Origin: an uncultured Mycoplasmatota bacterium
GTDB lineage: Bacteria; Bacillota_I; Bacilli_A; RF39; UBA660
Direction of reading: 5' to 3'
DNA: 64,000 nt
Assembly: GCA_947570175.1 (NCBI GenBank)
Contig: CANOTJ010000005.1
Location: forward strand, 175-64,174
Part shown: positions 1-64,000 of the stretch, piece by piece
How positions within the stretch are numbered: position 1 is the first letter of the stretch
How the letters are laid out: the number at the start of each line of letters is the position of its first letter
Notes under the pieces: generated by a model
Told to the model about the DNA's origin: nothing
Databases searched by the model: none
What the model saw: the letters and a program-made list of their open reading frames with translations, nothing else
Made by a program: the position numbers and the translations under genes

Positions 1-202
1 ATTTGAAAACCTTATCGATTTTTACCGATTTGAAGGATACATTTCTACTTCTCATTTTAATCAACATACTTGTCAAATTGATCCCCATAATTTAGAACAA
101 TATATATATTTCTCTAGCAATTTCAAACATCATAAATATTATGTTTATAAAAGAATATATCAATTTATTCAAAATACCATATTAGAGAATTCAAAAATCG
201 TT

Positions 203-799
203 TTGAACTACCGAAATATAATAAATTCAGATATATTTAAACAAATTGTACAATTAGTTGAAGATTTTCCATTAAAAGAAGAAATTATTAGTGTAGAGTG
301 TAAAACATCTCCGGCTATGAATAATTTATTATATAAAAATTCTATTGTTCAAAGTAGAAAAAAACAAGCTGATAAAAGAATTGAAAAATGTGATACAACA
401 ATATATGGTGGAGGATATGGTTTCTATGGAGAATGGATTAGAATATTTAATATGTTAACTTACTTTTATGCTTATCAAAAAATATCAAGAGATGATATTT
501 TAGAATACTTACATATTAAACGAGAAAAGTTAATTAAAATTTCTACATCTTCATTTGATGACTTTTTATCTAGTAAAAAACGTATCATTAAAATAAATCC
601 TAGTCTTTTTTCTGATTATAGAAAATACGATTTAATGGATTCTTTAGAGAAAGTATTAGAAAATAAGCAATTTTGTAAAGAGTCCTCTTTATCAACAAAT
701 GGACAAGGGATAATTAAAAATATCATTCAGCAATATAATCAAGAAAGAGAACAAGTTTTAAAACAAACAAATAAGATATATCAAAAGCATATTATATAA
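203..799 (+). CDS. hypothetical protein; start uncertain (TTG at 203, no obvious RBS; first in-frame ATG near 317)
   Basis: Six-frame ORF of 198 aa. An in-frame stop lies at 116-118 upstream. No recognisable motifs. Sits in an accessory-like region. Confidence 0.3.
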   Translation: MNYRNIINSDIFKQIVQLVEDFPLKEEIISVECKTSPAMNNLLYKNSIVQSRKKQADKRIEKCDTTIYGGGYGFYGEWIRIFNMLTYFYAYQKISRDDILEYLHIKREKLIKISTSSFDDFLSSKKRIIKINPSLFSDYRKYDLMDSLEKVLENKQFCKESSLSTNGQGIIKNIIQQYNQEREQVLKQTNKIYQKHII

Positions 800-821
800 T
801 AATTAGAAAGAAGGATTATTT

Positions 822-1310
822 ATGAGAAGAACAACCATATATTCTTCTAAAAATATAGAAAATCAAAAAAAAGAAATTATTCACAATAACGCTTTTATTT
901 TGCCAAATGGGGATTACATTCTTGCAAAGGGATATACAGGATGTAACCCATCTCATCAATTAGAAAGCTCTTCTCTTATTATCTCTAGAGATGTGCTTCA
1001 TAAAAACATATTAGAAGAATATGAAAAATATATAAAAAATCACCCTGATAAAGAAAACTTATGTTATTTAAGATCCATACTAGTACACTATTATGGGCTC
1101 GCTCTTTTTGCTAGAGTAGAATATATAGAATCGTTTAACCAAAGAGAGCATTTTTTTGATTATTCTTTAATTCCAAATCCGAAATATTATGGAAATGATG
1201 CTACAAAAGATCAAATCGATACGTTAACAAAATTATTTGAAATCAATAATGATGAATCATTAGTATCTATCAATGAAGAAACTAGTGAACATATTCTAAA
1301 AAAGTTCTAG
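822..1310 (+). CDS. hypothetical protein
   Basis: 162-aa ORF with GAAGGA RBS 8 nt upstream of the ATG. A strong hairpin plus T-run follows the stop. No recognisable family. Confidence 0.5.
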   Translation: MRRTTIYSSKNIENQKKEIIHNNAFILPNGDYILAKGYTGCNPSHQLESSSLIISRDVLHKNILEEYEKYIKNHPDKENLCYLRSILVHYYGLALFARVEYIESFNQREHFFDYSLIPNPKYYGNDATKDQIDTLTKLFEINNDESLVSINEETSEHILKKF

Positions 1311-1367
1311 AACACAAAAAAAATCCAGATAACTGGCATAGAGAACCTTAAAACTTTTTTAAATTAT

Positions 1368-1412
1368 TTCGTAAGGGTTATTTTCCAAAATAATTCCTTA
1401 CTTTTTTATTTG
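1368..1412. terminator. Rho-independent terminator-like hairpin (cgtaagggttattttcc / aaaataattccttac) followed by a T-run
   Basis: Near-perfect inverted repeat followed by TTTTTT. Lies between convergent ORFs ending at 1310 (+) and 1450 (-), so could act bidirectionally. Confidence 0.5.
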
Positions 1413-1449
1413 AAATAAAACCATTTTATAATCTCATTCTTTTATATTA

Positions 1450-2127
1450 TTAAATAGTAACAATTTCTTGATCATTTGATATTTCTTGATTAATAATCCA
1501 CTTAATATCTTCAATCGATTTATCTATATTAAACCTTCCATTACCAACAGGATAATAAACAGAATAAAATTTATAATCTTTTCCATAGATATTTTTAATA
1601 AAACATTTTTTTCTTACCTGTGAAACAGATATTTTTTCGTCTAAAACAATAGAACTGACTTGATTTCCAAATAAAATAATTATTCTCGGGTCAATAATAT
1701 GCAACTCTTTTTTTAACAAATCTAAATATACTTTATATACAGAATCAGGAAGCTCTCGAGCGTCAATTTGTGTGCATTTTCCCAAATTTGTAATAAAATA
1801 TTTATGTTTTGTTACATCATCATATACTTCCTTAGCAAACTCCTCTGTCCATTCACTTCCTTTAATCGATTTGATTTTTCTATAAATATTCTCATTCAAT
1901 AAATTTAACTTTTCAAATAAATCCCAAATATTTTTTGTTCCTATCCAAGGAGATTTTAATCCTTTCCAATCTTTCGAAGAAGCAATATTTCTTCCAGTTG
2001 GATTCATAAAAACAAAACAAATATTAGGATGATCATCACATCCACCATTATAAATAGAATCTAGCTCTTTCGCTCCATAAATTTGTTGTAAATGATCGTA
2101 TTCTTTCCTTAATTCCTTTAACTGCAT
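1450..2127 (-). CDS. uracil-DNA glycosylase superfamily-like protein (tentative)
   Basis: 225-aa ORF. Carries an FVFMNPTGRN segment resembling UDG-superfamily motif 1 (GxNPG-type). A C-terminal YYPVGNGRF segment could correspond to motif 2. The call is motif-level only. Confidence 0.35.
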   Translation of the reverse strand: MQLKELRKEYDHLQQIYGAKELDSIYNGGCDDHPNICFVFMNPTGRNIASSKDWKGLKSPWIGTKNIWDLFEKLNLLNENIYRKIKSIKGSEWTEEFAKEVYDDVTKHKYFITNLGKCTQIDARELPDSVYKVYLDLLKKELHIIDPRIIILFGNQVSSIVLDEKISVSQVRKKCFIKNIYGKDYKFYSVYYPVGNGRFNIDKSIEDIKWIINQEISNDQEIVTI

Positions 2128-2229
2128 TTCTCCACCGTCCTATTATATTCCAAGTATACAAAATAAAATATGAAATTCTTCCTCACGCTATACTAAATCA
2201 GATTTTTTATCAATTACCTTCTGTCTTTG

Positions 2230-2433
2230 TTATTTGCTCCAATCTTCATATGGATCAAAATTATGTTTTTTCTCCCAAAGAATATGATTGTCCCGAGCAT
2301 TCTTTACAGCTTCGCAACCATTATTAGAAATACAACTTGCTCCATCTGTAACAACAAAAAAAGGAAGATCATATTTTTTAGCCAGTTCTTTCACTTCTTT
2401 ACAAAATTTTCTAGCCTTTTGTTTATTCTCCAT
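2230..2433 (-). CDS. small conserved-looking hypothetical protein (67 aa) with a Cys pair (CISNNGC)
   Basis: GAGGAG RBS about 10 nt upstream of the ATG on the minus strand. The overlapping plus-strand ORFs (2227..2454, 2288..2494) are low-complexity and lack an RBS. Contains an FFVVTDGASCISNNGCEAV motif. Confidence 0.5.
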   Translation of the reverse strand: MENKQKARKFCKEVKELAKKYDLPFFVVTDGASCISNNGCEAVKNARDNHILWEKKHNFDPYEDWSK

Positions 2434-2513
2434 TGTACCTTTGCTCCTCTTTAAATTATTTTTATTTTCTAAATCAGTATATCATACTTTCTAACTTTTT
2501 AAAAAGATATTCA

Positions 2514-2846
2514 TTAGCGATAAATTGCCTTCTTATTTTGCCCCTTTAACTGCTTTGTATAAAAAATAGCATCTTCCGTTGAGATTTCCGTAAAATTACA
2601 ACCATTATCTTTTTGTTCTAAAGCATAATAAACTACATCATTTTCTAAGATAACAGGATAAATATTCATAAAATTCCAAGTAGGGTTTTCATCATTAAAA
2701 AGAAATATCTCTCTTATATTTGCCCATGAATTAATGTCGATTATCACTTTTTTCATTAAATAAGATATACAACTTTCTGCATCAGAGAATTGATAACATG
2801 CATACTTTTTAAATAATTTTTTTATAAGTTTTAGTTGATGAAGCAA
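2514..2846 (-). CDS. hypothetical protein (110 aa)
   Basis: ORF located 36 bp downstream of the 173-aa ORF on the same strand. No recognisable domain. Confidence 0.45.
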   Translation of the reverse strand: MLHQLKLIKKLFKKYACYQFSDAESCISYLMKKVIIDINSWANIREIFLFNDENPTWNFMNIYPVILENDVVYYALEQKDNGCNFTEISTEDAIFYTKQLKGQNKKAIYR

Positions 2847-2882
2847 AAATTCATCTGATAAAATAGATAATCTAGAGTGTTG

Positions 2883-3404
2883 TTAAATTAAATTTTGCAC
2901 CTCAATCTCAATATTAAAATTCTCGTATTTCTGATCAATATAATGTATTTTTTTATCTATTTCTTGTAAATATTGATTATAATTTCTTGTTTGTGTTAAT
3001 GGATGATATCCACATGTATAAAGTCCCATCTTAACTCTAGCTATATCTGATTTTTCTGTTGCAGCCGCTTTTAGATGATAAACTCCATCATTAAAAACTG
3101 TATATACATGATTGCCTAAAACATTTTCAGATGAAATGTTTAATAGTTCCTTGAGCAATTTAGAATACACTAATTGAGCATGCGACTTACAAACAACTAA
3201 ATTATCTTTAACATTTGTTAAATCAATTTGTTTTTCTCTCAGAATATGTTCTAACTGACTTCCATAGTCTAAAAGAGGTATAAATTTGTATCGAGGATCA
3301 TAAGAAAATAATTCACAACTCCTTATATAAAGGTGTCTCACTTTATCCTTTAATTTCCAATCACTTCTATCGATTTCTTTATTTAAAGTATTCAAAACAT
3401 CCAT
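2883..3404 (-). CDS. hypothetical protein (173 aa)
   Basis: ORF with coding-like composition. No recognisable motifs. Confidence 0.5.
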   Translation of the reverse strand: MDVLNTLNKEIDRSDWKLKDKVRHLYIRSCELFSYDPRYKFIPLLDYGSQLEHILREKQIDLTNVKDNLVVCKSHAQLVYSKLLKELLNISSENVLGNHVYTVFNDGVYHLKAAATEKSDIARVKMGLYTCGYHPLTQTRNYNQYLQEIDKKIHYIDQKYENFNIEIEVQNLI

Positions 3405-3530
3405 CTATTTTTCCCCCTTTTTTAGGGACTATTCTAACATACATAGCCTAAAAACGCAATCTTTATACCAGTCTCTTCATAGACTTCACTTAAAAATTAT
3501 GATATTATAATCATAGAATTAGGTGAGTCG

Positions 3531-4991
3531 ATGAATATTTGTACCAAACATCTTAAAAATATTTCCCTCTTATATATTATATTACCAGTCATCATTTTTA
3601 TTTTTGGTTGGTTAAAATTATATTTTTCAATTCCTATTTTTTTGTTTCTTATTTTTTTTATTTTTCAATATTTTAAAAAGAATAAGCCAGAGGAACATTT
3701 TTATTTAAATAAAAAAATAATTTTTATAATTGTTTGTATTGGAGCCTTGTGGTGCTTTTTAGCAGGGATTGGAAAATTTTTTTATCAAAAGGATTTTTTC
3801 TTAGATCATATTATTAGAAACAGCATTTTAAAAGATTTAATTTTAAAACCTTGGCCTACAACTTATATGAATAATTACCATCTATGTTATTATATTGGAC
3901 AATGGTTAATTCCCGCCCTCATTGGTAAAATATTCTTTTTTATTACCCAGAATTCTAACTTAGCTTTTTTAGTAGGAAATATTATTTTATGGATTTGGTG
4001 TCTACTTGGAATTTTATTAATTTTTTTCTGGTTAATTAAAATTTCCAAACAAACATCCTTTAAAAAAGTAATTTTCGTTATCATTCTTTTTGTTTTCTTT
4101 TCTGGATTAGATATTGTCGGAGAGTTCCTACTGAAAAAAAATTTAACATTCATACAATTTATATCAGGATTTGAATGGTGGAATGGATTTTTTCAATATT
4201 CTTCTTTTACTTCCCTACTTTTTTGGGTATATAACCAGATGCTTGTTCCAATGATTATTTTCTGTTTATTTTACGATCAAAAAGATTATAAAAATAGAAT
4301 TGTTTTCATGATATTAGGATTACTATATGGGCCCTTTCCAATGCTTGGAATTTTATTATACTTCATCACTTTAGATATCATAGAAAGTATTCAAAAAAAA
4401 GAATTTATCTGGCTAAAATATCTAAGTATTCAAAATATTTTATCCATTTTTCTACTTTTTCCTATCTTTTTATTTTACTATCTAGCGAATGCTAATATTA
4501 TAGATTCCAAATTGACTCTTGTATTTCATTCAGGAATGGTGAAATTTTGGAAACGCTATCCCCTCGCAATTCTATTAGAATTTATATGCTATATATTATT
4601 GATACTACCAAAATCAAAAAAAAGAAAGACAAGTATCATTATTTTAACAATATATTTAATCATTATTCCATTTATCGGTCATTATGATTTTGTTATGAGA
4701 GTATCCATTCCCTTTATCTTTCTATTATTTCTTCATATTATAACCTTTATATTTGATAAAAATTCATCCAAAATAAGAAAATGTATTTTAATTACTCTCC
4801 TATTTATTGCAGCAATTAATCCATTTGGAGAAATTACAGGCAATATTTATTATACAATAAAACAAGGGGATTTAGGGTCTAAGTTAAAAGAAGAATCCCT
4901 TCTTAATTTAGGACAATACACAAATAATTATGTTTCTAGTAACCAAGAAAGTATTTTCTTTGATTACTTAGCCAAGGAGGCAAAACCATGA
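3531..4991 (+). CDS. large polytopic integral membrane protein (>10 predicted TM segments); possibly a Wzy/EpsG-like polymerase or glycosyltransferase-type membrane protein
   Basis: 486 aa, extremely hydrophobic and Phe/Ile/Leu-rich with many TM-length segments. Its stop overlaps the start of the next ORF (ATGA). The embedded minus-strand ORF 3890..4153 is judged spurious. Confidence 0.6.
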   Translation: MNICTKHLKNISLLYIILPVIIFIFGWLKLYFSIPIFLFLIFFIFQYFKKNKPEEHFYLNKKIIFIIVCIGALWCFLAGIGKFFYQKDFFLDHIIRNSILKDLILKPWPTTYMNNYHLCYYIGQWLIPALIGKIFFFITQNSNLAFLVGNIILWIWCLLGILLIFFWLIKISKQTSFKKVIFVIILFVFFSGLDIVGEFLLKKNLTFIQFISGFEWWNGFFQYSSFTSLLFWVYNQMLVPMIIFCLFYDQKDYKNRIVFMILGLLYGPFPMLGILLYFITLDIIESIQKKEFIWLKYLSIQNILSIFLLFPIFLFYYLANANIIDSKLTLVFHSGMVKFWKRYPLAILLEFICYILLILPKSKKRKTSIIILTIYLIIIPFIGHYDFVMRVSIPFIFLLFLHIITFIFDKNSSKIRKCILITLLFIAAINPFGEITGNIYYTIKQGDLGSKLKEESLLNLGQYTNNYVSSNQESIFFDYLAKEAKP

Positions 4992-5518
4992 AAAAATTAA
5001 AAATTTTTAAAATATTAACCATTACCATATTATTTACTATTCTATTTATTTTAACCTTCCATCTTCCATTTCGAAGTTGGATACCAATTTATACATATTA
5101 TGGACTATGTAGTTTAATCATCTTGACAATAATCCTAATTATCCTGTTATATATTTTTAAAAAATTTTTTTCTTTTGATATAAAAGACTGCATGATTACT
5201 ATTCTCTTAAGTTTTTCAATCAATATATTTTTCTTTTGTATGGTACCAGTTACCATAGAAAGATCTATTTCCGTATTTATGTTAAATGAAATGAATGAAA
5301 AAGATTTTTACACAAAAAAAGAAATAGAGAATCTCTTTATTGAAAAATATGTATATGAATATGGGGCCTTTGATAAAAGATTTAAAGAACAAATCGCTAC
5401 AGGTACAATTTCAAAAACAAACAGTAAATATTATTTAAACAAGAATGGAAAAAAATTATTAAAAAAGTTTAAGTTTATAAAAAATATATATAATATTAAA
5501 ACTCCAATTTTAAAATGA
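4988..5518 (+). CDS. membrane protein (3-4 TM segments N-terminal, Lys-rich soluble C-terminus)
   Basis: 176 aa. Translationally coupled to the upstream membrane protein by a 4-bp overlap. Followed by a hairpin plus T-run. Confidence 0.55.
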   Translation: MKKLKIFKILTITILFTILFILTFHLPFRSWIPIYTYYGLCSLIILTIILIILLYIFKKFFSFDIKDCMITILLSFSINIFFFCMVPVTIERSISVFMLNEMNEKDFYTKKEIENLFIEKYVYEYGAFDKRFKEQIATGTISKTNSKYYLNKNGKKLLKKFKFIKNIYNIKTPILK

Positions 5519-5550
5519 AAAACTACACTGTAGTTTTTTTTTGGAATAAA
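5519..5550. terminator. bidirectional terminator hairpin (aaaactacactgtagtttttttttt)
   Basis: Perfect 8-bp stem (ctacactg/cagtgtag-like) flanked by A-run and T-run. Lies between convergent genes. Confidence 0.5.
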
Positions 5551-6599
5551 TAAGAAACATTAAAACTTAAAAAATCATAAAATAATTCTTTTGTTTCCTG
5601 ATCAATGCCTTTTAAATTTTGAATTAAATAGTAAGCATTTTTAATATGGGTTACATCATCCAAACGATAAATTCCACTATTAGAAAGCGCCTGAAAAATA
5701 CTAGTAATCATCTTTCTCCTCTCTCCATCATTATGATCATCTAACCATAAACTCAAACTTTGATCTAATTTTTGACTGATTTTACTAAGAGAAGAATTTA
5801 TAAAATGATCATCCTCAATTTGCCATGTGAAAATAGAATGAGAGGCTAAATTTCGTCTATTAGATTTTACTACTTGGTAGCAATCATCATGTCTAAGAAG
5901 TAAACCTACTAAAGAATAATTCGGAATAATATGCTTAAATTTCGGTTGAATCAAACGATAATTTCGAGATTCAATTTGTCTCTTTCTAAGTCCTGGGCCA
6001 TCATTACTATACACTTTTATGATTTTTTTCTTAACAATATAATGTGTATACATACTAGCAACTAAAGCCAAATTCCCACCTTTTGAATGTCCTCCAACAA
6101 TAACATTTTTATCAAATAAGTGAATATTATTGTTTAAGTAATCAATCGCATATTCCTGCGACTTAGTAGGAAATTTATAACACAATTCAAAATCTTCTCG
6201 CCAAGCGCCAAGCAAACGATCACTACCTTCAAAAGAAATATAAATCATTCGATTCGGAAGTTGAAATTTAATTGCACAAAATTGCTGCTTCATATCCCCA
6301 ATATAAATATAATGACTCATTAAAACATCTTGATATCTTTTCATATTGATAATTTTTTTTAATAATTTATAGGTCCCTCGCTGAGGAATTCCCTCTTTTG
6401 CTACCTCACTATATCGAAATTGGCTTAAAAAAATAATACCAGCCCCTTGTAATGAAATAGTATCTTGTCCCTGAGAAACAATTCCTCCAAAGTTTAAATA
6501 TGGTAACACTGAAAAAACAAGATTATCAATATCATTAAATGGTTTCTCAAAAAAAGTATAATCTCCATATTCTTCTACATAATGAAATATATTTGCCAT
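5523..6599 (-). CDS. DUF2974 (Mbeg1-like) alpha/beta-hydrolase, lipase-like (GHSKGG nucleophile elbow)
   Basis: 358 aa with an IVGGHSKGGNLALVASMY motif typical of the DUF2974/Mbeg1-like predicted esterase family. Paralogous to the adjacent upstream gene. Confidence 0.7.
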   Translation of the reverse strand: MANIFHYVEEYGDYTFFEKPFNDIDNLVFSVLPYLNFGGIVSQGQDTISLQGAGIIFLSQFRYSEVAKEGIPQRGTYKLLKKIINMKRYQDVLMSHYIYIGDMKQQFCAIKFQLPNRMIYISFEGSDRLLGAWREDFELCYKFPTKSQEYAIDYLNNNIHLFDKNVIVGGHSKGGNLALVASMYTHYIVKKKIIKVYSNDGPGLRKRQIESRNYRLIQPKFKHIIPNYSLVGLLLRHDDCYQVVKSNRRNLASHSIFTWQIEDDHFINSSLSKISQKLDQSLSLWLDDHNDGERRKMITSIFQALSNSGIYRLDDVTHIKNAYYLIQNLKGIDQETKELFYDFLSFNVSYLFQKKTTV

Positions 6600-6694
6600 A
6601 CTCTTCGACCTCTTCTATTATCCAACGTTAATGAAAATAATTTCATATGTTTTTATCATATAACAAAGACTAAAAAAAAACAATATATTTCCTA

Positions 6695-7756
6695 TCATTC
6701 CTTTAGTAAATATTGCACATTAAACTTTAAGAAATGATAAAACAACTTTTTCGTTTCTGGATCAATTTCCTTTATTTTCTTAATAATTCGAATTGCTTTC
6801 TTCACTTGAAAAAAATCACTTAAAATAGTAATACCACTATCATCCAAAGCTTGAAAAATACTAACGATCATTTTCTTTCGTTGCTCTCTATTATGATTAG
6901 AAAGCCATATGGCAATACTCCTTTCTAATTTTTGACTTACTTTACTTAAATTTGTTAATACAAAATGATCTTTTTTTATTTGCCATGTAAATAAAGAATG
7001 GGCCAAAAGGTCATGTTTTGATGATTTCACTACCATATAATCATAATCATGAAAAAGTAAAATACCAACAACACTAAAATTAGGAATGATATGAGTTAAT
7101 TTATTTTTGATCTGAAGATAATCTTTAGAATAAAATTGTTCTTCTAATATTCCAGGTCCATCGTTATTATAAATCTTTATAATCTTACGTTGTATCCAAT
7201 TCTTAGCATACATACTAGCAACCAAAGCCAAATTTCCACCCTTAGAATGGCCACCAACAATAATATGATCATCGCTAGTTTGTATCGTATTATTTAAATA
7301 ACGAATTGCTCGTTCTTGAGATTTTGTTGGAAATTGATAGGATAGTTCAAAATCTTCTCGCCATCCACTAATTAAATCATCAGTTCCCTCATAAGAGATA
7401 TAAATCTGTTGATTCGGAAAATCAAATCGTAAAGCAGAAAACTGTTTTTCCTTATCCCCCTCATATATATAATAACTCATCAAAACTGACTGATATCTTT
7501 TTTTTAAGGACAATTTTTTAAAAAAAGAATACCCCTGTTTTTGAGCGATTCCCTCTTTAGAAACATTTTCATAAGAATGCATAGAAAAATAAAGAGAACT
7601 AGCATCTTTTAAACAAATTCTTTTTCCATCAGATGGAACGATGTCATCAAAATCTAGATAAGCCAGAGAAGAAAAAATAATATTTTCAACATCATTGAAA
7701 CCTTTCTTTAAAAAACTAATTTCGCCATATAAATCGATATAATCATATAAATTCAT
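6695..7756 (-). CDS. DUF2974 (Mbeg1-like) alpha/beta-hydrolase, tandem paralog
   Basis: 353 aa. Collinear similarity to 5523..6599 throughout (same GHSKGGNLALVASMY, SLFTWQI and IIPN motifs). Confidence 0.7.
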   Translation of the reverse strand: MNLYDYIDLYGEISFLKKGFNDVENIIFSSLAYLDFDDIVPSDGKRICLKDASSLYFSMHSYENVSKEGIAQKQGYSFFKKLSLKKRYQSVLMSYYIYEGDKEKQFSALRFDFPNQQIYISYEGTDDLISGWREDFELSYQFPTKSQERAIRYLNNTIQTSDDHIIVGGHSKGGNLALVASMYAKNWIQRKIIKIYNNDGPGILEEQFYSKDYLQIKNKLTHIIPNFSVVGILLFHDYDYMVVKSSKHDLLAHSLFTWQIKKDHFVLTNLSKVSQKLERSIAIWLSNHNREQRKKMIVSIFQALDDSGITILSDFFQVKKAIRIIKKIKEIDPETKKLFYHFLKFNVQYLLKE

Positions 7757-7807
7757 TCCATCACCATTATTATAGTTTATGCTTATAAAAAGGAGATAAT
7801 ATCTCCT

Positions 7808-8713
7808 TTAATCTATAGAAATGATTTCATATTCTCTAGTTCCAATTTCTAGATTAGAAGCCTCCTCTACAATATGGATAGCATGTTTCTCTTCCATTCT
7901 TGCAACCAAAGATTCTTTTCCCTTATCTTGAGATTGCATAATAGCATCATAACAGCACTGATCAAGTGCCACAGGATCTAAACTTGCGAAAATTCCAATA
8001 TCCTCCATCTCTGGATCATGAGGATTCGCATCACAATCACAATCAATTGATAATTTATTAGCAACATTAATATAAGCCATATTTTGTGGTTTAAAATAAT
8101 CAATTACTGCTTTATCCGCTTCTGCCATACTTTCTAAAAAGCCATCTTGATTTTCAACATAATTCCACATCTCGTCTGGATTTGTTGTGATTCCAACAGA
8201 ATGAATCCAAGCTTTTCCATTACGAGAAGCTACTCCAATACTCATATTTTTAAGAGCTCCACCAAAGCCTCCCATTGCATGTCCTTTAAAATGGGATAAC
8301 ATCAACATTGAATCATAATTCTCAATATGAGATCCAACATAATTTTTTCCTTTTAAATGTTTTCCTCCCTCTACTGGAATCGTAATCTCTCCTTCTGCAT
8401 CCAAAATATCACAAGGTGCAATATCCATAAATCCATGATCTTTAATCGCTTGAAAATGACTATCTACATCAAATCTTTTTCCGCGATAGGCAGTACAACA
8501 TTCTACAATGGTCCCATTCAATTTCTGAACCAATCCTTTTATCAAATTTGGGGATAAAAAATTGTGTCCTCCAGGTTCTCCTGTCGATATTTTTACTGCC
8601 ACTTTTCCATTTAACCCACAATTTAAAGCTTCGTAAATTTTAATTAATCCTTCACTACTAATATCTTTTGTAAAATATACTTTTGCTTTTTCCATTTCTA
8701 TCCCTCTTTTCAT
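7808..8713 (-). CDS. DUF362 domain protein (predicted Fe-S/ligand-binding)
   Basis: 301 aa. The N-terminal VAVKISTGEPGGHNF segment and the Cys-rich C-terminus (CDCDANPHD, DQCCYD) are typical of DUF362. Confidence 0.5.
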   Translation of the reverse strand: MKRGIEMEKAKVYFTKDISSEGLIKIYEALNCGLNGKVAVKISTGEPGGHNFLSPNLIKGLVQKLNGTIVECCTAYRGKRFDVDSHFQAIKDHGFMDIAPCDILDAEGEITIPVEGGKHLKGKNYVGSHIENYDSMLMLSHFKGHAMGGFGGALKNMSIGVASRNGKAWIHSVGITTNPDEMWNYVENQDGFLESMAEADKAVIDYFKPQNMAYINVANKLSIDCDCDANPHDPEMEDIGIFASLDPVALDQCCYDAIMQSQDKGKESLVARMEEKHAIHIVEEASNLEIGTREYEIISID

Positions 8714-8779
8714 AATTTATTTTACATCATAAGGATTATCTTCGCAATACATGAATATTCATATTGTTAAATATTTTTG

Positions 8780-8842
8780 TTGACATTTGTCATTTTTTGG
8801 CATACAATATACAAGTATACTAATTTAGTTTATTAGTATACT
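8780..8842 (+). promoter_or_regulatory. sigma-A-type promoter (TTGACA-17-TACAAT) followed by an 11-bp perfect inverted repeat (AGTATACTAAT-n7-ATTAGTATACT), likely a TetR operator
   Basis: Read directly: TTGACA at 8780-8785, TACAAT at 8803-8808, inverted repeat at 8814-8824 and 8832-8842. Lies immediately upstream of the TetR gene. Confidence 0.5.
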
Positions 8843-8856
8843 TACGAGGTGACTTT

Positions 8857-9438
8857 ATGAACAAAAAAGAACAAGTTATTTTAGAAGCTAGAAAACTCTT
8901 TAAAAAATATGGATATAAAAAGGTATCAATGGATGAAGTTGCAAGAAAAGCACAAGTCACAAAAAAAACAATTTATACCTACTTTAAAGACAAAGAAGAA
9001 TTATTTAAATATTTTATCAAAGAAGAATTAGAGCAGATTAGACAAAGGATTGAACAAAAAGAAAAAGAAAACTTGCCTTTTATTGAATATGTTTCTGGTT
9101 GTATTTATGAAATGTTAAAAATTCGGAATGAAAGTAAATTATTTAATAATGTCTTAGAGGAGTTTAAAAATCAAGAAAACGATAACTTTTTAAAACTATA
9201 CGATCAAGAGATTATCGAATATATCGAGTCAAAACTAAAAAAAGGAATTGCTTCTAAACAAATTAAGGAATGTAATACCGATTTAATAGCATTCATTATA
9301 TATAAGGTTTATATTGCTATTATGTTTGAATATCCCAAAAGAATTGATGAAAAAAAAGTCACTGCGGAAATTACCGCCATATTAAAAAACAATTTATGTA
9401 TCAGGGAGGATAAATATGAAAAAGAAGAAAGAAAATAG
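8857..9438 (+). CDS. TetR/AcrR family transcriptional regulator
   Basis: N-terminal HTH signature KLFKKYGYKKVSMDEVARKAQVTKKTIYTYFKDKEELF. 193 aa. Overlaps the downstream transporter gene. Confidence 0.85.
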   Translation: MNKKEQVILEARKLFKKYGYKKVSMDEVARKAQVTKKTIYTYFKDKEELFKYFIKEELEQIRQRIEQKEKENLPFIEYVSGCIYEMLKIRNESKLFNNVLEEFKNQENDNFLKLYDQEIIEYIESKLKKGIASKQIKECNTDLIAFIIYKVYIAIMFEYPKRIDEKKVTAEITAILKNNLCIREDKYEKEERK

Positions 9439-11326
9439 TATTTTTAAATACATTGTTATTGCGGCTGTCTTAATCATTCCATTTATGTATAGCTTTTTCT
9501 ATTTAAAAGCATATTGGAATCCTTATGGAGAAGGAAATATTGATAATATCCCAGTTGCAATTATTAATCAAGATAAAGGTGACAAAGGTAAGGCTTTAGT
9601 TAAAAGTATTGAAGATTCAAAGAAATTAAAAATTTCAGTTGTCACTGAAGAAAAAGCCAATGATGGATTAAATAATGGGGACTACTATGCAATTATTAGT
9701 ATCCCAAAAACATTCACATCCGATATGGAAAGTGCTAAAAATGAGGTAAAACATCATGCAATGATTACTTACTCTCCAAATCAAAAATCAAATTATTTAG
9801 CTAGTCAAATTATTAATAACGTTGTAAATGTAGTAGAGAAAAATCTAGATAACCAGGTAAATAAACAAATTGTCTCTACACTAACAAACAAATTAAATGA
9901 AGTTCCAGAAAGTTTAGAAACAATTGAAAATGGATTCTCTAAATTAGAAGATGGATCTAACCAATTAAAAGAAGGGAGTCTTACTTTAAATAATGGAATT
10001 ACATCTTTAAAAGAAAACTATTCAAAATTTCATAATAGAATTACTTCCATAAGCAATGGATTAACAGAATTAAATAACGCTACTAGTAATCTATCTATGT
10101 TAAATGACAATATGGATACGTTAATAACTGGAGTATCTACTATTAAGAATGGAGAAGATTACTTCAATAGCAAATTAAATGCTTATATAGATGGTGTCCA
10201 AACAGAATTAAACTACACAAATAATATGAGCTCCATTATTGTTCAAGAAATTTGTCCAAAAGTAATGAGTGGTACTGCTACTCAAAACGAAGTACAATTA
10301 TGTGGAATCGCAAATGGATTATCTACTCCTTCTAGTAATTTTGAAAATAAGAATTTAATTACCTATTTACAGGATAGCGGAAATTTGATAAAAGATGGAA
10401 GTTCTACTGTTCAAAATGGTATTGCAGAACTAAATGCAAAAGTATCTGGTCTATCCGAGATAAAACCTCAAATCGCTAAATTACAATCTGGGGTACAAAC
10501 ATTAAAAAATGGATCACAAACGTTATATAATAGTTCCATTGAATTACAAAATGGGATTAATCAATTAAGTAGTGGATCGAATACTCTATACCAAGGAATT
10601 TCTACCTTAAATAGTAGTATTGCTACTGCAAAAGATGAATTAAATATAAATGTAAAAAATACCAAAAAAGAATTAAAAAAATTAGATGGTCTTTCTAATT
10701 ATAGTGAAAAACCTGTTAAGATCAATACAAAAGAAGTAAATAAAGTATCTAGTTATGGTACAGCTTTCTCTCCATTCTTTATTTCCATTGCATTATGGGT
10801 AGGAAGTTTAATGATGTTTATTGTCCTTTATTACGACAAAGCCAACCGATTTGGTATACTTGGTATTGAAAATCAAAATAGAATTCAAAGAACACTTGCT
10901 TACCATGGCTTAGCTACCTTATCGTCAATTATTCTTGGAATATTACTATACTTCCTATTAGATTTTGAAATTACTAATATATTCTTATATTTCTTAACTA
11001 TTATCATTACATCAAATGCATTTATGGCAATTATTGAATTTTTAATAGGAAATTTTCAAGATATTGGTAAATTTATCGCTTTAATTTTACTTGTATTACA
11101 ACTTGCAGCTGCTGGAGGAACTTTCCCAATTGAAACAGTTACAAAAGGATTTAGATGGATGCATAATCTTCTTCCTATGACTTACACAGTAAGATTATTA
11201 AGGGAACCATTAGTAAGTATCCAAAGTAATTTATTGGTTAAAAATTTAATTATTGTCATTGCTATATTCGTTGTCTTCTTTACAATCAATATAGTAATGG
11301 ATATATATAAACAAAAAAAGCATTAA
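9416..11326 (+). CDS. YhgE/Pip domain membrane protein (phage-infection-protein-like, ABC-2-type permease fold)
   Basis: 636 aa with an N-terminal TM segment and a long extracellular region carrying repeated LxNG/QxLxxG coiled motifs. C-terminal block of 5-6 TM segments. Typical YhgE/Pip architecture. Followed by a terminator. Confidence 0.75.
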   Translation: MKKKKENSIFKYIVIAAVLIIPFMYSFFYLKAYWNPYGEGNIDNIPVAIINQDKGDKGKALVKSIEDSKKLKISVVTEEKANDGLNNGDYYAIISIPKTFTSDMESAKNEVKHHAMITYSPNQKSNYLASQIINNVVNVVEKNLDNQVNKQIVSTLTNKLNEVPESLETIENGFSKLEDGSNQLKEGSLTLNNGITSLKENYSKFHNRITSISNGLTELNNATSNLSMLNDNMDTLITGVSTIKNGEDYFNSKLNAYIDGVQTELNYTNNMSSIIVQEICPKVMSGTATQNEVQLCGIANGLSTPSSNFENKNLITYLQDSGNLIKDGSSTVQNGIAELNAKVSGLSEIKPQIAKLQSGVQTLKNGSQTLYNSSIELQNGINQLSSGSNTLYQGISTLNSSIATAKDELNINVKNTKKELKKLDGLSNYSEKPVKINTKEVNKVSSYGTAFSPFFISIALWVGSLMMFIVLYYDKANRFGILGIENQNRIQRTLAYHGLATLSSIILGILLYFLLDFEITNIFLYFLTIIITSNAFMAIIEFLIGNFQDIGKFIALILLVLQLAAAGGTFPIETVTKGFRWMHNLLPMTYTVRLLREPLVSIQSNLLVKNLIIVIAIFVVFFTINIVMDIYKQKKH

Positions 11327-11505
11327 AATGCTTTTTTTAATAGGATGAATTCACTATCAATTCATGAAAAAAGAAACAGTTAAATTATAATGAATCCTAA
11401 TTGCTTTTTGATTTAATCTTTTAATTACTGTTCATATAATTTCTACTTTCTTGTTTCTCAGAGAAAAAAAACATACCTAACTTTTTTACATTTTAAATTT
11501 TCATA

Positions 11506-12468
11506 TCACTTCATCATCACTATTTTTATTTCTATATCATTGTTCTTTATTTTCAAGTTACAATATGCACCTATTGGAATTGTAAACATTGGATTTGTAT
11601 GTCCAAAATCAACTCCATATACAATGGGAACATCTTTTAGTTTTTTCTTATTTTTAATAATAGTTTTTAACTTATCAACAGTCATATTACTGCATAACTG
11701 GAATCTGCCAAAAACAATTCCTTTTATTTTACAATTAGGTAATTGTAATAATGATTCTAAGTTTCTATCAAATTCTAATAAAAATACATCATTACCAAAG
11801 TCATCAGCATCGTCTTCAAGAAACAATATACTATCATTTAAATTGGGCATAAATTCTGTACCTTGCAATAAGTTGATAGTACATAAATTCCCGCCAATAA
11901 TTTTTCCAAAAGATTCACCATTTTGAATTGGTATCATCCCATCGTTTTTTAATGTAACTTTTTCCATTTTACCATTTACTTTTTTATAGTCATATATTTC
12001 CTTTGATGAATGAATCAAAAAATCGTTATTTTTTAATATTTTCTCAAAATATTGTAGAGTATATTCATTACCAGAACTAAAACCACTTAACATTGGGCCA
12101 TAGTATGTAGTTAAATTTGTTTTCTTCATAACTGCAATTAATAATGCTGTAATATCAGAATAACCGATAATCATTTTAGGATTCTGTTTAATAATCTTAT
12201 AATCAATATATGGAAGTATTTGATTAACATTATACCCTCCATTTACACATACGATTATTTCCACATTTTTATCTAAAAATGCATTCATTAAATCTTCAAC
12301 TCTATTTTCAATACTAGAACATCCAAAATAAATATCTTTATCAAAATTGTATTTTCCTACTGTTAATGAATAGCCTAAACTTTTAAAATATTCTCGAGCT
12401 TTTAATATTTTGATTTTATCGTTTTCAGATAAACTCATCGATGGAGCTATTAATCTAACTTCTTTCAT
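11506..12468 (-). CDS. LD-carboxypeptidase (peptidase S66; LdcA/MccF family)
   Basis: 320 aa. VCVNGGYNVNQILPYIDY and GYSDITALL segments match the S66 nucleophile region. Overlaps the upstream gene by 14 bp. Confidence 0.75.
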   Translation of the reverse strand: MKEVRLIAPSMSLSENDKIKILKAREYFKSLGYSLTVGKYNFDKDIYFGCSSIENRVEDLMNAFLDKNVEIIVCVNGGYNVNQILPYIDYKIIKQNPKMIIGYSDITALLIAVMKKTNLTTYYGPMLSGFSSGNEYTLQYFEKILKNNDFLIHSSKEIYDYKKVNGKMEKVTLKNDGMIPIQNGESFGKIIGGNLCTINLLQGTEFMPNLNDSILFLEDDADDFGNDVFLLEFDRNLESLLQLPNCKIKGIVFGRFQLCSNMTVDKLKTIIKNKKKLKDVPIVYGVDFGHTNPMFTIPIGAYCNLKIKNNDIEIKIVMMK

Positions 12469-13939
12469 ATTTAATCTCCTTTCTAAACAGTTTTAATTGT
12501 TGTTCAGTAGAATTTATAAGTTGTTGTGGTCTTTTGATATTTTCGATTTTTATAACATTTAATATTCTCTTTAATTCTCTATTAGAAAATAAACAACCAC
12601 ATGTATCTATTGCATAATAGACAAGTCTATCATTAATTGAGATATATTCACAAAGCAAATCGTATAAATCACCTTTAAAATCTGAATAAAACCCAAGATA
12701 ATCAATATAAGACACCTTAATTAAACTAACTAAATTCATTTTCAAATATAACTCCTCTAAATAATCTTTAGACCTATCAACATTATAGCTTTCTACAATA
12801 TTTTCATTTAATCTTTTATATCTCTCTTGTAATTCTAAGTCTGCTGCAAAATTTTTAAGATTTTCTTCACTAAATAGATAATTTAATTTTGCTTTTAAAT
12901 TTTGTTTCCACTCATTTACTAGTATTTTATTTTGTTTATCCTTTGCAATTTCTTTTTGAACAAATTCATTTACAATATTTTCTTCCTCTGATTTTAGTTC
13001 AGCTTCAATTTTCATTTTTACTAATGATTGAATTTTACTTTTAATGACTGCTAGTGTCTCATTATTAAGTATATTACTTTTATTCTTTACTTTATTATAC
13101 TCATTAATCAGTGCAACTAACTCAGTTACATCTGATACATCAGATTCACTTTCAATTTGTAAACATTCACCATCAACAAACAAATACATTTCTCCATATG
13201 AATATATTTTATCTGCACCTATTAAAAACAAACTATTAGGCTTGCAAGCAAAGAATACACATTTATTACTATCTGGTTTCAAATAGTTTTCAATAAATAT
13301 TTCATTTTTTTGTAGTGTAGCATCATTAGGACAAAAATCAGTTTCCATGGTAATAGGATTAATACTTAGTGACCTAATATTTAAAGGATATTCGTATGGA
13401 TCTTTCCCATAGTAGTAATTGTCATACATTCCTCCATATATTCTTTCTGCCGACATTACACTTCCTGAACAAATTGAGGAAACTAGTATATTTTTATTGT
13501 TTATTAATTCATTAAGTTTAATTCCTCTCAATTCTAATTCATAAAAAATACTAGCAAATTTACTATCAGCACCAATTCCTAAAAATAATAAATCACATTG
13601 CTCAATATTTTCTAATATTTCATCAATGTTATCAGTATCAATTACTGTTAAATTGTTTTTGCTTAATGATTCATATCCTAAATAATTTAAATAATAGTTA
13701 TATGCACTAATATATAACTTTGCTCTTGATATATTATCTTCTTTTGAATATCCACCAATATACGCAATTTTAATATCACTTAAGTTGCCTTTTACTTTTA
13801 ATAATTTTCCTAATAAAGATACATATTTTCTTAAAAATATATTATCAATTAAATCTTTATTTACTCTTGGATTTCCTCCACTAGTAATAACGCTAGGATA
13901 GCTTCCAGCTATCATAATATTTCTTTCCATAATTAACAT
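12455..13939 (-). CDS. peptidase S51 (PepE/cyanophycinase)-like N-terminal domain fused to a coiled-coil/unknown C-terminal domain
   Basis: 494 aa. The N-terminal ~230 aa show a class-I glutamine-amidotransferase-like/S51 pattern (IAYIGGYS, LLFLGIGADS, SSICSGSVMSAERIYGG). The C-terminal half is Lys/Glu-rich and predicted helical. Confidence 0.4.
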   Translation of the reverse strand: MLIMERNIMIAGSYPSVITSGGNPRVNKDLIDNIFLRKYVSLLGKLLKVKGNLSDIKIAYIGGYSKEDNISRAKLYISAYNYYLNYLGYESLSKNNLTVIDTDNIDEILENIEQCDLLFLGIGADSKFASIFYELELRGIKLNELINNKNILVSSICSGSVMSAERIYGGMYDNYYYGKDPYEYPLNIRSLSINPITMETDFCPNDATLQKNEIFIENYLKPDSNKCVFFACKPNSLFLIGADKIYSYGEMYLFVDGECLQIESESDVSDVTELVALINEYNKVKNKSNILNNETLAVIKSKIQSLVKMKIEAELKSEEENIVNEFVQKEIAKDKQNKILVNEWKQNLKAKLNYLFSEENLKNFAADLELQERYKRLNENIVESYNVDRSKDYLEELYLKMNLVSLIKVSYIDYLGFYSDFKGDLYDLLCEYISINDRLVYYAIDTCGCLFSNRELKRILNVIKIENIKRPQQLINSTEQQLKLFRKEIKYERS

Positions 13940-14268
13940 CTCTCTTTCATATAACTTTTTTAAGTGATGCTAATTACCTAAAATAAAAACTATACAGATT
14001 TTATTTACCTGTATAGTTCATTTTTATCTTTAATACAGGCAACAAGCACCACAAATAGCACTTGTGCCTACGATCAAAATTTAATGTCGTATTAACAAGT
14101 GCAGATTATTATGATGATGTTGTCTCATGATATTATTATTTTTTAACATAACAATCGCTTCCTTTCAAAATTATTTAAATTCTACCATACTTATACTATG
14201 TTGTCAAATTTTAAAAATAATAGGATGATAAAATATATACTTCAGATTATTGGCTATATAGCCTTTAT

Positions 14269-15159
14269 CTATATAATTCTTTCTTTTATAATATCTTCAG
14301 AATTTAATTTTCCAATTAATAAAGAGGACGTTGGATCATGATCCATCATATTCTTCCTTACTTTTTTCTCATCATAATTGGCATAACAATATTTACAAAA
14401 ATGAGAACAAGAATTATAAACACCAATATCTACCATTTCTACGCAATGACACTTCTTCTCTCCTCGTGCCCTCCATGTTTTAAAATTGGTCTTTCCTGTT
14501 AATTGATAAGCCAATTGATGAGATAAACATTCTCCTTTAGAAAATCCAAATTCCACTAAATTCTCTTCTTCAAAACAGGTTTGAACATGCATACCATATT
14601 TACGCGCACTTTTACTAAAATGTTTCCCAATTTGTTCAAAATCTGTTTTGTTAAAAGGTTTCACCTTTAAAATACATTGATTTTTCCTTACATTTTTATA
14701 TTCATCTATAAAAGAAATAATGATATTTTTTACATATCCTGATAGTAATTCACACAAATGATGAAAAGCATGAATATGATAACGAATATCATATTCATCA
14801 CTTAAAAAAACAGGATCATATCGAATATAGACATACTCTTTTCCTATAATAGAACTAAGTTTTTTTATCGATTCTATAATTTCTCCTTTGGGTGGGACAT
14901 TTGGTTCAATATCTTTTCTATACGGTGTAATCGTTACATGAAATACCATAGGATGTTTAATTTCATGTAAATGATTTAAAATAGGAATCGGATTTTTAGT
15001 ACAAAAAAGAATCGCATCAACGTTTTGAAAGTTAATTCGACTCACCTTCTTCGGATAAAACGGATTTCGAACATCTACAAAGCCTGCATGATACCTTTTC
15101 ATAAACCATTTAGAGTAAAAGGCAACAATATCCGTTCTTCCACTAACATTTAAAATCAT
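14269..15159 (-). CDS. DUF1848 domain protein (Cys-rich C-terminus, Fe-S-like)
   Basis: The ORF track extends to 15264. The likely start is the internal Met (MILNVSGRTD) abutting the stop of the upstream gene. C-terminal CHCVEMVDIGVYNSCSHFCKYCYANYD cysteine cluster. Confidence 0.5.
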   Translation of the reverse strand: MILNVSGRTDIVAFYSKWFMKRYHAGFVDVRNPFYPKKVSRINFQNVDAILFCTKNPIPILNHLHEIKHPMVFHVTITPYRKDIEPNVPPKGEIIESIKKLSSIIGKEYVYIRYDPVFLSDEYDIRYHIHAFHHLCELLSGYVKNIIISFIDEYKNVRKNQCILKVKPFNKTDFEQIGKHFSKSARKYGMHVQTCFEEENLVEFGFSKGECLSHQLAYQLTGKTNFKTWRARGEKKCHCVEMVDIGVYNSCSHFCKYCYANYDEKKVRKNMMDHDPTSSLLIGKLNSEDIIKERII

Positions 15160-15800
15160 CGTTTTGGTTCTTCTCTTTGAAAAAATACAATTGTAATCAC
15201 AATAACCATTCCTACCAAAACCAAAACAAATGGAATTATACTCATATATCCTACTGTGTTCCAAATATCTAAAATAGCACTAGAATTAATAGATATACCA
15301 TATAAATAGTAAATCAATACTCCTATTAATAAAATAAAAAGGCCAGCAATCATTCCTACAACTTTATAAAATTTACGATCATTTTCTTTATAATGATTTA
15401 ACAAACGATTAATAAGGCCAAATATAGCAATGACTAAAAGAACAAGGCCTACAATAATATATTTAATTCCGCCATTTAAATCTACTACAATAGCATTCTG
15501 TGGGTTCTTTTCTTGATATCGGATTTTTTTCTGACTACCTAAAGCTGGTAACTTCGTTACTTTATTTTCTGATTCTATAAAATAAGTCTGCTTATCAATC
15601 ACATAAGAGTAAGTTAACGTATAAATAACTGGGCTTTGTGTATTATCCATCTCATATTTCATGAAGTATCCATCTGTTGTTTTATAAGCTTTTGTTTTCT
15701 TTATATCCGCAAAGTATTCCATATATCCCATATATAGAAAAAATAGTCCTGTAGTTAAAAATAATATTAGTATTAATCTTAGAAATGTATTTTTATTCAT
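15156..15800 (-). CDS. membrane protein, DUF3592-like (two N-terminal and three C-terminal TM segments)
   Basis: 214-aa hydrophobic ORF. The architecture resembles DUF3592. Confidence 0.4.
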   Translation of the reverse strand: MNKNTFLRLILILFLTTGLFFLYMGYMEYFADIKKTKAYKTTDGYFMKYEMDNTQSPVIYTLTYSYVIDKQTYFIESENKVTKLPALGSQKKIRYQEKNPQNAIVVDLNGGIKYIIVGLVLLVIAIFGLINRLLNHYKENDRKFYKVVGMIAGLFILLIGVLIYYLYGISINSSAILDIWNTVGYMSIIPFVLVLVGMVIVITIVFFQREEPKR

Positions 15801-15893
15801 ATAAACTCTCCTAACACTATTTCCATTATAAATTTTTAAGTCAAAAAAAGCAATGCTTTTCGCATTTACCTTAAAATATTTTTAACCTTCTAT

Positions 15894-17003
15894 TTACAAT
15901 ATTTTATGTTTTTCTTTTATAAAATACCCACAAAAATACTTAGAGCTATAATAAAAAGTTTTTATCTTTTTATTTATCCATAATCTGGCTTGATTATAAA
16001 TAATAAAATTACATTTTTTCAATTCTATCATCTGATTATTCTTATTCACATATCGAATAATTTCCTTTAATTTTTTTTGTTTTAAAAGCCCATCTATGTA
16101 ATCTTCAAACTCTCTTTGTTTTATCTTGGAATAGCACACCAAATCAGAAAGAAATAAAGTTAAAAAATAGATCATTTTTAAAGAAGCAATGTTTTTATAA
16201 TATTTTTTATCCTTAATCTTAAATTCCTTAGTTGCTTGATATAAATCATAATAAACATAAATTGTATCTTCCATTTTTTTCTTTAATAAATTAAGATCCT
16301 TTGAATAGGTAATTCCATCCTTATTCTCATTATATACATATAATTCATCTGGAATAAATAAAAATGATTGCATTTCCTTATAGATTTTTAAATTACAAGC
16401 TAAATCTTCTTTATATGTTAAATTCGATTCAATCTGACTAACATTTTTCATAATTCCTCGTTTTTTAATCAGTTGTCTACAAATGGAATCACAATGATTT
16501 GTTTTATATAACAAATCAAAAAACTGAGGCTCTAAATGTTCCATATCCATTAAAACATTACGATTTAAAATATTCTTAGGAATCTCTATTTTCTCATTTC
16601 GAAACACCTGATACTGACAATGTACAATATCTACATGATATTCTTTTAAATTTTGAATCATAATTTCTATCATATTTTTCAATATATAATCATCACTATC
16701 AACATACATCAAATACTTTCCATTTGCTTTTTTATATCCTTCTAGCCTGGATAAGTAGGTTCCTCTATTCTCGTGCTCAATTAAAATAATTCGATCATCT
16801 TTTTTCATTTTTCTCTTGATTAAACGATTCGTTTTATCAGTAGAACCATCATCAATTACAATCACTTCTAAATTTTGATAGGTTTGGTTCAAAATAGAAT
16901 TTAAACATCTAGTAATATATTTCTCAGTATTATATGCAAGAACAATAACACTAATCAAGTCATTTTTACTTAAAATCTTTTTCATAACTCCCCCTAAGGT
17001 CAC
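15894..17003 (-). CDS. family 2 glycosyltransferase
   Basis: The ISVIVLAYNTEKYITRCLNSILNQTYQNLEVIVIDDGSTD signature gives the GT-A fold with DxD (YVDSDD). Confidence 0.8.
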   Translation of the reverse strand: MTLGGVMKKILSKNDLISVIVLAYNTEKYITRCLNSILNQTYQNLEVIVIDDGSTDKTNRLIKRKMKKDDRIILIEHENRGTYLSRLEGYKKANGKYLMYVDSDDYILKNMIEIMIQNLKEYHVDIVHCQYQVFRNEKIEIPKNILNRNVLMDMEHLEPQFFDLLYKTNHCDSICRQLIKKRGIMKNVSQIESNLTYKEDLACNLKIYKEMQSFLFIPDELYVYNENKDGITYSKDLNLLKKKMEDTIYVYYDLYQATKEFKIKDKKYYKNIASLKMIYFLTLFLSDLVCYSKIKQREFEDYIDGLLKQKKLKEIIRYVNKNNQMIELKKCNFIIYNQARLWINKKIKTFYYSSKYFCGYFIKEKHKIL

Positions 17004-17034
17004 TTTATAAGTATACTGTTTTTTTTGAATGCCG

Positions 17035-19695
17035 TCAACCCATTTTTTTACTTCTTCTTCGACTAAAAAATTTATAAATCTCCATGACGCCTATAATTGG
17101 TATAGAGTACAATAAAATGTAAATTAAATGGTAAATCGGAATTTTTGTTGTTTGTAAAATAGTACTAAAGAAAGGGACTTCCATAACAATGATTTGTAAT
17201 AATATAGCTGAAACAATACTAAATATAACAAATGGGTTTCGAAATATAGATATTTGAAAAGTAGATAGTCTTTCACTACGACAATTTAAAACATGAAAGT
17301 TTTGGGCAAAAACCATATAAGCCATTACATATCCTCTAGCAACTTTTACATCAAATTGTAAACCCTTTATCAAATAAATCCATAAGATAAAAACAGAGAT
17401 TCCTATAAAAAATCCAGATAATAATACTTCTTTACATAGGGGAGTATCAAAAATACTATCTTTAGGATTTCTTGGTTTTTCATACATAATTTCCTTTTCT
17501 TCTCTTTCAAACGATAAAGCCAAATCTTGAAGTCCATCTGTAACAATATTTAACCATAACAATTGAACAGCAACTAATGGCATTGGCATATTACATAAAA
17601 TAGATAAAACAAAGAATAATACTTCGGCAATTCCACAAGAAAGTAACATGTAAATAACTTTTCGTATATTGCTATAAGCATTTCTTCCCTCCTCGATGGC
17701 AGACACAATCGATAAGAAATTATCATCTGTAATAATCATAGTGCCTGTTTCCTTTGCAACATCTGTGCCACTTCCCATAGCAATTCCAATATTAGCAGAT
17801 TTAATAGCTGGTGCATCATTTACTCCATCTCCTGTTACCGCGACAAATTCTCCTTGCCGCTTGTAAGAATTTACAATTTCTAATTTTTGAATTGGAGTAA
17901 CACGGGTAAAAATACTTTTTGTTTTAATAAATTGATCAAATATCTGATTTCCTTTTTTTAAATACTGATCAATTTCATCACCTGTTGTGACTTGATCATA
18001 ATCCTGTATCAATCGTAACTCTTTGGCAATTGAAAATGCTGTCAAGGGATGATCTCCTGTTATCATCACTACCTGGATTCCTGCTTTTTGACATTTCCTG
18101 ATAGAATCTAATGTTTCTCTTCGAATTGGATCAATAAATGCAACTAAACCCATAAAAGTCAAATTACTAATATCGGATTCCTCATAGTATTTTTTCTGTT
18201 GCATTTTCCCTTTTGCTATTGCAATTACGCGATATCCTTGTTTTGCTAAAGCATCATTTTGTTTTTGAATCAGTGAAGTATCTAATTTCTTTATTTGCTC
18301 TTCGATCTTCATAGAATTACAAAATGAAAGTATAACTTCTAATGATCCCTTCACTGTACAATAGCAAGTTTGATTTTCTTGATAAAAAACAGAAGAATAT
18401 TTTTTTTCTGATTCATAAGGAATTTTATTAATAATATTTTGATAAATCTCTACATTTGCCTTTTTAGATAAAGATAAAAAAGCGATATCGATAGAGTCTC
18501 CCAAAGAAATCCACTCATTATCTTCAAACCGCAATTCCGCTTCATTATTGATAGCTCCTAGAAAACTAATCTCCTGTGCCTTTGATAAATTGTGACCAAT
18601 AATTTTTCCTTGATCATTATAACCAATTCCTTCTATATCATAGCAAGATCCATCTGGTAACATAATTTTCTTAGCAGTTTGTTCATTCAATGTCAGTGTT
18701 CCTGTTTTATCACTGGCTATAACTGTACAACTTCCTAAACTTTCTACAGAATTTAGTTTCTTTACAATAACATTTCTTTTGGCCATACGGTTAGAACCAA
18801 TTGTAAGTGCAAGGGTTAAGGCTAAAGGCAGTCCTTCCGGCATAGCAGATACCGATAAGGCAATAACTGATAAAAATATCTCCGAAGGGCTTTCCTTTTT
18901 CATCAACAATAAAACAGTTAATAAAATAGAAATCATTATGACCAAAATACTAATTTGTTTGGAAAATTTTTCCATTCTTATCATTAAAGGCGATTTCTCT
19001 TGCTTTGTTTCAATTACTTTGTTAGCAATTTTTCCTATTTCTGTTTTTGTCCCTGTTTTAACCACAACACAAGTAGCTCTACCCGTAATAACAGAAGTTC
19101 CAGCAAAAGCCATATTTTTTTGTTCAGATAAGCTAACAGAGTGAGGAATCATTTTATTATTTTTATTAGCGGCAATAGATTCTCCTGTCAATATGGCTTC
19201 ATTAATTGTTAAATTAGTAGATTCCAAGATTCTTAAATCCGCCGATATTTTATTACCAGACTCCAATAATACAATATCTCCAGGTACTAATTGTTGCGCA
19301 TCAATATCCATTTCCTTTTGATTTCGAATAACTCTTGTTTTTGTTTTTATAATCTTCTCCAAACTCTCAGCACTTTTAGAGGCTCTCCATTCTTGAATAG
19401 TTCCCATGATAGCATCTATCAAAATAATAAATATAATAGCAAATCCATCTATTTTTTCACCAATAATGAAAGAAAAAATAATTGCTACTATCATAATTAT
19501 TATAATAGGATCCATAAATTCACCAATAAAAATTTGAAAAATATTTTTTTTCTTTTCTTTTGGTAAGATATTAAAACCATATTGTTTTAGTCGTTTACCT
19601 GCTTCTAAATCAGAGAGCCCCGATAAATTAGTATCTAGTTCTCCCAATAATTGTTCTAATTCTTTTTGATATATTTCCATACTATCCTCCAGCAT
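17035..19695 (-). CDS. P-type cation-transporting ATPase (Ca2+/cation P2-type)
   Basis: 886 aa with the DKTGTLT phosphorylation motif, TGDGVNDAPA hinge and PEGLP motif, and 8-10 TM segments. Confidence 0.9.
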   Translation of the reverse strand: MLEDSMEIYQKELEQLLGELDTNLSGLSDLEAGKRLKQYGFNILPKEKKKNIFQIFIGEFMDPIIIIMIVAIIFSFIIGEKIDGFAIIFIILIDAIMGTIQEWRASKSAESLEKIIKTKTRVIRNQKEMDIDAQQLVPGDIVLLESGNKISADLRILESTNLTINEAILTGESIAANKNNKMIPHSVSLSEQKNMAFAGTSVITGRATCVVVKTGTKTEIGKIANKVIETKQEKSPLMIRMEKFSKQISILVIMISILLTVLLLMKKESPSEIFLSVIALSVSAMPEGLPLALTLALTIGSNRMAKRNVIVKKLNSVESLGSCTVIASDKTGTLTLNEQTAKKIMLPDGSCYDIEGIGYNDQGKIIGHNLSKAQEISFLGAINNEAELRFEDNEWISLGDSIDIAFLSLSKKANVEIYQNIINKIPYESEKKYSSVFYQENQTCYCTVKGSLEVILSFCNSMKIEEQIKKLDTSLIQKQNDALAKQGYRVIAIAKGKMQQKKYYEESDISNLTFMGLVAFIDPIRRETLDSIRKCQKAGIQVVMITGDHPLTAFSIAKELRLIQDYDQVTTGDEIDQYLKKGNQIFDQFIKTKSIFTRVTPIQKLEIVNSYKRQGEFVAVTGDGVNDAPAIKSANIGIAMGSGTDVAKETGTMIITDDNFLSIVSAIEEGRNAYSNIRKVIYMLLSCGIAEVLFFVLSILCNMPMPLVAVQLLWLNIVTDGLQDLALSFEREEKEIMYEKPRNPKDSIFDTPLCKEVLLSGFFIGISVFILWIYLIKGLQFDVKVARGYVMAYMVFAQNFHVLNCRSERLSTFQISIFRNPFVIFSIVSAILLQIIVMEVPFFSTILQTTKIPIYHLIYILLYSIPIIGVMEIYKFFSRRRSKKMG

Positions 19696-19785
19696 AATTT
19701 TATTATATCATTTTTTCTAGTAATGACAAAATATAGGATATTTTTTAATCGTTTTATGCTATAATTCTATTATAGAGGTGATACT

Positions 19786-20211
19786 ATGAAAAAATTAGTT
19801 ATTCTTACTTTTATTCTATCCTTATTTTGTTGCGGATGCATGGAGAAAGAATTCACTTGCACATCTGAAAAAAACGAGGATGGAGCGCTTACGAATATAT
19901 CAGTAAAATATAATTTTTCTATATTTGGAAAACAACAAGCAAGAAAAGAAAAAAATACAATTCAATTTGAAAATCCCGATGATTTCTATTACTATTATGA
20001 TTACGCAAAAGAGGTTTATAACAATAGTAATAACGAACTTTTATATTACGATATTCAAAAAAATGAAGAAAACTTAACAATCGAAATATCTAGAAATCTA
20101 ACCCTTTCTAATATCGATCATACATTGAAAGAAGAATTAGAACCTACTGAAAAGCTTACAAGGAAAAAAATCAAAGAGTATTATACAAATATGGGATATC
20201 AATGTAATTAA
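19786..20211 (+). CDS. putative lipoprotein (signal peptide plus CCGC lipobox-like), hypothetical
   Basis: 141 aa. The N-terminus MKKLVILTFILSLFCCGCM looks like a signal peptide. Confidence 0.5.
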   Translation: MKKLVILTFILSLFCCGCMEKEFTCTSEKNEDGALTNISVKYNFSIFGKQQARKEKNTIQFENPDDFYYYYDYAKEVYNNSNNELLYYDIQKNEENLTIEISRNLTLSNIDHTLKEELEPTEKLTRKKIKEYYTNMGYQCN

Positions 20212-20235
20212 AAAAAGATACCTAAGATATCTTTC

Positions 20236-20793
20236 CTATATGAATAAATATTTTTCATGAACAAGTGTATTTTGTTCTTTTTTTTCGTATTTTTTTATTA
20301 CTTTTACTTGATTGGTTTTTAAACTTTTAGAAACATCAATCATTCGTTGATTTTTTGATCCACGAAATGCCACATCTAAACTTTTTTCTTCTAAAATAAA
20401 TTTCCCATCAATTAATACATCTACATATTTTAGAAATTCTAAAATAGAATTATTTTTATGAGCCATAATCATTAATTGTTCAAAAGTATAACCAGTATAA
20501 CACCAGACATCCATATTGAGTTCTTTTACATATTTTGCAATTTCTAAACAAGCTTCTGGTTGACATAAAGGATCCCCACCAGAAAAAGTAATTCCATCCT
20601 GATATCTTATTTGTTGAATTTGTTTTTTTACTTCTTCTACATCTACTAACATACCGCTTTGAAAATCATGGGTACTTGGATTATGGCATCCTTTACAGTG
20701 GTGGGGACACCCCTGTGTCCAAATTACTGTTCGAATACCTGCTCCATCAACAATACTGTCTGGTTGTAATTCCGCTGCAAGTCTTATTTTCAT
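20236..20793 (-). CDS. nrdG: anaerobic ribonucleoside-triphosphate reductase activating protein (radical SAM)
   Basis: CPHHCKGCHNP radical-SAM CxxxCxxC-type cluster. 185 aa. Lies immediately downstream of nrdD. Confidence 0.85.
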   Translation of the reverse strand: MKIRLAAELQPDSIVDGAGIRTVIWTQGCPHHCKGCHNPSTHDFQSGMLVDVEEVKKQIQQIRYQDGITFSGGDPLCQPEACLEIAKYVKELNMDVWCYTGYTFEQLMIMAHKNNSILEFLKYVDVLIDGKFILEEKSLDVAFRGSKNQRMIDVSKSLKTNQVKVIKKYEKKEQNTLVHEKYLFI

Positions 20794-20795
20794 TT

Positions 20796-20966
20796 TTATG
20801 CGACTTTCTTTTCTTCTTTGATTACTTCTTTAATTCCAGAATGCTTTACACGATCCTTCTCTTCTGCTCTTTTCCCATTATTGAATCGTTTAACATCTCC
20901 AGCTAAATATCCTGTTACACGTCTGATTCTTTCAAATCCTTGTCCTTCTCCTACTACTTTTTCCAT
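20796..20966 (-). CDS. nrdD: NrdD C-terminal glycyl-radical domain encoded as a separate 56-aa ORF (MEKVVGEGQGFERIRRVTGYLAGDVKRFNNGKRAEEKDRVKH...)
   Basis: Hand-translated from the minus strand. It lies in the same reading frame as the large nrdD ORF. The two are separated by an in-frame TAG (20979-20981) followed by GAGGAG and an ATG. It carries the RVxGY glycyl-radical motif and a basic tail typical of class III RNR C-termini. The ORF ends 2 nt before the nrdG ATG. Confidence 0.6.
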   Translation of the reverse strand: MEKVVGEGQGFERIRRVTGYLAGDVKRFNNGKRAEEKDRVKHSGIKEVIKEEKKVA

Positions 20967-20978
20967 GAATAACTCCTC

Positions 20979-23294
20979 CTAACATTGACATTTATATTCA
21001 TTCACTCTTTCAAGTGGAACACTATCGAATTCTTTACGCCCACATCCTGGACATACATCACCAATTACCCCAACGTATCCACAAACTGGATCTCGATCTA
21101 CAGGGTGATTAATAGCCCCATAACCGACTCCTTTATCTTTCATCATACGAATTACACTTTCAAATGCCTCTACATTTGTAGTTGTATCTCCATCTAATTC
21201 TATATAAGTAATATGACCCCCATTAGTTAAACTATGATAAGGTGCTTCAATTTCTAGTTTATGTTTAATACTTGTAGAATAATAAACAGGAACATGAAAC
21301 GAATTGGTATAATATTCTCGATCTGTTACTCCTTTTATTTTCCCAAAAATTGCCTTATCTATTCCAACAAATCTTCCTGATAATCCCTCTGCAGGTGTCG
21401 CAATCAATGTAAAATTTAAATTGTAATTTTTAGCATATTCATCACAACGATTTCGCATAAAACGAATAATTTCTAAACCCAATTTTTGAGCTTCTTCACT
21501 TTCACCATGATGTTTTCCGATCAAAGCTTTTAAACTCTCCGCAAGTCCAATAAATCCAATGGTTAAGCTACCATGTTTCAATAGTTTTCTTAAACGATCT
21601 CCTGGTTTCAATTTTTCTCCCGAAGCCCAAACACCTTGCTCTATCAAAAATGGAAAATTATAACAATGTTTACTACATTGAATTTCAAATCTTTCTAATA
21701 ATTGATCTCGTACAAGATCCATCATATCCCCCAGTTCTTGATAAAAATGATTCATATCTGCTTTATCACGTTCTTTTAAACAAATACCATTTCTAATTGC
21801 GATACGTGGAAGATTAATCGAGGTAAACGATAAATTTCCTCTTCCACCTGTTGTTTGATTATGCAAATCTGTCACATCACTCATTAATCGAGTACGACAG
21901 CCCATATAACCAACTTCTGTTCTATAATCTCCTTCTTTATAGAATTCTAAATTAAAAGGTGCATCTAGAAATGAGAAATTTGGAAATAATCTTTTAGCAG
22001 AAACTTTACAAGCTAACTGAAACATATCATAATTTTTATCTTCTGGGTTAAAGTTAACACCTTCTTTTACTTTAAAAATAGATACTGGGAAAATTGGTGT
22101 TTCTCCCTTTCCCAAGCCATCATTTGTAGCTAAAAGGAAATTCTTAATAACCATTCTTCCCTCTGCGGAAGTATCGGTTCCAAAGTTAATAGAAGAAAAT
22201 GGAACTTGAGCACCAGCTCTCGAGTGCATAGTATTTAAATTATGAACAAATGCTTCCATTGCCTGATAAGTTGTTCGATTCGTCTTTTGGACAGCTTTTT
22301 CATAACTTTTTTCAAACATTCTTTTAATTTGTTTAGATTCTTTATAAATTGGTTCAAAGATTGTAATATCAATTTCTAAGGTTGTTAATTTATCAATTTC
22401 TCGAATAATACGATCAATACTAATAAAACTTAACAAATCACTATAATCCAATAAATCATATATCTGTTGTTTAAATTGTTTTTTAAAAGTTTTTAATACT
22501 CCAGGGGCCATATAATAATCAAATGCGGGAATAGATTGCCCTCCATGCTGATCATTTTGATTGGACTGAATCGCAATCGCCGCAAGTGATGAATACGACA
22601 TAATATCTTTAGGACTTCGTAAATGACCATGTCCAGTAGAAAAGCCATTTTTAAATAAACGATCTAATTCAATCTGCATACAAGTAGTAGTCCCCATTGG
22701 TAAAAAATCCATATCATGAATGTGAATGTCTCCTTTGTCATGAGCCTCTGAAAATCTTTTTTTCATTAAATAAGATTTTGCAAATTCTTTAGAAATTGTA
22801 CTACCATATTGTAGCATTGTTCCCATTGCAGTATCCCCATCTACATTGGCATTTTCTCTTTTATTATTATCCTCATTAGCTGATTTTAATCCCAATCCTT
22901 CAATGGATTTTAAAAATTTATGTGTCTTTTTCTCATCAAAGAATAATTGTCTAGATTGAGTTCTTCTCTCGCGATATTCAGAAAAACTTTTATAAACTTC
23001 CTCATATCCCTTTTTTCGTAATTCGTCTTCAATCATATCTTGAATGGTTTCAATTTTAATTCTTCCTTTTTCTCGATAATTTCGCTCAATTTGTTTAATA
23101 GTTGCTTGATAAATCTTTTGAATATCTTTTTCATTATATTTTCTTACATGTTCCCCATTTTCATCTTCATATAAAATACTATCAAAACCTTTTTTAATAG
23201 CAATCGCAATTTTAGAACCATCAAAAGAAACTCTTTTTCCGTTTCTTTTTACTACTTCTAATGTTTCCAATACTTCTTCTTTTTCTACTACCAT
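20979..23294 (-). CDS. nrdD: anaerobic ribonucleoside-triphosphate reductase (class III RNR) catalytic body, terminating at an in-frame TAG before the glycyl-radical tail
   Basis: 771 aa. N-terminal ATP-cone-like region. Internal motifs typical of NrdD (TTTCMQIEL-like, GGQSIPAFDYYMAPG). C-terminal Cys cluster (CGYVGVIGDVCPGCG...CQC) ahead of the stop. Confidence 0.85.
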   Translation of the reverse strand: MVVEKEEVLETLEVVKRNGKRVSFDGSKIAIAIKKGFDSILYEDENGEHVRKYNEKDIQKIYQATIKQIERNYREKGRIKIETIQDMIEDELRKKGYEEVYKSFSEYRERRTQSRQLFFDEKKTHKFLKSIEGLGLKSANEDNNKRENANVDGDTAMGTMLQYGSTISKEFAKSYLMKKRFSEAHDKGDIHIHDMDFLPMGTTTCMQIELDRLFKNGFSTGHGHLRSPKDIMSYSSLAAIAIQSNQNDQHGGQSIPAFDYYMAPGVLKTFKKQFKQQIYDLLDYSDLLSFISIDRIIREIDKLTTLEIDITIFEPIYKESKQIKRMFEKSYEKAVQKTNRTTYQAMEAFVHNLNTMHSRAGAQVPFSSINFGTDTSAEGRMVIKNFLLATNDGLGKGETPIFPVSIFKVKEGVNFNPEDKNYDMFQLACKVSAKRLFPNFSFLDAPFNLEFYKEGDYRTEVGYMGCRTRLMSDVTDLHNQTTGGRGNLSFTSINLPRIAIRNGICLKERDKADMNHFYQELGDMMDLVRDQLLERFEIQCSKHCYNFPFLIEQGVWASGEKLKPGDRLRKLLKHGSLTIGFIGLAESLKALIGKHHGESEEAQKLGLEIIRFMRNRCDEYAKNYNLNFTLIATPAEGLSGRFVGIDKAIFGKIKGVTDREYYTNSFHVPVYYSTSIKHKLEIEAPYHSLTNGGHITYIELDGDTTTNVEAFESVIRMMKDKGVGYGAINHPVDRDPVCGYVGVIGDVCPGCGRKEFDSVPLERVNEYKCQC

Positions 23295-23674
23295 CCAATT
23301 GTCCTCCTACTATATTTACAAGTTCATTGTATATTAAAATTTTTTAATAGTCAATACATTTTTCAAACATTTTTTAAAACATTTGTTCGTGAATTTAATT
23401 TTTCCTTTATTTTCAACATTTTTCAAAATTTTATTTTTCCATTTTTTTAATTTTTTAAATTTTAAATTTTTTTAAAATTCTTACATTTCTACTTTTTCCT
23501 TTATTTATAAATGAAAATCCAATATTTTTAAAATTATTTTTTTTCGTTTTTTTATATTTTTTAATAATTAATTTTTTTAATTTCTTATTTTTTGCAAAAA
23601 ATACATGCTGTTATTTTAATTATATTAACCTATATTTTTATATCTCATATACTACTTTAGAAGGATGTGGAATT

Positions 23675-23917
23675 ATGAATTTTTCAGATAATTTTTTTAA
23701 ACGTGTAGAAAAGAAAACAAATGTTGGAAAAGACACTATCTTAGATCTTGCTAGCAAATTACAAAAATCTGATTTAAAAAATGAAGGTACACTTCGAGAG
23801 GTAATACAAGAACTTGGCAAGCTAACAGGAAAAGAAGTTTCTAAAGAAAAGGAAGATAAGATCATTAGTGCGGTTGTAAATGATCAAGTTCCAAAAGATA
23901 TAGATAAAATGATTTAA
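23675..23917 (+). CDS. spoVIF: stage VI sporulation protein F-like small protein
   Basis: 80 aa. The N-terminal FFKRVEKKTNVGKDTILDLASKLQKSDLKNEGTLREVIQELGKL pattern resembles SpoVIF (YjcC) of Bacillus, recalled from memory. Lies directly upstream of spoIVA. Followed by a hairpin plus T-run. Confidence 0.5.
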   Translation: MNFSDNFFKRVEKKTNVGKDTILDLASKLQKSDLKNEGTLREVIQELGKLTGKEVSKEKEDKIISAVVNDQVPKDIDKMI

Positions 23918-23942
23918 AGAAACTGAGTTTCTTTTTTTATGG
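23918..23942 (+). terminator. hairpin (agaaactgagtttct) plus T-run between spoVIF and spoIVA
   Basis: Inverted repeat followed by TTTTTTTAT, read directly. Confidence 0.5.
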
Positions 23943-23949
23943 GAATATA

Positions 23950-23985
23950 AATCACTATCTTCACATATAGTTAAGTGAATTTAAG
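23950..23985 (+). promoter_or_regulatory. candidate sigma-E-type sporulation promoter upstream of spoIVA (AATATA ... CATATAGT)
   Basis: Resemblance to the sigma-E consensus (ATATT -35, CATACA-T -10) with roughly 14-bp spacing. The match is weak and by eye only. Confidence 0.3.
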
Positions 23986-23999
23986 AAAGTAGGGATTAA

Positions 24000-25469
24000 A
24001 TGGAAAAAATAGACATTATTAAAAGTATTACTGAAAGAACTGGTGGAGATATCTATCTAGGTGTTGTTGGAGCTGTCCGAACAGGAAAATCAACTTTTAT
24101 AAAGAAGGTAATCGAAACCCTTGTCGTTCCAAATATTGAAGACGAATATGAAAAAAAACGTGCGCTAGATGAGATTCCACAAAGTGCTCAAGGAAAGACA
24201 ATTATGACAACAGAGCCAAAATTTGTACCAAGTAATGCAGCGAAAATACAAATCGATACTTTTGAATCAAGTATTCGACTTGTAGATTGCGTAGGATACG
24301 TAATTCCTGGTGTAAAAGGATATGAGGATGAAAATGGACCTAGAATGGTAAAATGTCCATGGTATGACGAAGAAATACCGTTTGTTGAAGCTGCCGAAAT
24401 TGGAACAGAAAAAGTGATTCGTGATCACTCTTCAATTGGAATTGTTGTTACTACAGATGGATCTTTCAATGAAATATCGCGTGAAAATTATGTAGAAGCC
24501 GAAGAACGTGTTATTCACGAATTAAAAGAAATTGGAAAACCATTTATTGTAGTATTAAATTCTAATCATCCAATGTTACCAGAAACAGAACGTTTAGCAG
24601 AAAAATTAAGAGAGAATTATGAGGTGCCTGTTCTTCCAATTAGTGTTGAGAATATGACAGATCATGATATTTATAGTATTTTAAGAGAAGCATTATATGA
24701 ATTTCCAGTAATGGAAGTAAATGTTAACATGCCAGAATGGATTGCTTGCTTATCTCCTAATAATTGGTTGAAAAAAATTTATATTGATAAAATTAGGGAA
24801 AGCGTTATAGAGATTGATAAACTACGTGACATTGATACCATTACAAATCATTTTAATGATTCGGAATATATCAGCAAATCCTATTTATCAGAAGTAGATA
24901 CTTCAACCGGAGTTGTTACATTGACATTAGAAGCCCCAGATGGTCTTTATAATCAAGTATTAAAAGATATTATTGGAATGGATATCACCAGTAAAGCAGA
25001 CTTACTAAAACTCTTCCAGGATTATAATGAAGCAAAAACGGAATATGATCAAATTAAGGGTGCCTTAAAAATGGTCAAACAAACTGGTTATGGAGTAGCT
25101 TCTCCTAGTTTAACAGATATGAAATTAGATACTCCAGAAATTATTAAACAAGGAAGTAGATATGGAATCAAATTAAAGGCGGTTGCTCCTTCTATCCATA
25201 TGATACGGGTAGATGTAGAATCAACATTCGAACCTATTATCGGATCTGAAATTCAAAGTAAAGAATTAATTGATTACTTAATGAAAGACTCAGAAACAGA
25301 AGAAATTTGGAAAAGTGAAATTTTTGGACGTAGTCTAGATGTAATTGTCAAAGAAGGAATTCAAGCAAAACTTTCCCTTCTTCCAGAAAACGCTAGATTC
25401 AAATTACAACAAACATTATCAAAATTGGTAAATAAAGGTTCTGGAAATTTATTTGCAATTGTTTTATAA
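24000..25469 (+). CDS. spoIVA: stage IV sporulation protein A (spore coat morphogenetic ATPase)
   Basis: 489 aa. The N-terminus MEKIDIIKSITERTGGDIYLGVVGAVRTGKSTFIKK carries a Walker A motif and is near-identical in pattern to Bacillus SpoIVA. Conserved throughout its length. Confidence 0.9.
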   Translation: MEKIDIIKSITERTGGDIYLGVVGAVRTGKSTFIKKVIETLVVPNIEDEYEKKRALDEIPQSAQGKTIMTTEPKFVPSNAAKIQIDTFESSIRLVDCVGYVIPGVKGYEDENGPRMVKCPWYDEEIPFVEAAEIGTEKVIRDHSSIGIVVTTDGSFNEISRENYVEAEERVIHELKEIGKPFIVVLNSNHPMLPETERLAEKLRENYEVPVLPISVENMTDHDIYSILREALYEFPVMEVNVNMPEWIACLSPNNWLKKIYIDKIRESVIEIDKLRDIDTITNHFNDSEYISKSYLSEVDTSTGVVTLTLEAPDGLYNQVLKDIIGMDITSKADLLKLFQDYNEAKTEYDQIKGALKMVKQTGYGVASPSLTDMKLDTPEIIKQGSRYGIKLKAVAPSIHMIRVDVESTFEPIIGSEIQSKELIDYLMKDSETEEIWKSEIFGRSLDVIVKEGIQAKLSLLPENARFKLQQTLSKLVNKGSGNLFAIVL

Positions 25470-25524
25470 GAAATTGTTAAAAAGCAATTTCTTTTTCTGT
25501 TACAAAAAAAATAATCTTTGCAGA

Positions 25525-26847
25525 TTATAATTCTTGTTCCCCTTTATTTTTAAATTGTAATACAATTGGAGTCCCCTCAAAGTCAAAAGCTTCTCTAATT
25601 TTATTTTCTAAATATCTTTTATAAGAAAAATGAATTAAACCTTTACTATTTACTTGAATATTAAAGGTTGGAGGTTGCATGCTAGACTGATTGGAAAAAT
25701 ATATTTTTAATCGTTTGCCTCTATACGATGGTGGTAAATTCAGAGAATAAGCTTCTCCTATTACATCATTCAAAACGCTCGTTTTTACTTCCCTTTTGCT
25801 ATTTTCATATACCTTGATAACTTGAGGCAAAAGAGTATGAATTCTTTTCTTTGTAAGTGCTGATAAAAATACAATAGGAGCAAAACTAAGAAAAGCAAAT
25901 TCACTTCGAATCAAGGTAGTAAATTTTTTCATTTCTTCTTCCTTATCATCCACTTTATCCCATTTATTTACAACTAAAACAATGGCCCTCCCAGCCTCTA
26001 TTGCATATCCTGCGATATGTTTATCGTGTTCAATAATTCCCTCTTCAGCATTTATAACAATTACACATACATCCGATCTGTCAATGGCTCTTAAAGAACG
26101 AATTAAACTATACTTTTCAATTCTTTCATATACTTTCCCTTTTTTCCTCATACCAGCTGTATCAATCACCACAAATTTTTCTCCATGGTAGGTAAATGGT
26201 GTATCTACAGAGTCGCGAGTTGTTCCTGCAATATCAGATACAATTGCTCGCTCCTCATTTAAAATGGCATTGACTAAACTACTTTTTCCTACATTTGGCC
26301 TTCCAATAATGGAAAACTTAATGATACTATCATCATATTTCTCTTCTTCTATTTTACAAAAGTTTTCGGTTACTTGTGTTAATAAATCATAGATTCCTAT
26401 ATTTTGCTCTCCACTAATTTCAATATAATTTTCAAATCCTAGTTCATAAAAGTCATAGACGTTATCTTTAGCTTCCTTACTATCTATTTTGTTAATAGCA
26501 ACAATTACTTTTTTATCTGATTTAATCAACATATCTCGAACAACTCGGTCATTAGAAGTAATTCCTTCTTTTCCATCCACTACAAAAATTACCACATCGG
26601 ATTCAGTAATTGCAATTTCTGCTTGAATTTTAATCTCATCATTAAATTTTTCTTTTTCTAAATCAATTCCACCTGTATCAATTAAATGAAATTGATATTG
26701 TTTGAATTCTACATTTCCATAGATTCGATCCCTAGTAACTCCAGGGGTATCTTCAATGATAGCAATTCTTTTTCCAATCATCCGATTAAATATTGTAGAT
26801 TTCCCTACATTTGGTCTTCCAACTAATGCGACTACTGGTTTTTTCAT
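25525..26847 (-). CDS. der: ribosome biogenesis GTPase Der (EngA), tandem GTPase domains plus KH-like domain
   Basis: Two G-domains (GRPNVGKST and GRPNVGKSS), each with DTAG/DTGG motifs and NKxD. 440 aa. Confidence 0.9.
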
Positions 26848-26873
26848 AGTTTACACCTCTAATTCCTGTGATA

Positions 26874-27365
26874 TTATATTATCATTAAATGACAATCTTT
26901 TACAATAGATTTACAATTTTTTTTATAATGAACCTCACTATTTTCTAAAATTCTGCCTAACAAATAGTTAGAAATAGGATGATTAATTTGAAGATACAAG
27001 CGATTTTGATATTGATAAATAGAAATATTTTCTTTCAAATGTTCGTCTATCCAAAAATAGTCTTCTATCTCATATAAAAATGGTTCTTGATGGATGATTA
27101 GCTGCATTTCTATTTCGTCATCAAAGTATCCAAAATATTCCAATTCTTCATGTTGCAATTCTAAAATCATTCCATAGAAATCATCGATATAAATATCAAT
27201 TTCATAATAACCACTAATTTCTATCTGATAATTTAATTTTAATAGTCGAAATAATTTTTGAAAATACTTTTCAAGTTGCTCCTTATCATCAAAGTTTATT
27301 TCTTCTAAATACATTTTATTTAAAAAAATTATCATATTTACATCGTCATTCATTATTAGTTTCAC
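26874..27365 (-). CDS. acidic hypothetical protein, possibly a MecA-like adaptor C-terminal-domain protein
   Basis: 163 aa, very acidic. The YQYQNRLYLQINHP segment is reminiscent of the MecA C-terminal NRYYLYVDF region. The link is weak. Confidence 0.3.
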   Translation of the reverse strand: MKLIMNDDVNMIIFLNKMYLEEINFDDKEQLEKYFQKLFRLLKLNYQIEISGYYEIDIYIDDFYGMILELQHEELEYFGYFDDEIEMQLIIHQEPFLYEIEDYFWIDEHLKENISIYQYQNRLYLQINHPISNYLLGRILENSEVHYKKNCKSIVKDCHLMII

Positions 27366-27416
27366 AACAAATCACCTAAAATATTGTATGTGATTGTAAA
27401 TATAATGAGATATAAA

Positions 27417-27998
27417 TTAGATAATTCTTTCTATTTTTTCATGGACTTCTTGTTTCCCAGCTTTTGTTACATTTGAGAAAACAATAAAGTCATCTCCAAC
27501 TACTAGGTCCAGTTCTTGTAATAACATCGTTCTTTGTGTTTGATGTTTTGTAATTCCTATTTTATCAGATTTTGTTGCGATGATAGTAACTGGAATATTA
27601 TAATGTTTTAAATATTCATACATTAACATATCATCACTGCTTGGTTTATGTCGAAAGTCAATTAACATAAAAACTTGTTTTAAGTTTTCACGATTTGTTA
27701 AATAGTCCTCCATCATCAACCCAAACTTTTTCTTACGACCCTTACTTACTTTAGCGAATCCATAACCAGGAGCATCTACTAAGTAAAATGCATCATTCAC
27801 TAAATAAAAATTAATTGTTTGTGTTTTTCCTGGATTAGAAGATGTTCTAGCAAAGTTCTTTCGATTAATCAAGGAATTAATAAAGCTACTTTTCCCAACA
27901 TTAGACCTTCCTACTAATAAAAATTCTGGTTTATTATCTGTTGGATACTGACTTCTTCTTACCGCGCTTATCGTTAAATCAACACTATTTATTTTCAT
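27417..27998 (-). CDS. engB: ribosome biogenesis GTP-binding protein YihA/YsxC (EngB)
   Basis: GRSNVGKSSFINSL Walker A motif, DAPGYGF, and TKSDK (NKxD). 193 aa. Confidence 0.85.
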   Translation of the reverse strand: MKINSVDLTISAVRRSQYPTDNKPEFLLVGRSNVGKSSFINSLINRKNFARTSSNPGKTQTINFYLVNDAFYLVDAPGYGFAKVSKGRKKKFGLMMEDYLTNRENLKQVFMLIDFRHKPSSDDMLMYEYLKHYNIPVTIIATKSDKIGITKHQTQRTMLLQELDLVVGDDFIVFSNVTKAGKQEVHEKIERII

Positions 27999-28097
27999 TT
28001 TATATCACCTAAAATCATTTACTTTATTATAATCATATCTATTATATCAAATATTTAGAAAAAAAAACAGATTTTCACCCTGTTTTCTTTCAAACCA

Positions 28098-29393
28098 TTA
28101 ATTAGTCGAGTATGGCTTTGTACTACCTGTAAATTTTTTAGTACTGCTAGATGAAGCATTATCTCCATTAGTATTAACTGAATCTAACCATTCTGTATAA
28201 TCAAATTCCCCACAAGAGCCAACATTATTGATTAAGCAATCAATACATGATAATGTATCTTCCTTATTATCTGCATTCGCTAAACGAATAAAGAATTGAA
28301 CCAAAGAAAGTAAGAAGAAAATCACAATAGCTGCTACAATTCTTTTAATAAACTTCTTTTGTTGTTCTTTCATCGTATTTTCATCTTTTGATATCATTGC
28401 TTGAACAAAATCTTTAATTCCCATCACAATTAATAATAAAGGTACTAAAAATTTAATTGTCTTATATAACGAGGTTGTAAGTGTAGGTAAAAATTTAGGA
28501 ATTCGATTAATACCACCACAGCTTTTATATTTAATGGATTCATCATAAAAGGACTCATAATTGGTTGATGATTTTTTATTTCGATCATTAATAGAAGGAG
28601 TAATAGGAGATAATTGTTTATGTACATTATCTACCTGATTTCCTTGGGCATCATAACTTCTTTTAATTTTTCCTATATATCTAAATGAATTTACTAGCTC
28701 TTTAGGATCTCTATTAGCCATTATATAAGCAACTTCATCTACACCATTAATAGTATAAAGAAAGACACCACATTCATTCTGTGACTTCAATGGATAATTA
28801 GGATTCCTTTCACCTACAGTATAATTTTCCCAATATAATTTAGTTTCAAAAGTATCACGACCATTAATTTTTTTAGATGAATCTGTAATTTTCACTATTT
28901 GACCATCAGAATCTTTTTTAGGCTCTACAGAAAATTCTAATCCTGTATTATTGCCATTTTCATCTAATAAACTATAAATACAACTTAACTTAACATTTCT
29001 ATTTTTTGTAGTACTATTTGTGCCATTTATATCATTAGATGTTCCACTACCATTAGCATGTGGATCAGAAGTTGTTTTATTAGTACTATTTATTGCATTT
29101 GATGTACTTTTGTCCCCACTAGAATTACAAATTCCGTCTGGGCAACATTTTCCATTTACCCATTTACATGATTTATTAGCGCTACTAGTACTATTATTGC
29201 AGATCTTCTTTTGAGTTAAAGAGTTACAGGCTCTTACCCGACATTTTTTATTCTTCCATACACAACCACTACTAATATTACAAGTCGCTTTCTTTTTGAT
29301 TTCATAACAAGCTTTTGGTTTAGCCTGAATATTACCAATGAAACAAAAGCCAAGTATCAACATAAACATTATTCTTTTAAAATGATTTTTCAT
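28098..29393 (-). CDS. secreted/membrane-anchored Cys-rich and Asn/Ser/Thr-rich protein (signal peptide, approximately 10-Cys N-terminal module, low-complexity linker, C-terminal TM helices and terminal CxxC...C)
   Basis: 431 aa with signal peptide MKNHFKRIMFMLILGFCFIGNIQA. Cys spacing in residues 28-95. NST-rich tract. Two hydrophobic helices near residues 300-370. Confidence 0.55.
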   Translation of the reverse strand: MKNHFKRIMFMLILGFCFIGNIQAKPKACYEIKKKATCNISSGCVWKNKKCRVRACNSLTQKKICNNSTSSANKSCKWVNGKCCPDGICNSSGDKSTSNAINSTNKTTSDPHANGSGTSNDINGTNSTTKNRNVKLSCIYSLLDENGNNTGLEFSVEPKKDSDGQIVKITDSSKKINGRDTFETKLYWENYTVGERNPNYPLKSQNECGVFLYTINGVDEVAYIMANRDPKELVNSFRYIGKIKRSYDAQGNQVDNVHKQLSPITPSINDRNKKSSTNYESFYDESIKYKSCGGINRIPKFLPTLTTSLYKTIKFLVPLLLIVMGIKDFVQAMISKDENTMKEQQKKFIKRIVAAIVIFFLLSLVQFFIRLANADNKEDTLSCIDCLINNVGSCGEFDYTEWLDSVNTNGDNASSSSTKKFTGSTKPYSTN

Positions 29394-29461
29394 ATATTAA
29401 ACTCCTTTATTTTCTATATAAATTATATAGGAAATCATATAAATATGCAAGCTTGGTATTT

Positions 29462-30694
29462 TTACTTGACAAGATTAGAAATTGCTCGTATAATCCCTAA
29501 TTTTCCATACTCATAAGTGAGACTTCCCTGCAAATAAGCAACATAAGGTTCCCTAATTGGTCCATCACAAGAAAATTCAATAGAAGATCCTTGAGTAAAA
29601 CTACCAGATGCCATAATAACTTGATCATCATATCCAGGCATATCAGAAGCTTCTGGAATCACATAAGAATCAATAAGACTCCCCATTTGAATTCCCTGAA
29701 CAAATCGAATTAATAAGTCTTTATTGTGAAAAATAATACTCTCTACAATATCCGCTCTTTTTTCATCATATCTAGGTTCTACTTCATATCCCATATTTGC
29801 CATAACTTTGCTAGTTAAAACAGCCACTTTTAAAGCATTAGAAACTACACTAGGAGCCATATAAAGCCCTTGTAATATCAGTTTATTCATAGATAAAGAA
29901 GGTCCAACTTCTTTTGCCTCACCTGGTAAGTTTAAACGTTCAGAGCATAAATGTATAAGATCTTTTCTTCCTACTATATAAGCTCCATTTGGAGCAATTC
30001 CTCCACCCAAATTTTTAATTAATGAGCCAACTATTAAATCAGCACCAACTTCTATTGGTTCTATTGTATCAACAAATTCACAATAACAATTATCTACCAT
30101 AATAATAATATTTGGATTAATCTTTTTAATAAATTGAATCACTTTTTTAATTTGTTCTATTCTAATACTTTTTCTAGTAGAATATCCTTTAGAACGTTGA
30201 ATTTCAATAGCTTTAATTTGTTTGTTATGTATTACCTTCTGAATCTTATCATAATCAAAATCATCATCTTTTAAATCAATTTGTTCATATTGTATTCCAA
30301 AAGACTTCAAAGAACTATCGTTATCTTTAATCCCTATTACTTCATGAAGAGTATCATAGGGAGTCCCTGTTATGGACATAAGAATGTCTCCTGGTCTTAA
30401 TATACCAAAAAGACATACCGTTAAAGCATGGGAGCCAGAAATAAATTGGCTTCGAACTAAAGCATCCTCTGCTTTAAATATCTCTGTATAAATCTTCTCA
30501 ATAGAGTCTCTTCCAATATCATCATAGCCATATCCCGTTGTTGAATGAAAATGAGATTCTGAAATTTTTTGATTTTGAAAAGCCTTCATTACTTTCAAAC
30601 TATTCTGTTCACAAACTTTATCTATTTTAAAAAATATTTCTTGTACCTCTTTTTCTGCTTGGTTTACTTTTACAATAATATCTTCCTTCATCAA
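29462..30694 (-). CDS. PLP-dependent methionine gamma-lyase family protein (YnbB/aluminium-resistance-protein-like)
   Basis: 410 aa. Family-level resemblance of the N-terminus and length to YnbB-type Cys/Met-metabolism PLP enzymes. Stop overlaps the start of the upstream SDR gene (ATGA). Confidence 0.55.
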   Translation of the reverse strand: MMKEDIIVKVNQAEKEVQEIFFKIDKVCEQNSLKVMKAFQNQKISESHFHSTTGYGYDDIGRDSIEKIYTEIFKAEDALVRSQFISGSHALTVCLFGILRPGDILMSITGTPYDTLHEVIGIKDNDSSLKSFGIQYEQIDLKDDDFDYDKIQKVIHNKQIKAIEIQRSKGYSTRKSIRIEQIKKVIQFIKKINPNIIIMVDNCYCEFVDTIEPIEVGADLIVGSLIKNLGGGIAPNGAYIVGRKDLIHLCSERLNLPGEAKEVGPSLSMNKLILQGLYMAPSVVSNALKVAVLTSKVMANMGYEVEPRYDEKRADIVESIIFHNKDLLIRFVQGIQMGSLIDSYVIPEASDMPGYDDQVIMASGSFTQGSSIEFSCDGPIREPYVAYLQGSLTYEYGKLGIIRAISNLVK

Positions 30695-31476
30695 TACAAT
30701 CCTCCATCTACTCGAATTACAGAATTATTAATATAACTAGCTTGAGTGCTCGCTAAAAAGAAAACAACATGAGCGATTTCTTCTGGTTTTGCAATTCGTT
30801 TTAAAAATATTTTTTCTTCCTCACTTTTGATATATTCTTCATCTACATCCTTTAGCTCGTTTTCTGTTCCAACCCAACCTGGCGCTACACAATTGACACG
30901 AATATAAGGTGCGAATTGAAAAGCCAAATTATGGGTTAAAGAAATTAATCCTGCTTTGGATGCATCATAATCTAGACACATAGGAAAAGGAGTATCTATC
31001 CCATTTGTTGAGGAAATATTAATAATACTTCCCCTCTTTTGTTTCATCATATAATTTCCAATATATTTACTAATTAAAAAAGGCCCTACCAAATTTACAT
31101 CTAGTGTTTGTAAAAAATTCTCTTTTGTTTTTTCTTCAAATAAACAATCTAATGCAATTGCGGCATTATTAACAAGTACATCTATTCTCCCAAATTGCTT
31201 AATAATTTGCTCTACCATATTCTTGATTTCACTTTCTTTTGAAAGATCGCACGCAATACACATAACATCTACACAATAGTGATTTTCTATTTTCTTTTTT
31301 AATAAAAAAGCCTCTTTTTTACTCTGATTATAGTGAATAATAACATTATAATTATTCTTAGCAAATTCTAAAATACAACTTGCGCCAATTCCTTTAGAGG
31401 AACCAGTAACTAATACAACATCTCTCATATATACATAAAAAGAGCACTTAGGCTCTTGATGAATACTTCCCATCAC
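30691..31476 (-). CDS. SDR family oxidoreductase (FabG-like 3-oxoacyl-ACP reductase family)
   Basis: TGSSKGIG Rossmann motif, NNAA, catalytic YxxxK (YDASK). 261 aa. Confidence 0.8.
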   Translation of the reverse strand: MMGSIHQEPKCSFYVYMRDVVLVTGSSKGIGASCILEFAKNNYNVIIHYNQSKKEAFLLKKKIENHYCVDVMCIACDLSKESEIKNMVEQIIKQFGRIDVLVNNAAIALDCLFEEKTKENFLQTLDVNLVGPFLISKYIGNYMMKQKRGSIINISSTNGIDTPFPMCLDYDASKAGLISLTHNLAFQFAPYIRVNCVAPGWVGTENELKDVDEEYIKSEEEKIFLKRIAKPEEIAHVVFFLASTQASYINNSVIRVDGGLY

Positions 31477-32020
31477 TTGTTGTAATTAGAATTTTCTCAC
31501 CTTGTTCAATAAATAAAGGTACTCTCACTAATAATCCAGTTTCAACATAAGCGTCTTTTAACGCATTATTGGTAGTATTTCCTTTTACTGCTGGTTCTGT
31601 TTGTACAACTGTAAATTCTACTTTATCTGGTAATACCAAACCAAGTAGTTCTCCTTCATACATAATAACATCCACTAACATATTCTCAATCAAATAGTTT
31701 TTGTCATCTCCTACTTGATCAGCAGTTAATTCTAATTGTTCATAAGTCTCCATATTCATAAAACAATAAGTATCTCCAGTATTATATAAATATTGAACAT
31801 TAGAACGATTAATATTTGCTTTTTCAAATTTTACATTTGTATTAAAGGTTCTCTCAATAGTTCCACCAGTTCTTAAATTTTTCAATTTTGTTTTCATGAA
31901 TGCAGAACCTTTTCCTGGTTTAACATGTAAAAATTCAATTACTTGATAGATGTTTCCTTCTATCATTAATGTCATACCAGTTTTAATATCATTTACATGT
32001 ATCATCTTTTTCCACCTCAA
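31448..32020 (-). CDS. efp: translation elongation factor P
   Basis: N-terminal MIHVNDIKTGMTLMIEGNIYQVIEFLHVKPGKGSAFMKTKLKNLRTG including the KPGKG loop. Likely real start at the internal MIHV. 185-190 aa. Confidence 0.9.
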   Translation of the reverse strand: MRWKKMIHVNDIKTGMTLMIEGNIYQVIEFLHVKPGKGSAFMKTKLKNLRTGGTIERTFNTNVKFEKANINRSNVQYLYNTGDTYCFMNMETYEQLELTADQVGDDKNYLIENMLVDVIMYEGELLGLVLPDKVEFTVVQTEPAVKGNTTNNALKDAYVETGLLVRVPLFIEQGEKILITTSDGKYSSRA

Positions 32021-32196
32021 TAAAATCTATTTTGTCTTCTCATACAAGTTTTCACTTTGACATTTTGGGATATATTAATTCCTGCGTTTTGTCTTAATTC
32101 TTTTTCATTATGTTTCGCAAACTCCACTATACAATTGAATAAACGTTTTATAATCGGGTTATCCTATTATCATTATTTATAGATAAAATTTCATCG

Positions 32197-32355
32197 TTAT
32201 TTATCCTCTTTATGAGCAGTATGTTTTTGACATTGTGAACAATATTTATTTAGTGTTAAGCGTTCTGTATCTCTTTGTTTTTCACTACGGTACTCCTTTT
32301 TACCACATACAGTACATGTAAGGGTTATTTTTCCTCTATTTTCTTTTTTTGCCAT
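32197..32355 (-). CDS. rpmG: 50S ribosomal protein L33 (zinc-ribbon type)
   Basis: The ORF track gives 32197..32406. The likely start is MAKKENRGKITLTCTVCGKK...KYCSQCQKHTAHKEDK (52 aa) with the CxxC...CxxC L33 pattern. Confidence 0.7.
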   Translation of the reverse strand: MAKKENRGKITLTCTVCGKKEYRSEKQRDTERLTLNKYCSQCQKHTAHKEDK

Positions 32356-32423
32356 AAAAAATTCCTCCTTTTGTTTTGAGCTAGAACTATTATAACAAAT
32401 ATTCATAAAATTTCCAACTTTTA

Positions 32424-32885
32424 TTACAAAAAAGACGTGAACTTTGTAAAAGTTGTTATAAAAATCTGAATTGCACCAGCAAAAATCCCTACAGACAAGA
32501 ATAAAAGTATTATACTAAAAAAAGATAGAGTTCCAATATCAAGAAAAATTACTTTAGGATTTTTAGGATCTACAAACCCTTTCAAATTTTGTATTTGTTG
32601 GGCTTTCATTAATTTACTAGCATTAGCTCCTCCATATCCACGAGATAAACGTTGAACATATTCTTTTTTATTATAATAATATCTAACCGTTGGACTTACC
32701 ATTAGTCCATCCCGAAAATACTTATCTAGTGAAACAATTTCCACATTCACTTTAGGAAAATTTTTCTTAATATTTTGATTTCCGCGATAGCATAAATAAA
32801 ATCCTTTCATCACAAAATACCCTAATATCAATAAAATGACTCCTAGAATCAAACTACCAACAACATCTAACATAATATATCTCAC
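32424..32885 (-). CDS. small membrane protein, hypothetical (N- and C-terminal TM helices)
   Basis: 153-aa ORF between the PBP gene and rpmG. Confidence 0.5.
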   Translation of the reverse strand: MRYIMLDVVGSLILGVILLILGYFVMKGFYLCYRGNQNIKKNFPKVNVEIVSLDKYFRDGLMVSPTVRYYYNKKEYVQRLSRGYGGANASKLMKAQQIQNLKGFVDPKNPKVIFLDIGTLSFFSIILLFLSVGIFAGAIQIFITTFTKFTSFL

Positions 32886-32896
32886 TTCCTATATTT

Positions 32897-34987
32897 CTAT
32901 GGATACATCGAAAAATAAGCATCGCTAACTGCTTTCGCAATTCTTTTATTAACGGTACTTTGATAAGTACTACCTGTTTCTGAATAATAAATATCTGGTG
33001 AAATCACAGTAAAAGTTATTTTAGGGTTGTCATAAGGCGCATAAGCAACAAAAGTAGTAGTAACTGTTTCTTTATCTACTTTTCCATCCCCATCACTATC
33101 AATAAAACTTTGACTAGTTCCCGTTTTACCAGCTGGTTTATAAGACAAATCAATATATCCTGAGCCAGTTCCTCCATATTCTAAAACTTGTTTAAAGCCC
33201 TCTTTTACTCGCTCTAAATATTCTGGTTTTGTATCTACCTTATTTAATTCTTTCACTTCCTTTGTAAATTTTACTTTTTCTAAGTTACCATCAGTCGAAG
33301 AATAGACATTTTTTAACAAATATGACTGCATACGACTTCCGTTATTTGCAATAGTTCCAATATACTGTGATAATTGAATAGGTGTATAAGTATCGTATTG
33401 ACCAATCGAAAAATCTAAAAGAAGTCCGCCAACTTTGCTTTCACCTTTATATCCTAAACTTTCAACTGGTAAATCTATTTCTGTTTTTACCCCTAAACCG
33501 AATTGTGCAAAGGTATTGCGATAGATATCAAAGGCATTATTATCTACTCTAAATGGTGTATCGTAAGTATAATTTACTCCAGCTAATTTCATTGCTGTAT
33601 AAAATTGATAAACATTTGAGGATAATTTTAAAGCTGTCAAATCATTAACATTTCCTAAGTTTCTCCAAGAACATTTTTGAGGAGCTCCCGCTAGTTTAAT
33701 ACAAGAATCATAACGTCTTTCTCCTATTTGTAAGTTACCAGTATTATATCCTACAATATGGGAAGCTCCCTTTACAACTGATCCCACAACTACTGGAGAA
33801 GTTGTAATTCCTGGTGTATAATCATATACTTTATATTCTCCATTTTCTTCTTTTACTTGCTTTCCTGCCATTGCAAGAATCTCACCTGTTTTTGGATCCG
33901 ATATAATAACAAATGAGCGATTATAATACATAGTATTCGGTTCTTTTTTTGTGGCGCTTACTTCATTTGTTAAAATCTCCTCTACCTTTTTTTGAAGTTC
34001 CATATCAATTGTCAACATGATATCATTTCCACGACTACCCTCTTTTGTTAATACTTTCTCTCCATTATCTAATACTTCATATTGATTTTTAACTCCTCTT
34101 AAATAGTCGTCATATTGGTATTCTAAGTAACTTACCCCAACCCGGTCATTTAAATTATATCCTTTTTTTAAATATTCTTCTTTTAAATCTGAAGGAATTC
34201 CTTTTTCTGAATCACTCACGCCTCCTAAAATCGCTCGAAAAGTATCCCCATACAAGTAGCTTCGATTCCAATCTAATCTAGTATTAAAACCCTTTAAATG
34301 ATGGGTGTTGCTAGCAACACTCGCAAATTCTTGATCAGTCACATTATCCTTTTTAATTACCTTGTCTGCATAAGAATATCCTTTATTCATTAAGTAGTAG
34401 ATATAAGCGGCTTCTCTATCTCTATCCTGATAAGCTCCTAATTCTTCTTCTGTAACTCGTTCGAATTTTAATTCTTCTATGTCATCTGCTGTAATTTTAC
34501 GATATTCTAAATCTTGCCATTCTGATTTTTTTATTTTTTTCTTTGCCTTATCTAGATTATTTTTTACCCAAAATTTACGAAGGTTTTTATCTGTTAATTT
34601 TGAAAAATCCACTTCTATTAAATCTGCCATTTGATAAGCTAATTTGACTTCTTCTGTCGCAGTAACCTGATTTTCTTTTTTATAATAAATTTCCTTATTT
34701 GGTTTGTTATCGACTATTAGTCTTTTATTTCGATCATAAATACGTCCACGTGGTGCGGTTGATCCATCAATAATATTCTTATTTAAAATTTCTAATTTAT
34801 CCTTATAATATTCATTTTTGATTACTTGAATATAAAATAAATTAATAAATAAAATGATAATTACTAACGTAATAACTCCGATTAATATATTGTATCTTTT
34901 TTCGATTATTTCTTTAATATCCTTATATTTTTTATAATAATTATATTTGATATTAACAGTACTTTTTTTCTTAAATATTTTGTTCAT
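32897..34987 (-). CDS. class B penicillin-binding protein (peptidoglycan D,D-transpeptidase, PBP2/FtsI-like)
   Basis: N-terminal TM helix, dimerisation domain, and transpeptidase motifs SVVK (SxxK), SSN (SxN) and KTGT. 696 aa. Confidence 0.85.
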   Translation of the reverse strand: MNKIFKKKSTVNIKYNYYKKYKDIKEIIEKRYNILIGVITLVIIILFINLFYIQVIKNEYYKDKLEILNKNIIDGSTAPRGRIYDRNKRLIVDNKPNKEIYYKKENQVTATEEVKLAYQMADLIEVDFSKLTDKNLRKFWVKNNLDKAKKKIKKSEWQDLEYRKITADDIEELKFERVTEEELGAYQDRDREAAYIYYLMNKGYSYADKVIKKDNVTDQEFASVASNTHHLKGFNTRLDWNRSYLYGDTFRAILGGVSDSEKGIPSDLKEEYLKKGYNLNDRVGVSYLEYQYDDYLRGVKNQYEVLDNGEKVLTKEGSRGNDIMLTIDMELQKKVEEILTNEVSATKKEPNTMYYNRSFVIISDPKTGEILAMAGKQVKEENGEYKVYDYTPGITTSPVVVGSVVKGASHIVGYNTGNLQIGERRYDSCIKLAGAPQKCSWRNLGNVNDLTALKLSSNVYQFYTAMKLAGVNYTYDTPFRVDNNAFDIYRNTFAQFGLGVKTEIDLPVESLGYKGESKVGGLLLDFSIGQYDTYTPIQLSQYIGTIANNGSRMQSYLLKNVYSSTDGNLEKVKFTKEVKELNKVDTKPEYLERVKEGFKQVLEYGGTGSGYIDLSYKPAGKTGTSQSFIDSDGDGKVDKETVTTTFVAYAPYDNPKITFTVISPDIYYSETGSTYQSTVNKRIAKAVSDAYFSMYP

Positions 34988-35576
34988 AACGCTTATTTAC
35001 TTGATTCCAATCTATAATCTTTAAAAAAGCATCAATATATTTATTACGTTCATTTTTATACTGCAAATAATAGGCATGTTCCCATAAATCTAGTGCCATA
35101 ATTGGAATTAATCCATAACTATAAGGTGTTTCCTGATTAGAAAAATCAATAATCTCTAATTCCTTATTGGAATTTAAAACTAAAAAGGTATAACCTGAAC
35201 CTACCATTAAATTTGCTTGTCTTCTAATTTCATCAACAAAATTTTCTACACTACCATATTGTTTAATGGCTTGATCTTTTAATTTTCCATCCATAGATGC
35301 TTTACTAGGACTCATACTATCAAAATATAATTCGTGATTGATTACTCCACCCAAATTATATAATATATCTCCACGAATATTTAATGGGAATTCATCAATA
35401 TGGGAAACCAATTCTTCTTTTGTATAAGATTCATGATAGCCTACACTATTTAATAACTCATTTAACTTCTTTAAATAATTTAAATAGTGTTTATGATAAT
35501 GAAGATTTATAATTTCTGAAGAAATATAAGGTTCTAAAGCATTTTCACTATAATTTAATGGTTTTTGTTGATACAT
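34971..35576 (-). CDS. sodA: Fe/Mn superoxide dismutase
   Basis: ALEPYIS, LHYHKHY (variant of HHxKHH), GGVINHELYF, DLWEHAYYLQYKN. 201 aa. Confidence 0.85.
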   Translation of the reverse strand: MYQQKPLNYSENALEPYISSEIINLHYHKHYLNYLKKLNELLNSVGYHESYTKEELVSHIDEFPLNIRGDILYNLGGVINHELYFDSMSPSKASMDGKLKDQAIKQYGSVENFVDEIRRQANLMVGSGYTFLVLNSNKELEIIDFSNQETPYSYGLIPIMALDLWEHAYYLQYKNERNKYIDAFLKIIDWNQVNKRYEQNI

Positions 35577-35660
35577 AAGATCACCTCTTTAGTTTATTTT
35601 ATTATAAATGTATTACATTATTCTAAGTATCCATCATATATTAGTTTAGAGGTGGATACA

Positions 35661-35924
35661 TTGATTGAACGATTAATCGCAAATTACGTAAGCAAATTAA
35701 AAAAACAAGATGTTATACAGTTTGCTTTAAAAAATGATATCAATCTAAAAGATGACGAAGTAAATATTGTTTACGGTACCATTCAAAAATACTGGAAGGA
35801 AATCATTTTTGAAGATCATGAAAGGATATTACAAAAAATAAAAGGAAAAATGAATAATAATACCTATCAAAAAATAGAAGAATTAATTATCTTATATAAA
35901 GAAAAATATCATTCTTATTTATAA
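35661..35924 (+). CDS. small hypothetical protein (~87 aa; TTG start after AGAGGTGG RBS)
   Basis: The ORF track gives 35565..35924. The best RBS-start pair is AGAGGTGG-n5-TTG at 35661. No recognisable family. Confidence 0.4.
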   Translation: MIERLIANYVSKLKKQDVIQFALKNDINLKDDEVNIVYGTIQKYWKEIIFEDHERILQKIKGKMNNNTYQKIEELIILYKEKYHSYL

Positions 35925-36820
35925 AATCGAATAACATCTTCTATTAAATTAGAATTCCATTTCTGGCCTCGAATCATTTCTATTTCAAATCGGTATGGTG
36001 GATATGAATTCTTTTTATCTTCGGTTACAATATAAGGCGTTTCTAATATTTTGGGAACGTCTTTTAATTTTGGATGATAGAGAATCAAAAGTAAATTTTT
36101 AAAGCCAATATGACCATATCCTAAATTTTCATGACGGTCTTTATGAGACTCTATTATATTCTTACTATCATTTACATGAATACACGCTAGCTTATTCAAT
36201 CCTATTATACGATCAAACATAGATAAAATTTTGTCGAAATCATTCAAATCGTAACCTGCATCATGAATATGGCAAGTATCTAAACAAACTTTAATTTTAT
36301 TTTTTTGTTTTACTCCATCAATGATTAGTTTTATTTCTTCAAAGTTTTTACCTAGCTCACTTCCCTTTCCTGCCATTGTTTCTAAACAAATATTCACATT
36401 TGTATATTCTGTCAAAACCTGATTTAAAGCAAAAATAATATTCTTTAGGCCCTTTTCTTCCCCAAGTCCAACATGACTGCCAGGATGAAGAACCAAATTT
36501 TGGATTCCTAATGTTTCTACTCTTTCTATTTCTTGCTTTAAAAAGGAAATAGCAAAATCATAATTTTTAGTATCGTTTGCTAAATTAATAATATAGGGAG
36601 CATGAACAATTACATTTTTTTTATCAATTCCGTGTTGTTTCATCATCTCGTCCGCTTTTTTTGTAAGCTCCAAATCAATCGCAGAACGATTGGTATTTTG
36701 AGGAGCTCCTGTATAAAACATAAATGTATTTGCTTTATAAGAAATAGCCTCTTTTACACTTCCCAATAATTGATCTTGTTTCTTAAACGAAACATGTGAA
36801 CCAATAATAATTTCTTCCAT
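35915..36820 (-). CDS. nfo: deoxyribonuclease IV (endonuclease IV, AP endonuclease family 2)
   Basis: MEEIIIGSHVSFKK N-terminus, HAPYIINLA, and the TIM-barrel metal-ligand His/Asp/Glu pattern. 301 aa. Confidence 0.85.
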   Translation of the reverse strand: MEEIIIGSHVSFKKQDQLLGSVKEAISYKANTFMFYTGAPQNTNRSAIDLELTKKADEMMKQHGIDKKNVIVHAPYIINLANDTKNYDFAISFLKQEIERVETLGIQNLVLHPGSHVGLGEEKGLKNIIFALNQVLTEYTNVNICLETMAGKGSELGKNFEEIKLIIDGVKQKNKIKVCLDTCHIHDAGYDLNDFDKILSMFDRIIGLNKLACIHVNDSKNIIESHKDRHENLGYGHIGFKNLLLILYHPKLKDVPKILETPYIVTEDKKNSYPPYRFEIEMIRGQKWNSNLIEDVIRFYK

Positions 36821-36871
36821 AATTCACCTACTCTTTTTCATTATAACATTTTAATAGGTTTTAGAAAATAA

Positions 36872-37831
36872 TTAAAGATGAATTTTTTCCGTTTTATTAC
36901 TTTTGATATATTGTTTTAAAAAATTCTTTTTATCTTGGTCTTCTTCAAATAAAAAATCTGCCAGTACGAATGATTTCTCTATATTCAATATTCCGTAATG
37001 ATCAATATCACCATCTGCAATACTTCCTTCTCTTAAATATTTGTGAATAATATCCCAATTAGATGAATAATTGGAATGAAGTAAAAAGTTTAAGAAAAAT
37101 CGAATATTATTTTGCCATATAATGGGATCTAAACTTCCGTTTGGACAGCGAAATTCAATTGTATTATCCTTTATATTTTTTCCTAATATAAAGGCTCCAG
37201 AAAAATCAACTGCCCTTCTTTTATAAAAATCGATTTGACGATTCATACTATGAAGACTCACACTCTGAAGATTAATTCTATGATTTCCAAGTAAATAATG
37301 ATTAAAAGTAGTTGCTAAAGGAGCTGCTGTTTCTATGATCTGCTCTCTATAAGTATCCATTTGTCCATAACCAAATCGGTAAATAATATCTTCAAAAATA
37401 ATCCAAAGTTTTAAAAATTTCTTTAAACTTTTTTTATTTTTTAAAACTTGTGTTCCAATATGAATATGTCCTCCACATTTAGAATTAATACTAGCTTTCT
37501 GTTCTAATAAGAAATGGCACATCTTCTCTATTTGCTTCCAATACTTTGGTTCATCACAAAAGACTTTCGAAGCCATTTCCCCACCATATATATTTCCCAC
37601 TCTTTCTTGTAATTCATTTAAACTACTATCATGATAAAAATTCCAATGTTCTTTAAACTCTTCTGTTAAATTTGCTTCTACCTGCCTATGTAAGGCTTTA
37701 ACAAACTCAATTTCAATTCCAAAAGTATATTTAGAATCTATATCTATCGTAGATTGATAAGATATTACATGATTTCTTAATTCTTCTAAAAATTGTTTTT
37801 GATCTAATTCATTCAATTTAGTTAATAACAC
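36872..37831 (-). CDS. glutamine-synthetase-like putative amidoligase (Amidoligase_2/GCS2-like carboxylate-amine ligase), tentative
   Basis: 319 aa with GIEIEF (GxExE), CGGHIHIG (GxHxHxG-like) and TIEFRCPNG (E-x-R) motifs, in the order expected for GS-like ligases. Confidence 0.45.
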   Translation of the reverse strand: MLLTKLNELDQKQFLEELRNHVISYQSTIDIDSKYTFGIEIEFVKALHRQVEANLTEEFKEHWNFYHDSSLNELQERVGNIYGGEMASKVFCDEPKYWKQIEKMCHFLLEQKASINSKCGGHIHIGTQVLKNKKSLKKFLKLWIIFEDIIYRFGYGQMDTYREQIIETAAPLATTFNHYLLGNHRINLQSVSLHSMNRQIDFYKRRAVDFSGAFILGKNIKDNTIEFRCPNGSLDPIIWQNNIRFFLNFLLHSNYSSNWDIIHKYLREGSIADGDIDHYGILNIEKSFVLADFLFEEDQDKKNFLKQYIKSNKTEKIHL

Positions 37832-37871
37832 AAAACCACCCCAAGCAATATTGGAGTATTATATCATTTAT

Positions 37872-38516
37872 TTATTCATCAAGCAAATCACTACGTTTGA
37901 TAATAAATGTCTTATTATTTTTATAAAAAGCATAAAAAATATCTTCTACTTTTAAATTTTGTTTTTTTAACATCTGATTTAACCATTTTTGATCTTTCTT
38001 AATTTCCTTTAATACGTGAAGATCAATCGTTCCATCTAAAATTAAGGGAAGCGGATATTCTTTTGTGTTTTGAAATACAGATAAACTACCATTTGTTTCT
38101 AATACAGCGTAATCAACCTCCTCTAAACTTTGAACTCCCTTTTCTCGTAGTTGGCTAATTAAATCATCCAACGTATATCGTAACTTTGTCATAACATTAA
38201 ATTTTACTTTTCCATCTTTAATGATAACACTAGGATGCCCATCAATAAATGTTCGAATTTTATTATTCTTCATACTAATATAACTAAGAAATATTTCACA
38301 AATAACTAAAATAACAATGGGAACAATTGACATAAGAATAGATCGCTCAACATTTTCAATAGAGATCGCAGCCAGTTCTGCAATCAATACTGTTACGATT
38401 AAATCTCCTATTCCAAGTTCTCCAATTTCTTTTTTCCCCATTAAGCGATACACAAAAATAATAAAGAAATAAAGAAAAAATGTTTTTAAAGCAAGAATTA
38501 TATACATTTTCATCAC
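37872..38516 (-). CDS. DUF421 (YetF/YdfR-like) membrane protein
   Basis: N-terminal TM helices with GELGIGDLIVTVLIAELAA. C-terminal soluble YetF-like domain. 214 aa. Confidence 0.7.
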   Translation of the reverse strand: MMKMYIILALKTFFLYFFIIFVYRLMGKKEIGELGIGDLIVTVLIAELAAISIENVERSILMSIVPIVILVICEIFLSYISMKNNKIRTFIDGHPSVIIKDGKVKFNVMTKLRYTLDDLISQLREKGVQSLEEVDYAVLETNGSLSVFQNTKEYPLPLILDGTIDLHVLKEIKKDQKWLNQMLKKQNLKVEDIFYAFYKNNKTFIIKRSDLLDE

Positions 38517-38581
38517 CTATTTTATTATGATGTAGGAATAAGATTTTATTCAAATTCATAACTTTAATAGGAGGATTTTTT

Positions 38582-38950
38582 ATGAAATATGCGAAAGATT
38601 TAGGAATCTCATTGTTATTTATTATAGGAAGTTTTATTATTTTGACATTCTTAATGACAACACTAAACTATTTTAATTTATTTTCTAGCGGTCTTGTTTC
38701 TGTTTTTAAAATTATTATTCCAATCTTTTCTTTATTCCTTGGAGGATTTATAATTGGTAAAAAAAGTTCGAAAAAAGGATGGCTAGAGGGTCTAAAATTG
38801 TCTCTTATCTTTACAATCATTTTAATTTTATTTAATTTATTGGGATTAGGAAACAAAATAGAATTTAAAAATATTGTATACTATATCATTATTATTGCTT
38901 CCTGTATGTTTGGAGGAATGTTAGGGATTAATAAAACAGATACGAAATAA
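38582..38950 (+). CDS. small membrane protein (4 TM segments), hypothetical
   Basis: 122-aa hydrophobic ORF with an AGGAGG RBS upstream. Confidence 0.5.
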   Translation: MKYAKDLGISLLFIIGSFIILTFLMTTLNYFNLFSSGLVSVFKIIIPIFSLFLGGFIIGKKSSKKGWLEGLKLSLIFTIILILFNLLGLGNKIEFKNIVYYIIIIASCMFGGMLGINKTDTK

Positions 38951-39021
38951 AGCAAAGAAAGCTTTATTTTTTGTACAATCATTTAAATAAACAAAAAGTT
39001 TTATCGTTATGATAAAACTCT

Positions 39022-40770
39022 CTACCCCTTATTTTCTATTACTTGATTTACAAATTCAATAAATTTTTCTTGTGATACAGTGATAGTCTCGGTTGTTCCA
39101 AATCTACGATAACTAATCGTTTTATTATCTACTTCATTTTGACCAAGAATAATCGTAAATGGAATTTTTCTTGTTTGACTCTCACGCATTTTATAGCTAA
39201 GCTTTTCATTTCGATGATCTAATTCTACACGGAAGTTATCCTTTAGTAAATCATAAATTTCTTCCGCATATTTCAAATGGTACTCATTATTAACAGGAAT
39301 AATATTCATTTGAATAGGAGTCATCCAAACTGGTAATACACCCTTTGTTTCTTCTAAATAGTAAGCAATAAATCGATCAATTGTTCCAAATACTGCCCTA
39401 TGAATAACAACTGGGGTTTTCTTAATACCATTTCTATCTACATATTTCAAATCAAACTTAGCTGGCAAACAAAAGTCTAATTGACATGTCGATAATGTGT
39501 ATTCATTTCCAACTGCTGGCTTGACTTGTACATCCAATTTAGGTCCATAGAAAGCCGCTTCTCCGATTTTTTCAGTATAAGGGATTCCTATATCATCAAG
39601 TACTTTTCTAAGTTTATTTTCAGCATTTTCCCACATTTCATCATCTGGATGATACTTTTCAGTATCCTCGGGATCTCTAAGAGATAATTCGAAGCGATAA
39701 TCTGTTATTTTTAGTTCCTGATAAGATTCTAAAATTAAATTTACTACGCTTTTAAATTCTTCCTCTATTTGTTCAGGAGTTACAAATAAATGGGCATCAT
39801 TTTGACAAAAAGATCGTACTCTTTCTACTCCCTTTAATGCGCCACTTGCTTCAAATCTACAATCTCTTGCAATTTCTCCAATTCGAATTGGTAAATCTTT
39901 ATAGGAATGTAATTTATTGGAATAAATCATCATATGATGAGGGCAATTCATAGGACGAAGTACGAATTCTTCCCCCTCTACTTCCATTTTAGGAAACATA
40001 TTTTCTTTATAGTGATCCCAATGGCCACTTGTTTTATATAATTCTACGTTTCCTAAAGGTGGAGTTAAAACATGTTGGTAACCAAGTTTTTTTTCTTTAT
40101 TTTTGATATAATTTTCTAGATTTTCCCATATAATATATCCGTTTGGTAAATACATAGGAAGGCCTTTTCCAACTAAATCATCCATCATAAAGATTTCTAA
40201 ATCTTTTCCAATTTTTCTATGATCACGAAGTTTCGCTTCCTCTAACATTTCCAAGTGATTTTTTAAATCTTCTTCATTTTCAAAACAAATACCATAAATT
40301 CTTTGCAACATTTTATTTTTAGAATCATTCTTAAAATAAGCTCCACTTACCTTGAGTAATTTAAAATATTTCATAGCTTTTGTTGTTTTCATATGAGGCC
40401 CACGACATAAATCAATAAAATCATCCTGTTTATAAGCAGAGATAATCGTATTATCATCCATTCTTTCAATTAAATCTATTTTATAAGGATCTTCTTGAAA
40501 CATCTCTAATGCCTCTTGTTTAGATAGTTCTATTCGATTAATGTATTTATCGCCTTTAGATATTTTTTTCATTTCTTTTTCAATTCTAGGTAAATCTTCC
40601 TCTTTGATAACTTGATTTCCTAAATCAATATCATAGTAAAATCCTTCTTCTATTACAGGTCCTACCCAGAATTTAGCATTAGGGTACAAATGCTTTACTG
40701 CATGGGCAAGTAAATGAGCACAACTATGATTTAAAATATTTAATTTCTCATTTTCTTTTATATTAATCAT
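39022..40770 (-). CDS. thrS: threonine--tRNA ligase lacking the N-terminal TGS (N1) domain
   Basis: 582 aa. Begins at the editing-domain HxxxH motif (HSCAHLLAHAV at residue ~15). Class II aaRS motifs (FRLRPMNCPHH, GALKGVERVRSFCQNDAHLF, GPKLDVQV) and C-terminal anticodon-binding domain. Start overlaps the stop of the upstream ORF (TAATG). Confidence 0.9.
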   Translation of the reverse strand: MINIKENEKLNILNHSCAHLLAHAVKHLYPNAKFWVGPVIEEGFYYDIDLGNQVIKEEDLPRIEKEMKKISKGDKYINRIELSKQEALEMFQEDPYKIDLIERMDDNTIISAYKQDDFIDLCRGPHMKTTKAMKYFKLLKVSGAYFKNDSKNKMLQRIYGICFENEEDLKNHLEMLEEAKLRDHRKIGKDLEIFMMDDLVGKGLPMYLPNGYIIWENLENYIKNKEKKLGYQHVLTPPLGNVELYKTSGHWDHYKENMFPKMEVEGEEFVLRPMNCPHHMMIYSNKLHSYKDLPIRIGEIARDCRFEASGALKGVERVRSFCQNDAHLFVTPEQIEEEFKSVVNLILESYQELKITDYRFELSLRDPEDTEKYHPDDEMWENAENKLRKVLDDIGIPYTEKIGEAAFYGPKLDVQVKPAVGNEYTLSTCQLDFCLPAKFDLKYVDRNGIKKTPVVIHRAVFGTIDRFIAYYLEETKGVLPVWMTPIQMNIIPVNNEYHLKYAEEIYDLLKDNFRVELDHRNEKLSYKMRESQTRKIPFTIILGQNEVDNKTISYRRFGTTETITVSQEKFIEFVNQVIENKG

Positions 40771-41279
40771 TAATAATCACCTCTCTTTTTATAACGATTT
40801 CGTCCAGTTTGTATATAGGTTTTTTGGCGATTTACTCGTACGTTGATTTCAAACACCTCTTCTTCTGGATAACTCTCTACAATATTTCCTAACCAGTCCT
40901 CTTCTAAATTATTTTCTTCTAAAATAGATTCTCTAATTGCACGCAGCTTATCATAATTTTTCTCTCTTTGTAATTCATTAAGAAGTTTTCCAAAAGATAA
41001 AAGAAGTGGATTTTCATAAGGAATTACTTTTCCTTTTTTCTTCTTCTTAGTTTCTTCTCTAACAAGTACATAAGTTCCATCACTTAATTTTTGTTTATTA
41101 ATTTTAGAAAAACTTACTTTAATTGGCAATTTATATCCCTTTTCTCTTAAATACTTATTCATTTCATAATGAGTTATTCTTTTTTCTTCCCCCTCATACT
41201 CTACATTTAAATATGTACTCATAAATTCTCTAATTTCAATCGTTTGTTTCAAACTAATCATGGTTTTATTTTTTGACAT
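40770..41279 (-). CDS. hypothetical Lys-rich protein, first gene of the T-box/thrS operon
   Basis: 169 aa. No TGS-like beta-grasp signature. Translationally coupled to thrS. The T-box terminator lies immediately upstream of its RBS (GGGAGGAGAGG). Confidence 0.55.
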   Translation of the reverse strand: MSKNKTMISLKQTIEIREFMSTYLNVEYEGEEKRITHYEMNKYLREKGYKLPIKVSFSKINKQKLSDGTYVLVREETKKKKKGKVIPYENPLLLSFGKLLNELQREKNYDKLRAIRESILEENNLEEDWLGNIVESYPEEEVFEINVRVNRQKTYIQTGRNRYKKRGDY

Positions 41280-41284
41280 ATAAC

Positions 41285-41505
41285 CTCTCCTCCCTAAAAA
41301 AAACGCTTCCTTATATTAAGGAGCGTTTGAACGCGGTACCATCCTACCTTGTAACTTAATTTTTGATAACGGAAATCTCCGGAAATCTCTTTCGAGTTCA
41401 ATTCATGGGTAGTAATTATCAAATGTTATATTAGTTCACACCAACCACTAACTCTCTTATAAAGTAACTTTTTTGATAATTTTGTCCCAATCAAAATTTT
41501 TAAAT
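41285..41505 (-). ncRNA. T-box riboswitch leader
   Basis: On the minus strand: AGAGA/AGAGAG GA-motif region, T-box sequence AAGGTAGGATGGTACCGCG (consensus AAnnnGGGTGGnACCGCG), and terminator hairpin AAACGCTCCTT-aatat-AAGGAAGCGTTT followed by TTTTTTTT. Candidate promoter TTGACA-17-TAGAAT on the minus strand at 41514-41542. Confidence 0.65.
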
Positions 41506-41703
41506 CTAATTTTATTCTAATCTGAAAATATCATTTTGTCAATATAAATCCCCTCATTTTTTTAGATAATGAAAAAATGAGTTATAATTTCAAATGTCTC
41601 GTGGTATAATATGAATTTATGAATAGTAAAATATAAAAACAATATATCACAAAACATGACATGAAAAGAAAAATGTGCTATATTGTAGAAGGAGGAGATA
41701 ATT

Positions 41704-42285
41704 TTGAAAAAGTTTTTATTCAGTATGACATTATGTCTACTAGCTGTTCTATCGCTTACTGGATGTAATCAAGAAACTACGAAAAAAGTGAAAGATTCTA
41801 ACCAAGAGAAAGTAGAAGAAAAAAAATTAAAAGGAAAATGTTCTGCCGTAGAATGTATTCAAAAAATTACACCAGAAAATACAGTAGAAGAGGTAAATGA
41901 AATCATTGGAGTAGATGGTGTATTAAAAAATGAAAATTCTCGAGAATACGAATATGATTTAGGAAATGATGAGAAAATCACTTTGAAATTTTCTTCTGAT
42001 AATACTTCTACTATCGTTGCAGATTTTAACAAAAATGATGTAGCTGATAAAAAAGTAGATCTATCAAATTTAGAGGATTTAAAACCAAAAGTAAATGCTG
42101 GAATCACTTATGATAATTTCAAAAAAGAAATTGGTGATGTAGATGGAGTACTAGTAGAGAAATCAAAAACAAGTGTTAAATACATGTGGGTATCCAAAAA
42201 AGGTGGAAATGTAAGAGCATCTTTTAGAACAAGTGATAACATGTGTAGATTCTTTACAGGAATTGGCGATAGAACAAGCAACTAA
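41704..42285 (+). CDS. putative lipoprotein (LTGC lipobox), hypothetical
   Basis: 193 aa. Signal peptide plus Cys at LSLTGCNQ. GGAGGAG RBS. TTG start as in the ORF track. Confidence 0.55.
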   Translation: MKKFLFSMTLCLLAVLSLTGCNQETTKKVKDSNQEKVEEKKLKGKCSAVECIQKITPENTVEEVNEIIGVDGVLKNENSREYEYDLGNDEKITLKFSSDNTSTIVADFNKNDVADKKVDLSNLEDLKPKVNAGITYDNFKKEIGDVDGVLVEKSKTSVKYMWVSKKGGNVRASFRTSDNMCRFFTGIGDRTSN

Positions 42286-42378
42286 AACACATTTGTGTTT
42301 TTTTATTTGACTTTTTATTGACAATCGTTATTTTTAAAATACTTTTTTTCGGTTATAATAATATAAGGAGGGATACTT

Positions 42379-43287
42379 ATGAAAAATAAAGTTGTAATTA
42401 TTGGATGTGGAAATGTTGGAATGAGTTATGCATACGCTCTTGTAAATCAAAAAACAAGTGTCAATGAACTTGTTTTAATTGATATTAATCAAGATCGTGC
42501 TATTGGAGAAGCAATGGATTTAAACCACGGGATATCCTTTGCTCCTAGTAAAATTGATATCAAAGCAGGTTCCTATGAGGATTGTAAGGATGCTACTATT
42601 GTTTGTATCGCTGCTGGAGCAAATCAAAAACCAGGAGAGACAAGAATGGATTTAATTCACAAAAATGATTCTATTTTTAAGTCCATTGTAGAAAATGTAA
42701 TGAAAAGTGGATTTCAAGGCATCTTTTTAGTTGCCACAAATCCATTAGATGTTATGACCTATGTAACATGGAAATACTCTAAAATGGATTCTAGTAGAAT
42801 TATTGGAAGCGGAACAAGTCTTGATACTTCCAGACTTCGTTTCATGATTGGAGATCACCTAAATATCAGTCCAAAAAGTGTTCATGCCTATATTATTGGT
42901 GAACATGGTGATTCTGAATTTGCGCCATTTTCAAATGCTACGATTGGACTTCAAGATATTCATAATTTCTTATCAGATGAAGAATTAAACAATATTTGTT
43001 TAAATGTTAAAAATGCTGCTTATGAAATTATTAATCGTAAGAATGCTACCTATTATGGAATTGGAATGTGTCTTGTTCGTATTACAAACGCCATTTTAAA
43101 TAACGAAAATAGTATTATCACCATTTCTACCTATGATCCAAATAATAATCTTTTTGTTAGCGTTCCTGCAATCATTAACAAAAACGGAGTACGTGAAAGA
43201 GTCTACGTTGAATTAAACGAGGAAGAAACTGCAAAATTACAAAATAGTATTGATATTATTAAAGAGGCAATTCAGGAAATATCATAA
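42379..43287 (+). CDS. ldh: L-lactate dehydrogenase
   Basis: VVIIGCGNVGMSYAYAL NAD-binding motif, active-site His in GEHGDS, and substrate Arg in the IGSGTSLDTSRL region. 302 aa. Confidence 0.9.
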   Translation: MKNKVVIIGCGNVGMSYAYALVNQKTSVNELVLIDINQDRAIGEAMDLNHGISFAPSKIDIKAGSYEDCKDATIVCIAAGANQKPGETRMDLIHKNDSIFKSIVENVMKSGFQGIFLVATNPLDVMTYVTWKYSKMDSSRIIGSGTSLDTSRLRFMIGDHLNISPKSVHAYIIGEHGDSEFAPFSNATIGLQDIHNFLSDEELNNICLNVKNAAYEIINRKNATYYGIGMCLVRITNAILNNENSIITISTYDPNNNLFVSVPAIINKNGVRERVYVELNEEETAKLQNSIDIIKEAIQEIS

Positions 43288-43346
43288 GCAATCATCATCT
43301 TCAACAATACTAAAAAGCGCCAATCAATGGATTAACGCTTTTTTTA

Positions 43347-44552
43347 TTAATATTTTGTCATTCTATTATTAAATGGAACTCCTAACGCTGGAAAATTAAT
43401 AACGCTTCTTGGATTAATTGAATATGTGTAATTCATTAAATTCCAAGCACCTGCCCCTTTATAGTCAATTCCATAAAGACCAGTAGCCACCGTTAAGTGA
43501 AGATGGGCCCCTCCTGTACAACGATCATAAGAAGCAGTACTACCTCCACCTGAAGCACCAATTACCGTATTACTAGTAACATTTTGTCCCTCTGAAACAC
43601 TAATAGATAATAAATGGGCATAAACACTAGTATAGGTTTTTCCATTAATTTTATGGTGTACAACAACCATATTTCCACCACAACTATATCGATGCATAAT
43701 TAAAGCTACTTGTCCTGTTCCAATCGCATAAACAGTATTTCCTTCTCTTACACCCATATCAATTCCTTCATGAAAGGATTTACCTTGATAATATCTCGTT
43801 CCCCATTCACTAGTAACTCTTCCAGACACGAGTGGTCGATAGAAGGCTGTCCCTGCAGGAAGTAATCCTCTACTACATTCTGCGATATCATCATTCGATT
43901 TACATCCCATTTTCTTATAATTATCCACAATCTTTTGTTGCGCTTTTACATCATCCGCTTGTGATACGCTAACAGCTTTAATATCTTCCATTTCCTTTCC
44001 TAATTTAGAAAGTTCCCCAGTTAATTGTTGTTGCTTTTCACCTAAGGATACACGTTTACTTTGAATTTGTTTTTGTTTCTCTTTATTATCACTAATCATT
44101 TTATTAAATTCTGAGATTTTTGCATCATTATGATCAGAAAGTTGTTCTGTAACCGCCATACGATAAATAAAACTCTCCCAATCACTTGCTCCAGAGACAT
44201 ACTCTAAAGTAGCGGATTCTCCATTAGAAACTTGCAAATAACTAATAATTTCTTTGATTTCCTTTTCTGCATTAGAAATATTTGTATTTAGTTTTTCTAT
44301 TTGTTCATCTAAACTGGCAATATCTTTATAAGTTTGACTAATTTCATTTTTAATATTGGAAATATTTTTATTTACGGAATTAATTTCTGCCTGTGTTTGA
44401 GCCTTTTTAGCATTGGTATCTTTTAATTCACTTTGACGTTTGTTTAATTCCTTTTCTAAATCTCCTAATGTCTCTGCTTTTACTTCTGGTACATAAAACA
44501 TCGGTGTTATTGTAATTACTAATACCGATAAACTTACAAATAATTTTTTCAT
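43347..44552 (-). CDS. M23 family peptidoglycan metalloendopeptidase with N-terminal coiled-coil (EnvC/murein hydrolase activator-like architecture)
   Basis: Signal peptide and long coiled-coil. C-terminal M23 motifs (HEGIDM with His and Asp; AHLHL His-x-His). 401 aa. Confidence 0.8.
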   Translation of the reverse strand: MKKLFVSLSVLVITITPMFYVPEVKAETLGDLEKELNKRQSELKDTNAKKAQTQAEINSVNKNISNIKNEISQTYKDIASLDEQIEKLNTNISNAEKEIKEIISYLQVSNGESATLEYVSGASDWESFIYRMAVTEQLSDHNDAKISEFNKMISDNKEKQKQIQSKRVSLGEKQQQLTGELSKLGKEMEDIKAVSVSQADDVKAQQKIVDNYKKMGCKSNDDIAECSRGLLPAGTAFYRPLVSGRVTSEWGTRYYQGKSFHEGIDMGVREGNTVYAIGTGQVALIMHRYSCGGNMVVVHHKINGKTYTSVYAHLLSISVSEGQNVTSNTVIGASGGGSTASYDRCTGGAHLHLTVATGLYGIDYKGAGAWNLMNYTYSINPRSVINFPALGVPFNNRMTKY

Positions 44553-44564
44553 CTACAACCACCT

Positions 44565-45212
44565 CTAACTTCTAAGTTCCCTTCTTACTCTTTTATACTC
44601 TGGGTAATACTTATGAACCAAATTCCAAAAATCCTTGGAATGATTGAAATGAATAAAATGAGATAATTCATGAACAATAACATAATCTAATTTTTCTAAA
44701 TCATATTTCATCAATTCTGAATTCAATGTAACTGAATTATCTCGAATATTACAAACACCCCATCTTGTTTTCATTTTTCTAATTTTTAATTTTGGAAAAG
44801 GTAGATCCTCTTCAAATTGTTGATACCAATTTGTTAAATGATCCATAAATATTTCTTTCATATTTGCTTGATACCATTTATTGAACATCTTCATATCCGT
44901 TGTATAAATTTTTTGATGAATCATCTCTACCTTTTCTACCTTCATTAGTATTATATCATATTTTTCTCCTAAATAATAGAAAATATCTTCTTTTTCTTTT
45001 TGTGACTTTACTCGATTTAACATCTTTTGCAAAGAAGTATAATTTTCATCTAATATTTTTTTTACTTGTTTCTTGGTAACAAAATAATTTGTTGTGATAT
45101 AAATTTTCATGTCATCTTTTATTCTAATGTAAGTGTTTTTATTATTTTTTTTCAAGATTACAACTTCTAATTTTTCTTGATCAATAGAGTACAACATCTT
45201 ATCACCAATCAC
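44565..45212 (-). CDS. DUF45/YgjP-like zinc metallopeptidase (HExxH)
   Basis: VIVHELSHFIHFNHSKDFW HExxH motif near the C-terminus. 215 aa. Confidence 0.6.
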   Translation of the reverse strand: MIGDKMLYSIDQEKLEVVILKKNNKNTYIRIKDDMKIYITTNYFVTKKQVKKILDENYTSLQKMLNRVKSQKEKEDIFYYLGEKYDIILMKVEKVEMIHQKIYTTDMKMFNKWYQANMKEIFMDHLTNWYQQFEEDLPFPKLKIRKMKTRWGVCNIRDNSVTLNSELMKYDLEKLDYVIVHELSHFIHFNHSKDFWNLVHKYYPEYKRVRRELRS

Positions 45213-45244
45213 ATTTTACCACAAAAAAAAGGAATTGAAAATTC

Positions 45245-47113
45245 CTAAAAGCGGCCACCGCCACCGCCTCCACCGAAGGATCCTCCTCCTCCAGAAAATC
45301 CTCCGCCAAAGCCTCCCGACGAGGAATTAGAACTCTCAGCAATTCTCTGCGCATTCGCAGAAGATATGGCAGAATGGATAGAATGATCAATTTCTCTATG
45401 AAAAGTTGTCATAAAATGAATTCGATTATAATCATAAACTGGATCATAAGTATAACCTGGGGTATTTTGAATCTCTTTTATTTTAATTTCCATCGTTTTT
45501 GCCAGTTTACTAGCACAACCAAATACAACAGCATATACTAAATATTTTTCCCATAAAGCAATTTCTGGTAACTCTCTTTCTTTAAAATTACCAAAATCAT
45601 TCATAAATTTTTTAAGCCCTTGCCATTTATGATATTCCTCATTTCCTTCTTTTGTTCTTCGATAAAAACTAGAAAGATAACAAAGAGTAATAATACTTAA
45701 AATAACAAGCAAAATACCAATCATCATAGAAACAGAGCAAAGAGAAAAACCAATAATCAATGTCATTACACAATATACACTACATAATGTTTTAATTCCT
45801 TTATTATTTTCAAAAAAATTCATTTTTTCTGCTTCTTGTTTCGCTACTTGTTTCCATTTACTATATCGACTTAAAAAACTACTATAAGAATTCTTAGCAG
45901 ATTTTTTTAACTCTTTTAAAGTGATATCTTTTTTATCATGAAAAAGAAATTGAATAAGAATTAACTCCACTTCATTTAATCCCTCTTCATCCAATAATTC
46001 TAATTTAAAGTTATCATCCCCTAATTCCTTAAAACCGATTTTCTTTTTATAAATTAGATTTAAAATAGAAGCACTAAGTTCATTACTATCTATTCTTTTA
46101 TGCATTAAATATCCTACATACTCTGGATCAATACTACTTGGAAAATCTCTGAAATATTCATTTGTAAAAAGGCTCTTATACTCCTTATCATATTTTCGAT
46201 AAACATGAATAATCATAATCACTAATCCAATCATCAAGCCGATACCAAATGCCCCAAACATTTTAATCGTTCTTTGATGATTTCTATAGCGCCCTCTTAG
46301 TTCATTAGCATCATCAGCTTTTTGTTTTTCTACTGCTAAAATTTTATCTAATGCATCCATATCAGTTATTTTTGAGGACTGATTTAAAACCTCTTTATCA
46401 AAAACAAAACGAATATCAAAAGCAGTGTTTGCTTCTACATCACGGATTGTTAATTTTATTTGATTCTTATTAATATTTTTTGTTTCTCCCCATAATGGGC
46501 CATGTCCCCAAGCGCGAAGTTCCTTTTCATTTCCACTAATGTTAACCAACATTTCTAAATTATGAATATACTCCCTTTGCTCACTTGAGAAAATATTAAA
46601 TCCTACTTCTGCTATATCATTATGAACAATTCCCATATTTTTCATAATATATTCTACATAAAATGCATTCTTATAGCTAGATGGATTATATATTTTTAAT
46701 ACAGTTCCACTTGCTGTATCTGTTTTTTCATATACCCCATAATCACCACTAGAAGCATAAGATACCTCCTCAAAAATAGATCCATCATGCATAAGATAAT
46801 CAAAATTCACTTGCCCATCAATAGTGATTCCCTTAACAGATGTAATTTCAATTGCTTCTCCATTATAAATGTCACTTCCATTAAAATCATTGGTATCTCC
46901 ACGAAAGACTGGTGCAGAAGCGTTCTTATAATTAATAATTCTCTCATATCCATTATATTCACCATTCAAAACAAATAATTCCTGTACCTTTACATCTCCA
47001 TTTGCCATGACATCCATATTGATATAGTACTTTTCAATTCCCTCTTTAGCATGAATTTGAAAAGGAATTAAAATTAAGCAACCAATGATTAGATATTTTA
47101 AATATTTTTTCAT
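45245..47113 (-). CDS. DUF2207 domain membrane protein with C-terminal poly-Gly/Ser/Phe tail
   Basis: 622 aa. Signal peptide, extracytoplasmic domain, central TM helices, and a C-terminal tail SSGGFGGGFSGGGGSFGGGGGGGRF. Lies adjacent to lemA. Confidence 0.7.
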   Translation of the reverse strand: MKKYLKYLIIGCLILIPFQIHAKEGIEKYYINMDVMANGDVKVQELFVLNGEYNGYERIINYKNASAPVFRGDTNDFNGSDIYNGEAIEITSVKGITIDGQVNFDYLMHDGSIFEEVSYASSGDYGVYEKTDTASGTVLKIYNPSSYKNAFYVEYIMKNMGIVHNDIAEVGFNIFSSEQREYIHNLEMLVNISGNEKELRAWGHGPLWGETKNINKNQIKLTIRDVEANTAFDIRFVFDKEVLNQSSKITDMDALDKILAVEKQKADDANELRGRYRNHQRTIKMFGAFGIGLMIGLVIMIIHVYRKYDKEYKSLFTNEYFRDFPSSIDPEYVGYLMHKRIDSNELSASILNLIYKKKIGFKELGDDNFKLELLDEEGLNEVELILIQFLFHDKKDITLKELKKSAKNSYSSFLSRYSKWKQVAKQEAEKMNFFENNKGIKTLCSVYCVMTLIIGFSLCSVSMMIGILLVILSIITLCYLSSFYRRTKEGNEEYHKWQGLKKFMNDFGNFKERELPEIALWEKYLVYAVVFGCASKLAKTMEIKIKEIQNTPGYTYDPVYDYNRIHFMTTFHREIDHSIHSAISSANAQRIAESSNSSSGGFGGGFSGGGGSFGGGGGGGRF

Positions 47114-47157
47114 AACAATCTCCCTACTATTCTTAAAAAAACTTACTTTCGTAAGTT

Positions 47158-47709
47158 CTAAAATTTTACTTCTGGTACTTTTCTATCTTGTTCATCAGCT
47201 TCAAAAAACTGATAAGGTTTAAATCCAAACATTCCTGCTATAATATTAGAAGGAAATCTTTCAATTCCATTTTGATATTTCAAAACGGAATCATTATAAA
47301 ATTGTCTAGAATATGTAATCTTATCTTCTGTATCCTTTAATTGATTTTGTAAATCCATAAAATTTGTATTTGCTTTTAACTCTGGATACGATTCTGTTAT
47401 AGCAAGTAATCTACCTAACGCTTGCGAAAGTTCTCCATTTGCCTCTATTGAAGACTCTGGTGTAGTTGCACTAACTGCTTTATTACGTGCCGATATAACA
47501 GCATCTAAAGTCTCTTTTTCATGTGTTGCATATCCCTTTACAGTTTCTACTAAATTAGGAATTAAATCTGCTCTTCTTTTTAGAACAACATCAATTTGCG
47601 ACCATTGATCTTTGACTCTATTTCTTAAAGTTACCAATTTATTATAAGTACTAATTACATAAATCAATATGAAAACAACAATCCCTAAAATAATCCATAA
47701 TGCTATCAT
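47158..47709 (-). CDS. lemA: LemA family protein
   Basis: N-terminal TM helix and a YNKLVTLRNRVKDQWSQIDVVLKRRADLIPNLV LemA signature. 183 aa. Confidence 0.85.
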   Translation of the reverse strand: MIALWIILGIVVFILIYVISTYNKLVTLRNRVKDQWSQIDVVLKRRADLIPNLVETVKGYATHEKETLDAVISARNKAVSATTPESSIEANGELSQALGRLLAITESYPELKANTNFMDLQNQLKDTEDKITYSRQFYNDSVLKYQNGIERFPSNIIAGMFGFKPYQFFEADEQDRKVPEVKF

Positions 47710-47766
47710 ACTCTACCTCCTTATAATTCTATTATACAGAAATACCTATAAAAAAGAAATAAATTT

Positions 47767-47795
47767 GAATATATTTTTATAAAGTTTACACACTA
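47767..47795 (+). promoter_or_regulatory. candidate forespore sigma-G/F-type promoter upstream of sspI (GAATA-17-CACACTA)
   Basis: Resembles GnATR-17/18-CATnnTA with one mismatch in the -10 element. By eye only. Confidence 0.3.
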
Positions 47796-47814
47796 TTAAA
47801 GAAAGGACGATAGT

Positions 47815-48018
47815 ATGAACGTAAATATTAGAGAATATATTAAAAATAATTTTAAGGGCGCTAGCGCAAATGAGATAGAAGAATCCATTAGCTCTTCTAT
47901 CGAATCAAAAGAAGAAGTTGTCCTACCTGGACTAGGAGTATTATTTGAAATTTTATGGCAAAATATTGAAAATAAAGAAAAAGATGATATACTAAGTGTA
48001 TTAGTAAATCATATGTAA
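47815..48018 (+). CDS. sspI: small acid-soluble spore protein I
   Basis: 67 aa. LPGLGVLFEILWQN and the NxxxxSANEIEESI pattern match SspI, recalled from Bacillus. Confidence 0.7.
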   Translation: MNVNIREYIKNNFKGASANEIEESISSSIESKEEVVLPGLGVLFEILWQNIENKEKDDILSVLVNHM

Positions 48019-48044
48019 AAACCACTTCAAAATGAAGTGATTTT

Positions 48045-49037
48045 TTATAGCCATACAGCAAACAATACTCCTAACATTGCAAATACAATTCCAAAAAACC
48101 AAAACACTTTTACAATGTCCTTCTCATCCCATCCCAATTTTTCAAAATGATGGTGAAGAGGAGTCATTAGAAAGATTTTCTTTCCTTTCCACATAATTGA
48201 TATTGTTTGAATAATACATACTAATGTTTCGATAATAAATACAGAAGAAATAATGATGAAGGTAATCTCATGATTCGTAATAATCGCAATCGTTGCTAGA
48301 GTTGCTCCTAAGGATAAAGAGCCTGTATCCCCCATAAATATTTTAGCTGGATTGGTATTAAAAAACAAAAAACCAAGAAGAGATCCTACTAATACAAAAC
48401 AGAAAACAGCAATTGCTGAAGACCCTGCTACCCATGTAGAATTCCAACTAATTAATCCAAAGGCTAAAAAAGCAATTAAAGAAAGTCCTCCAGAAAGACC
48501 ATCTAAGCCATCTGTAATATTCACAGCATTACTACTTGCTACTAACATAAATAATAGGAAAATCCCATAAAACCATCCCATATGAATATGAATATTTAAG
48601 GTATGAATATCTAAACTTGGACTATTTCCACTAGACATAAAAATATAAAAGAAGATAACAGCTATAAATAACTGGCCAAATAATTTTTGAAGTTCTGTTA
48701 ATCCAATATTATTTTTTCTTTTGATAATTAAATAATCATCTATAAATCCAAGTATCCCATAAGCAATAAATACAAATAAAATAATAAATAGATTATCACT
48801 AAATTCTATTTTCCTTAAAAAAAGTAAAATTAATACTGTAATAATGGTTGGAATTATGAAAATTAAACCTCCCATAGTTGGTGTTCCTTCTTTTTCTTTA
48901 TGCTTTTCTTTTAAAAATATACTTACACTTTGTTTTACCTTTTTTGTTTTTAAAATTGGAATTAATATAAATCCAAATAGGACAGATATAATAAAGCCAA
49001 TCATCAAAGCAAGTATTGCTTTTGTTAAAACTAACAC
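48045..49037 (-). CDS. mraY: phospho-N-acetylmuramoyl-pentapeptide transferase
   Basis: 10 TM helices. NAVNITDGLDGL and DTGSLSLG motifs. 330 aa. Confidence 0.9.
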   Translation of the reverse strand: MLVLTKAILALMIGFIISVLFGFILIPILKTKKVKQSVSIFLKEKHKEKEGTPTMGGLIFIIPTIITVLILLFLRKIEFSDNLFIILFVFIAYGILGFIDDYLIIKRKNNIGLTELQKLFGQLFIAVIFFYIFMSSGNSPSLDIHTLNIHIHMGWFYGIFLLFMLVASSNAVNITDGLDGLSGGLSLIAFLAFGLISWNSTWVAGSSAIAVFCFVLVGSLLGFLFFNTNPAKIFMGDTGSLSLGATLATIAIITNHEITFIIISSVFIIETLVCIIQTISIMWKGKKIFLMTPLHHHFEKLGWDEKDIVKVFWFFGIVFAMLGVLFAVWL

Positions 49038-49041
49038 AAAA

Positions 49042-50427
49042 TCATCTCCTTGTGTATGACTGAAGTTGGTTTAAATATTCTAATACAACTTCTTTATCAT
49101 TAAACGGTATTATTTGTCTATTTTTTCCAATAATTCCTTCTTCATGCCCCTTTCCAAGAATCAATAGAAGATCATTATTTTCTAATCGTTGAATTGCTTT
49201 ACAAATAGCTTCTTTTCGATCTAAACAAATCTCATAATTACCAAATTCCGCATTTTTAAATGTATCTTCTACAATTTGGTTTGGATCCTCATCATGAGGA
49301 TCATCTGTTGTAAAAATAAAATAATCTGATAATTCACTAACTAATTTGCTCATTATTGGTCGTTTCATACGGTCACGTTCCCCAGTACATCCAAATACTA
49401 CATAAGTCTTTCCCTTTGTAAATTGTTTCATGGTTGTAATAATTTTTTGAATAGCATCTGGTGTATGAGCGTAATCAATAACAATATTATTTGTATGGTA
49501 TTTAATGATTTCTGCTCTACCCACAGGAGCATTTAATTGTCTGGCAACCTCTATAATACTAGAATCAGAATAACCCATGCATTTTAATAAACCAATGCAC
49601 GCTGCCATATTATAAATGTTATAATCTCCTAGCAATTTCATTGTTACAGAATATTCGCCCTTGTGATCTTTATACTTAAAAATAGTATGTTCACTACTTA
49701 ATGTGTAGTCCACGATTTGTAAATCACTTATATTCTCTCCATATGTAAAATTTTGATTATGTTCTAATAAAAAATAGTCTTTATAGTAATCATCATGATT
49801 AATGATAGCAATTCCATTTGGTTTTAATTTCTGAAATAATTTTTGCTTTGCTAAGGCATAATTCTCCATTGTTTTATGGAAATCTAAATGATCTTGGGTA
49901 AGATTTGTAAAAATAGTATAATCAAACTCCAAAGTTTCGATACGCCCATTAGCAAGCGCATGACTACTAATTTCTATTACTACGTTTTTGCACCCTTGAT
50001 CATATGCTTCTATAATTAAATCATACATATCACAAAGATCAACACTAGTATTTGGTAAATTTTTTATTTTTTTATTAATATAAAATCCTACTGTTCCAAT
50101 ATAAGCACATTTAGAGTTCAATTGATTTAATGCATCATGAATTAACATTGCTGTAGTTGTTTTTCCATTAGTACCTGTTATTCCTATAATATTCATTTTA
50201 TTCAAAATTGGATTATAATGTTCTTTTAGATACTCATTTAAATACATTCTAGTATTCTCAACTATCTGTGTTTCAACAGAATAGTTTCCATGTTCAACAA
50301 TCACCTTTTTAGCTCCATTTTCAATTGCCTTTTCGACATATTGATGTCCGTCATTAACCTCACAACGAACAGCTATAAAAGTATCACCTGGTTTTATTTT
50401 TCTAGAATCACTTTGAATATTTATCAT
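49042..50427 (-). CDS. murE: UDP-N-acetylmuramoyl-tripeptide synthetase (MurE)
   Basis: The ORF track extends to 50490. The likely start is the internal MINIQSD (ATG at 50427). GITGTNGKTTT P-loop. Mur ligase middle and C-terminal domains. Confidence 0.85.
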   Translation of the reverse strand: MINIQSDSRKIKPGDTFIAVRCEVNDGHQYVEKAIENGAKKVIVEHGNYSVETQIVENTRMYLNEYLKEHYNPILNKMNIIGITGTNGKTTTAMLIHDALNQLNSKCAYIGTVGFYINKKIKNLPNTSVDLCDMYDLIIEAYDQGCKNVVIEISSHALANGRIETLEFDYTIFTNLTQDHLDFHKTMENYALAKQKLFQKLKPNGIAIINHDDYYKDYFLLEHNQNFTYGENISDLQIVDYTLSSEHTIFKYKDHKGEYSVTMKLLGDYNIYNMAACIGLLKCMGYSDSSIIEVARQLNAPVGRAEIIKYHTNNIVIDYAHTPDAIQKIITTMKQFTKGKTYVVFGCTGERDRMKRPIMSKLVSELSDYFIFTTDDPHDEDPNQIVEDTFKNAEFGNYEICLDRKEAICKAIQRLENNDLLLILGKGHEEGIIGKNRQIIPFNDKEVVLEYLNQLQSYTRR

Positions 50428-50501
50428 ATTACCACACTCTCTAAACATAATAATTTTACTATAAATTATATAATTAATCAAGAACAACAAAAAAACAAGA
50501 A

Positions 50502-50792
50502 TTATCTTGTTCTTGAGCTTGGAATCTCATGAACTACTTCATGATCACTTATATAAGCCTGATCAATCGTTGCAATCGCTTCTTCCATTCCTTTAAAATA
50601 AGAATTTTCTTTAGGAAGTCCAATCGTTTGAGGATCCATTACCATATTATCTTTTAATTGATCACAAATTACTTCTGCTTTTCCCCGTTTTTTAGCAGTA
50701 TTATAAACCTTAAGCTGCACTTCTCCCATTAACTTTGGATCATCCTGATCATAATCATGATTCATTAAATCCAATAAGTCTCTTAATTTCAT
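50502..50792 (-). CDS. hypothetical protein (96 aa)
   Basis: ORF overlapping the stop of the upstream 187-aa ORF by 4 bp. No recognisable motifs. Confidence 0.45.
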   Translation of the reverse strand: MKLRDLLDLMNHDYDQDDPKLMGEVQLKVYNTAKKRGKAEVICDQLKDNMVMDPQTIGLPKENSYFKGMEEAIATIDQAYISDHEVVHEIPSSRTR

Positions 50793-51352
50793 ACTTGAAC
50801 ACCTGCCTTTGTAAATCCTTGAATTAAAGAATCCACATCATTTTCAAAATAAGCTTTAAAAATATACTCATTTCCTATTAAAATAGAAATTAAATTTGCT
50901 TCTACTGCTTGTTCTGGGTAAACTAATAAATCACTAGAATTTCCAACTAAAAAATTCGTAATAATTTCTGTATATCCTACATTCAAAGCACGAAACCTAT
51001 TTTCTACATTAAATCCTGTAAAATGATCACAAGCAGTAATAACATTCAAAAGTTCAAACATCAAAATATGTTTCATATCATACCCTTTGTCAATCTCAGA
51101 CGTATTTAAATAAATTGTATTCTCACGAAGATTGTATTCTGATACTCTTGGGTTGACAAATTTACTTCCCTTTATAATTTGAAGTGTTTTTAGTTTTTCA
51201 TTTAAGCGATCTAAAGAAACTTCAGGATATTTACTATTAAAAAGTAAAACTAATTCAAAAATATTCATTTTAACCTCTTTGGTTAATTTTTTGTTTTGAT
51301 TTAGTGAATTTCTAATATCATCTACTGTTATCATTTTATCACCTATTATCAT
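50789..51352 (-). CDS. hypothetical protein (187 aa)
   Basis: ORF with coding-like composition. Translationally coupled to the 96-aa ORF. Confidence 0.45.
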   Translation of the reverse strand: MIIGDKMITVDDIRNSLNQNKKLTKEVKMNIFELVLLFNSKYPEVSLDRLNEKLKTLQIIKGSKFVNPRVSEYNLRENTIYLNTSEIDKGYDMKHILMFELLNVITACDHFTGFNVENRFRALNVGYTEIITNFLVGNSSDLLVYPEQAVEANLISILIGNEYIFKAYFENDVDSLIQGFTKAGVQV

Positions 51353-51379
51353 TTTACCATAGTTTTTTTATTTTGAACA

Positions 51380-51826
51380 CTAAATTTTAAAATTTGTTGT
51401 AAATAAAAGTGCCATAACGGTTCCTAAAACCATTCCAACTAAAACCTCTAATGGCTTGTGGCCCAATTGCTCTTTTAATCGAATAAATCCTTTTTTTGGC
51501 TTTCCTTTGATAAAGGAATCAAAAATTAGATTAATTGCCTCTGCCTGTTTACCACTTTCATAACGAAGACCCATTGCATCATAAGAAATAATAAAAGTAA
51601 AAATTAAACAGGCAGCAAAAAGAGGACTATCAAATCCTAAATTAAAGCCTATTAACATAGTAATAGAGGAAGAAAAAGAAGTATGGCTACTTGGCATTCC
51701 TCCACACCCATTAATTAACCTAGCAAAGTTTAACTTTCTTGTTTCTAGAGATTCAACTGTAAATTTTATAATTTGACAAACAACTAATGTCACAAAGGGA
51801 CATACTAAATAAATATAACGCTCCAT
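51380..51826 (-). CDS. divergent PAP2 family membrane protein (DUF212)
   Basis: 148 aa. GGMPSSHTSF motif and 3-4 TM helices. Confidence 0.7.
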   Translation of the reverse strand: MERYIYLVCPFVTLVVCQIIKFTVESLETRKLNFARLINGCGGMPSSHTSFSSSITMLIGFNLGFDSPLFAACLIFTFIISYDAMGLRYESGKQAEAINLIFDSFIKGKPKKGFIRLKEQLGHKPLEVLVGMVLGTVMALLFTTNFKI

Positions 51827-51834
51827 ACAAACAC

Positions 51835-52584
51835 CTATCCTATATTTATCTTATTTAAATTGTGTAAAAAGGATTTACTTTTCAAGTATAATCCTGTATA
51901 TTTATCATAATATTGATCTAGAAAATCATTGATTTCCTTTTTCACTTCAGGACTAATTTCTAATTTAGATATTTTAGCAATATCAACATAATAAAACATT
52001 CTAATTAGTTTGATTGTTTTCTCACTAACTTTTTTTTCATTAGAATAACAGTTTTTACAGATATAGCCTCCTTTATCTACAGATAAAGTTACAATCGATT
52101 TTTTAGAAGAACAAATACTACATTCATCCAAAATGGGCATAACTCCTAAATAATCTAAATATTTTAATTCTAATATATTAGAAATAACCATAGGATCATA
52201 CCCTTCATTTAGTTTTAGCAAACTATTTTTAAATAATGAAAATATTCCATAATGATGACTTTGTTTCATTACTTGTTCTGATAAATCAGATAAAAAACTT
52301 GCATAACTAATCTTCATAATATCTTTTCGAATTTCTTTTAAAGATTCTAGAATATCAACGCTAATTAAAATAGATAATCCATTCTCCTTATAACGAATAT
52401 TAAAAATACCATAGGTTAGCTTTGTTGTAGCATTACGAAGGGGGCTTTTTAATGTTTTCGCTCCTTTTGCAATTATTCCAAGTAAACCAAATTCCTCGGT
52501 AATAATCGTAATAATTTTACTAGTTTCACTATATGAGCGTTCTGCTACAACGATTCCTTCTATTTTTTTATCCATAAAATCCAC
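51835..52584 (-). CDS. recO: DNA repair protein RecO
   Basis: N-terminal OB fold (IEGIVVAERSYSETSKII), C-terminal zinc finger CSIC...CKNC, and the conserved position downstream of era. 249 aa. Confidence 0.8.
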   Translation of the reverse strand: MDFMDKKIEGIVVAERSYSETSKIITIITEEFGLLGIIAKGAKTLKSPLRNATTKLTYGIFNIRYKENGLSILISVDILESLKEIRKDIMKISYASFLSDLSEQVMKQSHHYGIFSLFKNSLLKLNEGYDPMVISNILELKYLDYLGVMPILDECSICSSKKSIVTLSVDKGGYICKNCYSNEKKVSEKTIKLIRMFYYVDIAKISKLEISPEVKKEINDFLDQYYDKYTGLYLKSKSFLHNLNKINIG

Positions 52585-52585
52585 T

Positions 52586-52816
52586 CTAATCTATTTGTTC
52601 AAATCGATATTCTTGATTGCAACTAGGATATCTTTCTTTGTCCACTTTCAAATTAAACATATCATAATCACGTGCCCAAATAATATGATCTCCATATAAA
52701 GCCTCATATATTACAATATCCTTCGATGTTTCACTATCCCTTGCAATCATTAATATTTTATATGTCTTTCCGCTAAAATGTTTATACGTCTTTCCGATTG
52801 TTATTACCCTTTTCAT
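52586..52816 (-). CDS. DUF1653-like small protein (YqzL-position gene between era and recO)
   Basis: 76-aa ORF. The GKTYKHFSGKTYKIL pattern is typical of DUF1653. Conserved position. Confidence 0.5.
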   Translation of the reverse strand: MKRVITIGKTYKHFSGKTYKILMIARDSETSKDIVIYEALYGDHIIWARDYDMFNLKVDKERYPSCNQEYRFEQID

Positions 52817-52962
52817 CTTTTTTACTTCTTTCCTCTTCTTTATATTTCACATAATATTCAATTTTTCCTGTATTTTTAAATAAATCCCACAATAATTTTT
52901 TATTCATATGATCACCATCCTATTTCATAATGGTAATGTTTTCTTATTTTATTCATCTGAAT

Positions 52963-53844
52963 TTAAAAATCATGAAATCCAAATTCTTGCAAGTATTTTT
53001 CTTTATCTCGCCATTTCTTAATAGTTTTTACATATAATTCCAAATAAACTTTTGTTTGTAATAGATTTTCAAGTTCTTTTCTTGCCCGAACACCAATCTC
53101 TTTTATTTTATTTCCTTTTGCTCCAATAATAATCTTTTTTAAAGAATCCCGATCTACAATAATTGCGACATGAATGTGGTAAAGATTTTTATTCTTTCTC
53201 ATATTTTCTACAATACAAGTAAGAGAATGAGGAACTTCTTCCTTTGTTAGTTCAAAAACTTTTTCTCTTACAATTTCAGCAATCATAAAAGTAATTGGCT
53301 TATTTGTAATTTGATGTTCCTCATAATATGGAATATCATCTTTTAAATATTTTTTTAGCGTTTGAATGAAATCTTTTACATTATTGTTTTTTAATGCTGA
53401 TAGGGGAATAATTTCAACGAATGGGTAAACATCTTTATATTCGTTTATTTTTAATAATATTTGATTGTGTGTTAATTGATCAATCTTATTAATTACTAAA
53501 ATTACAGGTTTATTAATCTCTTTTAATTTATCGATAATAAACTGATCTCCGCCACCAAAATTCTTTGTTCCATCTACTAGCATAGCAATCACATCAACAT
53601 CATTTATACTATAATAAACTTGTTCATTTAAATATTTCCCCAATTTATGAGTAGGTTTATGTACCCCTGGTGTATCCACAAAAATCATTTGAGTATCCTT
53701 TTCATTATAAATGCCTTGAATTACATTCCTAGTAGTTTGTGGTTTATTAGAGGTAATTGCTATTTTTGTTCCAATAATACTATTTAATAACGTAGACTTG
53801 CCAACATTTGGGCGTCCTACAAAACTAACAAACCCGCTTCTCAT
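52963..53844 (-). CDS. era: GTPase Era
   Basis: [16 protein letters not shown] and NKID motifs with a C-terminal KH domain. 293 aa. Confidence 0.9.
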   Translation of the reverse strand: MRSGFVSFVGRPNVGKSTLLNSIIGTKIAITSNKPQTTRNVIQGIYNEKDTQMIFVDTPGVHKPTHKLGKYLNEQVYYSINDVDVIAMLVDGTKNFGGGDQFIIDKLKEINKPVILVINKIDQLTHNQILLKINEYKDVYPFVEIIPLSALKNNNVKDFIQTLKKYLKDDIPYYEEHQITNKPITFMIAEIVREKVFELTKEEVPHSLTCIVENMRKNKNLYHIHVAIIVDRDSLKKIIIGAKGNKIKEIGVRARKELENLLQTKVYLELYVKTIKKWRDKEKYLQEFGFHDF

Positions 53845-54227
53845 AATAAATCCTCTTCATCAAATGGAATAGGGCATAATTCCTCTACTGTGTATATTTT
53901 TTGATCACCATGATGATTCATTAAAATAATTTCTTTATCCTTTTCAAAAAATTCTGAAATCACTTGCCTGCATAAAAAACAGCAACTACTAATTTTAGGG
54001 CTATCTACCATTACATATAGTCTATCAAAATCATACTGTTGATATCCAGAACTAATGGCGCTTAAAATAGCACTCCTTTCAGCACAGATCGTCGCACCAT
54101 AAGAAGCATTTTCTACATTTACTCCACAAAATTCTTTCCCATCCTTCATCACTACAATACTAGCTACTCGAAAATGAGAATATGGACTATAACTATGGTT
54201 CATTAAATCAATTAGTTTTTGTTTCAT
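53841..54227 (-). CDS. cdd: cytidine deaminase
   Basis: CAERSAI (H/CxE) and the PCGxCRQ-like SCCFLCRQV zinc motifs. 128 aa. Confidence 0.85.
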   Translation of the reverse strand: MKQKLIDLMNHSYSPYSHFRVASIVVMKDGKEFCGVNVENASYGATICAERSAILSAISSGYQQYDFDRLYVMVDSPKISSCCFLCRQVISEFFEKDKEIILMNHHGDQKIYTVEELCPIPFDEEDLL

Positions 54228-54317
54228 CTCATCACCATCTCTACTATTTCATTGTACAAAAATATAGAATCAAAGTCAATTTATTAAATAAAATATAGAG
54301 TTTAAAAAAGATGGTTT

Positions 54318-54875
54318 TTAACCATGCTTATATCGACTGAAATATAAAACTTTATTATTTTCATTACAATGATTATATCTCCTATTTTGAAGCTTATGAT
54401 TCATCTTCTTAAAAGTTGATTTTATATTGTTAGAAACAACTTGTTCCCATGTAACCCATTTTGATTTTCTCTTTTTAGAATCATATAGCTCTTTTTTTAT
54501 TTTTAAAGAATACTGCCCTAGTTTTTTCTCATAGTTCAAACTAACAATTACCTTATGATTCAAAATATATTGTTTAAAATCATCCTGTCTAGGGAACAAA
54601 TACTCATCAAAATCAAAAAACTTAAAACAATCACTATTTACAAATTCATTATCATGATATGTAAAATACCCAAAATATCCCCCTGTATTTTTATTTACAC
54701 TAAACTGTAATTTTAGTCCTTTATAAAGACAATATCCTATAATATCCATAAATTGATATGGAGTTTTATCAAATGATAAAAATGGAATAAAATAATTTGG
54801 TACCTGATTCACGATAATAAATTCATTATTTTGGGTAAAAAAATAATAATTCCGCCAATGAGAGAGATAAGGCAA
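54318..54875 (-). CDS. hypothetical protein; 5' end as in the ORF track overlaps dgkA by 67 bp, so the true start is probably an internal Met (~54749)
   Basis: 185-aa ORF, Tyr/Phe/Asn-rich. No recognisable family. Confidence 0.4.
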   Translation of the reverse strand: MPYLSHWRNYYFFTQNNEFIIVNQVPNYFIPFLSFDKTPYQFMDIIGYCLYKGLKLQFSVNKNTGGYFGYFTYHDNEFVNSDCFKFFDFDEYLFPRQDDFKQYILNHKVIVSLNYEKKLGQYSLKIKKELYDSKKRKSKWVTWEQVVSNNIKSTFKKMNHKLQNRRYNHCNENNKVLYFSRYKHG

Positions 54876-55207
54876 AAAATTAAAGTTGCCCCACTAGCAG
54901 TATCTTTTGCTATTTTGGCTAGTGGATGAAATTGAGGAGATGCCAAATCTACTACTGCTTCAATTGCCGAATTGATAAGTTCTGTAGCCATAATAAGACC
55001 TATTATTAAAATACAAAATAACCATTCTTGAAGATTCAAATTTAATAACATTCCTAAAATGAAAACAAGCACAGAACAAATAAAGATAATAATCATATTA
55101 TGTTCATATCGAATAGCATATATAATGCCATCTATGGCATGAAAAAAACTCTTTTGATAGCGAATCCAAGCACTCCCACTATCCTTATTCCGTAATACCT
55201 GCTTCAT
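54809..55207 (-). CDS. dgkA: diacylglycerol kinase/undecaprenol kinase (DgkA family)
   Basis: Three TM helices and the ATELINSAIE catalytic motif. 132 aa. Confidence 0.8.
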   Translation of the reverse strand: MKQVLRNKDSGSAWIRYQKSFFHAIDGIIYAIRYEHNMIIIFICSVLVFILGMLLNLNLQEWLFCILIIGLIMATELINSAIEAVVDLASPQFHPLAKIAKDTASGATLIFCLISLIGGIIIFLPKIMNLLS

Positions 55208-55625
55208 TTAAAATCAACTCCTGTTTGGAAAACATAGTTTTCTCTTCCTCTAAAGTCATATGATCATAACCTAATAAATGTAAAAAACCATGTACAGCCA
55301 AAAAACAAATCTCCCTTTGAAAACTATGTTGGTATTCTTTTGATTGTTCTAAAGCTTTATCTACCGATATGTAAATATCCCCTAATAAACGATATTGGTC
55401 AAAATCAATCGTTTCATTATCTTCAAGGGCAAAAGTGATAACATCTGTTTCCCGATCAATATGACGATAATCTTTATTTAATTCATGAATATAATGGTTG
55501 TCTACTAAAATAACATTAAATTCAATATCACTCAATTTTTCTTCCTGAATTGCGAGATCTAAAACTCTTTTTACTTCTGATATTTCTTTAATCTCTTTTT
55601 TTGTTTCATTAAAAATTTCAAACAT
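55185..55625 (-). CDS. ybeY: rRNA maturation RNase YbeY
   Basis: HGFLHLLGYDH zinc-binding motif. 146 aa. Confidence 0.9.
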   Translation of the reverse strand: MFEIFNETKKEIKEISEVKRVLDLAIQEEKLSDIEFNVILVDNHYIHELNKDYRHIDRETDVITFALEDNETIDFDQYRLLGDIYISVDKALEQSKEYQHSFQREICFLAVHGFLHLLGYDHMTLEEEKTMFSKQELILNEAGITE

Positions 55626-55626
55626 A

Positions 55627-56238
55627 CTAATTCGCTCCTAAAATGGTATAAATATAATAAAATATAAAACTTAAAATTGCAATGACTATTATATTATAAA
55701 AAATATTGTTTTTCAAGCATTGTGGCAATCGATCTCGAAGAAAGTAAATAAAACGATAAAGATAAAAACCAAATAGTCCCCCTAACACATTCAACATAAT
55801 ATCATCTACATCAAATACTCTCCCTATTAATAATTGGGTAAATTCAATAGTACAAGAAACAAGTAAACTTAAATAAAAAATAATTCTTTTTTTATCTAGT
55901 TTTAGAAAATAAGAGGTAAAAAAACCATATGGCATAAACATAATCATATTTCCAACTACATTTCTAAAAAATCTTTCACTAAAAATTCGATAACGAAACA
56001 TTTCTTTAAATGGAATAAAATTAGAAGTAGACCAACTAACATCTTGGAAAGTTACCACATAGAAAAGACTCATAATATAAATTACAAAACCAAGTTTTAA
56101 AATCTCACGATATAAAATAAAATTTTCATGATTTTTTACTAAATATACAATTCTAATAGATGACAAAATAACTGTAATAATTACGAGCATCGGCCAAATA
56201 TTCGCTAATATGTTTTTAATAGTAATATCAAACATCAT
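55627..56238 (-). CDS. VanZ-like family membrane protein
   Basis: 203 aa with 4-5 TM helices. Pattern typical of VanZ-like proteins (YGFFTSYF, GRVFDVDDIMLNVLGGLFGF). Confidence 0.6.
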   Translation of the reverse strand: MMFDITIKNILANIWPMLVIITVILSSIRIVYLVKNHENFILYREILKLGFVIYIMSLFYVVTFQDVSWSTSNFIPFKEMFRYRIFSERFFRNVVGNMIMFMPYGFFTSYFLKLDKKRIIFYLSLLVSCTIEFTQLLIGRVFDVDDIMLNVLGGLFGFYLYRFIYFLRDRLPQCLKNNIFYNIIVIAILSFIFYYIYTILGAN

Positions 56239-56241
56239 CTC

Positions 56242-57432
56242 TTATTCTCCCTCTTTGATTTGAGTCTCCTCTGGAACAATTTCCTTTGTATCTGTAATAT
56301 CTTCACATACACTAAAAAATATCTCTACTACTATTTTACTATCATTTTGTTCAACATTCAATTGTTTATAATCAATTATATATTCATTGTCATTTAATTT
56401 ACTCTCAATTTGCACTTTAGCACGACCAATTGCTTTCTTGATAGCTTCCTCTTTTGTATACTTTTCATCAATAACTTTCGTTTCTGTTTGTTTTTGTTTT
56501 ACTAGTTGTATAGGAAGAAGGTTATTTTTTAAAAGTATTTTTTCTTTTATATTCTTTGTTTTATAACGATTCCACTCTATACTAAAATATCGATTTAAAA
56601 ATTTAATGGCATAGACTGTTTTGTTTTTATTTAAAGGGATTGTCTCTTGATAATGTAAAGGGTATTCCACCGTTGTTTTATACCAAACTTCTCCATATAT
56701 TTTTCCATTTGCTCCAATTAAGTTTTTAGTAACTTCATTTAGTTGAATATCCCCAGTAATAACAACATCCCCCTTATTAACATAATCATTTACGTTTTTT
56801 ACAATTTCCCCAGAAGAAGCATTAATTTTTTTTAAAATTGCAGATTTTTTAGCCACTATATTTTGTATTGGAATTAAATTTTTAGATTTCGTAATAATTC
56901 TTTCTTCTACTCTTACAATGTATTTCGTTCCTTCTTCTTCTATTTCCAACCATTCTATTTGATCCTTATACTTATTAATAATTTTTTTCTTTATACTTTG
57001 AATAGAGGAATAACTTTTTTTAAAATGTTTTTCTTCTATTCCATATTCTTTTAATTCGTCTCTTAAAAGATTACGAATTTCTTTATTATTATGAACAATT
57101 TCAATTTTAAAAATCATATGTGTTAATAATTGAAGGATAATATATCCAATTATAATGGAAATAAATAAGTATTGATTTTTTTTGATGAGTTTTTTCAGTT
57201 TATCCAATCCAAATGTATCAATTTGTTCAATTTCATAAATTGTTTTTATTTCTTCTACTTTTTCTAAATCCTTTTTATATATTTTTAGAATTGCTTCGTT
57301 ATAATGAACTATTTTAAGATCTAGTATCTCTATATTCAATCGAATTACTTTTTTTAAGAATCGCTCTATGTTTTTTCCCTGAATTCTTATCTTCACGGAG
57401 CTTTTTAGTTGATTTATAAATTCATTTTTCAA
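56242..57432 (-). CDS. yqfD: sporulation protein YqfD
   Basis: 396 aa. Conserved position downstream of yqfC and upstream of ybeY. One TM helix near residue 90. Architecture typical of YqfD. Confidence 0.7.
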   Translation of the reverse strand: MKNEFINQLKSSVKIRIQGKNIERFLKKVIRLNIEILDLKIVHYNEAILKIYKKDLEKVEEIKTIYEIEQIDTFGLDKLKKLIKKNQYLFISIIIGYIILQLLTHMIFKIEIVHNNKEIRNLLRDELKEYGIEEKHFKKSYSSIQSIKKKIINKYKDQIEWLEIEEEGTKYIVRVEERIITKSKNLIPIQNIVAKKSAILKKINASSGEIVKNVNDYVNKGDVVITGDIQLNEVTKNLIGANGKIYGEVWYKTTVEYPLHYQETIPLNKNKTVYAIKFLNRYFSIEWNRYKTKNIKEKILLKNNLLPIQLVKQKQTETKVIDEKYTKEEAIKKAIGRAKVQIESKLNDNEYIIDYKQLNVEQNDSKIVVEIFFSVCEDITDTKEIVPEETQIKEGE

Positions 57433-57436
57433 AAAA

Positions 57437-57676
57437 TCACCTTAATTCTACATTTTTTATTTTTCCTGTTATTAAAACCTCATCTACTAGTAATTTAGAT
57501 ACTACTAACTTTTCTCCATTTACAATAATATTTCCTTTCTCATGGCGAATAATAATTTTATTAGAATCAAAATGCCCAATTTCCTTATAATTTGCGATAT
57601 TTACACAATCCTCTAATATTGTGATCTTTAGCTCATCATCCAAAATATAATCTCGAAACCTATTTACAATTCCCAT
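57437..57676 (-). CDS. yqfC: sporulation protein YqfC
   Basis: 79 aa. The IIVNGEKLVVSKL pattern is similar to Bacillus YqfC (ILVKGEKL). Adjacent to yqfD. Confidence 0.65.
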   Translation of the reverse strand: MGIVNRFRDYILDDELKITILEDCVNIANYKEIGHFDSNKIIIRHEKGNIIVNGEKLVVSKLLVDEVLITGKIKNVELR

Positions 57677-57759
57677 ATTATCACCTATATAATCTTATTA
57701 AATTAATGGGGTATTTATGTGCAAACAAAAAAAGTTCAAAATTTTGAACTCTTCTATAA

Positions 57760-59823
57760 TTATGGCAGTAATTCATCTGGTAAATCTGGGGTCTCCGGTA
57801 CAGTCGGTTCCTGTTCCTTTGTACAAACACCATCTATTTTTTCATAACCTGGTTTACATAAACAAGTTACTCCATCAGCTCCTAATTCCTCATTTGTTCC
57901 ACATGTTATTTGTTTTTTTGTACAAACACCATTTACTTTTTCATAACCTGGTTTACATAAACAAGTTACTCCATCAGCTCCTAATTCCTCATTTTCTTTG
58001 CATGTTATTGTTTTTTTTGTAGTCTCTTTAGTAGTATCATCTTTCTTTGTACATACTCCATTCACTTTTGAATAGCCATTTTTACATACACAGCTTACTC
58101 CATCAGCTCCTAATTCCTCATTTGTTCCACAATTTTTTGTATCAGATTTTCTTTTTGAAGATGAATCATAGCTTTGCATTCTACCAGTTAGTCCTTGTCC
58201 AATTACTTCCTGTTCATACTCCTGATCAATTCGGAAACTAAAATCTTTAATAACTTCTGGATCTTCTAATCCTAAATTAATTTTCATAGCACTAATTACA
58301 GCATCTAAACTTTCATTGGATAAAACATAATTATATAAATCTAAGCCAGTTCTTGGATCGTAAATATAAGCATCTTTTCCACTTAAATATAATCGTTGAA
58401 TTCCAAGCAAATCTTCTACTTCTCCACCACTACTTTTTACGATAATATCTTTTCCTATATTATATAATGATAAAATTTCATTTCTAGTCATATTAGTTTC
58501 CATACTGTTACTCACAGTATCTAATAATTTATAAACTGTATCAATATTTCGAACCTGTTTGATTTTATTCATTAGCGCTCTAACAACTGTTTGTTGATTT
58601 TGGCCTCTAATAAAATCATTACTAGTATAATTACTATATTTTTTGCCACAATAAGCAGGCCAAGGATGTCGATTTCGAGAAAAGGCTAAAGCTTTTTCTC
58701 CATCTAATGTTTGAAATCCTTTATCAATATAAACTGTTCCATTTCCAAACTCACGATTACTATTCTGTTCACATAACGAATAAGGAACGTCCACATCTAC
58801 TCCGCCCAATGTATCTACTAGTTTTACAACTCCTTTAAAATTGATTTTTACATAATAATCAATATCAATTCCTGTAAAATTTTCGATCGTTTTTATCATA
58901 CAATCTTGTCCATACCATGCAGCATGAGTAATTTTATTTTTTCTCTGTCCGGCAAAACACATAATAGGAACGTAAGAATCACGTGGTATACTAAGCATTG
59001 TTGTATTTAACGTTGTTGGATTAAAAGTAATTAACATTAATGAGTCACCATTAAAACTACTACTTGCAAGATTCTCATTTTCTGAATCTACTCCCATTAA
59101 AAGAATTGTAAAAGGGCGATTTAAAGTTGTACTTCTTTTAGATTTAGAAGAATTTTTCTTAACCTTTTTTTCTTTTGTATAAATGATTTTTGTATCCTCA
59201 CTTAAATTACTTAATTCTGCTTCTTCTACGTTTTGAAACATTACTGTATAATTCGTTGGAAGAAGTGCATATTCTATTTCATTATCATACAATCCCTTTA
59301 ATAATGAAATGTAACTTTCATACTCCAGTATTTCATTACTTAATTTTTGTTCTTTTATAATTTCTTTTGGAATTACATACCCATCGATACTGGTATCATC
59401 TGCAAGCATTCCAATTTTTCCATCTTTTACTTTACTAATATCATCTATTTTATTATCAGATAATGTAATAAGACTACTTGAATAAGTCGTAGAATCAGTA
59501 GTCATATTCCCTATAATATTATAAGTCTTAATAATATAAAAAGCTCCTACACATAAAATAGTTGCATAAACAATCGTAACTGGAATGAAAATTCCATATT
59601 TACTTTTTTGTTTTTTAACTGTTCCTTTATAGCAAATAAAGAAAATAATCCAAATAATTACAAGAGCTATTGCAATGAATAATCGTAGACGATTTTCTAT
59701 GTTATTTAATAGAGCAATTGCATAAAGTAAATATCCAGTAGCAAATGTATTAATTAAAAATGTTAGCACTACTATTAATGCTTTTAATTTATTTGTTTTA
59801 AAAAGTTGGAATAATCCTTTCAT
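57760..59823 (-). CDS. LytR-CpsA-Psr (LCP) family protein with N-terminal TM helices and three C-terminal Cys-rich ~34-aa tandem modules
   Basis: 687 aa. LCP core (LLMGVDS...SIPRDSYV). C-terminal repeats CGTNEELGADGV[ST]C[VL]CK[NP]GY[SE]K[VI][ND]GVCTK in three copies. Confidence 0.8.
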   Translation of the reverse strand: MKGLFQLFKTNKLKALIVVLTFLINTFATGYLLYAIALLNNIENRLRLFIAIALVIIWIIFFICYKGTVKKQKSKYGIFIPVTIVYATILCVGAFYIIKTYNIIGNMTTDSTTYSSSLITLSDNKIDDISKVKDGKIGMLADDTSIDGYVIPKEIIKEQKLSNEILEYESYISLLKGLYDNEIEYALLPTNYTVMFQNVEEAELSNLSEDTKIIYTKEKKVKKNSSKSKRSTTLNRPFTILLMGVDSENENLASSSFNGDSLMLITFNPTTLNTTMLSIPRDSYVPIMCFAGQRKNKITHAAWYGQDCMIKTIENFTGIDIDYYVKINFKGVVKLVDTLGGVDVDVPYSLCEQNSNREFGNGTVYIDKGFQTLDGEKALAFSRNRHPWPAYCGKKYSNYTSNDFIRGQNQQTVVRALMNKIKQVRNIDTVYKLLDTVSNSMETNMTRNEILSLYNIGKDIIVKSSGGEVEDLLGIQRLYLSGKDAYIYDPRTGLDLYNYVLSNESLDAVISAMKINLGLEDPEVIKDFSFRIDQEYEQEVIGQGLTGRMQSYDSSSKRKSDTKNCGTNEELGADGVSCVCKNGYSKVNGVCTKKDDTTKETTKKTITCKENEELGADGVTCLCKPGYEKVNGVCTKKQITCGTNEELGADGVTCLCKPGYEKIDGVCTKEQEPTVPETPDLPDELLP
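57825..58140. repeat. three tandem, near-identical ~105-bp direct repeats, coding for the Cys-rich modules of the LCP protein
   Basis: Read directly: ccatctattttttcataacctggtttacataaacaagttactccatcagctcctaattcctcatttgttccacatgttatttgtttttttgtacaaacacc recurs with few substitutions. Confidence 0.7.
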
Positions 59824-60015
59824 GAAATACCTCCTAGTATATTAACAATAATCATTATACATCTTTTTATGAAATTAGACAAGATGATTTTTGGATAGGT
59901 AACATACAAATTTATTCTTTCCTATTATTTTCCTATAAAGAATCAACATTTAAAAAAAATGGAATAAAATATATTGTAAAATATTTATATTTTTGATATA
60001 ATTATTTTGTTATTT

Positions 60016-60089
60016 GGGTCTATAGCCAAGTGGTAAGGCGTGGGACTGCAACTCCCTGATCGTTGGTTCAAATCCGACTAGGCCCTCCA
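60016..60089 (+). tRNA. tRNA-Cys (anticodon GCA)
   Basis: Cloverleaf folded by hand. Acceptor stem GGGTCTA/TAGGCCC, anticodon stem GGGA/TCCC with loop CTGCAAC, T-arm GTTGG-TTCAAAT-CCGAC, and encoded CCA. Confidence 0.85.
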
Positions 60090-60326
60090 TTAGAAAATCT
60101 GTTCGAACCTTTCGAACACTAATATACATTTCATCTCAAATTGAGATAATTTTTTATACTTATATAAAAATCCCCATAGAATCTTTTGATACGCTTGTAA
60201 AAATTCCTAGGAGGTATCTATTACTATCATTGAATTATATATACTAGTTTTTGTATTTATTAGCGAAATTTGACAAAAGAAAAAAATTATGTATAATATA
60301 GGGCAACAAGGGGGGGAAAAATTATA

Positions 60327-60863
60327 ATGAAAGATTATTCTTTTGGTGATAAAGATTATCAACAAAACTTTATTTTAAGATCTGAACTTAGCAAAGACTA
60401 TAAAAGTATCATTGTCTATTATGCAAATGGTGAGGTACGTAGCTTTCCAAATCACTATTATACATTAGAACTAATCGAAAAGAAAAAAATAGAACAAATA
60501 GAAAGAGCATATTCTATTTTACATGAAATAACAACGGAAGATAATGAAAATCTCACAAGAACCATTCAACGTTATATTGCAATTAAATTAAAAGCTAAAG
60601 ATATTGAAAAGAATAAAATATTTTTAGATAATTTAGAAGCAATCAATGAAACTTTAAGGATTAATCATGAAATTGTACTACATTTTCATATGTTTTTACA
60701 GAATCGCTTTATATGGGGATTAGACTATCCGGGTGAACCTTATGGGGCTGTTACTTCTTTGTGTTTAGATGATGCGGATAAGTTTACTTTGAAGGAAGTA
60801 AAAGAAATTGTGCATTATATGGGAACAACTGAAAAAAAATATTGTAAATCACATATCAACTAA
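60327..60863 (+). CDS. hypothetical protein (178 aa) downstream of tRNA-Cys
   Basis: ORF with coding-like composition. No recognisable motifs. Confidence 0.45.
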   Translation: MKDYSFGDKDYQQNFILRSELSKDYKSIIVYYANGEVRSFPNHYYTLELIEKKKIEQIERAYSILHEITTEDNENLTRTIQRYIAIKLKAKDIEKNKIFLDNLEAINETLRINHEIVLHFHMFLQNRFIWGLDYPGEPYGAVTSLCLDDADKFTLKEVKEIVHYMGTTEKKYCKSHIN

Positions 60864-60976
60864 TTAATAAGGTAATAAAAAAGTGGTTCAATATCAAGTA
60901 GTGTTGATGAGACCAAAAACAAATGATAAATGAACTTAGTTAGGGGACTGAATTTTCAGTTCTCTTTTCTTATATT

Positions 60977-61693
60977 TTAATAGGATTCAATAGGCCTTTT
61001 AGCTTTAAGATGTTTAAATTTTCTGTATCCACAAGCAGTATGTTTGATTTGTTTAATAACATTATTGGTACCTTCTACAATTCCATTAGAATATTGATAG
61101 TCAAAAGCATTTAAAATATAGTTTCCCATATTTTTAAGAGTTTTAATAGCTTTTTTCATATATTTAGAAATTTTAATATTTTTGCCATTTATAATGCTTT
61201 TAAATATATCTTTATTTCTAATATTAATGGAGTATAAAATCGGTTGATATACTTGATAAGTTTCATACAATTCTTCATTTGTATTTATTAAATAAGTAAC
61301 AATGTCATATTGAGAAATTTCTTTCTTAAAACAGTTTTGATATTTTTTATTTTCTCTATTTAATTCACGCTTATCTTTTAAAATTAATTTCCAATATTTT
61401 TTGAGTTTTCTATAATTAGGATTGGATTTAACAGATAACTTGATTCTAGTTTTATCTAAAGCATTTCTAACCTGTATAACAATGTGAAATCTATCTGGAA
61501 TTAAAATGGCATTTCTAAATAAAGAATGCATTAATTTATAATAAGGCTTATATAAATCTAAGGTAATAAATTTAACATTATCTCTTTCTTTTTTAGAGTA
61601 ATGTTTAAAATACTTTTCTATATCAATAGATTTTCTACTATTATTAATATCAAAAATATTTTTATTAGTATGATCAACAATAATGAATGCCAA
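60977..61693 (-). mobile_element. ISL3-family transposase, 5'-truncated remnant (C-terminal DDE domain only)
   Basis: 238 aa. Matches the C-terminal half of ISL3 transposases (LDLYKPY, IPDRFHIV, GIVEGTNNVIKQIK, ACGYR). Upstream sequence (61694-61780) carries frameshifted fragments (MSRK*) in place of the N-terminal zinc-finger/HTH half. Confidence 0.65.
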
Positions 61694-61992
61694 TTTAGAA
61701 ATAGTAGCCTTAGTTGCACTAAATTCATCAATATTAATAATTTCAGGTAATACTCCATTACTTTATTTTCGAGACATAAATCCAAATTTGTACTAAAACA
61801 TTATTAGTGATTGATATTTTGTATATCAAATAATTAAGAAGTAAAAAAATTGTAAGTATCTACTCCATTCACACCAGGTTGATAGAAAACTTGAACTTTT
61901 TTAATCATTTGATAAGTTTCAGTTTTAATATGTTTAAAATTTATGATAAGATATTTATAGAGTGAAATTGATTTATCAATTTAGTAAAACAC

Positions 61993-62025
61993 ATATGTTC
62001 ATTGAGAGTGTCAATGAACATGTAT
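61993..62025 (+). promoter_or_regulatory. 11-bp perfect inverted repeat (ATGTTCATTGA-n5-TCAATGAACAT) 20 bp upstream of the cupin gene; candidate operator
   Basis: Read directly from the sequence. Confidence 0.35.
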
Positions 62026-62044
62026 TTTAGTAGGAGGTTTAGAA

Positions 62045-62518
62045 ATGAACAATAAAATAATAATTCATAATTTAAAGGATATGAAAGCAAAATATAAAAA
62101 TGAACATGGATATGAATTTAATAAGTATGAAGTTACACAGAGAAAAGATTTTAGTCAAGTATATATCTGCTTTTATGAAATTATGCCAGGTAAATCAGCT
62201 TATCCTAAACATTATCATTCATATAATACAGAATGCTTTTATGTAATTGATGGCGAAGGGTTAGTAGAAACATTAGACTCTAATATAAAAGTAAAAAGTG
62301 GTGACATAATTGTATTCCCATGTGGAGAAAATGGTCTTCATAAATTGATAAATACTTCAAACACAAAAAAATTATTATACATTGATTTTGATACTACAAA
62401 TTCCCCAGATATTATTCATTATATAGATTCTAATAAAGTTGGTATCATTGAGCATAATATTTCTAGTACATTTTTTCGAAATGAAGATAATGTGGATTAT
62501 TATGAGGGAGAAAAATAG
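62045..62518 (+). CDS. cupin domain protein
   Basis: 157 aa. Cupin_2-like motifs (HYHSYNTECFYVIDGEG ... GDIIVFPCGENGLH). GGAGG RBS. Confidence 0.6.
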   Translation: MNNKIIIHNLKDMKAKYKNEHGYEFNKYEVTQRKDFSQVYICFYEIMPGKSAYPKHYHSYNTECFYVIDGEGLVETLDSNIKVKSGDIIVFPCGENGLHKLINTSNTKKLLYIDFDTTNSPDIIHYIDSNKVGIIEHNISSTFFRNEDNVDYYEGEK

Positions 62519-62691
62519 AGTTATTAAATAGTCCTATAGAATGGTACTACAAAAATTATAGTTAGTATAGAAAAATCATTGCAAACAAAAGATTTGTAAT
62601 GATTTTTATTTGCTTAAAAATATTCAAAATAAAAAGTAAGAATAACCTTTATTTTTCCAAAATATCTTGATATTTCTTACTTTTTTATTCA

Positions 62692-63732
62692 CTATAAATT
62701 TTTTATTTTTACAAATTCTTTTGCTTTTTCCACATCACATACATCATTCTTACTTATAGCTTCTTCTAATGCTTGCTGTACATTGTTTCTAAATATATAT
62801 GCCATTCCTGTTGCTAAATCAATATCTTGTCTAGTTAGATTAGCATAAAAAGCAGCCAAATCATTATTCTTTGTTTGAAGAAGTAATGCTCTAAATTGTT
62901 CTCTATTTTCAGGAGTGATTAAAACTTCATATGGACTAACTATTTGCCCTTCACGAATATCATTCCATTTTTGATCCAGATTAAATTCTTCTACAACTTG
63001 ATTATCCACAATCCCATCATAATGTTTAATAACATAATTCATTTGATCTAAATCCAATGTTTTAGTGCGACTATCTACATAATATGATAATTGTGAATTT
63101 ATAACATTTCCTGTTCCATACCAATCCTGTAATGGACTAGATGTTTTTAAAGTAGTTGTATGACTTCCATCTTGTAATGAGGTATTATGAACAAAGCCTG
63201 GAATGCTTGCCCAATACTCACCAGGATTATAGCGAACCAATTTTACTGTTTTATTTCTTAACAATTCGGCAGCAATGGCATATCCAGATTCTACACGACA
63301 TACTTCGATAGTATAATAATGTTCATGTGAATTTTGATGTGGAAATCCCCCCATATCTTTAGAACGAGCATCTACCACAACATAGCTAAATTTAGTTTGC
63401 CCATCTACTACACGACAACGAATTTCCTTATTTGGCATTACTTCACTTCCAATTGTAGCGTTCTGTGAAGATAACATCTTTTCAAGTGAAGAATCTTCTA
63501 TACGAAATTCATTTTCTTCAAATAGTTTCATAAGTTTTGAATCTTGCATTACTTGAGGGTAAAAACTTGCAAGTGAAGCGTAATAATACTCCGCTCTAGC
63601 TAAATCTTCCCCAGTTAAAGATTGTTGTGCTATTTTTTCATATAATTCCTTTTCCATAAAAACTTCCTTCCATTCAATAACACCCTTTTTAATTCTTACA
63701 AACATAATACTACAAAACAGTATATAAAGCAA
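62692..63732 (-). CDS. hypothetical protein, possibly a cupin-fold protein (HQNSHEHYYTIE)
   Basis: 346-aa ORF. A weak HxH...E cupin-like motif. No firm family assignment. Confidence 0.4.
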   Translation of the reverse strand: MLYILFCSIMFVRIKKGVIEWKEVFMEKELYEKIAQQSLTGEDLARAEYYYASLASFYPQVMQDSKLMKLFEENEFRIEDSSLEKMLSSQNATIGSEVMPNKEIRCRVVDGQTKFSYVVVDARSKDMGGFPHQNSHEHYYTIEVCRVESGYAIAAELLRNKTVKLVRYNPGEYWASIPGFVHNTSLQDGSHTTTLKTSSPLQDWYGTGNVINSQLSYYVDSRTKTLDLDQMNYVIKHYDGIVDNQVVEEFNLDQKWNDIREGQIVSPYEVLITPENREQFRALLLQTKNNDLAAFYANLTRQDIDLATGMAYIFRNNVQQALEEAISKNDVCDVEKAKEFVKIKNL

Positions 63733-63846
63733 ATATTTTATGATAAAATATAACCTAATAAATACAGATATAACTACAAATTCTTTAATAAGATATCACA
63801 TAATAATCAAATATTATCATCTTAAATTAATATGAGGACTATTTTT

Positions 63847-64000
63847 TAACAAGCGCTAGTTTTTCTTCACTATTAATAGCGGTATTATCCTTCATAGTCT
63901 GTAAAAATTCTAAATTATTTGCCGCTATATGCATATTTTTATCATTATAAACTACTCCACCAGCCTTTTCTACAATAAATTCTCCTGGTATGTAATCCCA
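63847..64000 (-). CDS. inositol monophosphatase family protein, C-terminal fragment (gene continues beyond the window end)
   Basis: The minus-strand translation ends ...WDYIPGEFIVEKAGGVVYNDKN... This matches the IMPase WDxAAG...EAGG motif. Confidence 0.5.

Follow-up and report, generated by a model that had tools for sequence, protein, structure and literature searches.

What does a small protein do whose gene is placed between a threonine-specific T-box leader and the gene of threonyl-tRNA synthetase (ThrRS)? This question is raised by a locus on the minus strand of a 64,000-nucleotide stretch (the window) of contig CANOTJ010000005.1 from an uncultured Mycoplasmatota bacterium, where a leader RNA, a 169-aa ORF and thrS follow one another; all operon features given below lie on this strand. 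A preliminary description had called the ORF an orphan and had considered it as a trans-acting partner of ThrRS, as a replacement for a domain missing from this enzyme, or as a tRNA-related factor.

The leader matches RF00230 at 41316-41503 with 94.2 bits (E 2.3e-19), a narrow margin over the gathering score of 93. Because the Rfam gathering threshold recovered T-boxes at just 2 of 19 related loci, most orthologous leaders falling below it, we built a clade-specific covariance model (R1) from 20 orthologous leaders. This model matches at 41296-41512 with 187 bits and gives all orthologous leaders scores between 87 and 195 bits. The leader comprises a Stem I that bears the specifier loop, Stem II-like and Stem III hairpins, the T-box sequence and a terminator. 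Over 75 orthologous leaders, 93.8% of the cells are paired, compared with 38-49% when the partners are slid, and compensatory changes occur in 34 of the 39 base pairs, with the observed values reached by 0 of 500 shuffles. The T-box leader of the preliminary description, with its T-box and terminator, is thus upheld by RF00230, R1 and covariation.

The specifier codon ACU (41411-41413) lies in the internal loop of Stem I, on its 3' side (UU-ACU-A / CCC), is followed by the usual purine, here A, and is kept in 74 of 75 aligned orthologous leaders; a threonine codon, ACC or ACU, had been anticipated at this place. The conserved T-box sequence AAGGTAGGATGGTACCGCG, on the antiterminator side (41332-41350), consists of columns invariant in 20 leaders, among which its portion AGGATGGTACCGCG showed no variation. 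Both the MFE and the centroid folds contain an intrinsic terminator hairpin, AAACGCUCCUU-AAUAU-AAGGAAGCGUUU, followed by a U-run (41296-41328). It was missed by a simple terminator scan; its stem (helix 8) carries compensatory changes across the leaders. The promoter that had been proposed, a sigma-70-type site TTGACA-17 nt-TAGAAT, is present at 41514-41542 with 11 of 12 consensus positions and is the best among 20 promoter-like sites in 3 kb; since the number of sites is that expected by chance (17), we treat it as a mere consensus match. A related locus (L102) retains a near-identical site, TTGACA-17-TAAAAT. As read from the sequence, the leader is a Thr-specific T-box predicted to control the ORF and thrS, which form a two-gene operon.

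The second gene, thrS (39022-40770), encodes a ThrRS of 582 aa with Pfam matches to tRNA_SAD, tRNA-synt_2b and HGTP_anticodon and an equivalog score of 664 bits for TIGR00418 (cut-off 383.65). No Pfam match to TGS was found in it. In an alignment with the E. coli ThrRS, its residue 1 corresponds to residue 59, and the editing motifs HSCAH...H and CRGPH are present; the editing domain is intact. Only the N1/TGS domain is absent, as had been described, and the enzyme hence departs from the canonical N1/TGS-N2-catalytic-anticodon binding architecture. The same holds for its relatives: TGS is missing from each of the 80 closest thrS genes, with an in-frame stop just upstream in 80 of 80, and a TGS-less ThrRS is thus, according to this survey, the norm among bacteria of the clade. 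Downstream of thrS, an A+T-rich hairpin, GUUUUAUC-AUAAC-GAUAAAAC, followed by UUUUUGUUUAUUU (38985-39020), may be the operon terminator; it was recognized by eye only and was not reported by the terminator scan, which needs at least three G-C pairs.

The first gene of the operon is the 169-aa ORF (40770-41279), delimited from the ORF list and characterized through its homologues, dN/dS, an AlphaFold2 model and a charge map. It is preceded by a Shine-Dalgarno sequence, GGGAGGAGAGG (41284-41294), and its 3' end holds that of thrS, AGAGAGGTGAT, together with the stop/start overlap (40768-40786), all read from the sequence. Its TAA stop shares bases with the thrS ATG (TAATG), and the coupling to thrS claimed for this Lys-rich, uncharacterized ORF was therefore found as described. 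In comparison with a locus of 86% amino acid identity, the pairwise dN/dS of the ORF is 0.18, and we conclude that it is a real gene on which purifying selection acts. Its dN in the single pair measured is 0.073, compared with 0.011 in ThrRS, i.e., about 6.6-fold faster, and ORF identity goes down to 37% where ThrRS identity remains at 70%, which would be rapid divergence for the subunit of a conserved enzyme.

The protein contains 13.6% Lys and no Cys, and has an overall pI of 9.4. It is laid out as a core domain (residues ~10-91) that includes a Lys-rich hairpin (70-89, charge +4), a helical hairpin (96-122), an acidic stretch (124-148) and a basic tail (149-169, charge +6). The AlphaFold2 model, obtained from a 71-sequence alignment with a pLDDT of 86, predicts three helices, a hairpin and two further helices, with a compact alpha/beta core. 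Conservation in the family is concentrated in S9, F19, T36-H37, V73, Y88-x-N90-P91, R116, L120 and N150-R151; a specific binding site is suggested by the near-invariance of H37, Y88, N90 and R116. The short helix at 62-67, acidic (KEDI-like) and little conserved, is unlike a typical nucleic-acid recognition helix.

The ORF is no orphan. A search of 1.84 billion representative proteins placed it in a family whose members form at least 137 clusters at 50% identity and are mostly 130-185 aa long; three long hits (P0094, P0151 and P0153) were judged spurious because they resemble repeat proteins. With an iterated HMM, the family gene was detected at 24 of 80 species loci, every time directly 5' of thrS, and nowhere else within the ~7.7 kb covered per locus. 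Contigs were also fetched for 12 further distinct family proteins, with identities of ~26-37% at the lowest, and all have the order T-box, ORF, thrS. Every family gene examined thus has a Thr T-box on one side and a TGS-less thrS on the other, and no member away from thrS was found among the 24 GTDB species and the 12 further proteins; the suspected linkage of homologues to thrS is therefore not random. The stop-start distance is at most 20 nt in 31 of 32 family loci, and the gene order is maintained despite differing flanking genes. The family is undescribed, fast-evolving and confined to uncultured gut Bacilli; our literature search found no description of it, nor of a TGS-less ThrRS with an upstream partner.

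Searches for the identity of the protein gave nothing credible for the ORF and 71 relatives in Pfam, NCBIfam, PHROGs, PADLOC, PDB sequences or a PDB profile search. A weak match to DUF7580 was dismissed at 19 bits, below its cut-off of 27. A TGS domain was rejected, with no Pfam match in the ORF (E ≤0.1) or in the 71 members (E ≤0.01), as was a split or diverged TGS, given the predicted helix-rich fold with a hairpin instead of a beta-grasp and the absence of the family from most TGS-less species. Neither a tRNA_bind/OB-fold Pfam match nor an OB-fold protein among the Foldseek matches was obtained, and a PadR or winged-helix identity was not supported, with no Pfam PadR/HTH match in the ORF or 71 members and a best Foldseek PadR match of E 0.39 (TM 0.14-0.23). 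The ORF had no PHROG match that would point to a phage protein, and eight proteins compared with PADLOC for anti-phage defence (seven of the family and the unrelated ORF of locus L034) gave just one weak BrxA match (E 0.004). Structure prediction, which the preliminary description had advised, did not name the protein either: two AlphaFold2 models had no significant structural neighbour in PDB or BFVD (all E ≥0.2).

The place between T-box and thrS, hereafter the slot, is not reserved for this family. Among 78 assessable related species, all with a TGS-less thrS, the family gene is present in 24 and missing from 54; such a thrS is thus not always preceded by this ORF. In the same species, the slot contains a gene for an MBL-fold hydrolase (14 species), other ORFs (21), among them GNAT, RNase R and several unrelated unknown ORFs, or no gene (16), the last being the plain T-box-thrS arrangement as in Bacillus subtilis. 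Separate HMMs of the core and of the helical module, applied to the other small slot ORFs in search of cryptic relatives, recovered known members only. Overall, thrS is not the first gene behind the T-box at 59 of 75 T-box-bearing loci. Because the slot holds unrelated genes that are as near to thrS as the family gene, or overlap it, position and coupling are not peculiar to the family. Family presence is scattered across the ThrRS tree, and species lacking the family have the same ThrRS N-terminus (MINIKENE...). Among ~600 ThrRS columns, no residue convincingly tracks family presence and there is no N-terminal signature; the best column (uncorrected Fisher p 2e-6 over ~600 columns) appears to be largely due to one subclade. 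The family gene is thus optional in the clade.

The locus shares with the T-box-controlled thrS of B. subtilis and other Firmicutes the promoter, a Stem I with a Thr specifier, the T-box sequence, the terminator/antiterminator and the control of thrS. It differs in that the leader is followed first by the 169-aa gene, which overlaps the start of thrS, and in that ThrRS is without the N1/TGS domain. The specifier codon is ACC in B. subtilis thrS and ACU here.

We tentatively favour, at somewhat less than even probability, that the 169-aa protein serves as an accessory factor which is co-produced with ThrRS when tRNA-Thr is uncharged and which may bind nucleic acid. The Thr T-box leader is predicted to permit RNA polymerase to pass the terminator only with uncharged tRNA-Thr, and the resulting transcript encodes the 169-aa protein and the overlapping TGS-less ThrRS, so that both would be made under threonine limitation. 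According to the proposal, the protein would then act on the ThrRS/tRNA-Thr system, e.g., by binding tRNA-Thr or by modulating charging or editing, through its alpha/beta core with the invariant polar residues H37, Y88, N90 and R116, and the flexible Lys-rich hairpin and the basic C-terminal tail would also serve in this action. The T-box with its Thr specifier, the coupling to thrS, the reality of the gene, its exclusive linkage and the basic hairpin and tail argue for such a factor. Against it stand the absence of the family from 54 of 78 species, the lack of a tracking ThrRS residue, the unrelated slot genes, the fast evolution and the acidic, poorly conserved helix 62-67. A gene under the control of a Thr T-box is expected to take part in the charging of tRNA-Thr or in the synthesis or import of threonine (PMC2494555). 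In concept, a small basic protein able to aid tRNA binding of a synthetase in trans would be comparable to Trbp111 and Arc1p, free-standing tRNA-binding synthetase cofactors with an OB fold (PMC11286949), whereas the 169-aa protein is predicted to have an alpha/beta fold with a hairpin instead of an OB barrel.

The same evidence also bears on a passenger gene, which we consider on the unlikely side and nevertheless to be reckoned with. The slot would then be permissive, a place where genes may settle and be expressed, and the family would have entered it once in an ancestor, been inherited with thrS, and often been lost or replaced, its function being unrelated to ThrRS beyond the shared regulation. 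The strict linkage to thrS may indeed reflect descent from such a single ancestral insertion. That thrS is second or later at 59 of 75 T-box loci, with diverse occupants (MBL-fold hydrolase 14, family 24, others 21), agrees with a passenger, as do the scatter of the family over the ThrRS tree, its fast evolution and the missing signal of co-adaptation in ThrRS. However, purifying selection and a fold conserved across deep divergence speak for a function that has been kept, no examined cluster of the 137 was ever found away from thrS, and the Thr-specific control has been retained across many lineages, suggesting that the regulation matters.

Alternatively, uncharged tRNA-Thr might induce a small winged-helix-like regulator that controls other genes by DNA binding, or controls another protein, which we regard as rather improbable. 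A T-box-controlled regulatory protein has a precedent in the anti-TRAP protein of B. subtilis (rtpA/yczA), a small regulatory protein switched on by a T-box that senses uncharged tRNA-Trp (PMC10327191). Like anti-TRAP, the 169-aa protein is small, does not look like an enzyme and has its gene immediately behind a T-box, which would tie its synthesis to the uncharged state of a single tRNA species. In contrast, anti-TRAP is a zinc-binding, Cys-rich protein of 53 residues without sequence or structural relation to the 169-aa protein, which is co-translated with the synthetase itself and, being without Cys, has no anti-TRAP-like zinc site. The protein loosely resembles PadR and other winged-helix proteins: it is of similar size, and its three helices are followed by a beta hairpin ('wing') and then by helices at the C-terminal end; its hairpin and tail are basic, and the sole recurring Foldseek matches, although non-significant, were winged-helix proteins (PadR, RTP, TFE and the Orc/Cdc6 WH). 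These matches all have E ≥0.2 and TM ~0.2 (E 0.39-8 for the PadR/winged-helix comparison), no PadR or other HTH Pfam match occurs in the 71 members, the inter-helix loops of ~14 residues differ from a tight turn, and the candidate recognition helix has the short, acidic and variable character described above. Besides, no conserved operator-like inverted repeat was found upstream of the leader in the family loci; a 10-9-10 inverted repeat at 41553-41581 is limited to the contig of this species (L006) and absent from the other loci tested.

A bolder form of the accessory proposal would make the family a new trans-acting ThrRS subunit, co-induced by uncharged tRNA-Thr, that binds tRNA-Thr or tunes serine editing under threonine scarcity with a rising Ser/Thr ratio, and would make the slot (family, MBL-fold hydrolase, GNAT) a hotspot of interchangeable quality-control factors for aminoacyl-tRNA-Thr; we hold this to be doubtful and speculative. 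That the protein obligatorily replaces the lost N1/TGS domain in trans is highly improbable and largely refuted by the phyletic pattern: the ORF always adjoins a TGS-less thrS with translational coupling, and N1, a domain of ~60 residues, has been described as a regulator of editing (PMC5909460), but 80 of 80 closest thrS genes are TGS-less while the ORF occurs in 24 of 78 species, the ORF product is predicted to be helix-rich and not a beta-grasp, no TGS Pfam match was obtained, and no fusion of ThrRS with the family domain occurs among the 137 hits from the representative proteins. Since the family is optional and no ThrRS residue tracks it, the replacement role once suggested for the ORF is not that of an obligatory one.

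Control by a T-box normally serves as a functional label, and here this label marks an undescribed family without a recognizable fold. The T-box operon of thrS in this clade mostly has another, interchangeable gene in first place and thrS in second, an arrangement for which we found no description in the literature. Should ThrRS or tRNA-Thr be its target, the family would represent an accessory factor of a type new for bacterial synthetases; if it is a passenger, the gain would be one of annotation, with a new DUF-like family defined and the TGS-less ThrRS recognized as usual in these bacteria. The interchangeable first genes could, moreover, show how riboswitch control recruits genes.

A single compact unit of the minus strand, spanning 41542-39022, contains the 169-aa ORF and thrS; the window has a G+C content of 27.9%. 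A promoter-like site matching the consensus (TTGACA-17-TAGAAT, 41514-41542) is followed by a complete T-box leader (41316-41503; Rfam, 94.2 bits, gathering score 93, E 2.3e-19) and a terminator hairpin with a U-run (41296-41328, single-sequence fold). The ATG of the 169-aa ORF (40770-41279) is preceded by a strong Shine-Dalgarno, 11 nt past the terminator U-run, and its stop codon TAA overlaps the ATG of thrS (39022-40770) as TAATG, with the thrS Shine-Dalgarno, AGAGAGGTGAT, located within the final codons of the ORF. The operon neighbors are unrelated (L-lactate dehydrogenase, M23 peptidase, DUF3792, YetF-like, amidoligase, AP endonuclease, and one ORF of unknown function). Downstream of thrS lie an Amidoligase_2 family protein (36872-37831, minus strand) and a YetF/DUF421 membrane protein (37872-38516, minus strand), with an intervening DUF3792 gene (38582-38950, plus strand), and this block is kept with the operon in the loci L001-L004 and L006-L007. 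The N-terminus of a 193-aa ORF divergent from the operon (41704-42285, plus strand) resembles that of a lipoprotein (...LSLTGC...). This ORF gave no credible match in Pfam or NCBIfam, and the closest relatives keep it adjoining the operon. In the divergent intergenic region, directly 5' of the -35 hexamer, we observed an inverted repeat whose perfect 10-nt arms are separated by 9 nt (41553-41581; CTCATTTTTT / AAAAAATGAG), which is not kept in L001 or other family loci. The sole tRNA of the window is tRNA-Cys (GCA; 60016-60089, plus strand).

Control of thrS by a T-box is textbook knowledge, and the T-box is real and Thr-specific here. Stem I is closed by GGG/CCC, and the 3' side of its internal loop reads ACU-A (single-sequence fold). 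The alignment of 20 orthologous leaders revealed compensatory changes in 30 of 39 pairs (RNAalifold), and a covariance model built from it detected the leader ahead of thrS in 75 of the 78 assessable loci of related species. Among these 75 aligned leaders, pairing cells amounted to 93.8%, against 38-49% with the partners slid, and double changes occurred in 34 of 39 pairs, the observed values being reached by no shuffle. The specifier is ACU in 74 of the 75. Both the operon and its Thr specificity are firmly established. The sole exception (L047:2434-2652) has AAA at the specifier position while its close relative L067 has ACU, and may reflect an assembly or sequencing error, an alignment quirk, or a shifted loop.

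The 169-aa ORF is clearly a real gene. Compared with one locus at 86% amino acid identity, its dN/dS was 0.18 vs 0.04 for thrS, and its dN was ~6.6 times that of thrS. A word-indexed search recovered 23 relatives, and searching 1.84 billion representatives exhaustively with a profile yielded 137 clusters at 50% identity, most of 130-185 aa and none fused to a synthetase. Naming sources label the protein hypothetical, and the ORF and tested relatives gave no match in Pfam, NCBIfam, PHROG, PADLOC, or PDB sequences; hypothetical proteins behind T-boxes are a recognized category (PMC2494555).

The position of this family is exclusive to the slot between T-box and thrS. All 12 distinct family proteins checked from the ORF side, from the window's own down to roughly 26-37% identity, are encoded by genes that follow a T-box motif and immediately precede a TGS-less thrS where the contig extends far enough, with a 69-aa ORF intervening at one locus. 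The flanking genes vary, dnaB-dnaI-RNase R being the commonest upstream synteny. From the thrS side, an iterated family HMM detected the family in 24 of 80 relatives, each match immediately 5' of thrS (-46 to +99 nt), and matched nowhere else within these loci. The contig encoding the 37%-identity family member P0023 also carries a PGK RNA motif (RF03040, 67 bits; L005:11615-11706), located a few kb downstream of its thrS operon.

The slot itself (40770-41295 in the window) is variable, and in 59 of the 75 loci with a T-box at least one other gene comes between the Thr T-box and thrS. In 78 assessable species, it holds the family ORF in 24, an MBL-fold hydrolase (PF13483, ~205 aa) in 14, and other ORFs in 21 (among them GNAT, RNase R, a 181-aa unknown, and several K/E-rich ORFs of 56-107 aa), while the T-box directly precedes thrS in 16 and no T-box was detected in 3. 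Most occupants end right at the start of thrS or extend over it, and core and helical-module HMMs, run separately, recognized none of the other slot ORFs. In a neighbor-joining ThrRS tree without support values, the family is scattered across the gut-Bacilli part, and the Lachnospiraceae-like and Erysipelatoclostridium branch lacks it. The diversity of slot occupants speaks for a passenger gene, inherited along with thrS in a permissive slot, a reading we consider doubtful. In L027 (456-3008), the Thr T-box (456-666) is followed by an RNase R gene (RNB domain, 774 aa) overlapping thrS, unlike many other loci, where the RNase R gene sits immediately ahead of the T-box. The 181-aa ORF of L034 (2466-3008) and L035 (same region) runs into the thrS start and has no detectable similarity to family, Pfam, NCBIfam, or PADLOC models.

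AlphaFold2, with a 71-sequence alignment, modeled the protein at a mean pLDDT of 86 (residues 11-90 above 90), with predicted helices at 16-22, 37-47, 62-67, 96-105, and 109-122, a hairpin (70-74/85-89) whose Lys-rich tip varies in length, and, past the last helix, an acidic stretch and a basic tail modeled less confidently. Near-invariant residues are S9, F19, T36-H37, V73, Y88-x-N90-P91, R116, L120, and N150-R151. The predicted topology is loosely winged-helix-like, and the recurring weak Foldseek neighbors are winged-helix proteins only (such as PadR, RTP, TFE, and Orc/Cdc6), as might suit a T-box-controlled regulator acting in the manner of anti-TRAP (PMC10327191); however, the structural matches are non-significant (none with E < 0.2 in PDB and BFVD), the third helix is acidic and poorly conserved, and no conserved operator was found. 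We rate this reading slightly below the passenger. An extra domain of ~150 aa occurs as a separate 151-aa ORF between T-box and family gene in L081 (2054-2998) and N-terminally fused to the family protein in L064 (2181-2981), L080 (2199-2990), P0107, and P0115 (263-272 aa). The N-terminal region of these fusions also gives an HMM match to part of the helical module, before the core.

The 582-aa ThrRS (664 bits against TIGR00418) has SAD/editing, class II catalytic, and anticodon-binding domains and, in Pfam, no TGS domain. Its residue 1 aligns with residue 59 of E. coli ThrRS, with the editing motifs intact; the ThrRS N1 domain has been described as a modulator of editing (PMC5909460). Scanning one genome per GTDB species gave the 80 close thrS relatives, MAGs or isolates labeled Bacilli, Erysipelotrichaceae, Tenericutes/Mycoplasmatota, Clostridia, or Lachnospiraceae, and because all 80 carry an in-frame stop closely upstream of the common MINIKE... 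start, the TGS-less ThrRS is the rule in this group. This N-terminus is common to species with and without the family, and comparison of the ThrRS sequences revealed no convincing residue discriminating between them. The family is dispensable for a TGS-less ThrRS and therefore does not obligatorily stand in for the domain that was lost; a replacement had been one option in the preliminary description.

We tentatively prefer, ahead of the passenger and the regulator, to regard the 169-aa protein as an accessory factor that would be made together with ThrRS under Thr limitation and would act on the ThrRS/tRNA-Thr system. The exclusive linkage over deep divergence, the coupling, the basic flexible elements, and the few invariant polar residues argue for it, while the rapid evolution, the patchy presence, and the absence of a ThrRS co-adaptation signal argue against it. 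As in known T-box operons, thrS is under T-box control here, with a family gene ahead of it. Overall, these results reveal an undescribed protein family tied to the thrS operons of uncultured gut Bacilli, and show that thrS mostly takes the distal position in its T-box operon within this clade.

Follow-up and report, generated by a model that had tools for sequence, protein, structure and literature searches.

A tail of three predicted EGF-like four-cysteine modules on an LCP-family enzyme from an uncultured gut Bacilli lineage

LCP (LytR-CpsA-Psr) enzymes couple glycopolymers, among them teichoic acids and capsules, to peptidoglycan. To our knowledge, little is understood about how these enzymes are placed within the wall. 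The window analyzed here, a stretch of 64,000 nucleotides from an uncultured bacterium, encodes an LCP enzyme that ends in a repetitive, cysteine-rich tail, which raises the question of what this tail is and what it does on a glycopolymer transferase. The kind of enzyme is already known, and the Cys-module tail is what is new. A review of LCP enzymes mentions neither such a tail nor PASTA, and a literature search for LCP proteins with PASTA or EGF-like tails retrieved nothing relevant, in agreement with the preliminary description of this locus, which regarded Cys-rich modules on such an enzyme as unusual.

The repeat and the enzyme that carries it

Three direct copies of a 99-nt unit were found at positions 57812 to 57910, 57911 to 58009, and 58040 to 58138, confirming that a triplicated repeat is present in this segment. 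The spacing between copies is 99 and then 129 nt, not the 105 bp originally given, and identities to the reference copy of 91% and 81% do not bear out the description of the copies as nearly identical. The best 99-nt pair shares 90 of 99 bases, a match far above chance, since shuffling the region 200 times gave 48 shared bases on average and never more than 54. The two identities show that just two of the copies are close to each other; Tandem Repeats Finder reports only 2.1 copies (57818 to 58021, period 99, 91% matches).

On the minus strand, the repeat encodes three four-cysteine modules, each of 30 amino acids and separated by linkers of 13 and 3 residues (Table 1). The protein periodicity is thus 33 and 43 residues, instead of modules of about 34 amino acids as first proposed, and the module sequence quoted at that time mixes residues from modules 2 and 3. 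The 13-residue linker DDTTKETTKKTIT accounts for the second repeat spacing of 129 nt. Both of the long plus-strand reading frames previously called spurious are present, and stop-free antisense stretches also occur in other strains. The two plus-strand frames are regarded as by-products, since it is the minus-strand frame that shows purifying selection.

Table 1. Positions of the LCP gene, the parts of its product, and the antisense reading frames in the window
Feature	Position	Strand	Basis
Gene for LCP (LytR-CpsA-Psr) glycopolymer transferase, Cps2A-like architecture, 687 aa	57760..59823	-	ORF
Three transmembrane helices (aa 13-100)	59524..59787	-	Hydropathy, K/R counts, AF2
Accessory domain (~aa 106-235) between membrane anchor and LCP domain; approximate boundary	59119..59508	-	Alignment to Cps2A
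LCP catalytic domain (aa 259-422)	58558..59049	-	PF03816; invariant Arg/Asp columns
S/K-rich low-complexity linker (aa 546-564), precedes module 1	58132..58188	-	Sequence
Module 1 CGTNEELGADGVSCVCKNGYSKVNGVCTKK (aa 565-594)	58042..58131	-	Sequence; four short strands in full-length AF2 model
T/K-rich 13-aa linker DDTTKETTKKTIT (aa 595-607)	58003..58041	-	Sequence; pLDDT <50 at aa 595-606
Module 2 CKENEELGADGVTCLCKPGYEKVNGVCTKK (aa 608-637)	57913..58002	-	Sequence
Linker QIT, 3 aa (aa 638-640)	57904..57912	-	Sequence
Module 3 CGTNEELGADGVTCLCKPGYEKIDGVCTKE (aa 641-670)	57814..57903	-	Sequence; single-module AF2 pLDDT 92.1
C-terminal end QEPTVPETPDLPDELLP and stop codon	57760..57813	-	Sequence
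Antisense ORF, 101 aa, repetitive translation; repeat by-product	57717..58022	+	ORF list
Second antisense ORF, 64 aa; also by-product	58047..58241	+	ORF list

The encoded protein, which is 100% identical to one in public data (P0001), belongs to the LCP glycopolymer transferases. Its catalytic domain scores above the curated threshold in a Pfam scan of the full protein (PF03816, 140.6 bits against a cutoff of 24.6, E = 5.6e-41) and the protein likewise matches NCBIfam model TIGR00350 (113.5 bits against 62.3). Solved LCP structures match at E values of 1e-33 to 1e-6, with the Cps2A structure 2xxp covering amino acids 106 to 457 (phmmer, E = 1.3e-33). These matches lie upstream of the modules in the same open reading frame, showing that the modules are indeed appended to an LCP enzyme. 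Enzymes of this kind transfer glycopolymers that are linked to undecaprenyl phosphate onto peptidoglycan (PMC7831098). The CpsA equivalog model NF051849 aligns over amino acids 16 to 455 with 171.8 bits, far under its cutoff of 650, and thus does not identify the protein as a CpsA orthologue despite the similar architecture. The accessory and LCP regions together align to residues 8 to 329 of 2xxp and to positions 14 to 419 of NF051849, and many Arg and Asp columns, such as R281, D282, R383, R385, and R406, are invariant among 26 orthologues. These are candidates for the conserved Arg and Asp residues with which LCP enzymes bind the pyrophosphate-lipid and Mg2+.

Hydropathy places hydrophobic segments at amino acids 13 to 37, 42 to 70, and 74 to 100, in agreement with AF2 helices at 12 to 38, 44 to 70, and 79 to 107. 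The N terminus and the loop at 66 to 78 are rich in Lys and Arg and are thus assigned to the cytoplasmic side, with the remainder of the protein predicted to be extracellular. The window also encodes wall proteins (MraY, a Mur ligase, a class B PBP, an LD-carboxypeptidase, and an M23 peptidase), the sporulation proteins SpoIVA and YqfC/YqfD, and the anaerobe marker NrdD, a gene content that marks the host, a member of an uncultured gut Bacilli lineage, as a walled, sporulating anaerobe. The gene order LCP-yqfC-yqfD-vanZ-ybeY is common to the window and its closest module-bearing relatives.

The tail position in the orthologue family

The Pfam scan found no PASTA domain (PF03793) in the window protein, and orthologues bear PF03793 at the tail position equivalent to its modules. 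Across the family, this position is occupied by one to four Cys modules or by one to several PASTA domains, and in some members by both. Among the 120 closest cluster representatives, 93 are without the Cys module, most of them carrying PF03793, and the other 27 have one to four modules; PASTA and module are found together in L026, L058, L076, and L108. Two alleles, one with two modules (P0013) and one with a single PASTA domain (P0070), are ~99% identical over 3.1 kb of DNA outside a cassette of ~330 bp, while the cassette itself is 27 to 52% identical. Cassette alleles were also found in a human-gut sister species. Near-identical alleles thus swap Cys modules and PASTA domains as whole-tail cassettes, and this replacement is a larger source of variation than copy number. 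A narrow module alignment placed 39 of its 41 matches in metagenome contigs on LCP tails. A search with the tail alone gave 12 matches, nearly all of them fragments of these LCP tails, and so told little about other contexts of the module. The NEELGADG signature is specific to these tails, and the module-bearing hosts come from animal and human guts.

Considered together, and with moderate confidence, the repeat is explained as encoding the C-terminal tail of an LCP transferase of the Cps2A type that is anchored in the membrane; the tail lies outside the cell and would act as an interchangeable, wall-facing targeting or spacer element. Flexible T/K-rich linkers join the three modules, which would do the job of PASTA domains, either in targeting toward the wall or as a spacer stalk, so that the catalytic domain is held or positioned where peptidoglycan or nascent glycan is found. 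The number of modules might occasionally be altered when copies recombine unequally, whereas homologous recombination in the conserved flanks would replace entire cassettes. The modules may bind peptidoglycan, by analogy only, from their positional equivalence with PASTA, a domain known to bind peptidoglycan.

The sharp cassette edges and the excess of amino acid change in the linkers would fit diversifying selection on an exposed surface equally well as functional equivalence. It is possible, though doubtful, that the tail is mainly a surface-exposed variable region, such as a phage receptor or antibody target, in which changeability counts for more than module content and both swaps and copy-number changes are selected. 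In two lineages, cassettes of 27 to 52% identity sit inside genes that are 98 to 100% identical, alleles with three versus one and four versus three modules exist, and the last 19% of the protein accounts for 40 to 47% of the amino acid differences between variants of the same species. The pN/pS ratio is higher in the tail (0.09 to 0.14) than in the enzyme body (0.04 to 0.05), but it is nowhere near 1, and the modules themselves, at 0.03 to 0.09, are strongly conserved. Their NEELGADG...CxCKxGY core hardly varies between species, the window lineage has a fixed copy number, and no module was found in the viral contigs scanned, all of which speak against selection for change. The modules are conserved protein domains under purifying selection; the PDLPDELLP/MP motif in the C-terminal end is also kept across species and alleles.

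A broader proposal, put forward tentatively and as rather unlikely, would make the LCP C terminus a population-level cassette site at which EGF-like modules and PASTA domains are recombined and module number drifts by unequal crossing-over, with the tail exposed to phage or antibody pressure. If this were true, a biosynthetic enzyme would double as a variable surface determinant, and an anaerobic bacterium of a Firmicutes lineage would fold disulfide-bonded EGF-like modules extracellularly, against the usual exclusion of cysteine from exported proteins. For the targeting or spacer role favored above, the family offers a natural experiment, since one enzyme backbone carries PASTA, one to four Cys modules, or both, in alleles that are ~99% identical. 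Tail swaps could therefore be used to ask what the C-terminal extension does and whether Cys modules replace PASTA.

Fold of the modules and state of their cysteines

The four cysteines of each module are spaced C-x12-C-x-C-x10-C and form the motif CxCxxGYxxxxGxC. Structure prediction of one module, a check put forward in the preliminary description, gave an ordered AF2 model (pLDDT of 92.1) with strands at residues 8 to 10, 17 to 19, 23 to 26, and 29 to 32. In the full-length model, the modules reach a pLDDT of only 57 to 78, and amino acids 524 to 561 fall below 50. The single-module model displays the two-hairpin fold with the CxCxxG[YF]...GxC minor sheet that characterizes EGF domains. Its nearest PDB folds in Foldseek are the TNFR cysteine-rich domain of DcR3 and the EGF domains of NELL1, PvRipr, Pfs25, and factor VIIa (TMq of 0.6 to 0.75), with E values above 1; that none reached ≤0.001 is unsurprising for a query of 34 residues. 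At the sequence level, EphA2, IMPI, and TGF-alpha gave matches that span the CxCxxGY...C half of the module.

The family models give a graded picture of this likeness. In the Pfam scan of the full protein, hEGF (25.9 versus 29.3), EGF (17.9 versus 21.5), and cEGF (16.3 versus 26.6) all score under their cutoffs, whereas scanning only the tail brings the summed score for EGF to 22.9, just over 21.5, with hEGF and cEGF still under. When the tail and other repeat-bearing proteins were scanned against Pfam and NCBIfam, no family model for the module scored above cutoff, and only weak matches to EGF, TIL, TNFR, DUF5874, and ADGRF3_N came up. Of the six cysteines of an EGF domain (C1-C3, C2-C4, and C5-C6), each module has four, the equivalent of the C1-C3 pair being missing. 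By motif and predicted fold, the designation as 4-Cys EGF-like modules is well founded, and the model describes each module as an independently folding pair of β-hairpins, like an EGF domain minus its first disulfide.

Two disulfides per module are the most likely arrangement of the four cysteines. It is improbable that they instead bind a metal such as Zn, in a rigid knuckle that an anaerobe could fold without a disulfide system, although several observations would suit this arrangement. The host is an anaerobe, as indicated by NrdD, and Firmicutes, the group to which its lineage belongs, tend to exclude cysteine from exported proteins and are often without Dsb systems (PMC2823432). Furthermore, Pfam and NCBIfam scans of the ~45 open reading frames in the window, covering 64 kb of the genome, identified no thiol-disulfide oxidoreductase gene. 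However, the C-x12-C-x-C-x10-C spacing, the CxCxxGY...GxC motif, and the two hairpins fit disulfide-bonded EGF, TIL, and TNFR modules and are unlike the CxxC...CxxC pattern of zinc ribbons. Related repeats are also found in secreted proteins, many of which appear to come from outer-membrane bacteria, judging by their PAAR, lipoprotein subtilase, and myxobacterial-repeat domains. The tail also illustrates that an anaerobic organism of a Firmicutes lineage can export many cysteines.

Age and copy number of the modules, and comparison with known systems

Five variants of the window species (pS of 0.23 to 0.44) are all 687 amino acids long and have all three modules. Orthologous modules differ by 5 to 13 of 90 nt (5 to 7 versus the L087 strain and 8 to 13 versus the more diverged L090), whereas paralogous modules within the window differ by 9 to 18 of 90 nt. 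Since orthologous modules are closer than paralogous ones, the triplication is older than the split of the strains. The recent duplication initially suggested for this locus is ruled out by the module distance matrix together with the three modules in all five diverged variants. The 5′ half of module 2 looks homogenized with modules 1 and 3 in the window strain, and the DNA repeat goes back to a module triplication that is old and was followed by some gene conversion among the copies.

Sister lineages, in contrast, differ in copy number. The pair L081/L082 has three versus one module with flanks that are 100% identical, and a second case, four versus three, reflects an exact 102-nt deletion present in three assemblies. 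The notion of a variable copy number therefore holds for the sister lineages, but that of a contingency-like locus is not supported, as the units are in frame and the number is fixed in the window lineage. A classical phase-variable locus, or an EGF-like adhesin that mimics host proteins and addresses host receptors, is highly improbable, even though the variation among sister lineages, the animal and human gut hosts, and the EGF-like motif would be in keeping with one or the other. The repeat contains no short frame- or promoter-shifting tract but intracoding units of 99 and 129 nt, which being in frame make on/off switching of the gene impossible, and the frequent copy-number change in close relatives expected of contingency loci is not seen among the five variants. 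Mimicry is opposed by the missing first EGF disulfide, by the EGF scores below cutoff on the full protein, and by the exchange with PASTA, which indicates a wall-directed rather than a host-directed role. Expansion or collapse in short-read assembly, to which ~100-nt repeats are prone and which may have affected the short-read assemblies of L081/L082, is ruled out for the window repeat by five distinct 687-aa variants with position-specific module differences in independent NCBI, ENA, and Logan assemblies, and its copies differ by 9 to 19%, enough for an assembler to resolve.

Among known systems, Cps2A/CpsA (Wzg) of Streptococcus pneumoniae (PDB 2xxp and 3tep) likewise has three transmembrane helices at its N terminus and, outside the cell, an accessory domain and an LCP domain. 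However, it stops soon after the LCP domain, whereas the window protein carries a further ~100 residues, a linker of low complexity, and the three 4-Cys modules. LCP orthologues with a PASTA tail, also from uncultured gut Bacilli (e.g., P0070, P0058, and L005 to L080), are 51 to 65% identical to the window protein and have their tail at the same position, with one or more PF03793 domains in place of, or besides, Cys modules.

Eukaryotic EGF domains (Pfam EGF, hEGF, and cEGF), TNFR cysteine-rich domains, and the C-terminal half of TIL domains share with the modules the CxCxxG[YF]xxxxGxC motif and two consecutive β-hairpins within ~30 residues. The window modules differ from the EGF-like domains in having four cysteines and not six, in being bacterial, and in full-protein Pfam scores below the cutoff. 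The same module profile recognizes 545 cluster representatives at an E value of ≤0.001, many with 4 to 30 copies of patterns such as CGxNExxxxxGxCxCxxGYxRxxxGxC. Although hundreds of clusters represent this bacterial 4-Cys repeat, it lacks a Pfam or NCBIfam model that scores to cutoff. This unnamed repeat occurs in other, mostly long, secreted bacterial proteins (the subtilase lipoprotein P0158, the PAAR proteins P0169 and P0183, P0155, and P0197), which are proteases or PAAR, Ank, or DUF11 proteins and not LCP enzymes.

The alpha C/Rib family of surface proteins from Gram-positive cocci comprises LPXTG-anchored adhesins with repeats of ~79 amino acids that are virtually identical at the DNA level. 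Like the window protein, these adhesins contain long in-frame repeats, the number of which is changed by recombination between copies. In contrast, the copies in the window differ by 9 to 19%, are stable in their lineage, and are carried by an enzyme.

Tail architecture of the LCP protein

The LCP protein carries a modular, conserved tail, predicted to be extracellular, at the position where many orthologues have PASTA (PF03793). The protein scores 113.5 bits with TIGR00350 (cutoff, 62.3), and the closest solved structure is Cps2A of S. pneumoniae (PDB 2xxp; E 1.3e-33), which aligns with residues 106 to 457 and spans the accessory and LCP domains. The CpsA equivalog shares this architecture, but its model gave only 171.8, far below the cutoff of 650, so the protein is described as CpsA-like in architecture without demonstrated orthology. 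The arrangement of hydrophobic segments and K/R-rich regions predicts that everything beyond residue 100 is extracellular.

As the preliminary description stated, the repeats encode three four-cysteine modules at the C terminus of this enzyme. The unit measures 99 nt and occurs in three direct copies, with start-to-start spacings of 99 and then 129 nt, the second being longer because a 13-residue linker (DDTTKETTKKTIT) separates modules 1 and 2, while only QIT separates modules 2 and 3. The copies are 91% and 81% identical to the reference copy, so the length of 105 bp and the near identity first ascribed to them need correction. Tandem Repeats Finder detects only the two close copies (period 99, 2.1 copies, 91% matches, score 345). 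In the best 99-nt pair 90 bases agree, whereas shuffling the region (n = 200) gave a mean of 48 and a maximum of 54, which shows that the repeat is not due to chance. No other open reading frame of the window contains the 4-Cys motif.

The protein ends in a PDLPDELLP or PDLPDELMP motif that is kept across species. Sortases are reportedly absent from the related orders RFN20 and ML615J-28 (PMC10868615).

Features of the LCP gene, its product, and the surrounding window (window positions unless marked aa)
Feature	Position	Strand	Details
LCP ORF	57760-59823	-	687 aa; contains the repeat
LCP domain	aa 259-422		PF03816, E 5.6e-41
Hydrophobic segments	aa 13-37, 42-70, 74-100		three; N terminus and 66-78 loop K/R-rich
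4-Cys modules	aa 565-594, 608-637, 641-670	-	three
End motif	aa 678-687 (57760-57790)		PDLPDELLP/PDLPDELMP
99-nt repeat copies	57812-57910, 57911-58009, 58040-58138		direct
Tandem Repeats Finder call	57818-58021		two close copies
LCP-yqfC-yqfD-vanZ-like-ybeY order	55627-57676	-	
ISL3-family transposase fragment	60977-61693	-	238 aa; model positions 140-366 of 370
Wall genes	32897-34987, 48045-50490, 11506-12468, 43347-44552	-	class B PBP without PASTA, MraY, Mur ligase, LD-carboxypeptidase, M23 peptidase
SpoIVA	24000-25469		
NrdD	20979-23294		anaerobic ribonucleotide reductase
Mbeg1-like paralogues, two adjacent	5523-6599, 6695-7756	-	PF11187, E 4e-61 and 2.5e-64

Age and variation of the tail

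At 90% identity the window protein clusters with variants from independent NCBI, ENA, and Logan assemblies, and all five cluster members are 687 residues long. DNA was compared at four loci carrying two same-species variants (P0122 at L087 to L089 and P0123 at L090). The pN/pS ratio was 0.04 to 0.05 in the enzyme body (pS, 0.23 to 0.28), 0.03 to 0.09 in the modules (pS, 0.30 to 0.44), and 0.09 to 0.14 in the whole tail with linkers (pS, 0.29 to 0.44). Judged from sequence, each module is a conserved functional domain. When the nine 90-nt modules of three strains are compared in a distance matrix, orthologues differ at 5 to 13 nt (5 to 7 against L087 and 8 to 13 against the more diverged L090), whereas the paralogous modules of the window differ at 9 to 18 nt. 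The triplication is thus older than these strains, and the recent duplication and contingency locus first proposed do not apply to the window. The five independent variants exclude an assembly artefact at the window repeat. Modules 2 and 3 of the window differ at 9 positions, against 15 to 19 for the same pair in other strains, and a 28-nt block is identical in all three window modules but missing from module 2 of the other strains; this pattern suggests a short tract of gene conversion in the window strain. In P0123, parallel amino-acid changes at matching positions of different modules (G to E at 575 and 651; V to I at 633 and 666) also point to gene conversion.

Copy number, constant within the species, does vary among relatives. 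Locus L081, whose three modules have identical protein sequences, and L082, with one module, share 4.2 kb of upstream and 2.6 kb of downstream DNA at 100% identity, and their difference might stem from short-read assembly collapse. In a human-gut lineage, 723-residue proteins with four modules coexist with 689-residue proteins with three, the shorter form having lost exactly 102 nt, in frame, from a background that is about 98.8% identical. Three assemblies, representing two backgrounds, have the three-module form, which favors a real allele, and a second lineage has the same pattern (736 versus 702 residues).

Whole cassettes and the type of module vary as well. A sister species from the human gut (76% identical to the window protein) has three tail alleles of 689, 692, and 707 residues, with 96 to 100% identity per 60-nt window in the gene body and the downstream yqfC, falling to 27 to 52% across the 240 to 360 bp that encode the later modules. 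The sister-species tails (L083, L086, and L001) contain three canonical modules, one canonical module plus two of 'CTIPNRIQNADGSCSSECESGY', and two canonical plus two divergent modules, with sharp cassette edges in DNA otherwise 96 to 100% identical. The end motif is present in two of the three sister-species cassette alleles. Proteins P0013, with two Cys modules, and P0070, with one PASTA domain (LCP alleles at L132:1501-3465 and L133:1501-3516), lie in 3.1 kb of DNA of about 99% identity and differ only by one cassette of about 330 bp, after which the final ~100 nt of the gene match again. In both, the span includes an upstream O-antigen-ligase-like gene; an FtsW/RodA/SpoVE gene follows in L133, and the L132 contig ends just past the LCP gene. 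Cys-module and PASTA cassettes are exchanged between near-identical alleles. Among the 120 closest cluster representatives, 27 have modules (one in 14 cases, two in 8, three in 4, and four in 1) and 93 have none, mostly carrying PF03793; some orthologues (L026, L058, L076, and L108) have PASTA followed by one module.

Repeated DNA would permit unequal recombination, yielding copy-number alleles, as well as gene conversion, and conserved flanks would permit cassette replacement. The main alternative to a targeting or spacing role, that changeability itself is selected by phage or antibody pressure on the exposed tail, has perhaps one chance in four, and both could hold together.

Fold and distribution of the module

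The 63 distinct orthologue modules give the consensus C-G-T-N-E-E-L-G-A-D-G-V-[TS]-C-[VL]-C-K-x-G-Y-x-K-V-N-G-x-C, with 12/1/10 as the most frequent cysteine spacing. The structure prediction suggested at the outset, run with AlphaFold2 on a single module with a 53-sequence module alignment, gave a confident fold of two consecutive beta-hairpins (pLDDT, 92.1), and the full-length model (mean pLDDT, 61) has the same four strands in each module at pLDDT 57 to 78. Foldseek returned no significant PDB match for the 34-residue module, as expected at such a size; the nearest folds, none significant, are all small disulfide-rich hairpin modules (TMq, 0.6 to 0.75), namely the TNFR cysteine-rich domain of DcR3 and the EGF domains of NELL1, PvRipr, Pfs25, factor VIIa, and MSP1. 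The C-terminal half, CxCxxGYxxxxGxC, weakly matches the EphA2 cysteine-rich region, the TIL-type inhibitor IMPI, and TGF-alpha. No Pfam or NCBIfam model reaches its cutoff on the module. The Pfam EGF models stay under cutoff on the full protein (hEGF, 25.9 versus 29.3; EGF, 17.9 versus 21.5), and the tail alone reaches a summed EGF score of 22.9, barely above 21.5. These folds, half-matches, and borderline scores justify calling the predicted module "EGF-like, lacking the first disulfide" as a statement of likeness rather than of demonstrated family membership. Metal binding by the cysteines in place of disulfides would suit an anaerobic host from the Firmicutes, which tend to keep cysteine out of their exported proteins (PMC2823432), yet it is the less probable reading.

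A module profile matched 545 proteins at E <= 0.001 among 1.84 billion cluster representatives (examples, P0152-P0296). Many are long proteins with 4 to 30 copies, and bearers include a lipoprotein subtilase, PAAR-domain, ankyrin-repeat, and DUF11 proteins, and a protein with myxobacterial Cys-rich repeats. The 4-Cys module is apparently a repeat widespread among bacteria. The NEELGADG type is nearly confined to LCP tails, 39 of the 41 confirmed metagenome-contig matches being the 3′ end of an LCP orthologue; the scanned viral contigs contained none. One of the two non-LCP matches, on the 851-kb contig OIXQ01000001.1 (L130), is a 793-residue protein ending in CGQHEERNTYGTCVCKNGYSKVNGVC. In several orthologues (L003, L004, P0011, P0022, P0040, and P0049) the 4-Cys module is followed by a different tail module that has two cysteines, CVxExxxYYWYDxxGxKNxTxYxDxTC, and no Pfam match.

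Host, gene neighborhood, and putative role

In the window (G+C, 27.9%), yqfC and yqfD directly follow the LCP gene, and other genes encode a VanZ-like protein, YbeY, a diacylglycerol-kinase-like protein, and a GT2 glycosyltransferase. By its gene content, the host is a walled, spore-forming anaerobe. The lineage in which this cluster of wall genes occurs has a small genome and is "Tenericutes-like". A published analysis predicts both walled sporulating and wall-less species in the related uncultured orders RFN20, RF39, and ML615J-28 (PMC10868615). The nearest species-representative genomes, several of them complete chromosomes of 1.2 to 1.5 Mb and the top match 76% identical, are metagenome bins from human, deer, rabbit, mouse, and chicken guts, titled uncultured Tenericutes, Bacilli or Erysipelotrichaceae bacterium, Firmicutes CAG:822, or Candidatus Coprosoma. 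The gene order from LCP to ybeY is kept in the same and the sister species, so that a wall-polymer ligase immediately adjoins sporulation genes. Just upstream, an ISL3 fragment here and a serine recombinase/resolvase in the sister lineages L081 and L085 indicate that the LCP gene borders a variable region.

The LCP enzyme family is well known, and we found no literature on members with PASTA or EGF-like tails. The exchange with PASTA in relatives is a more interesting fact than the window repeat itself. The near-invariant acidic NEELGADG hairpin is, speculatively, a candidate ligand- or cation-binding loop. PASTA domains bind peptidoglycan or muropeptides in PBPs and Ser/Thr kinases, and for this reason the Cys modules most likely share their general purpose; by analogy, they would most likely act as a rigid stalk facing the wall, which would target the LCP catalytic domain or set its distance with respect to peptidoglycan.
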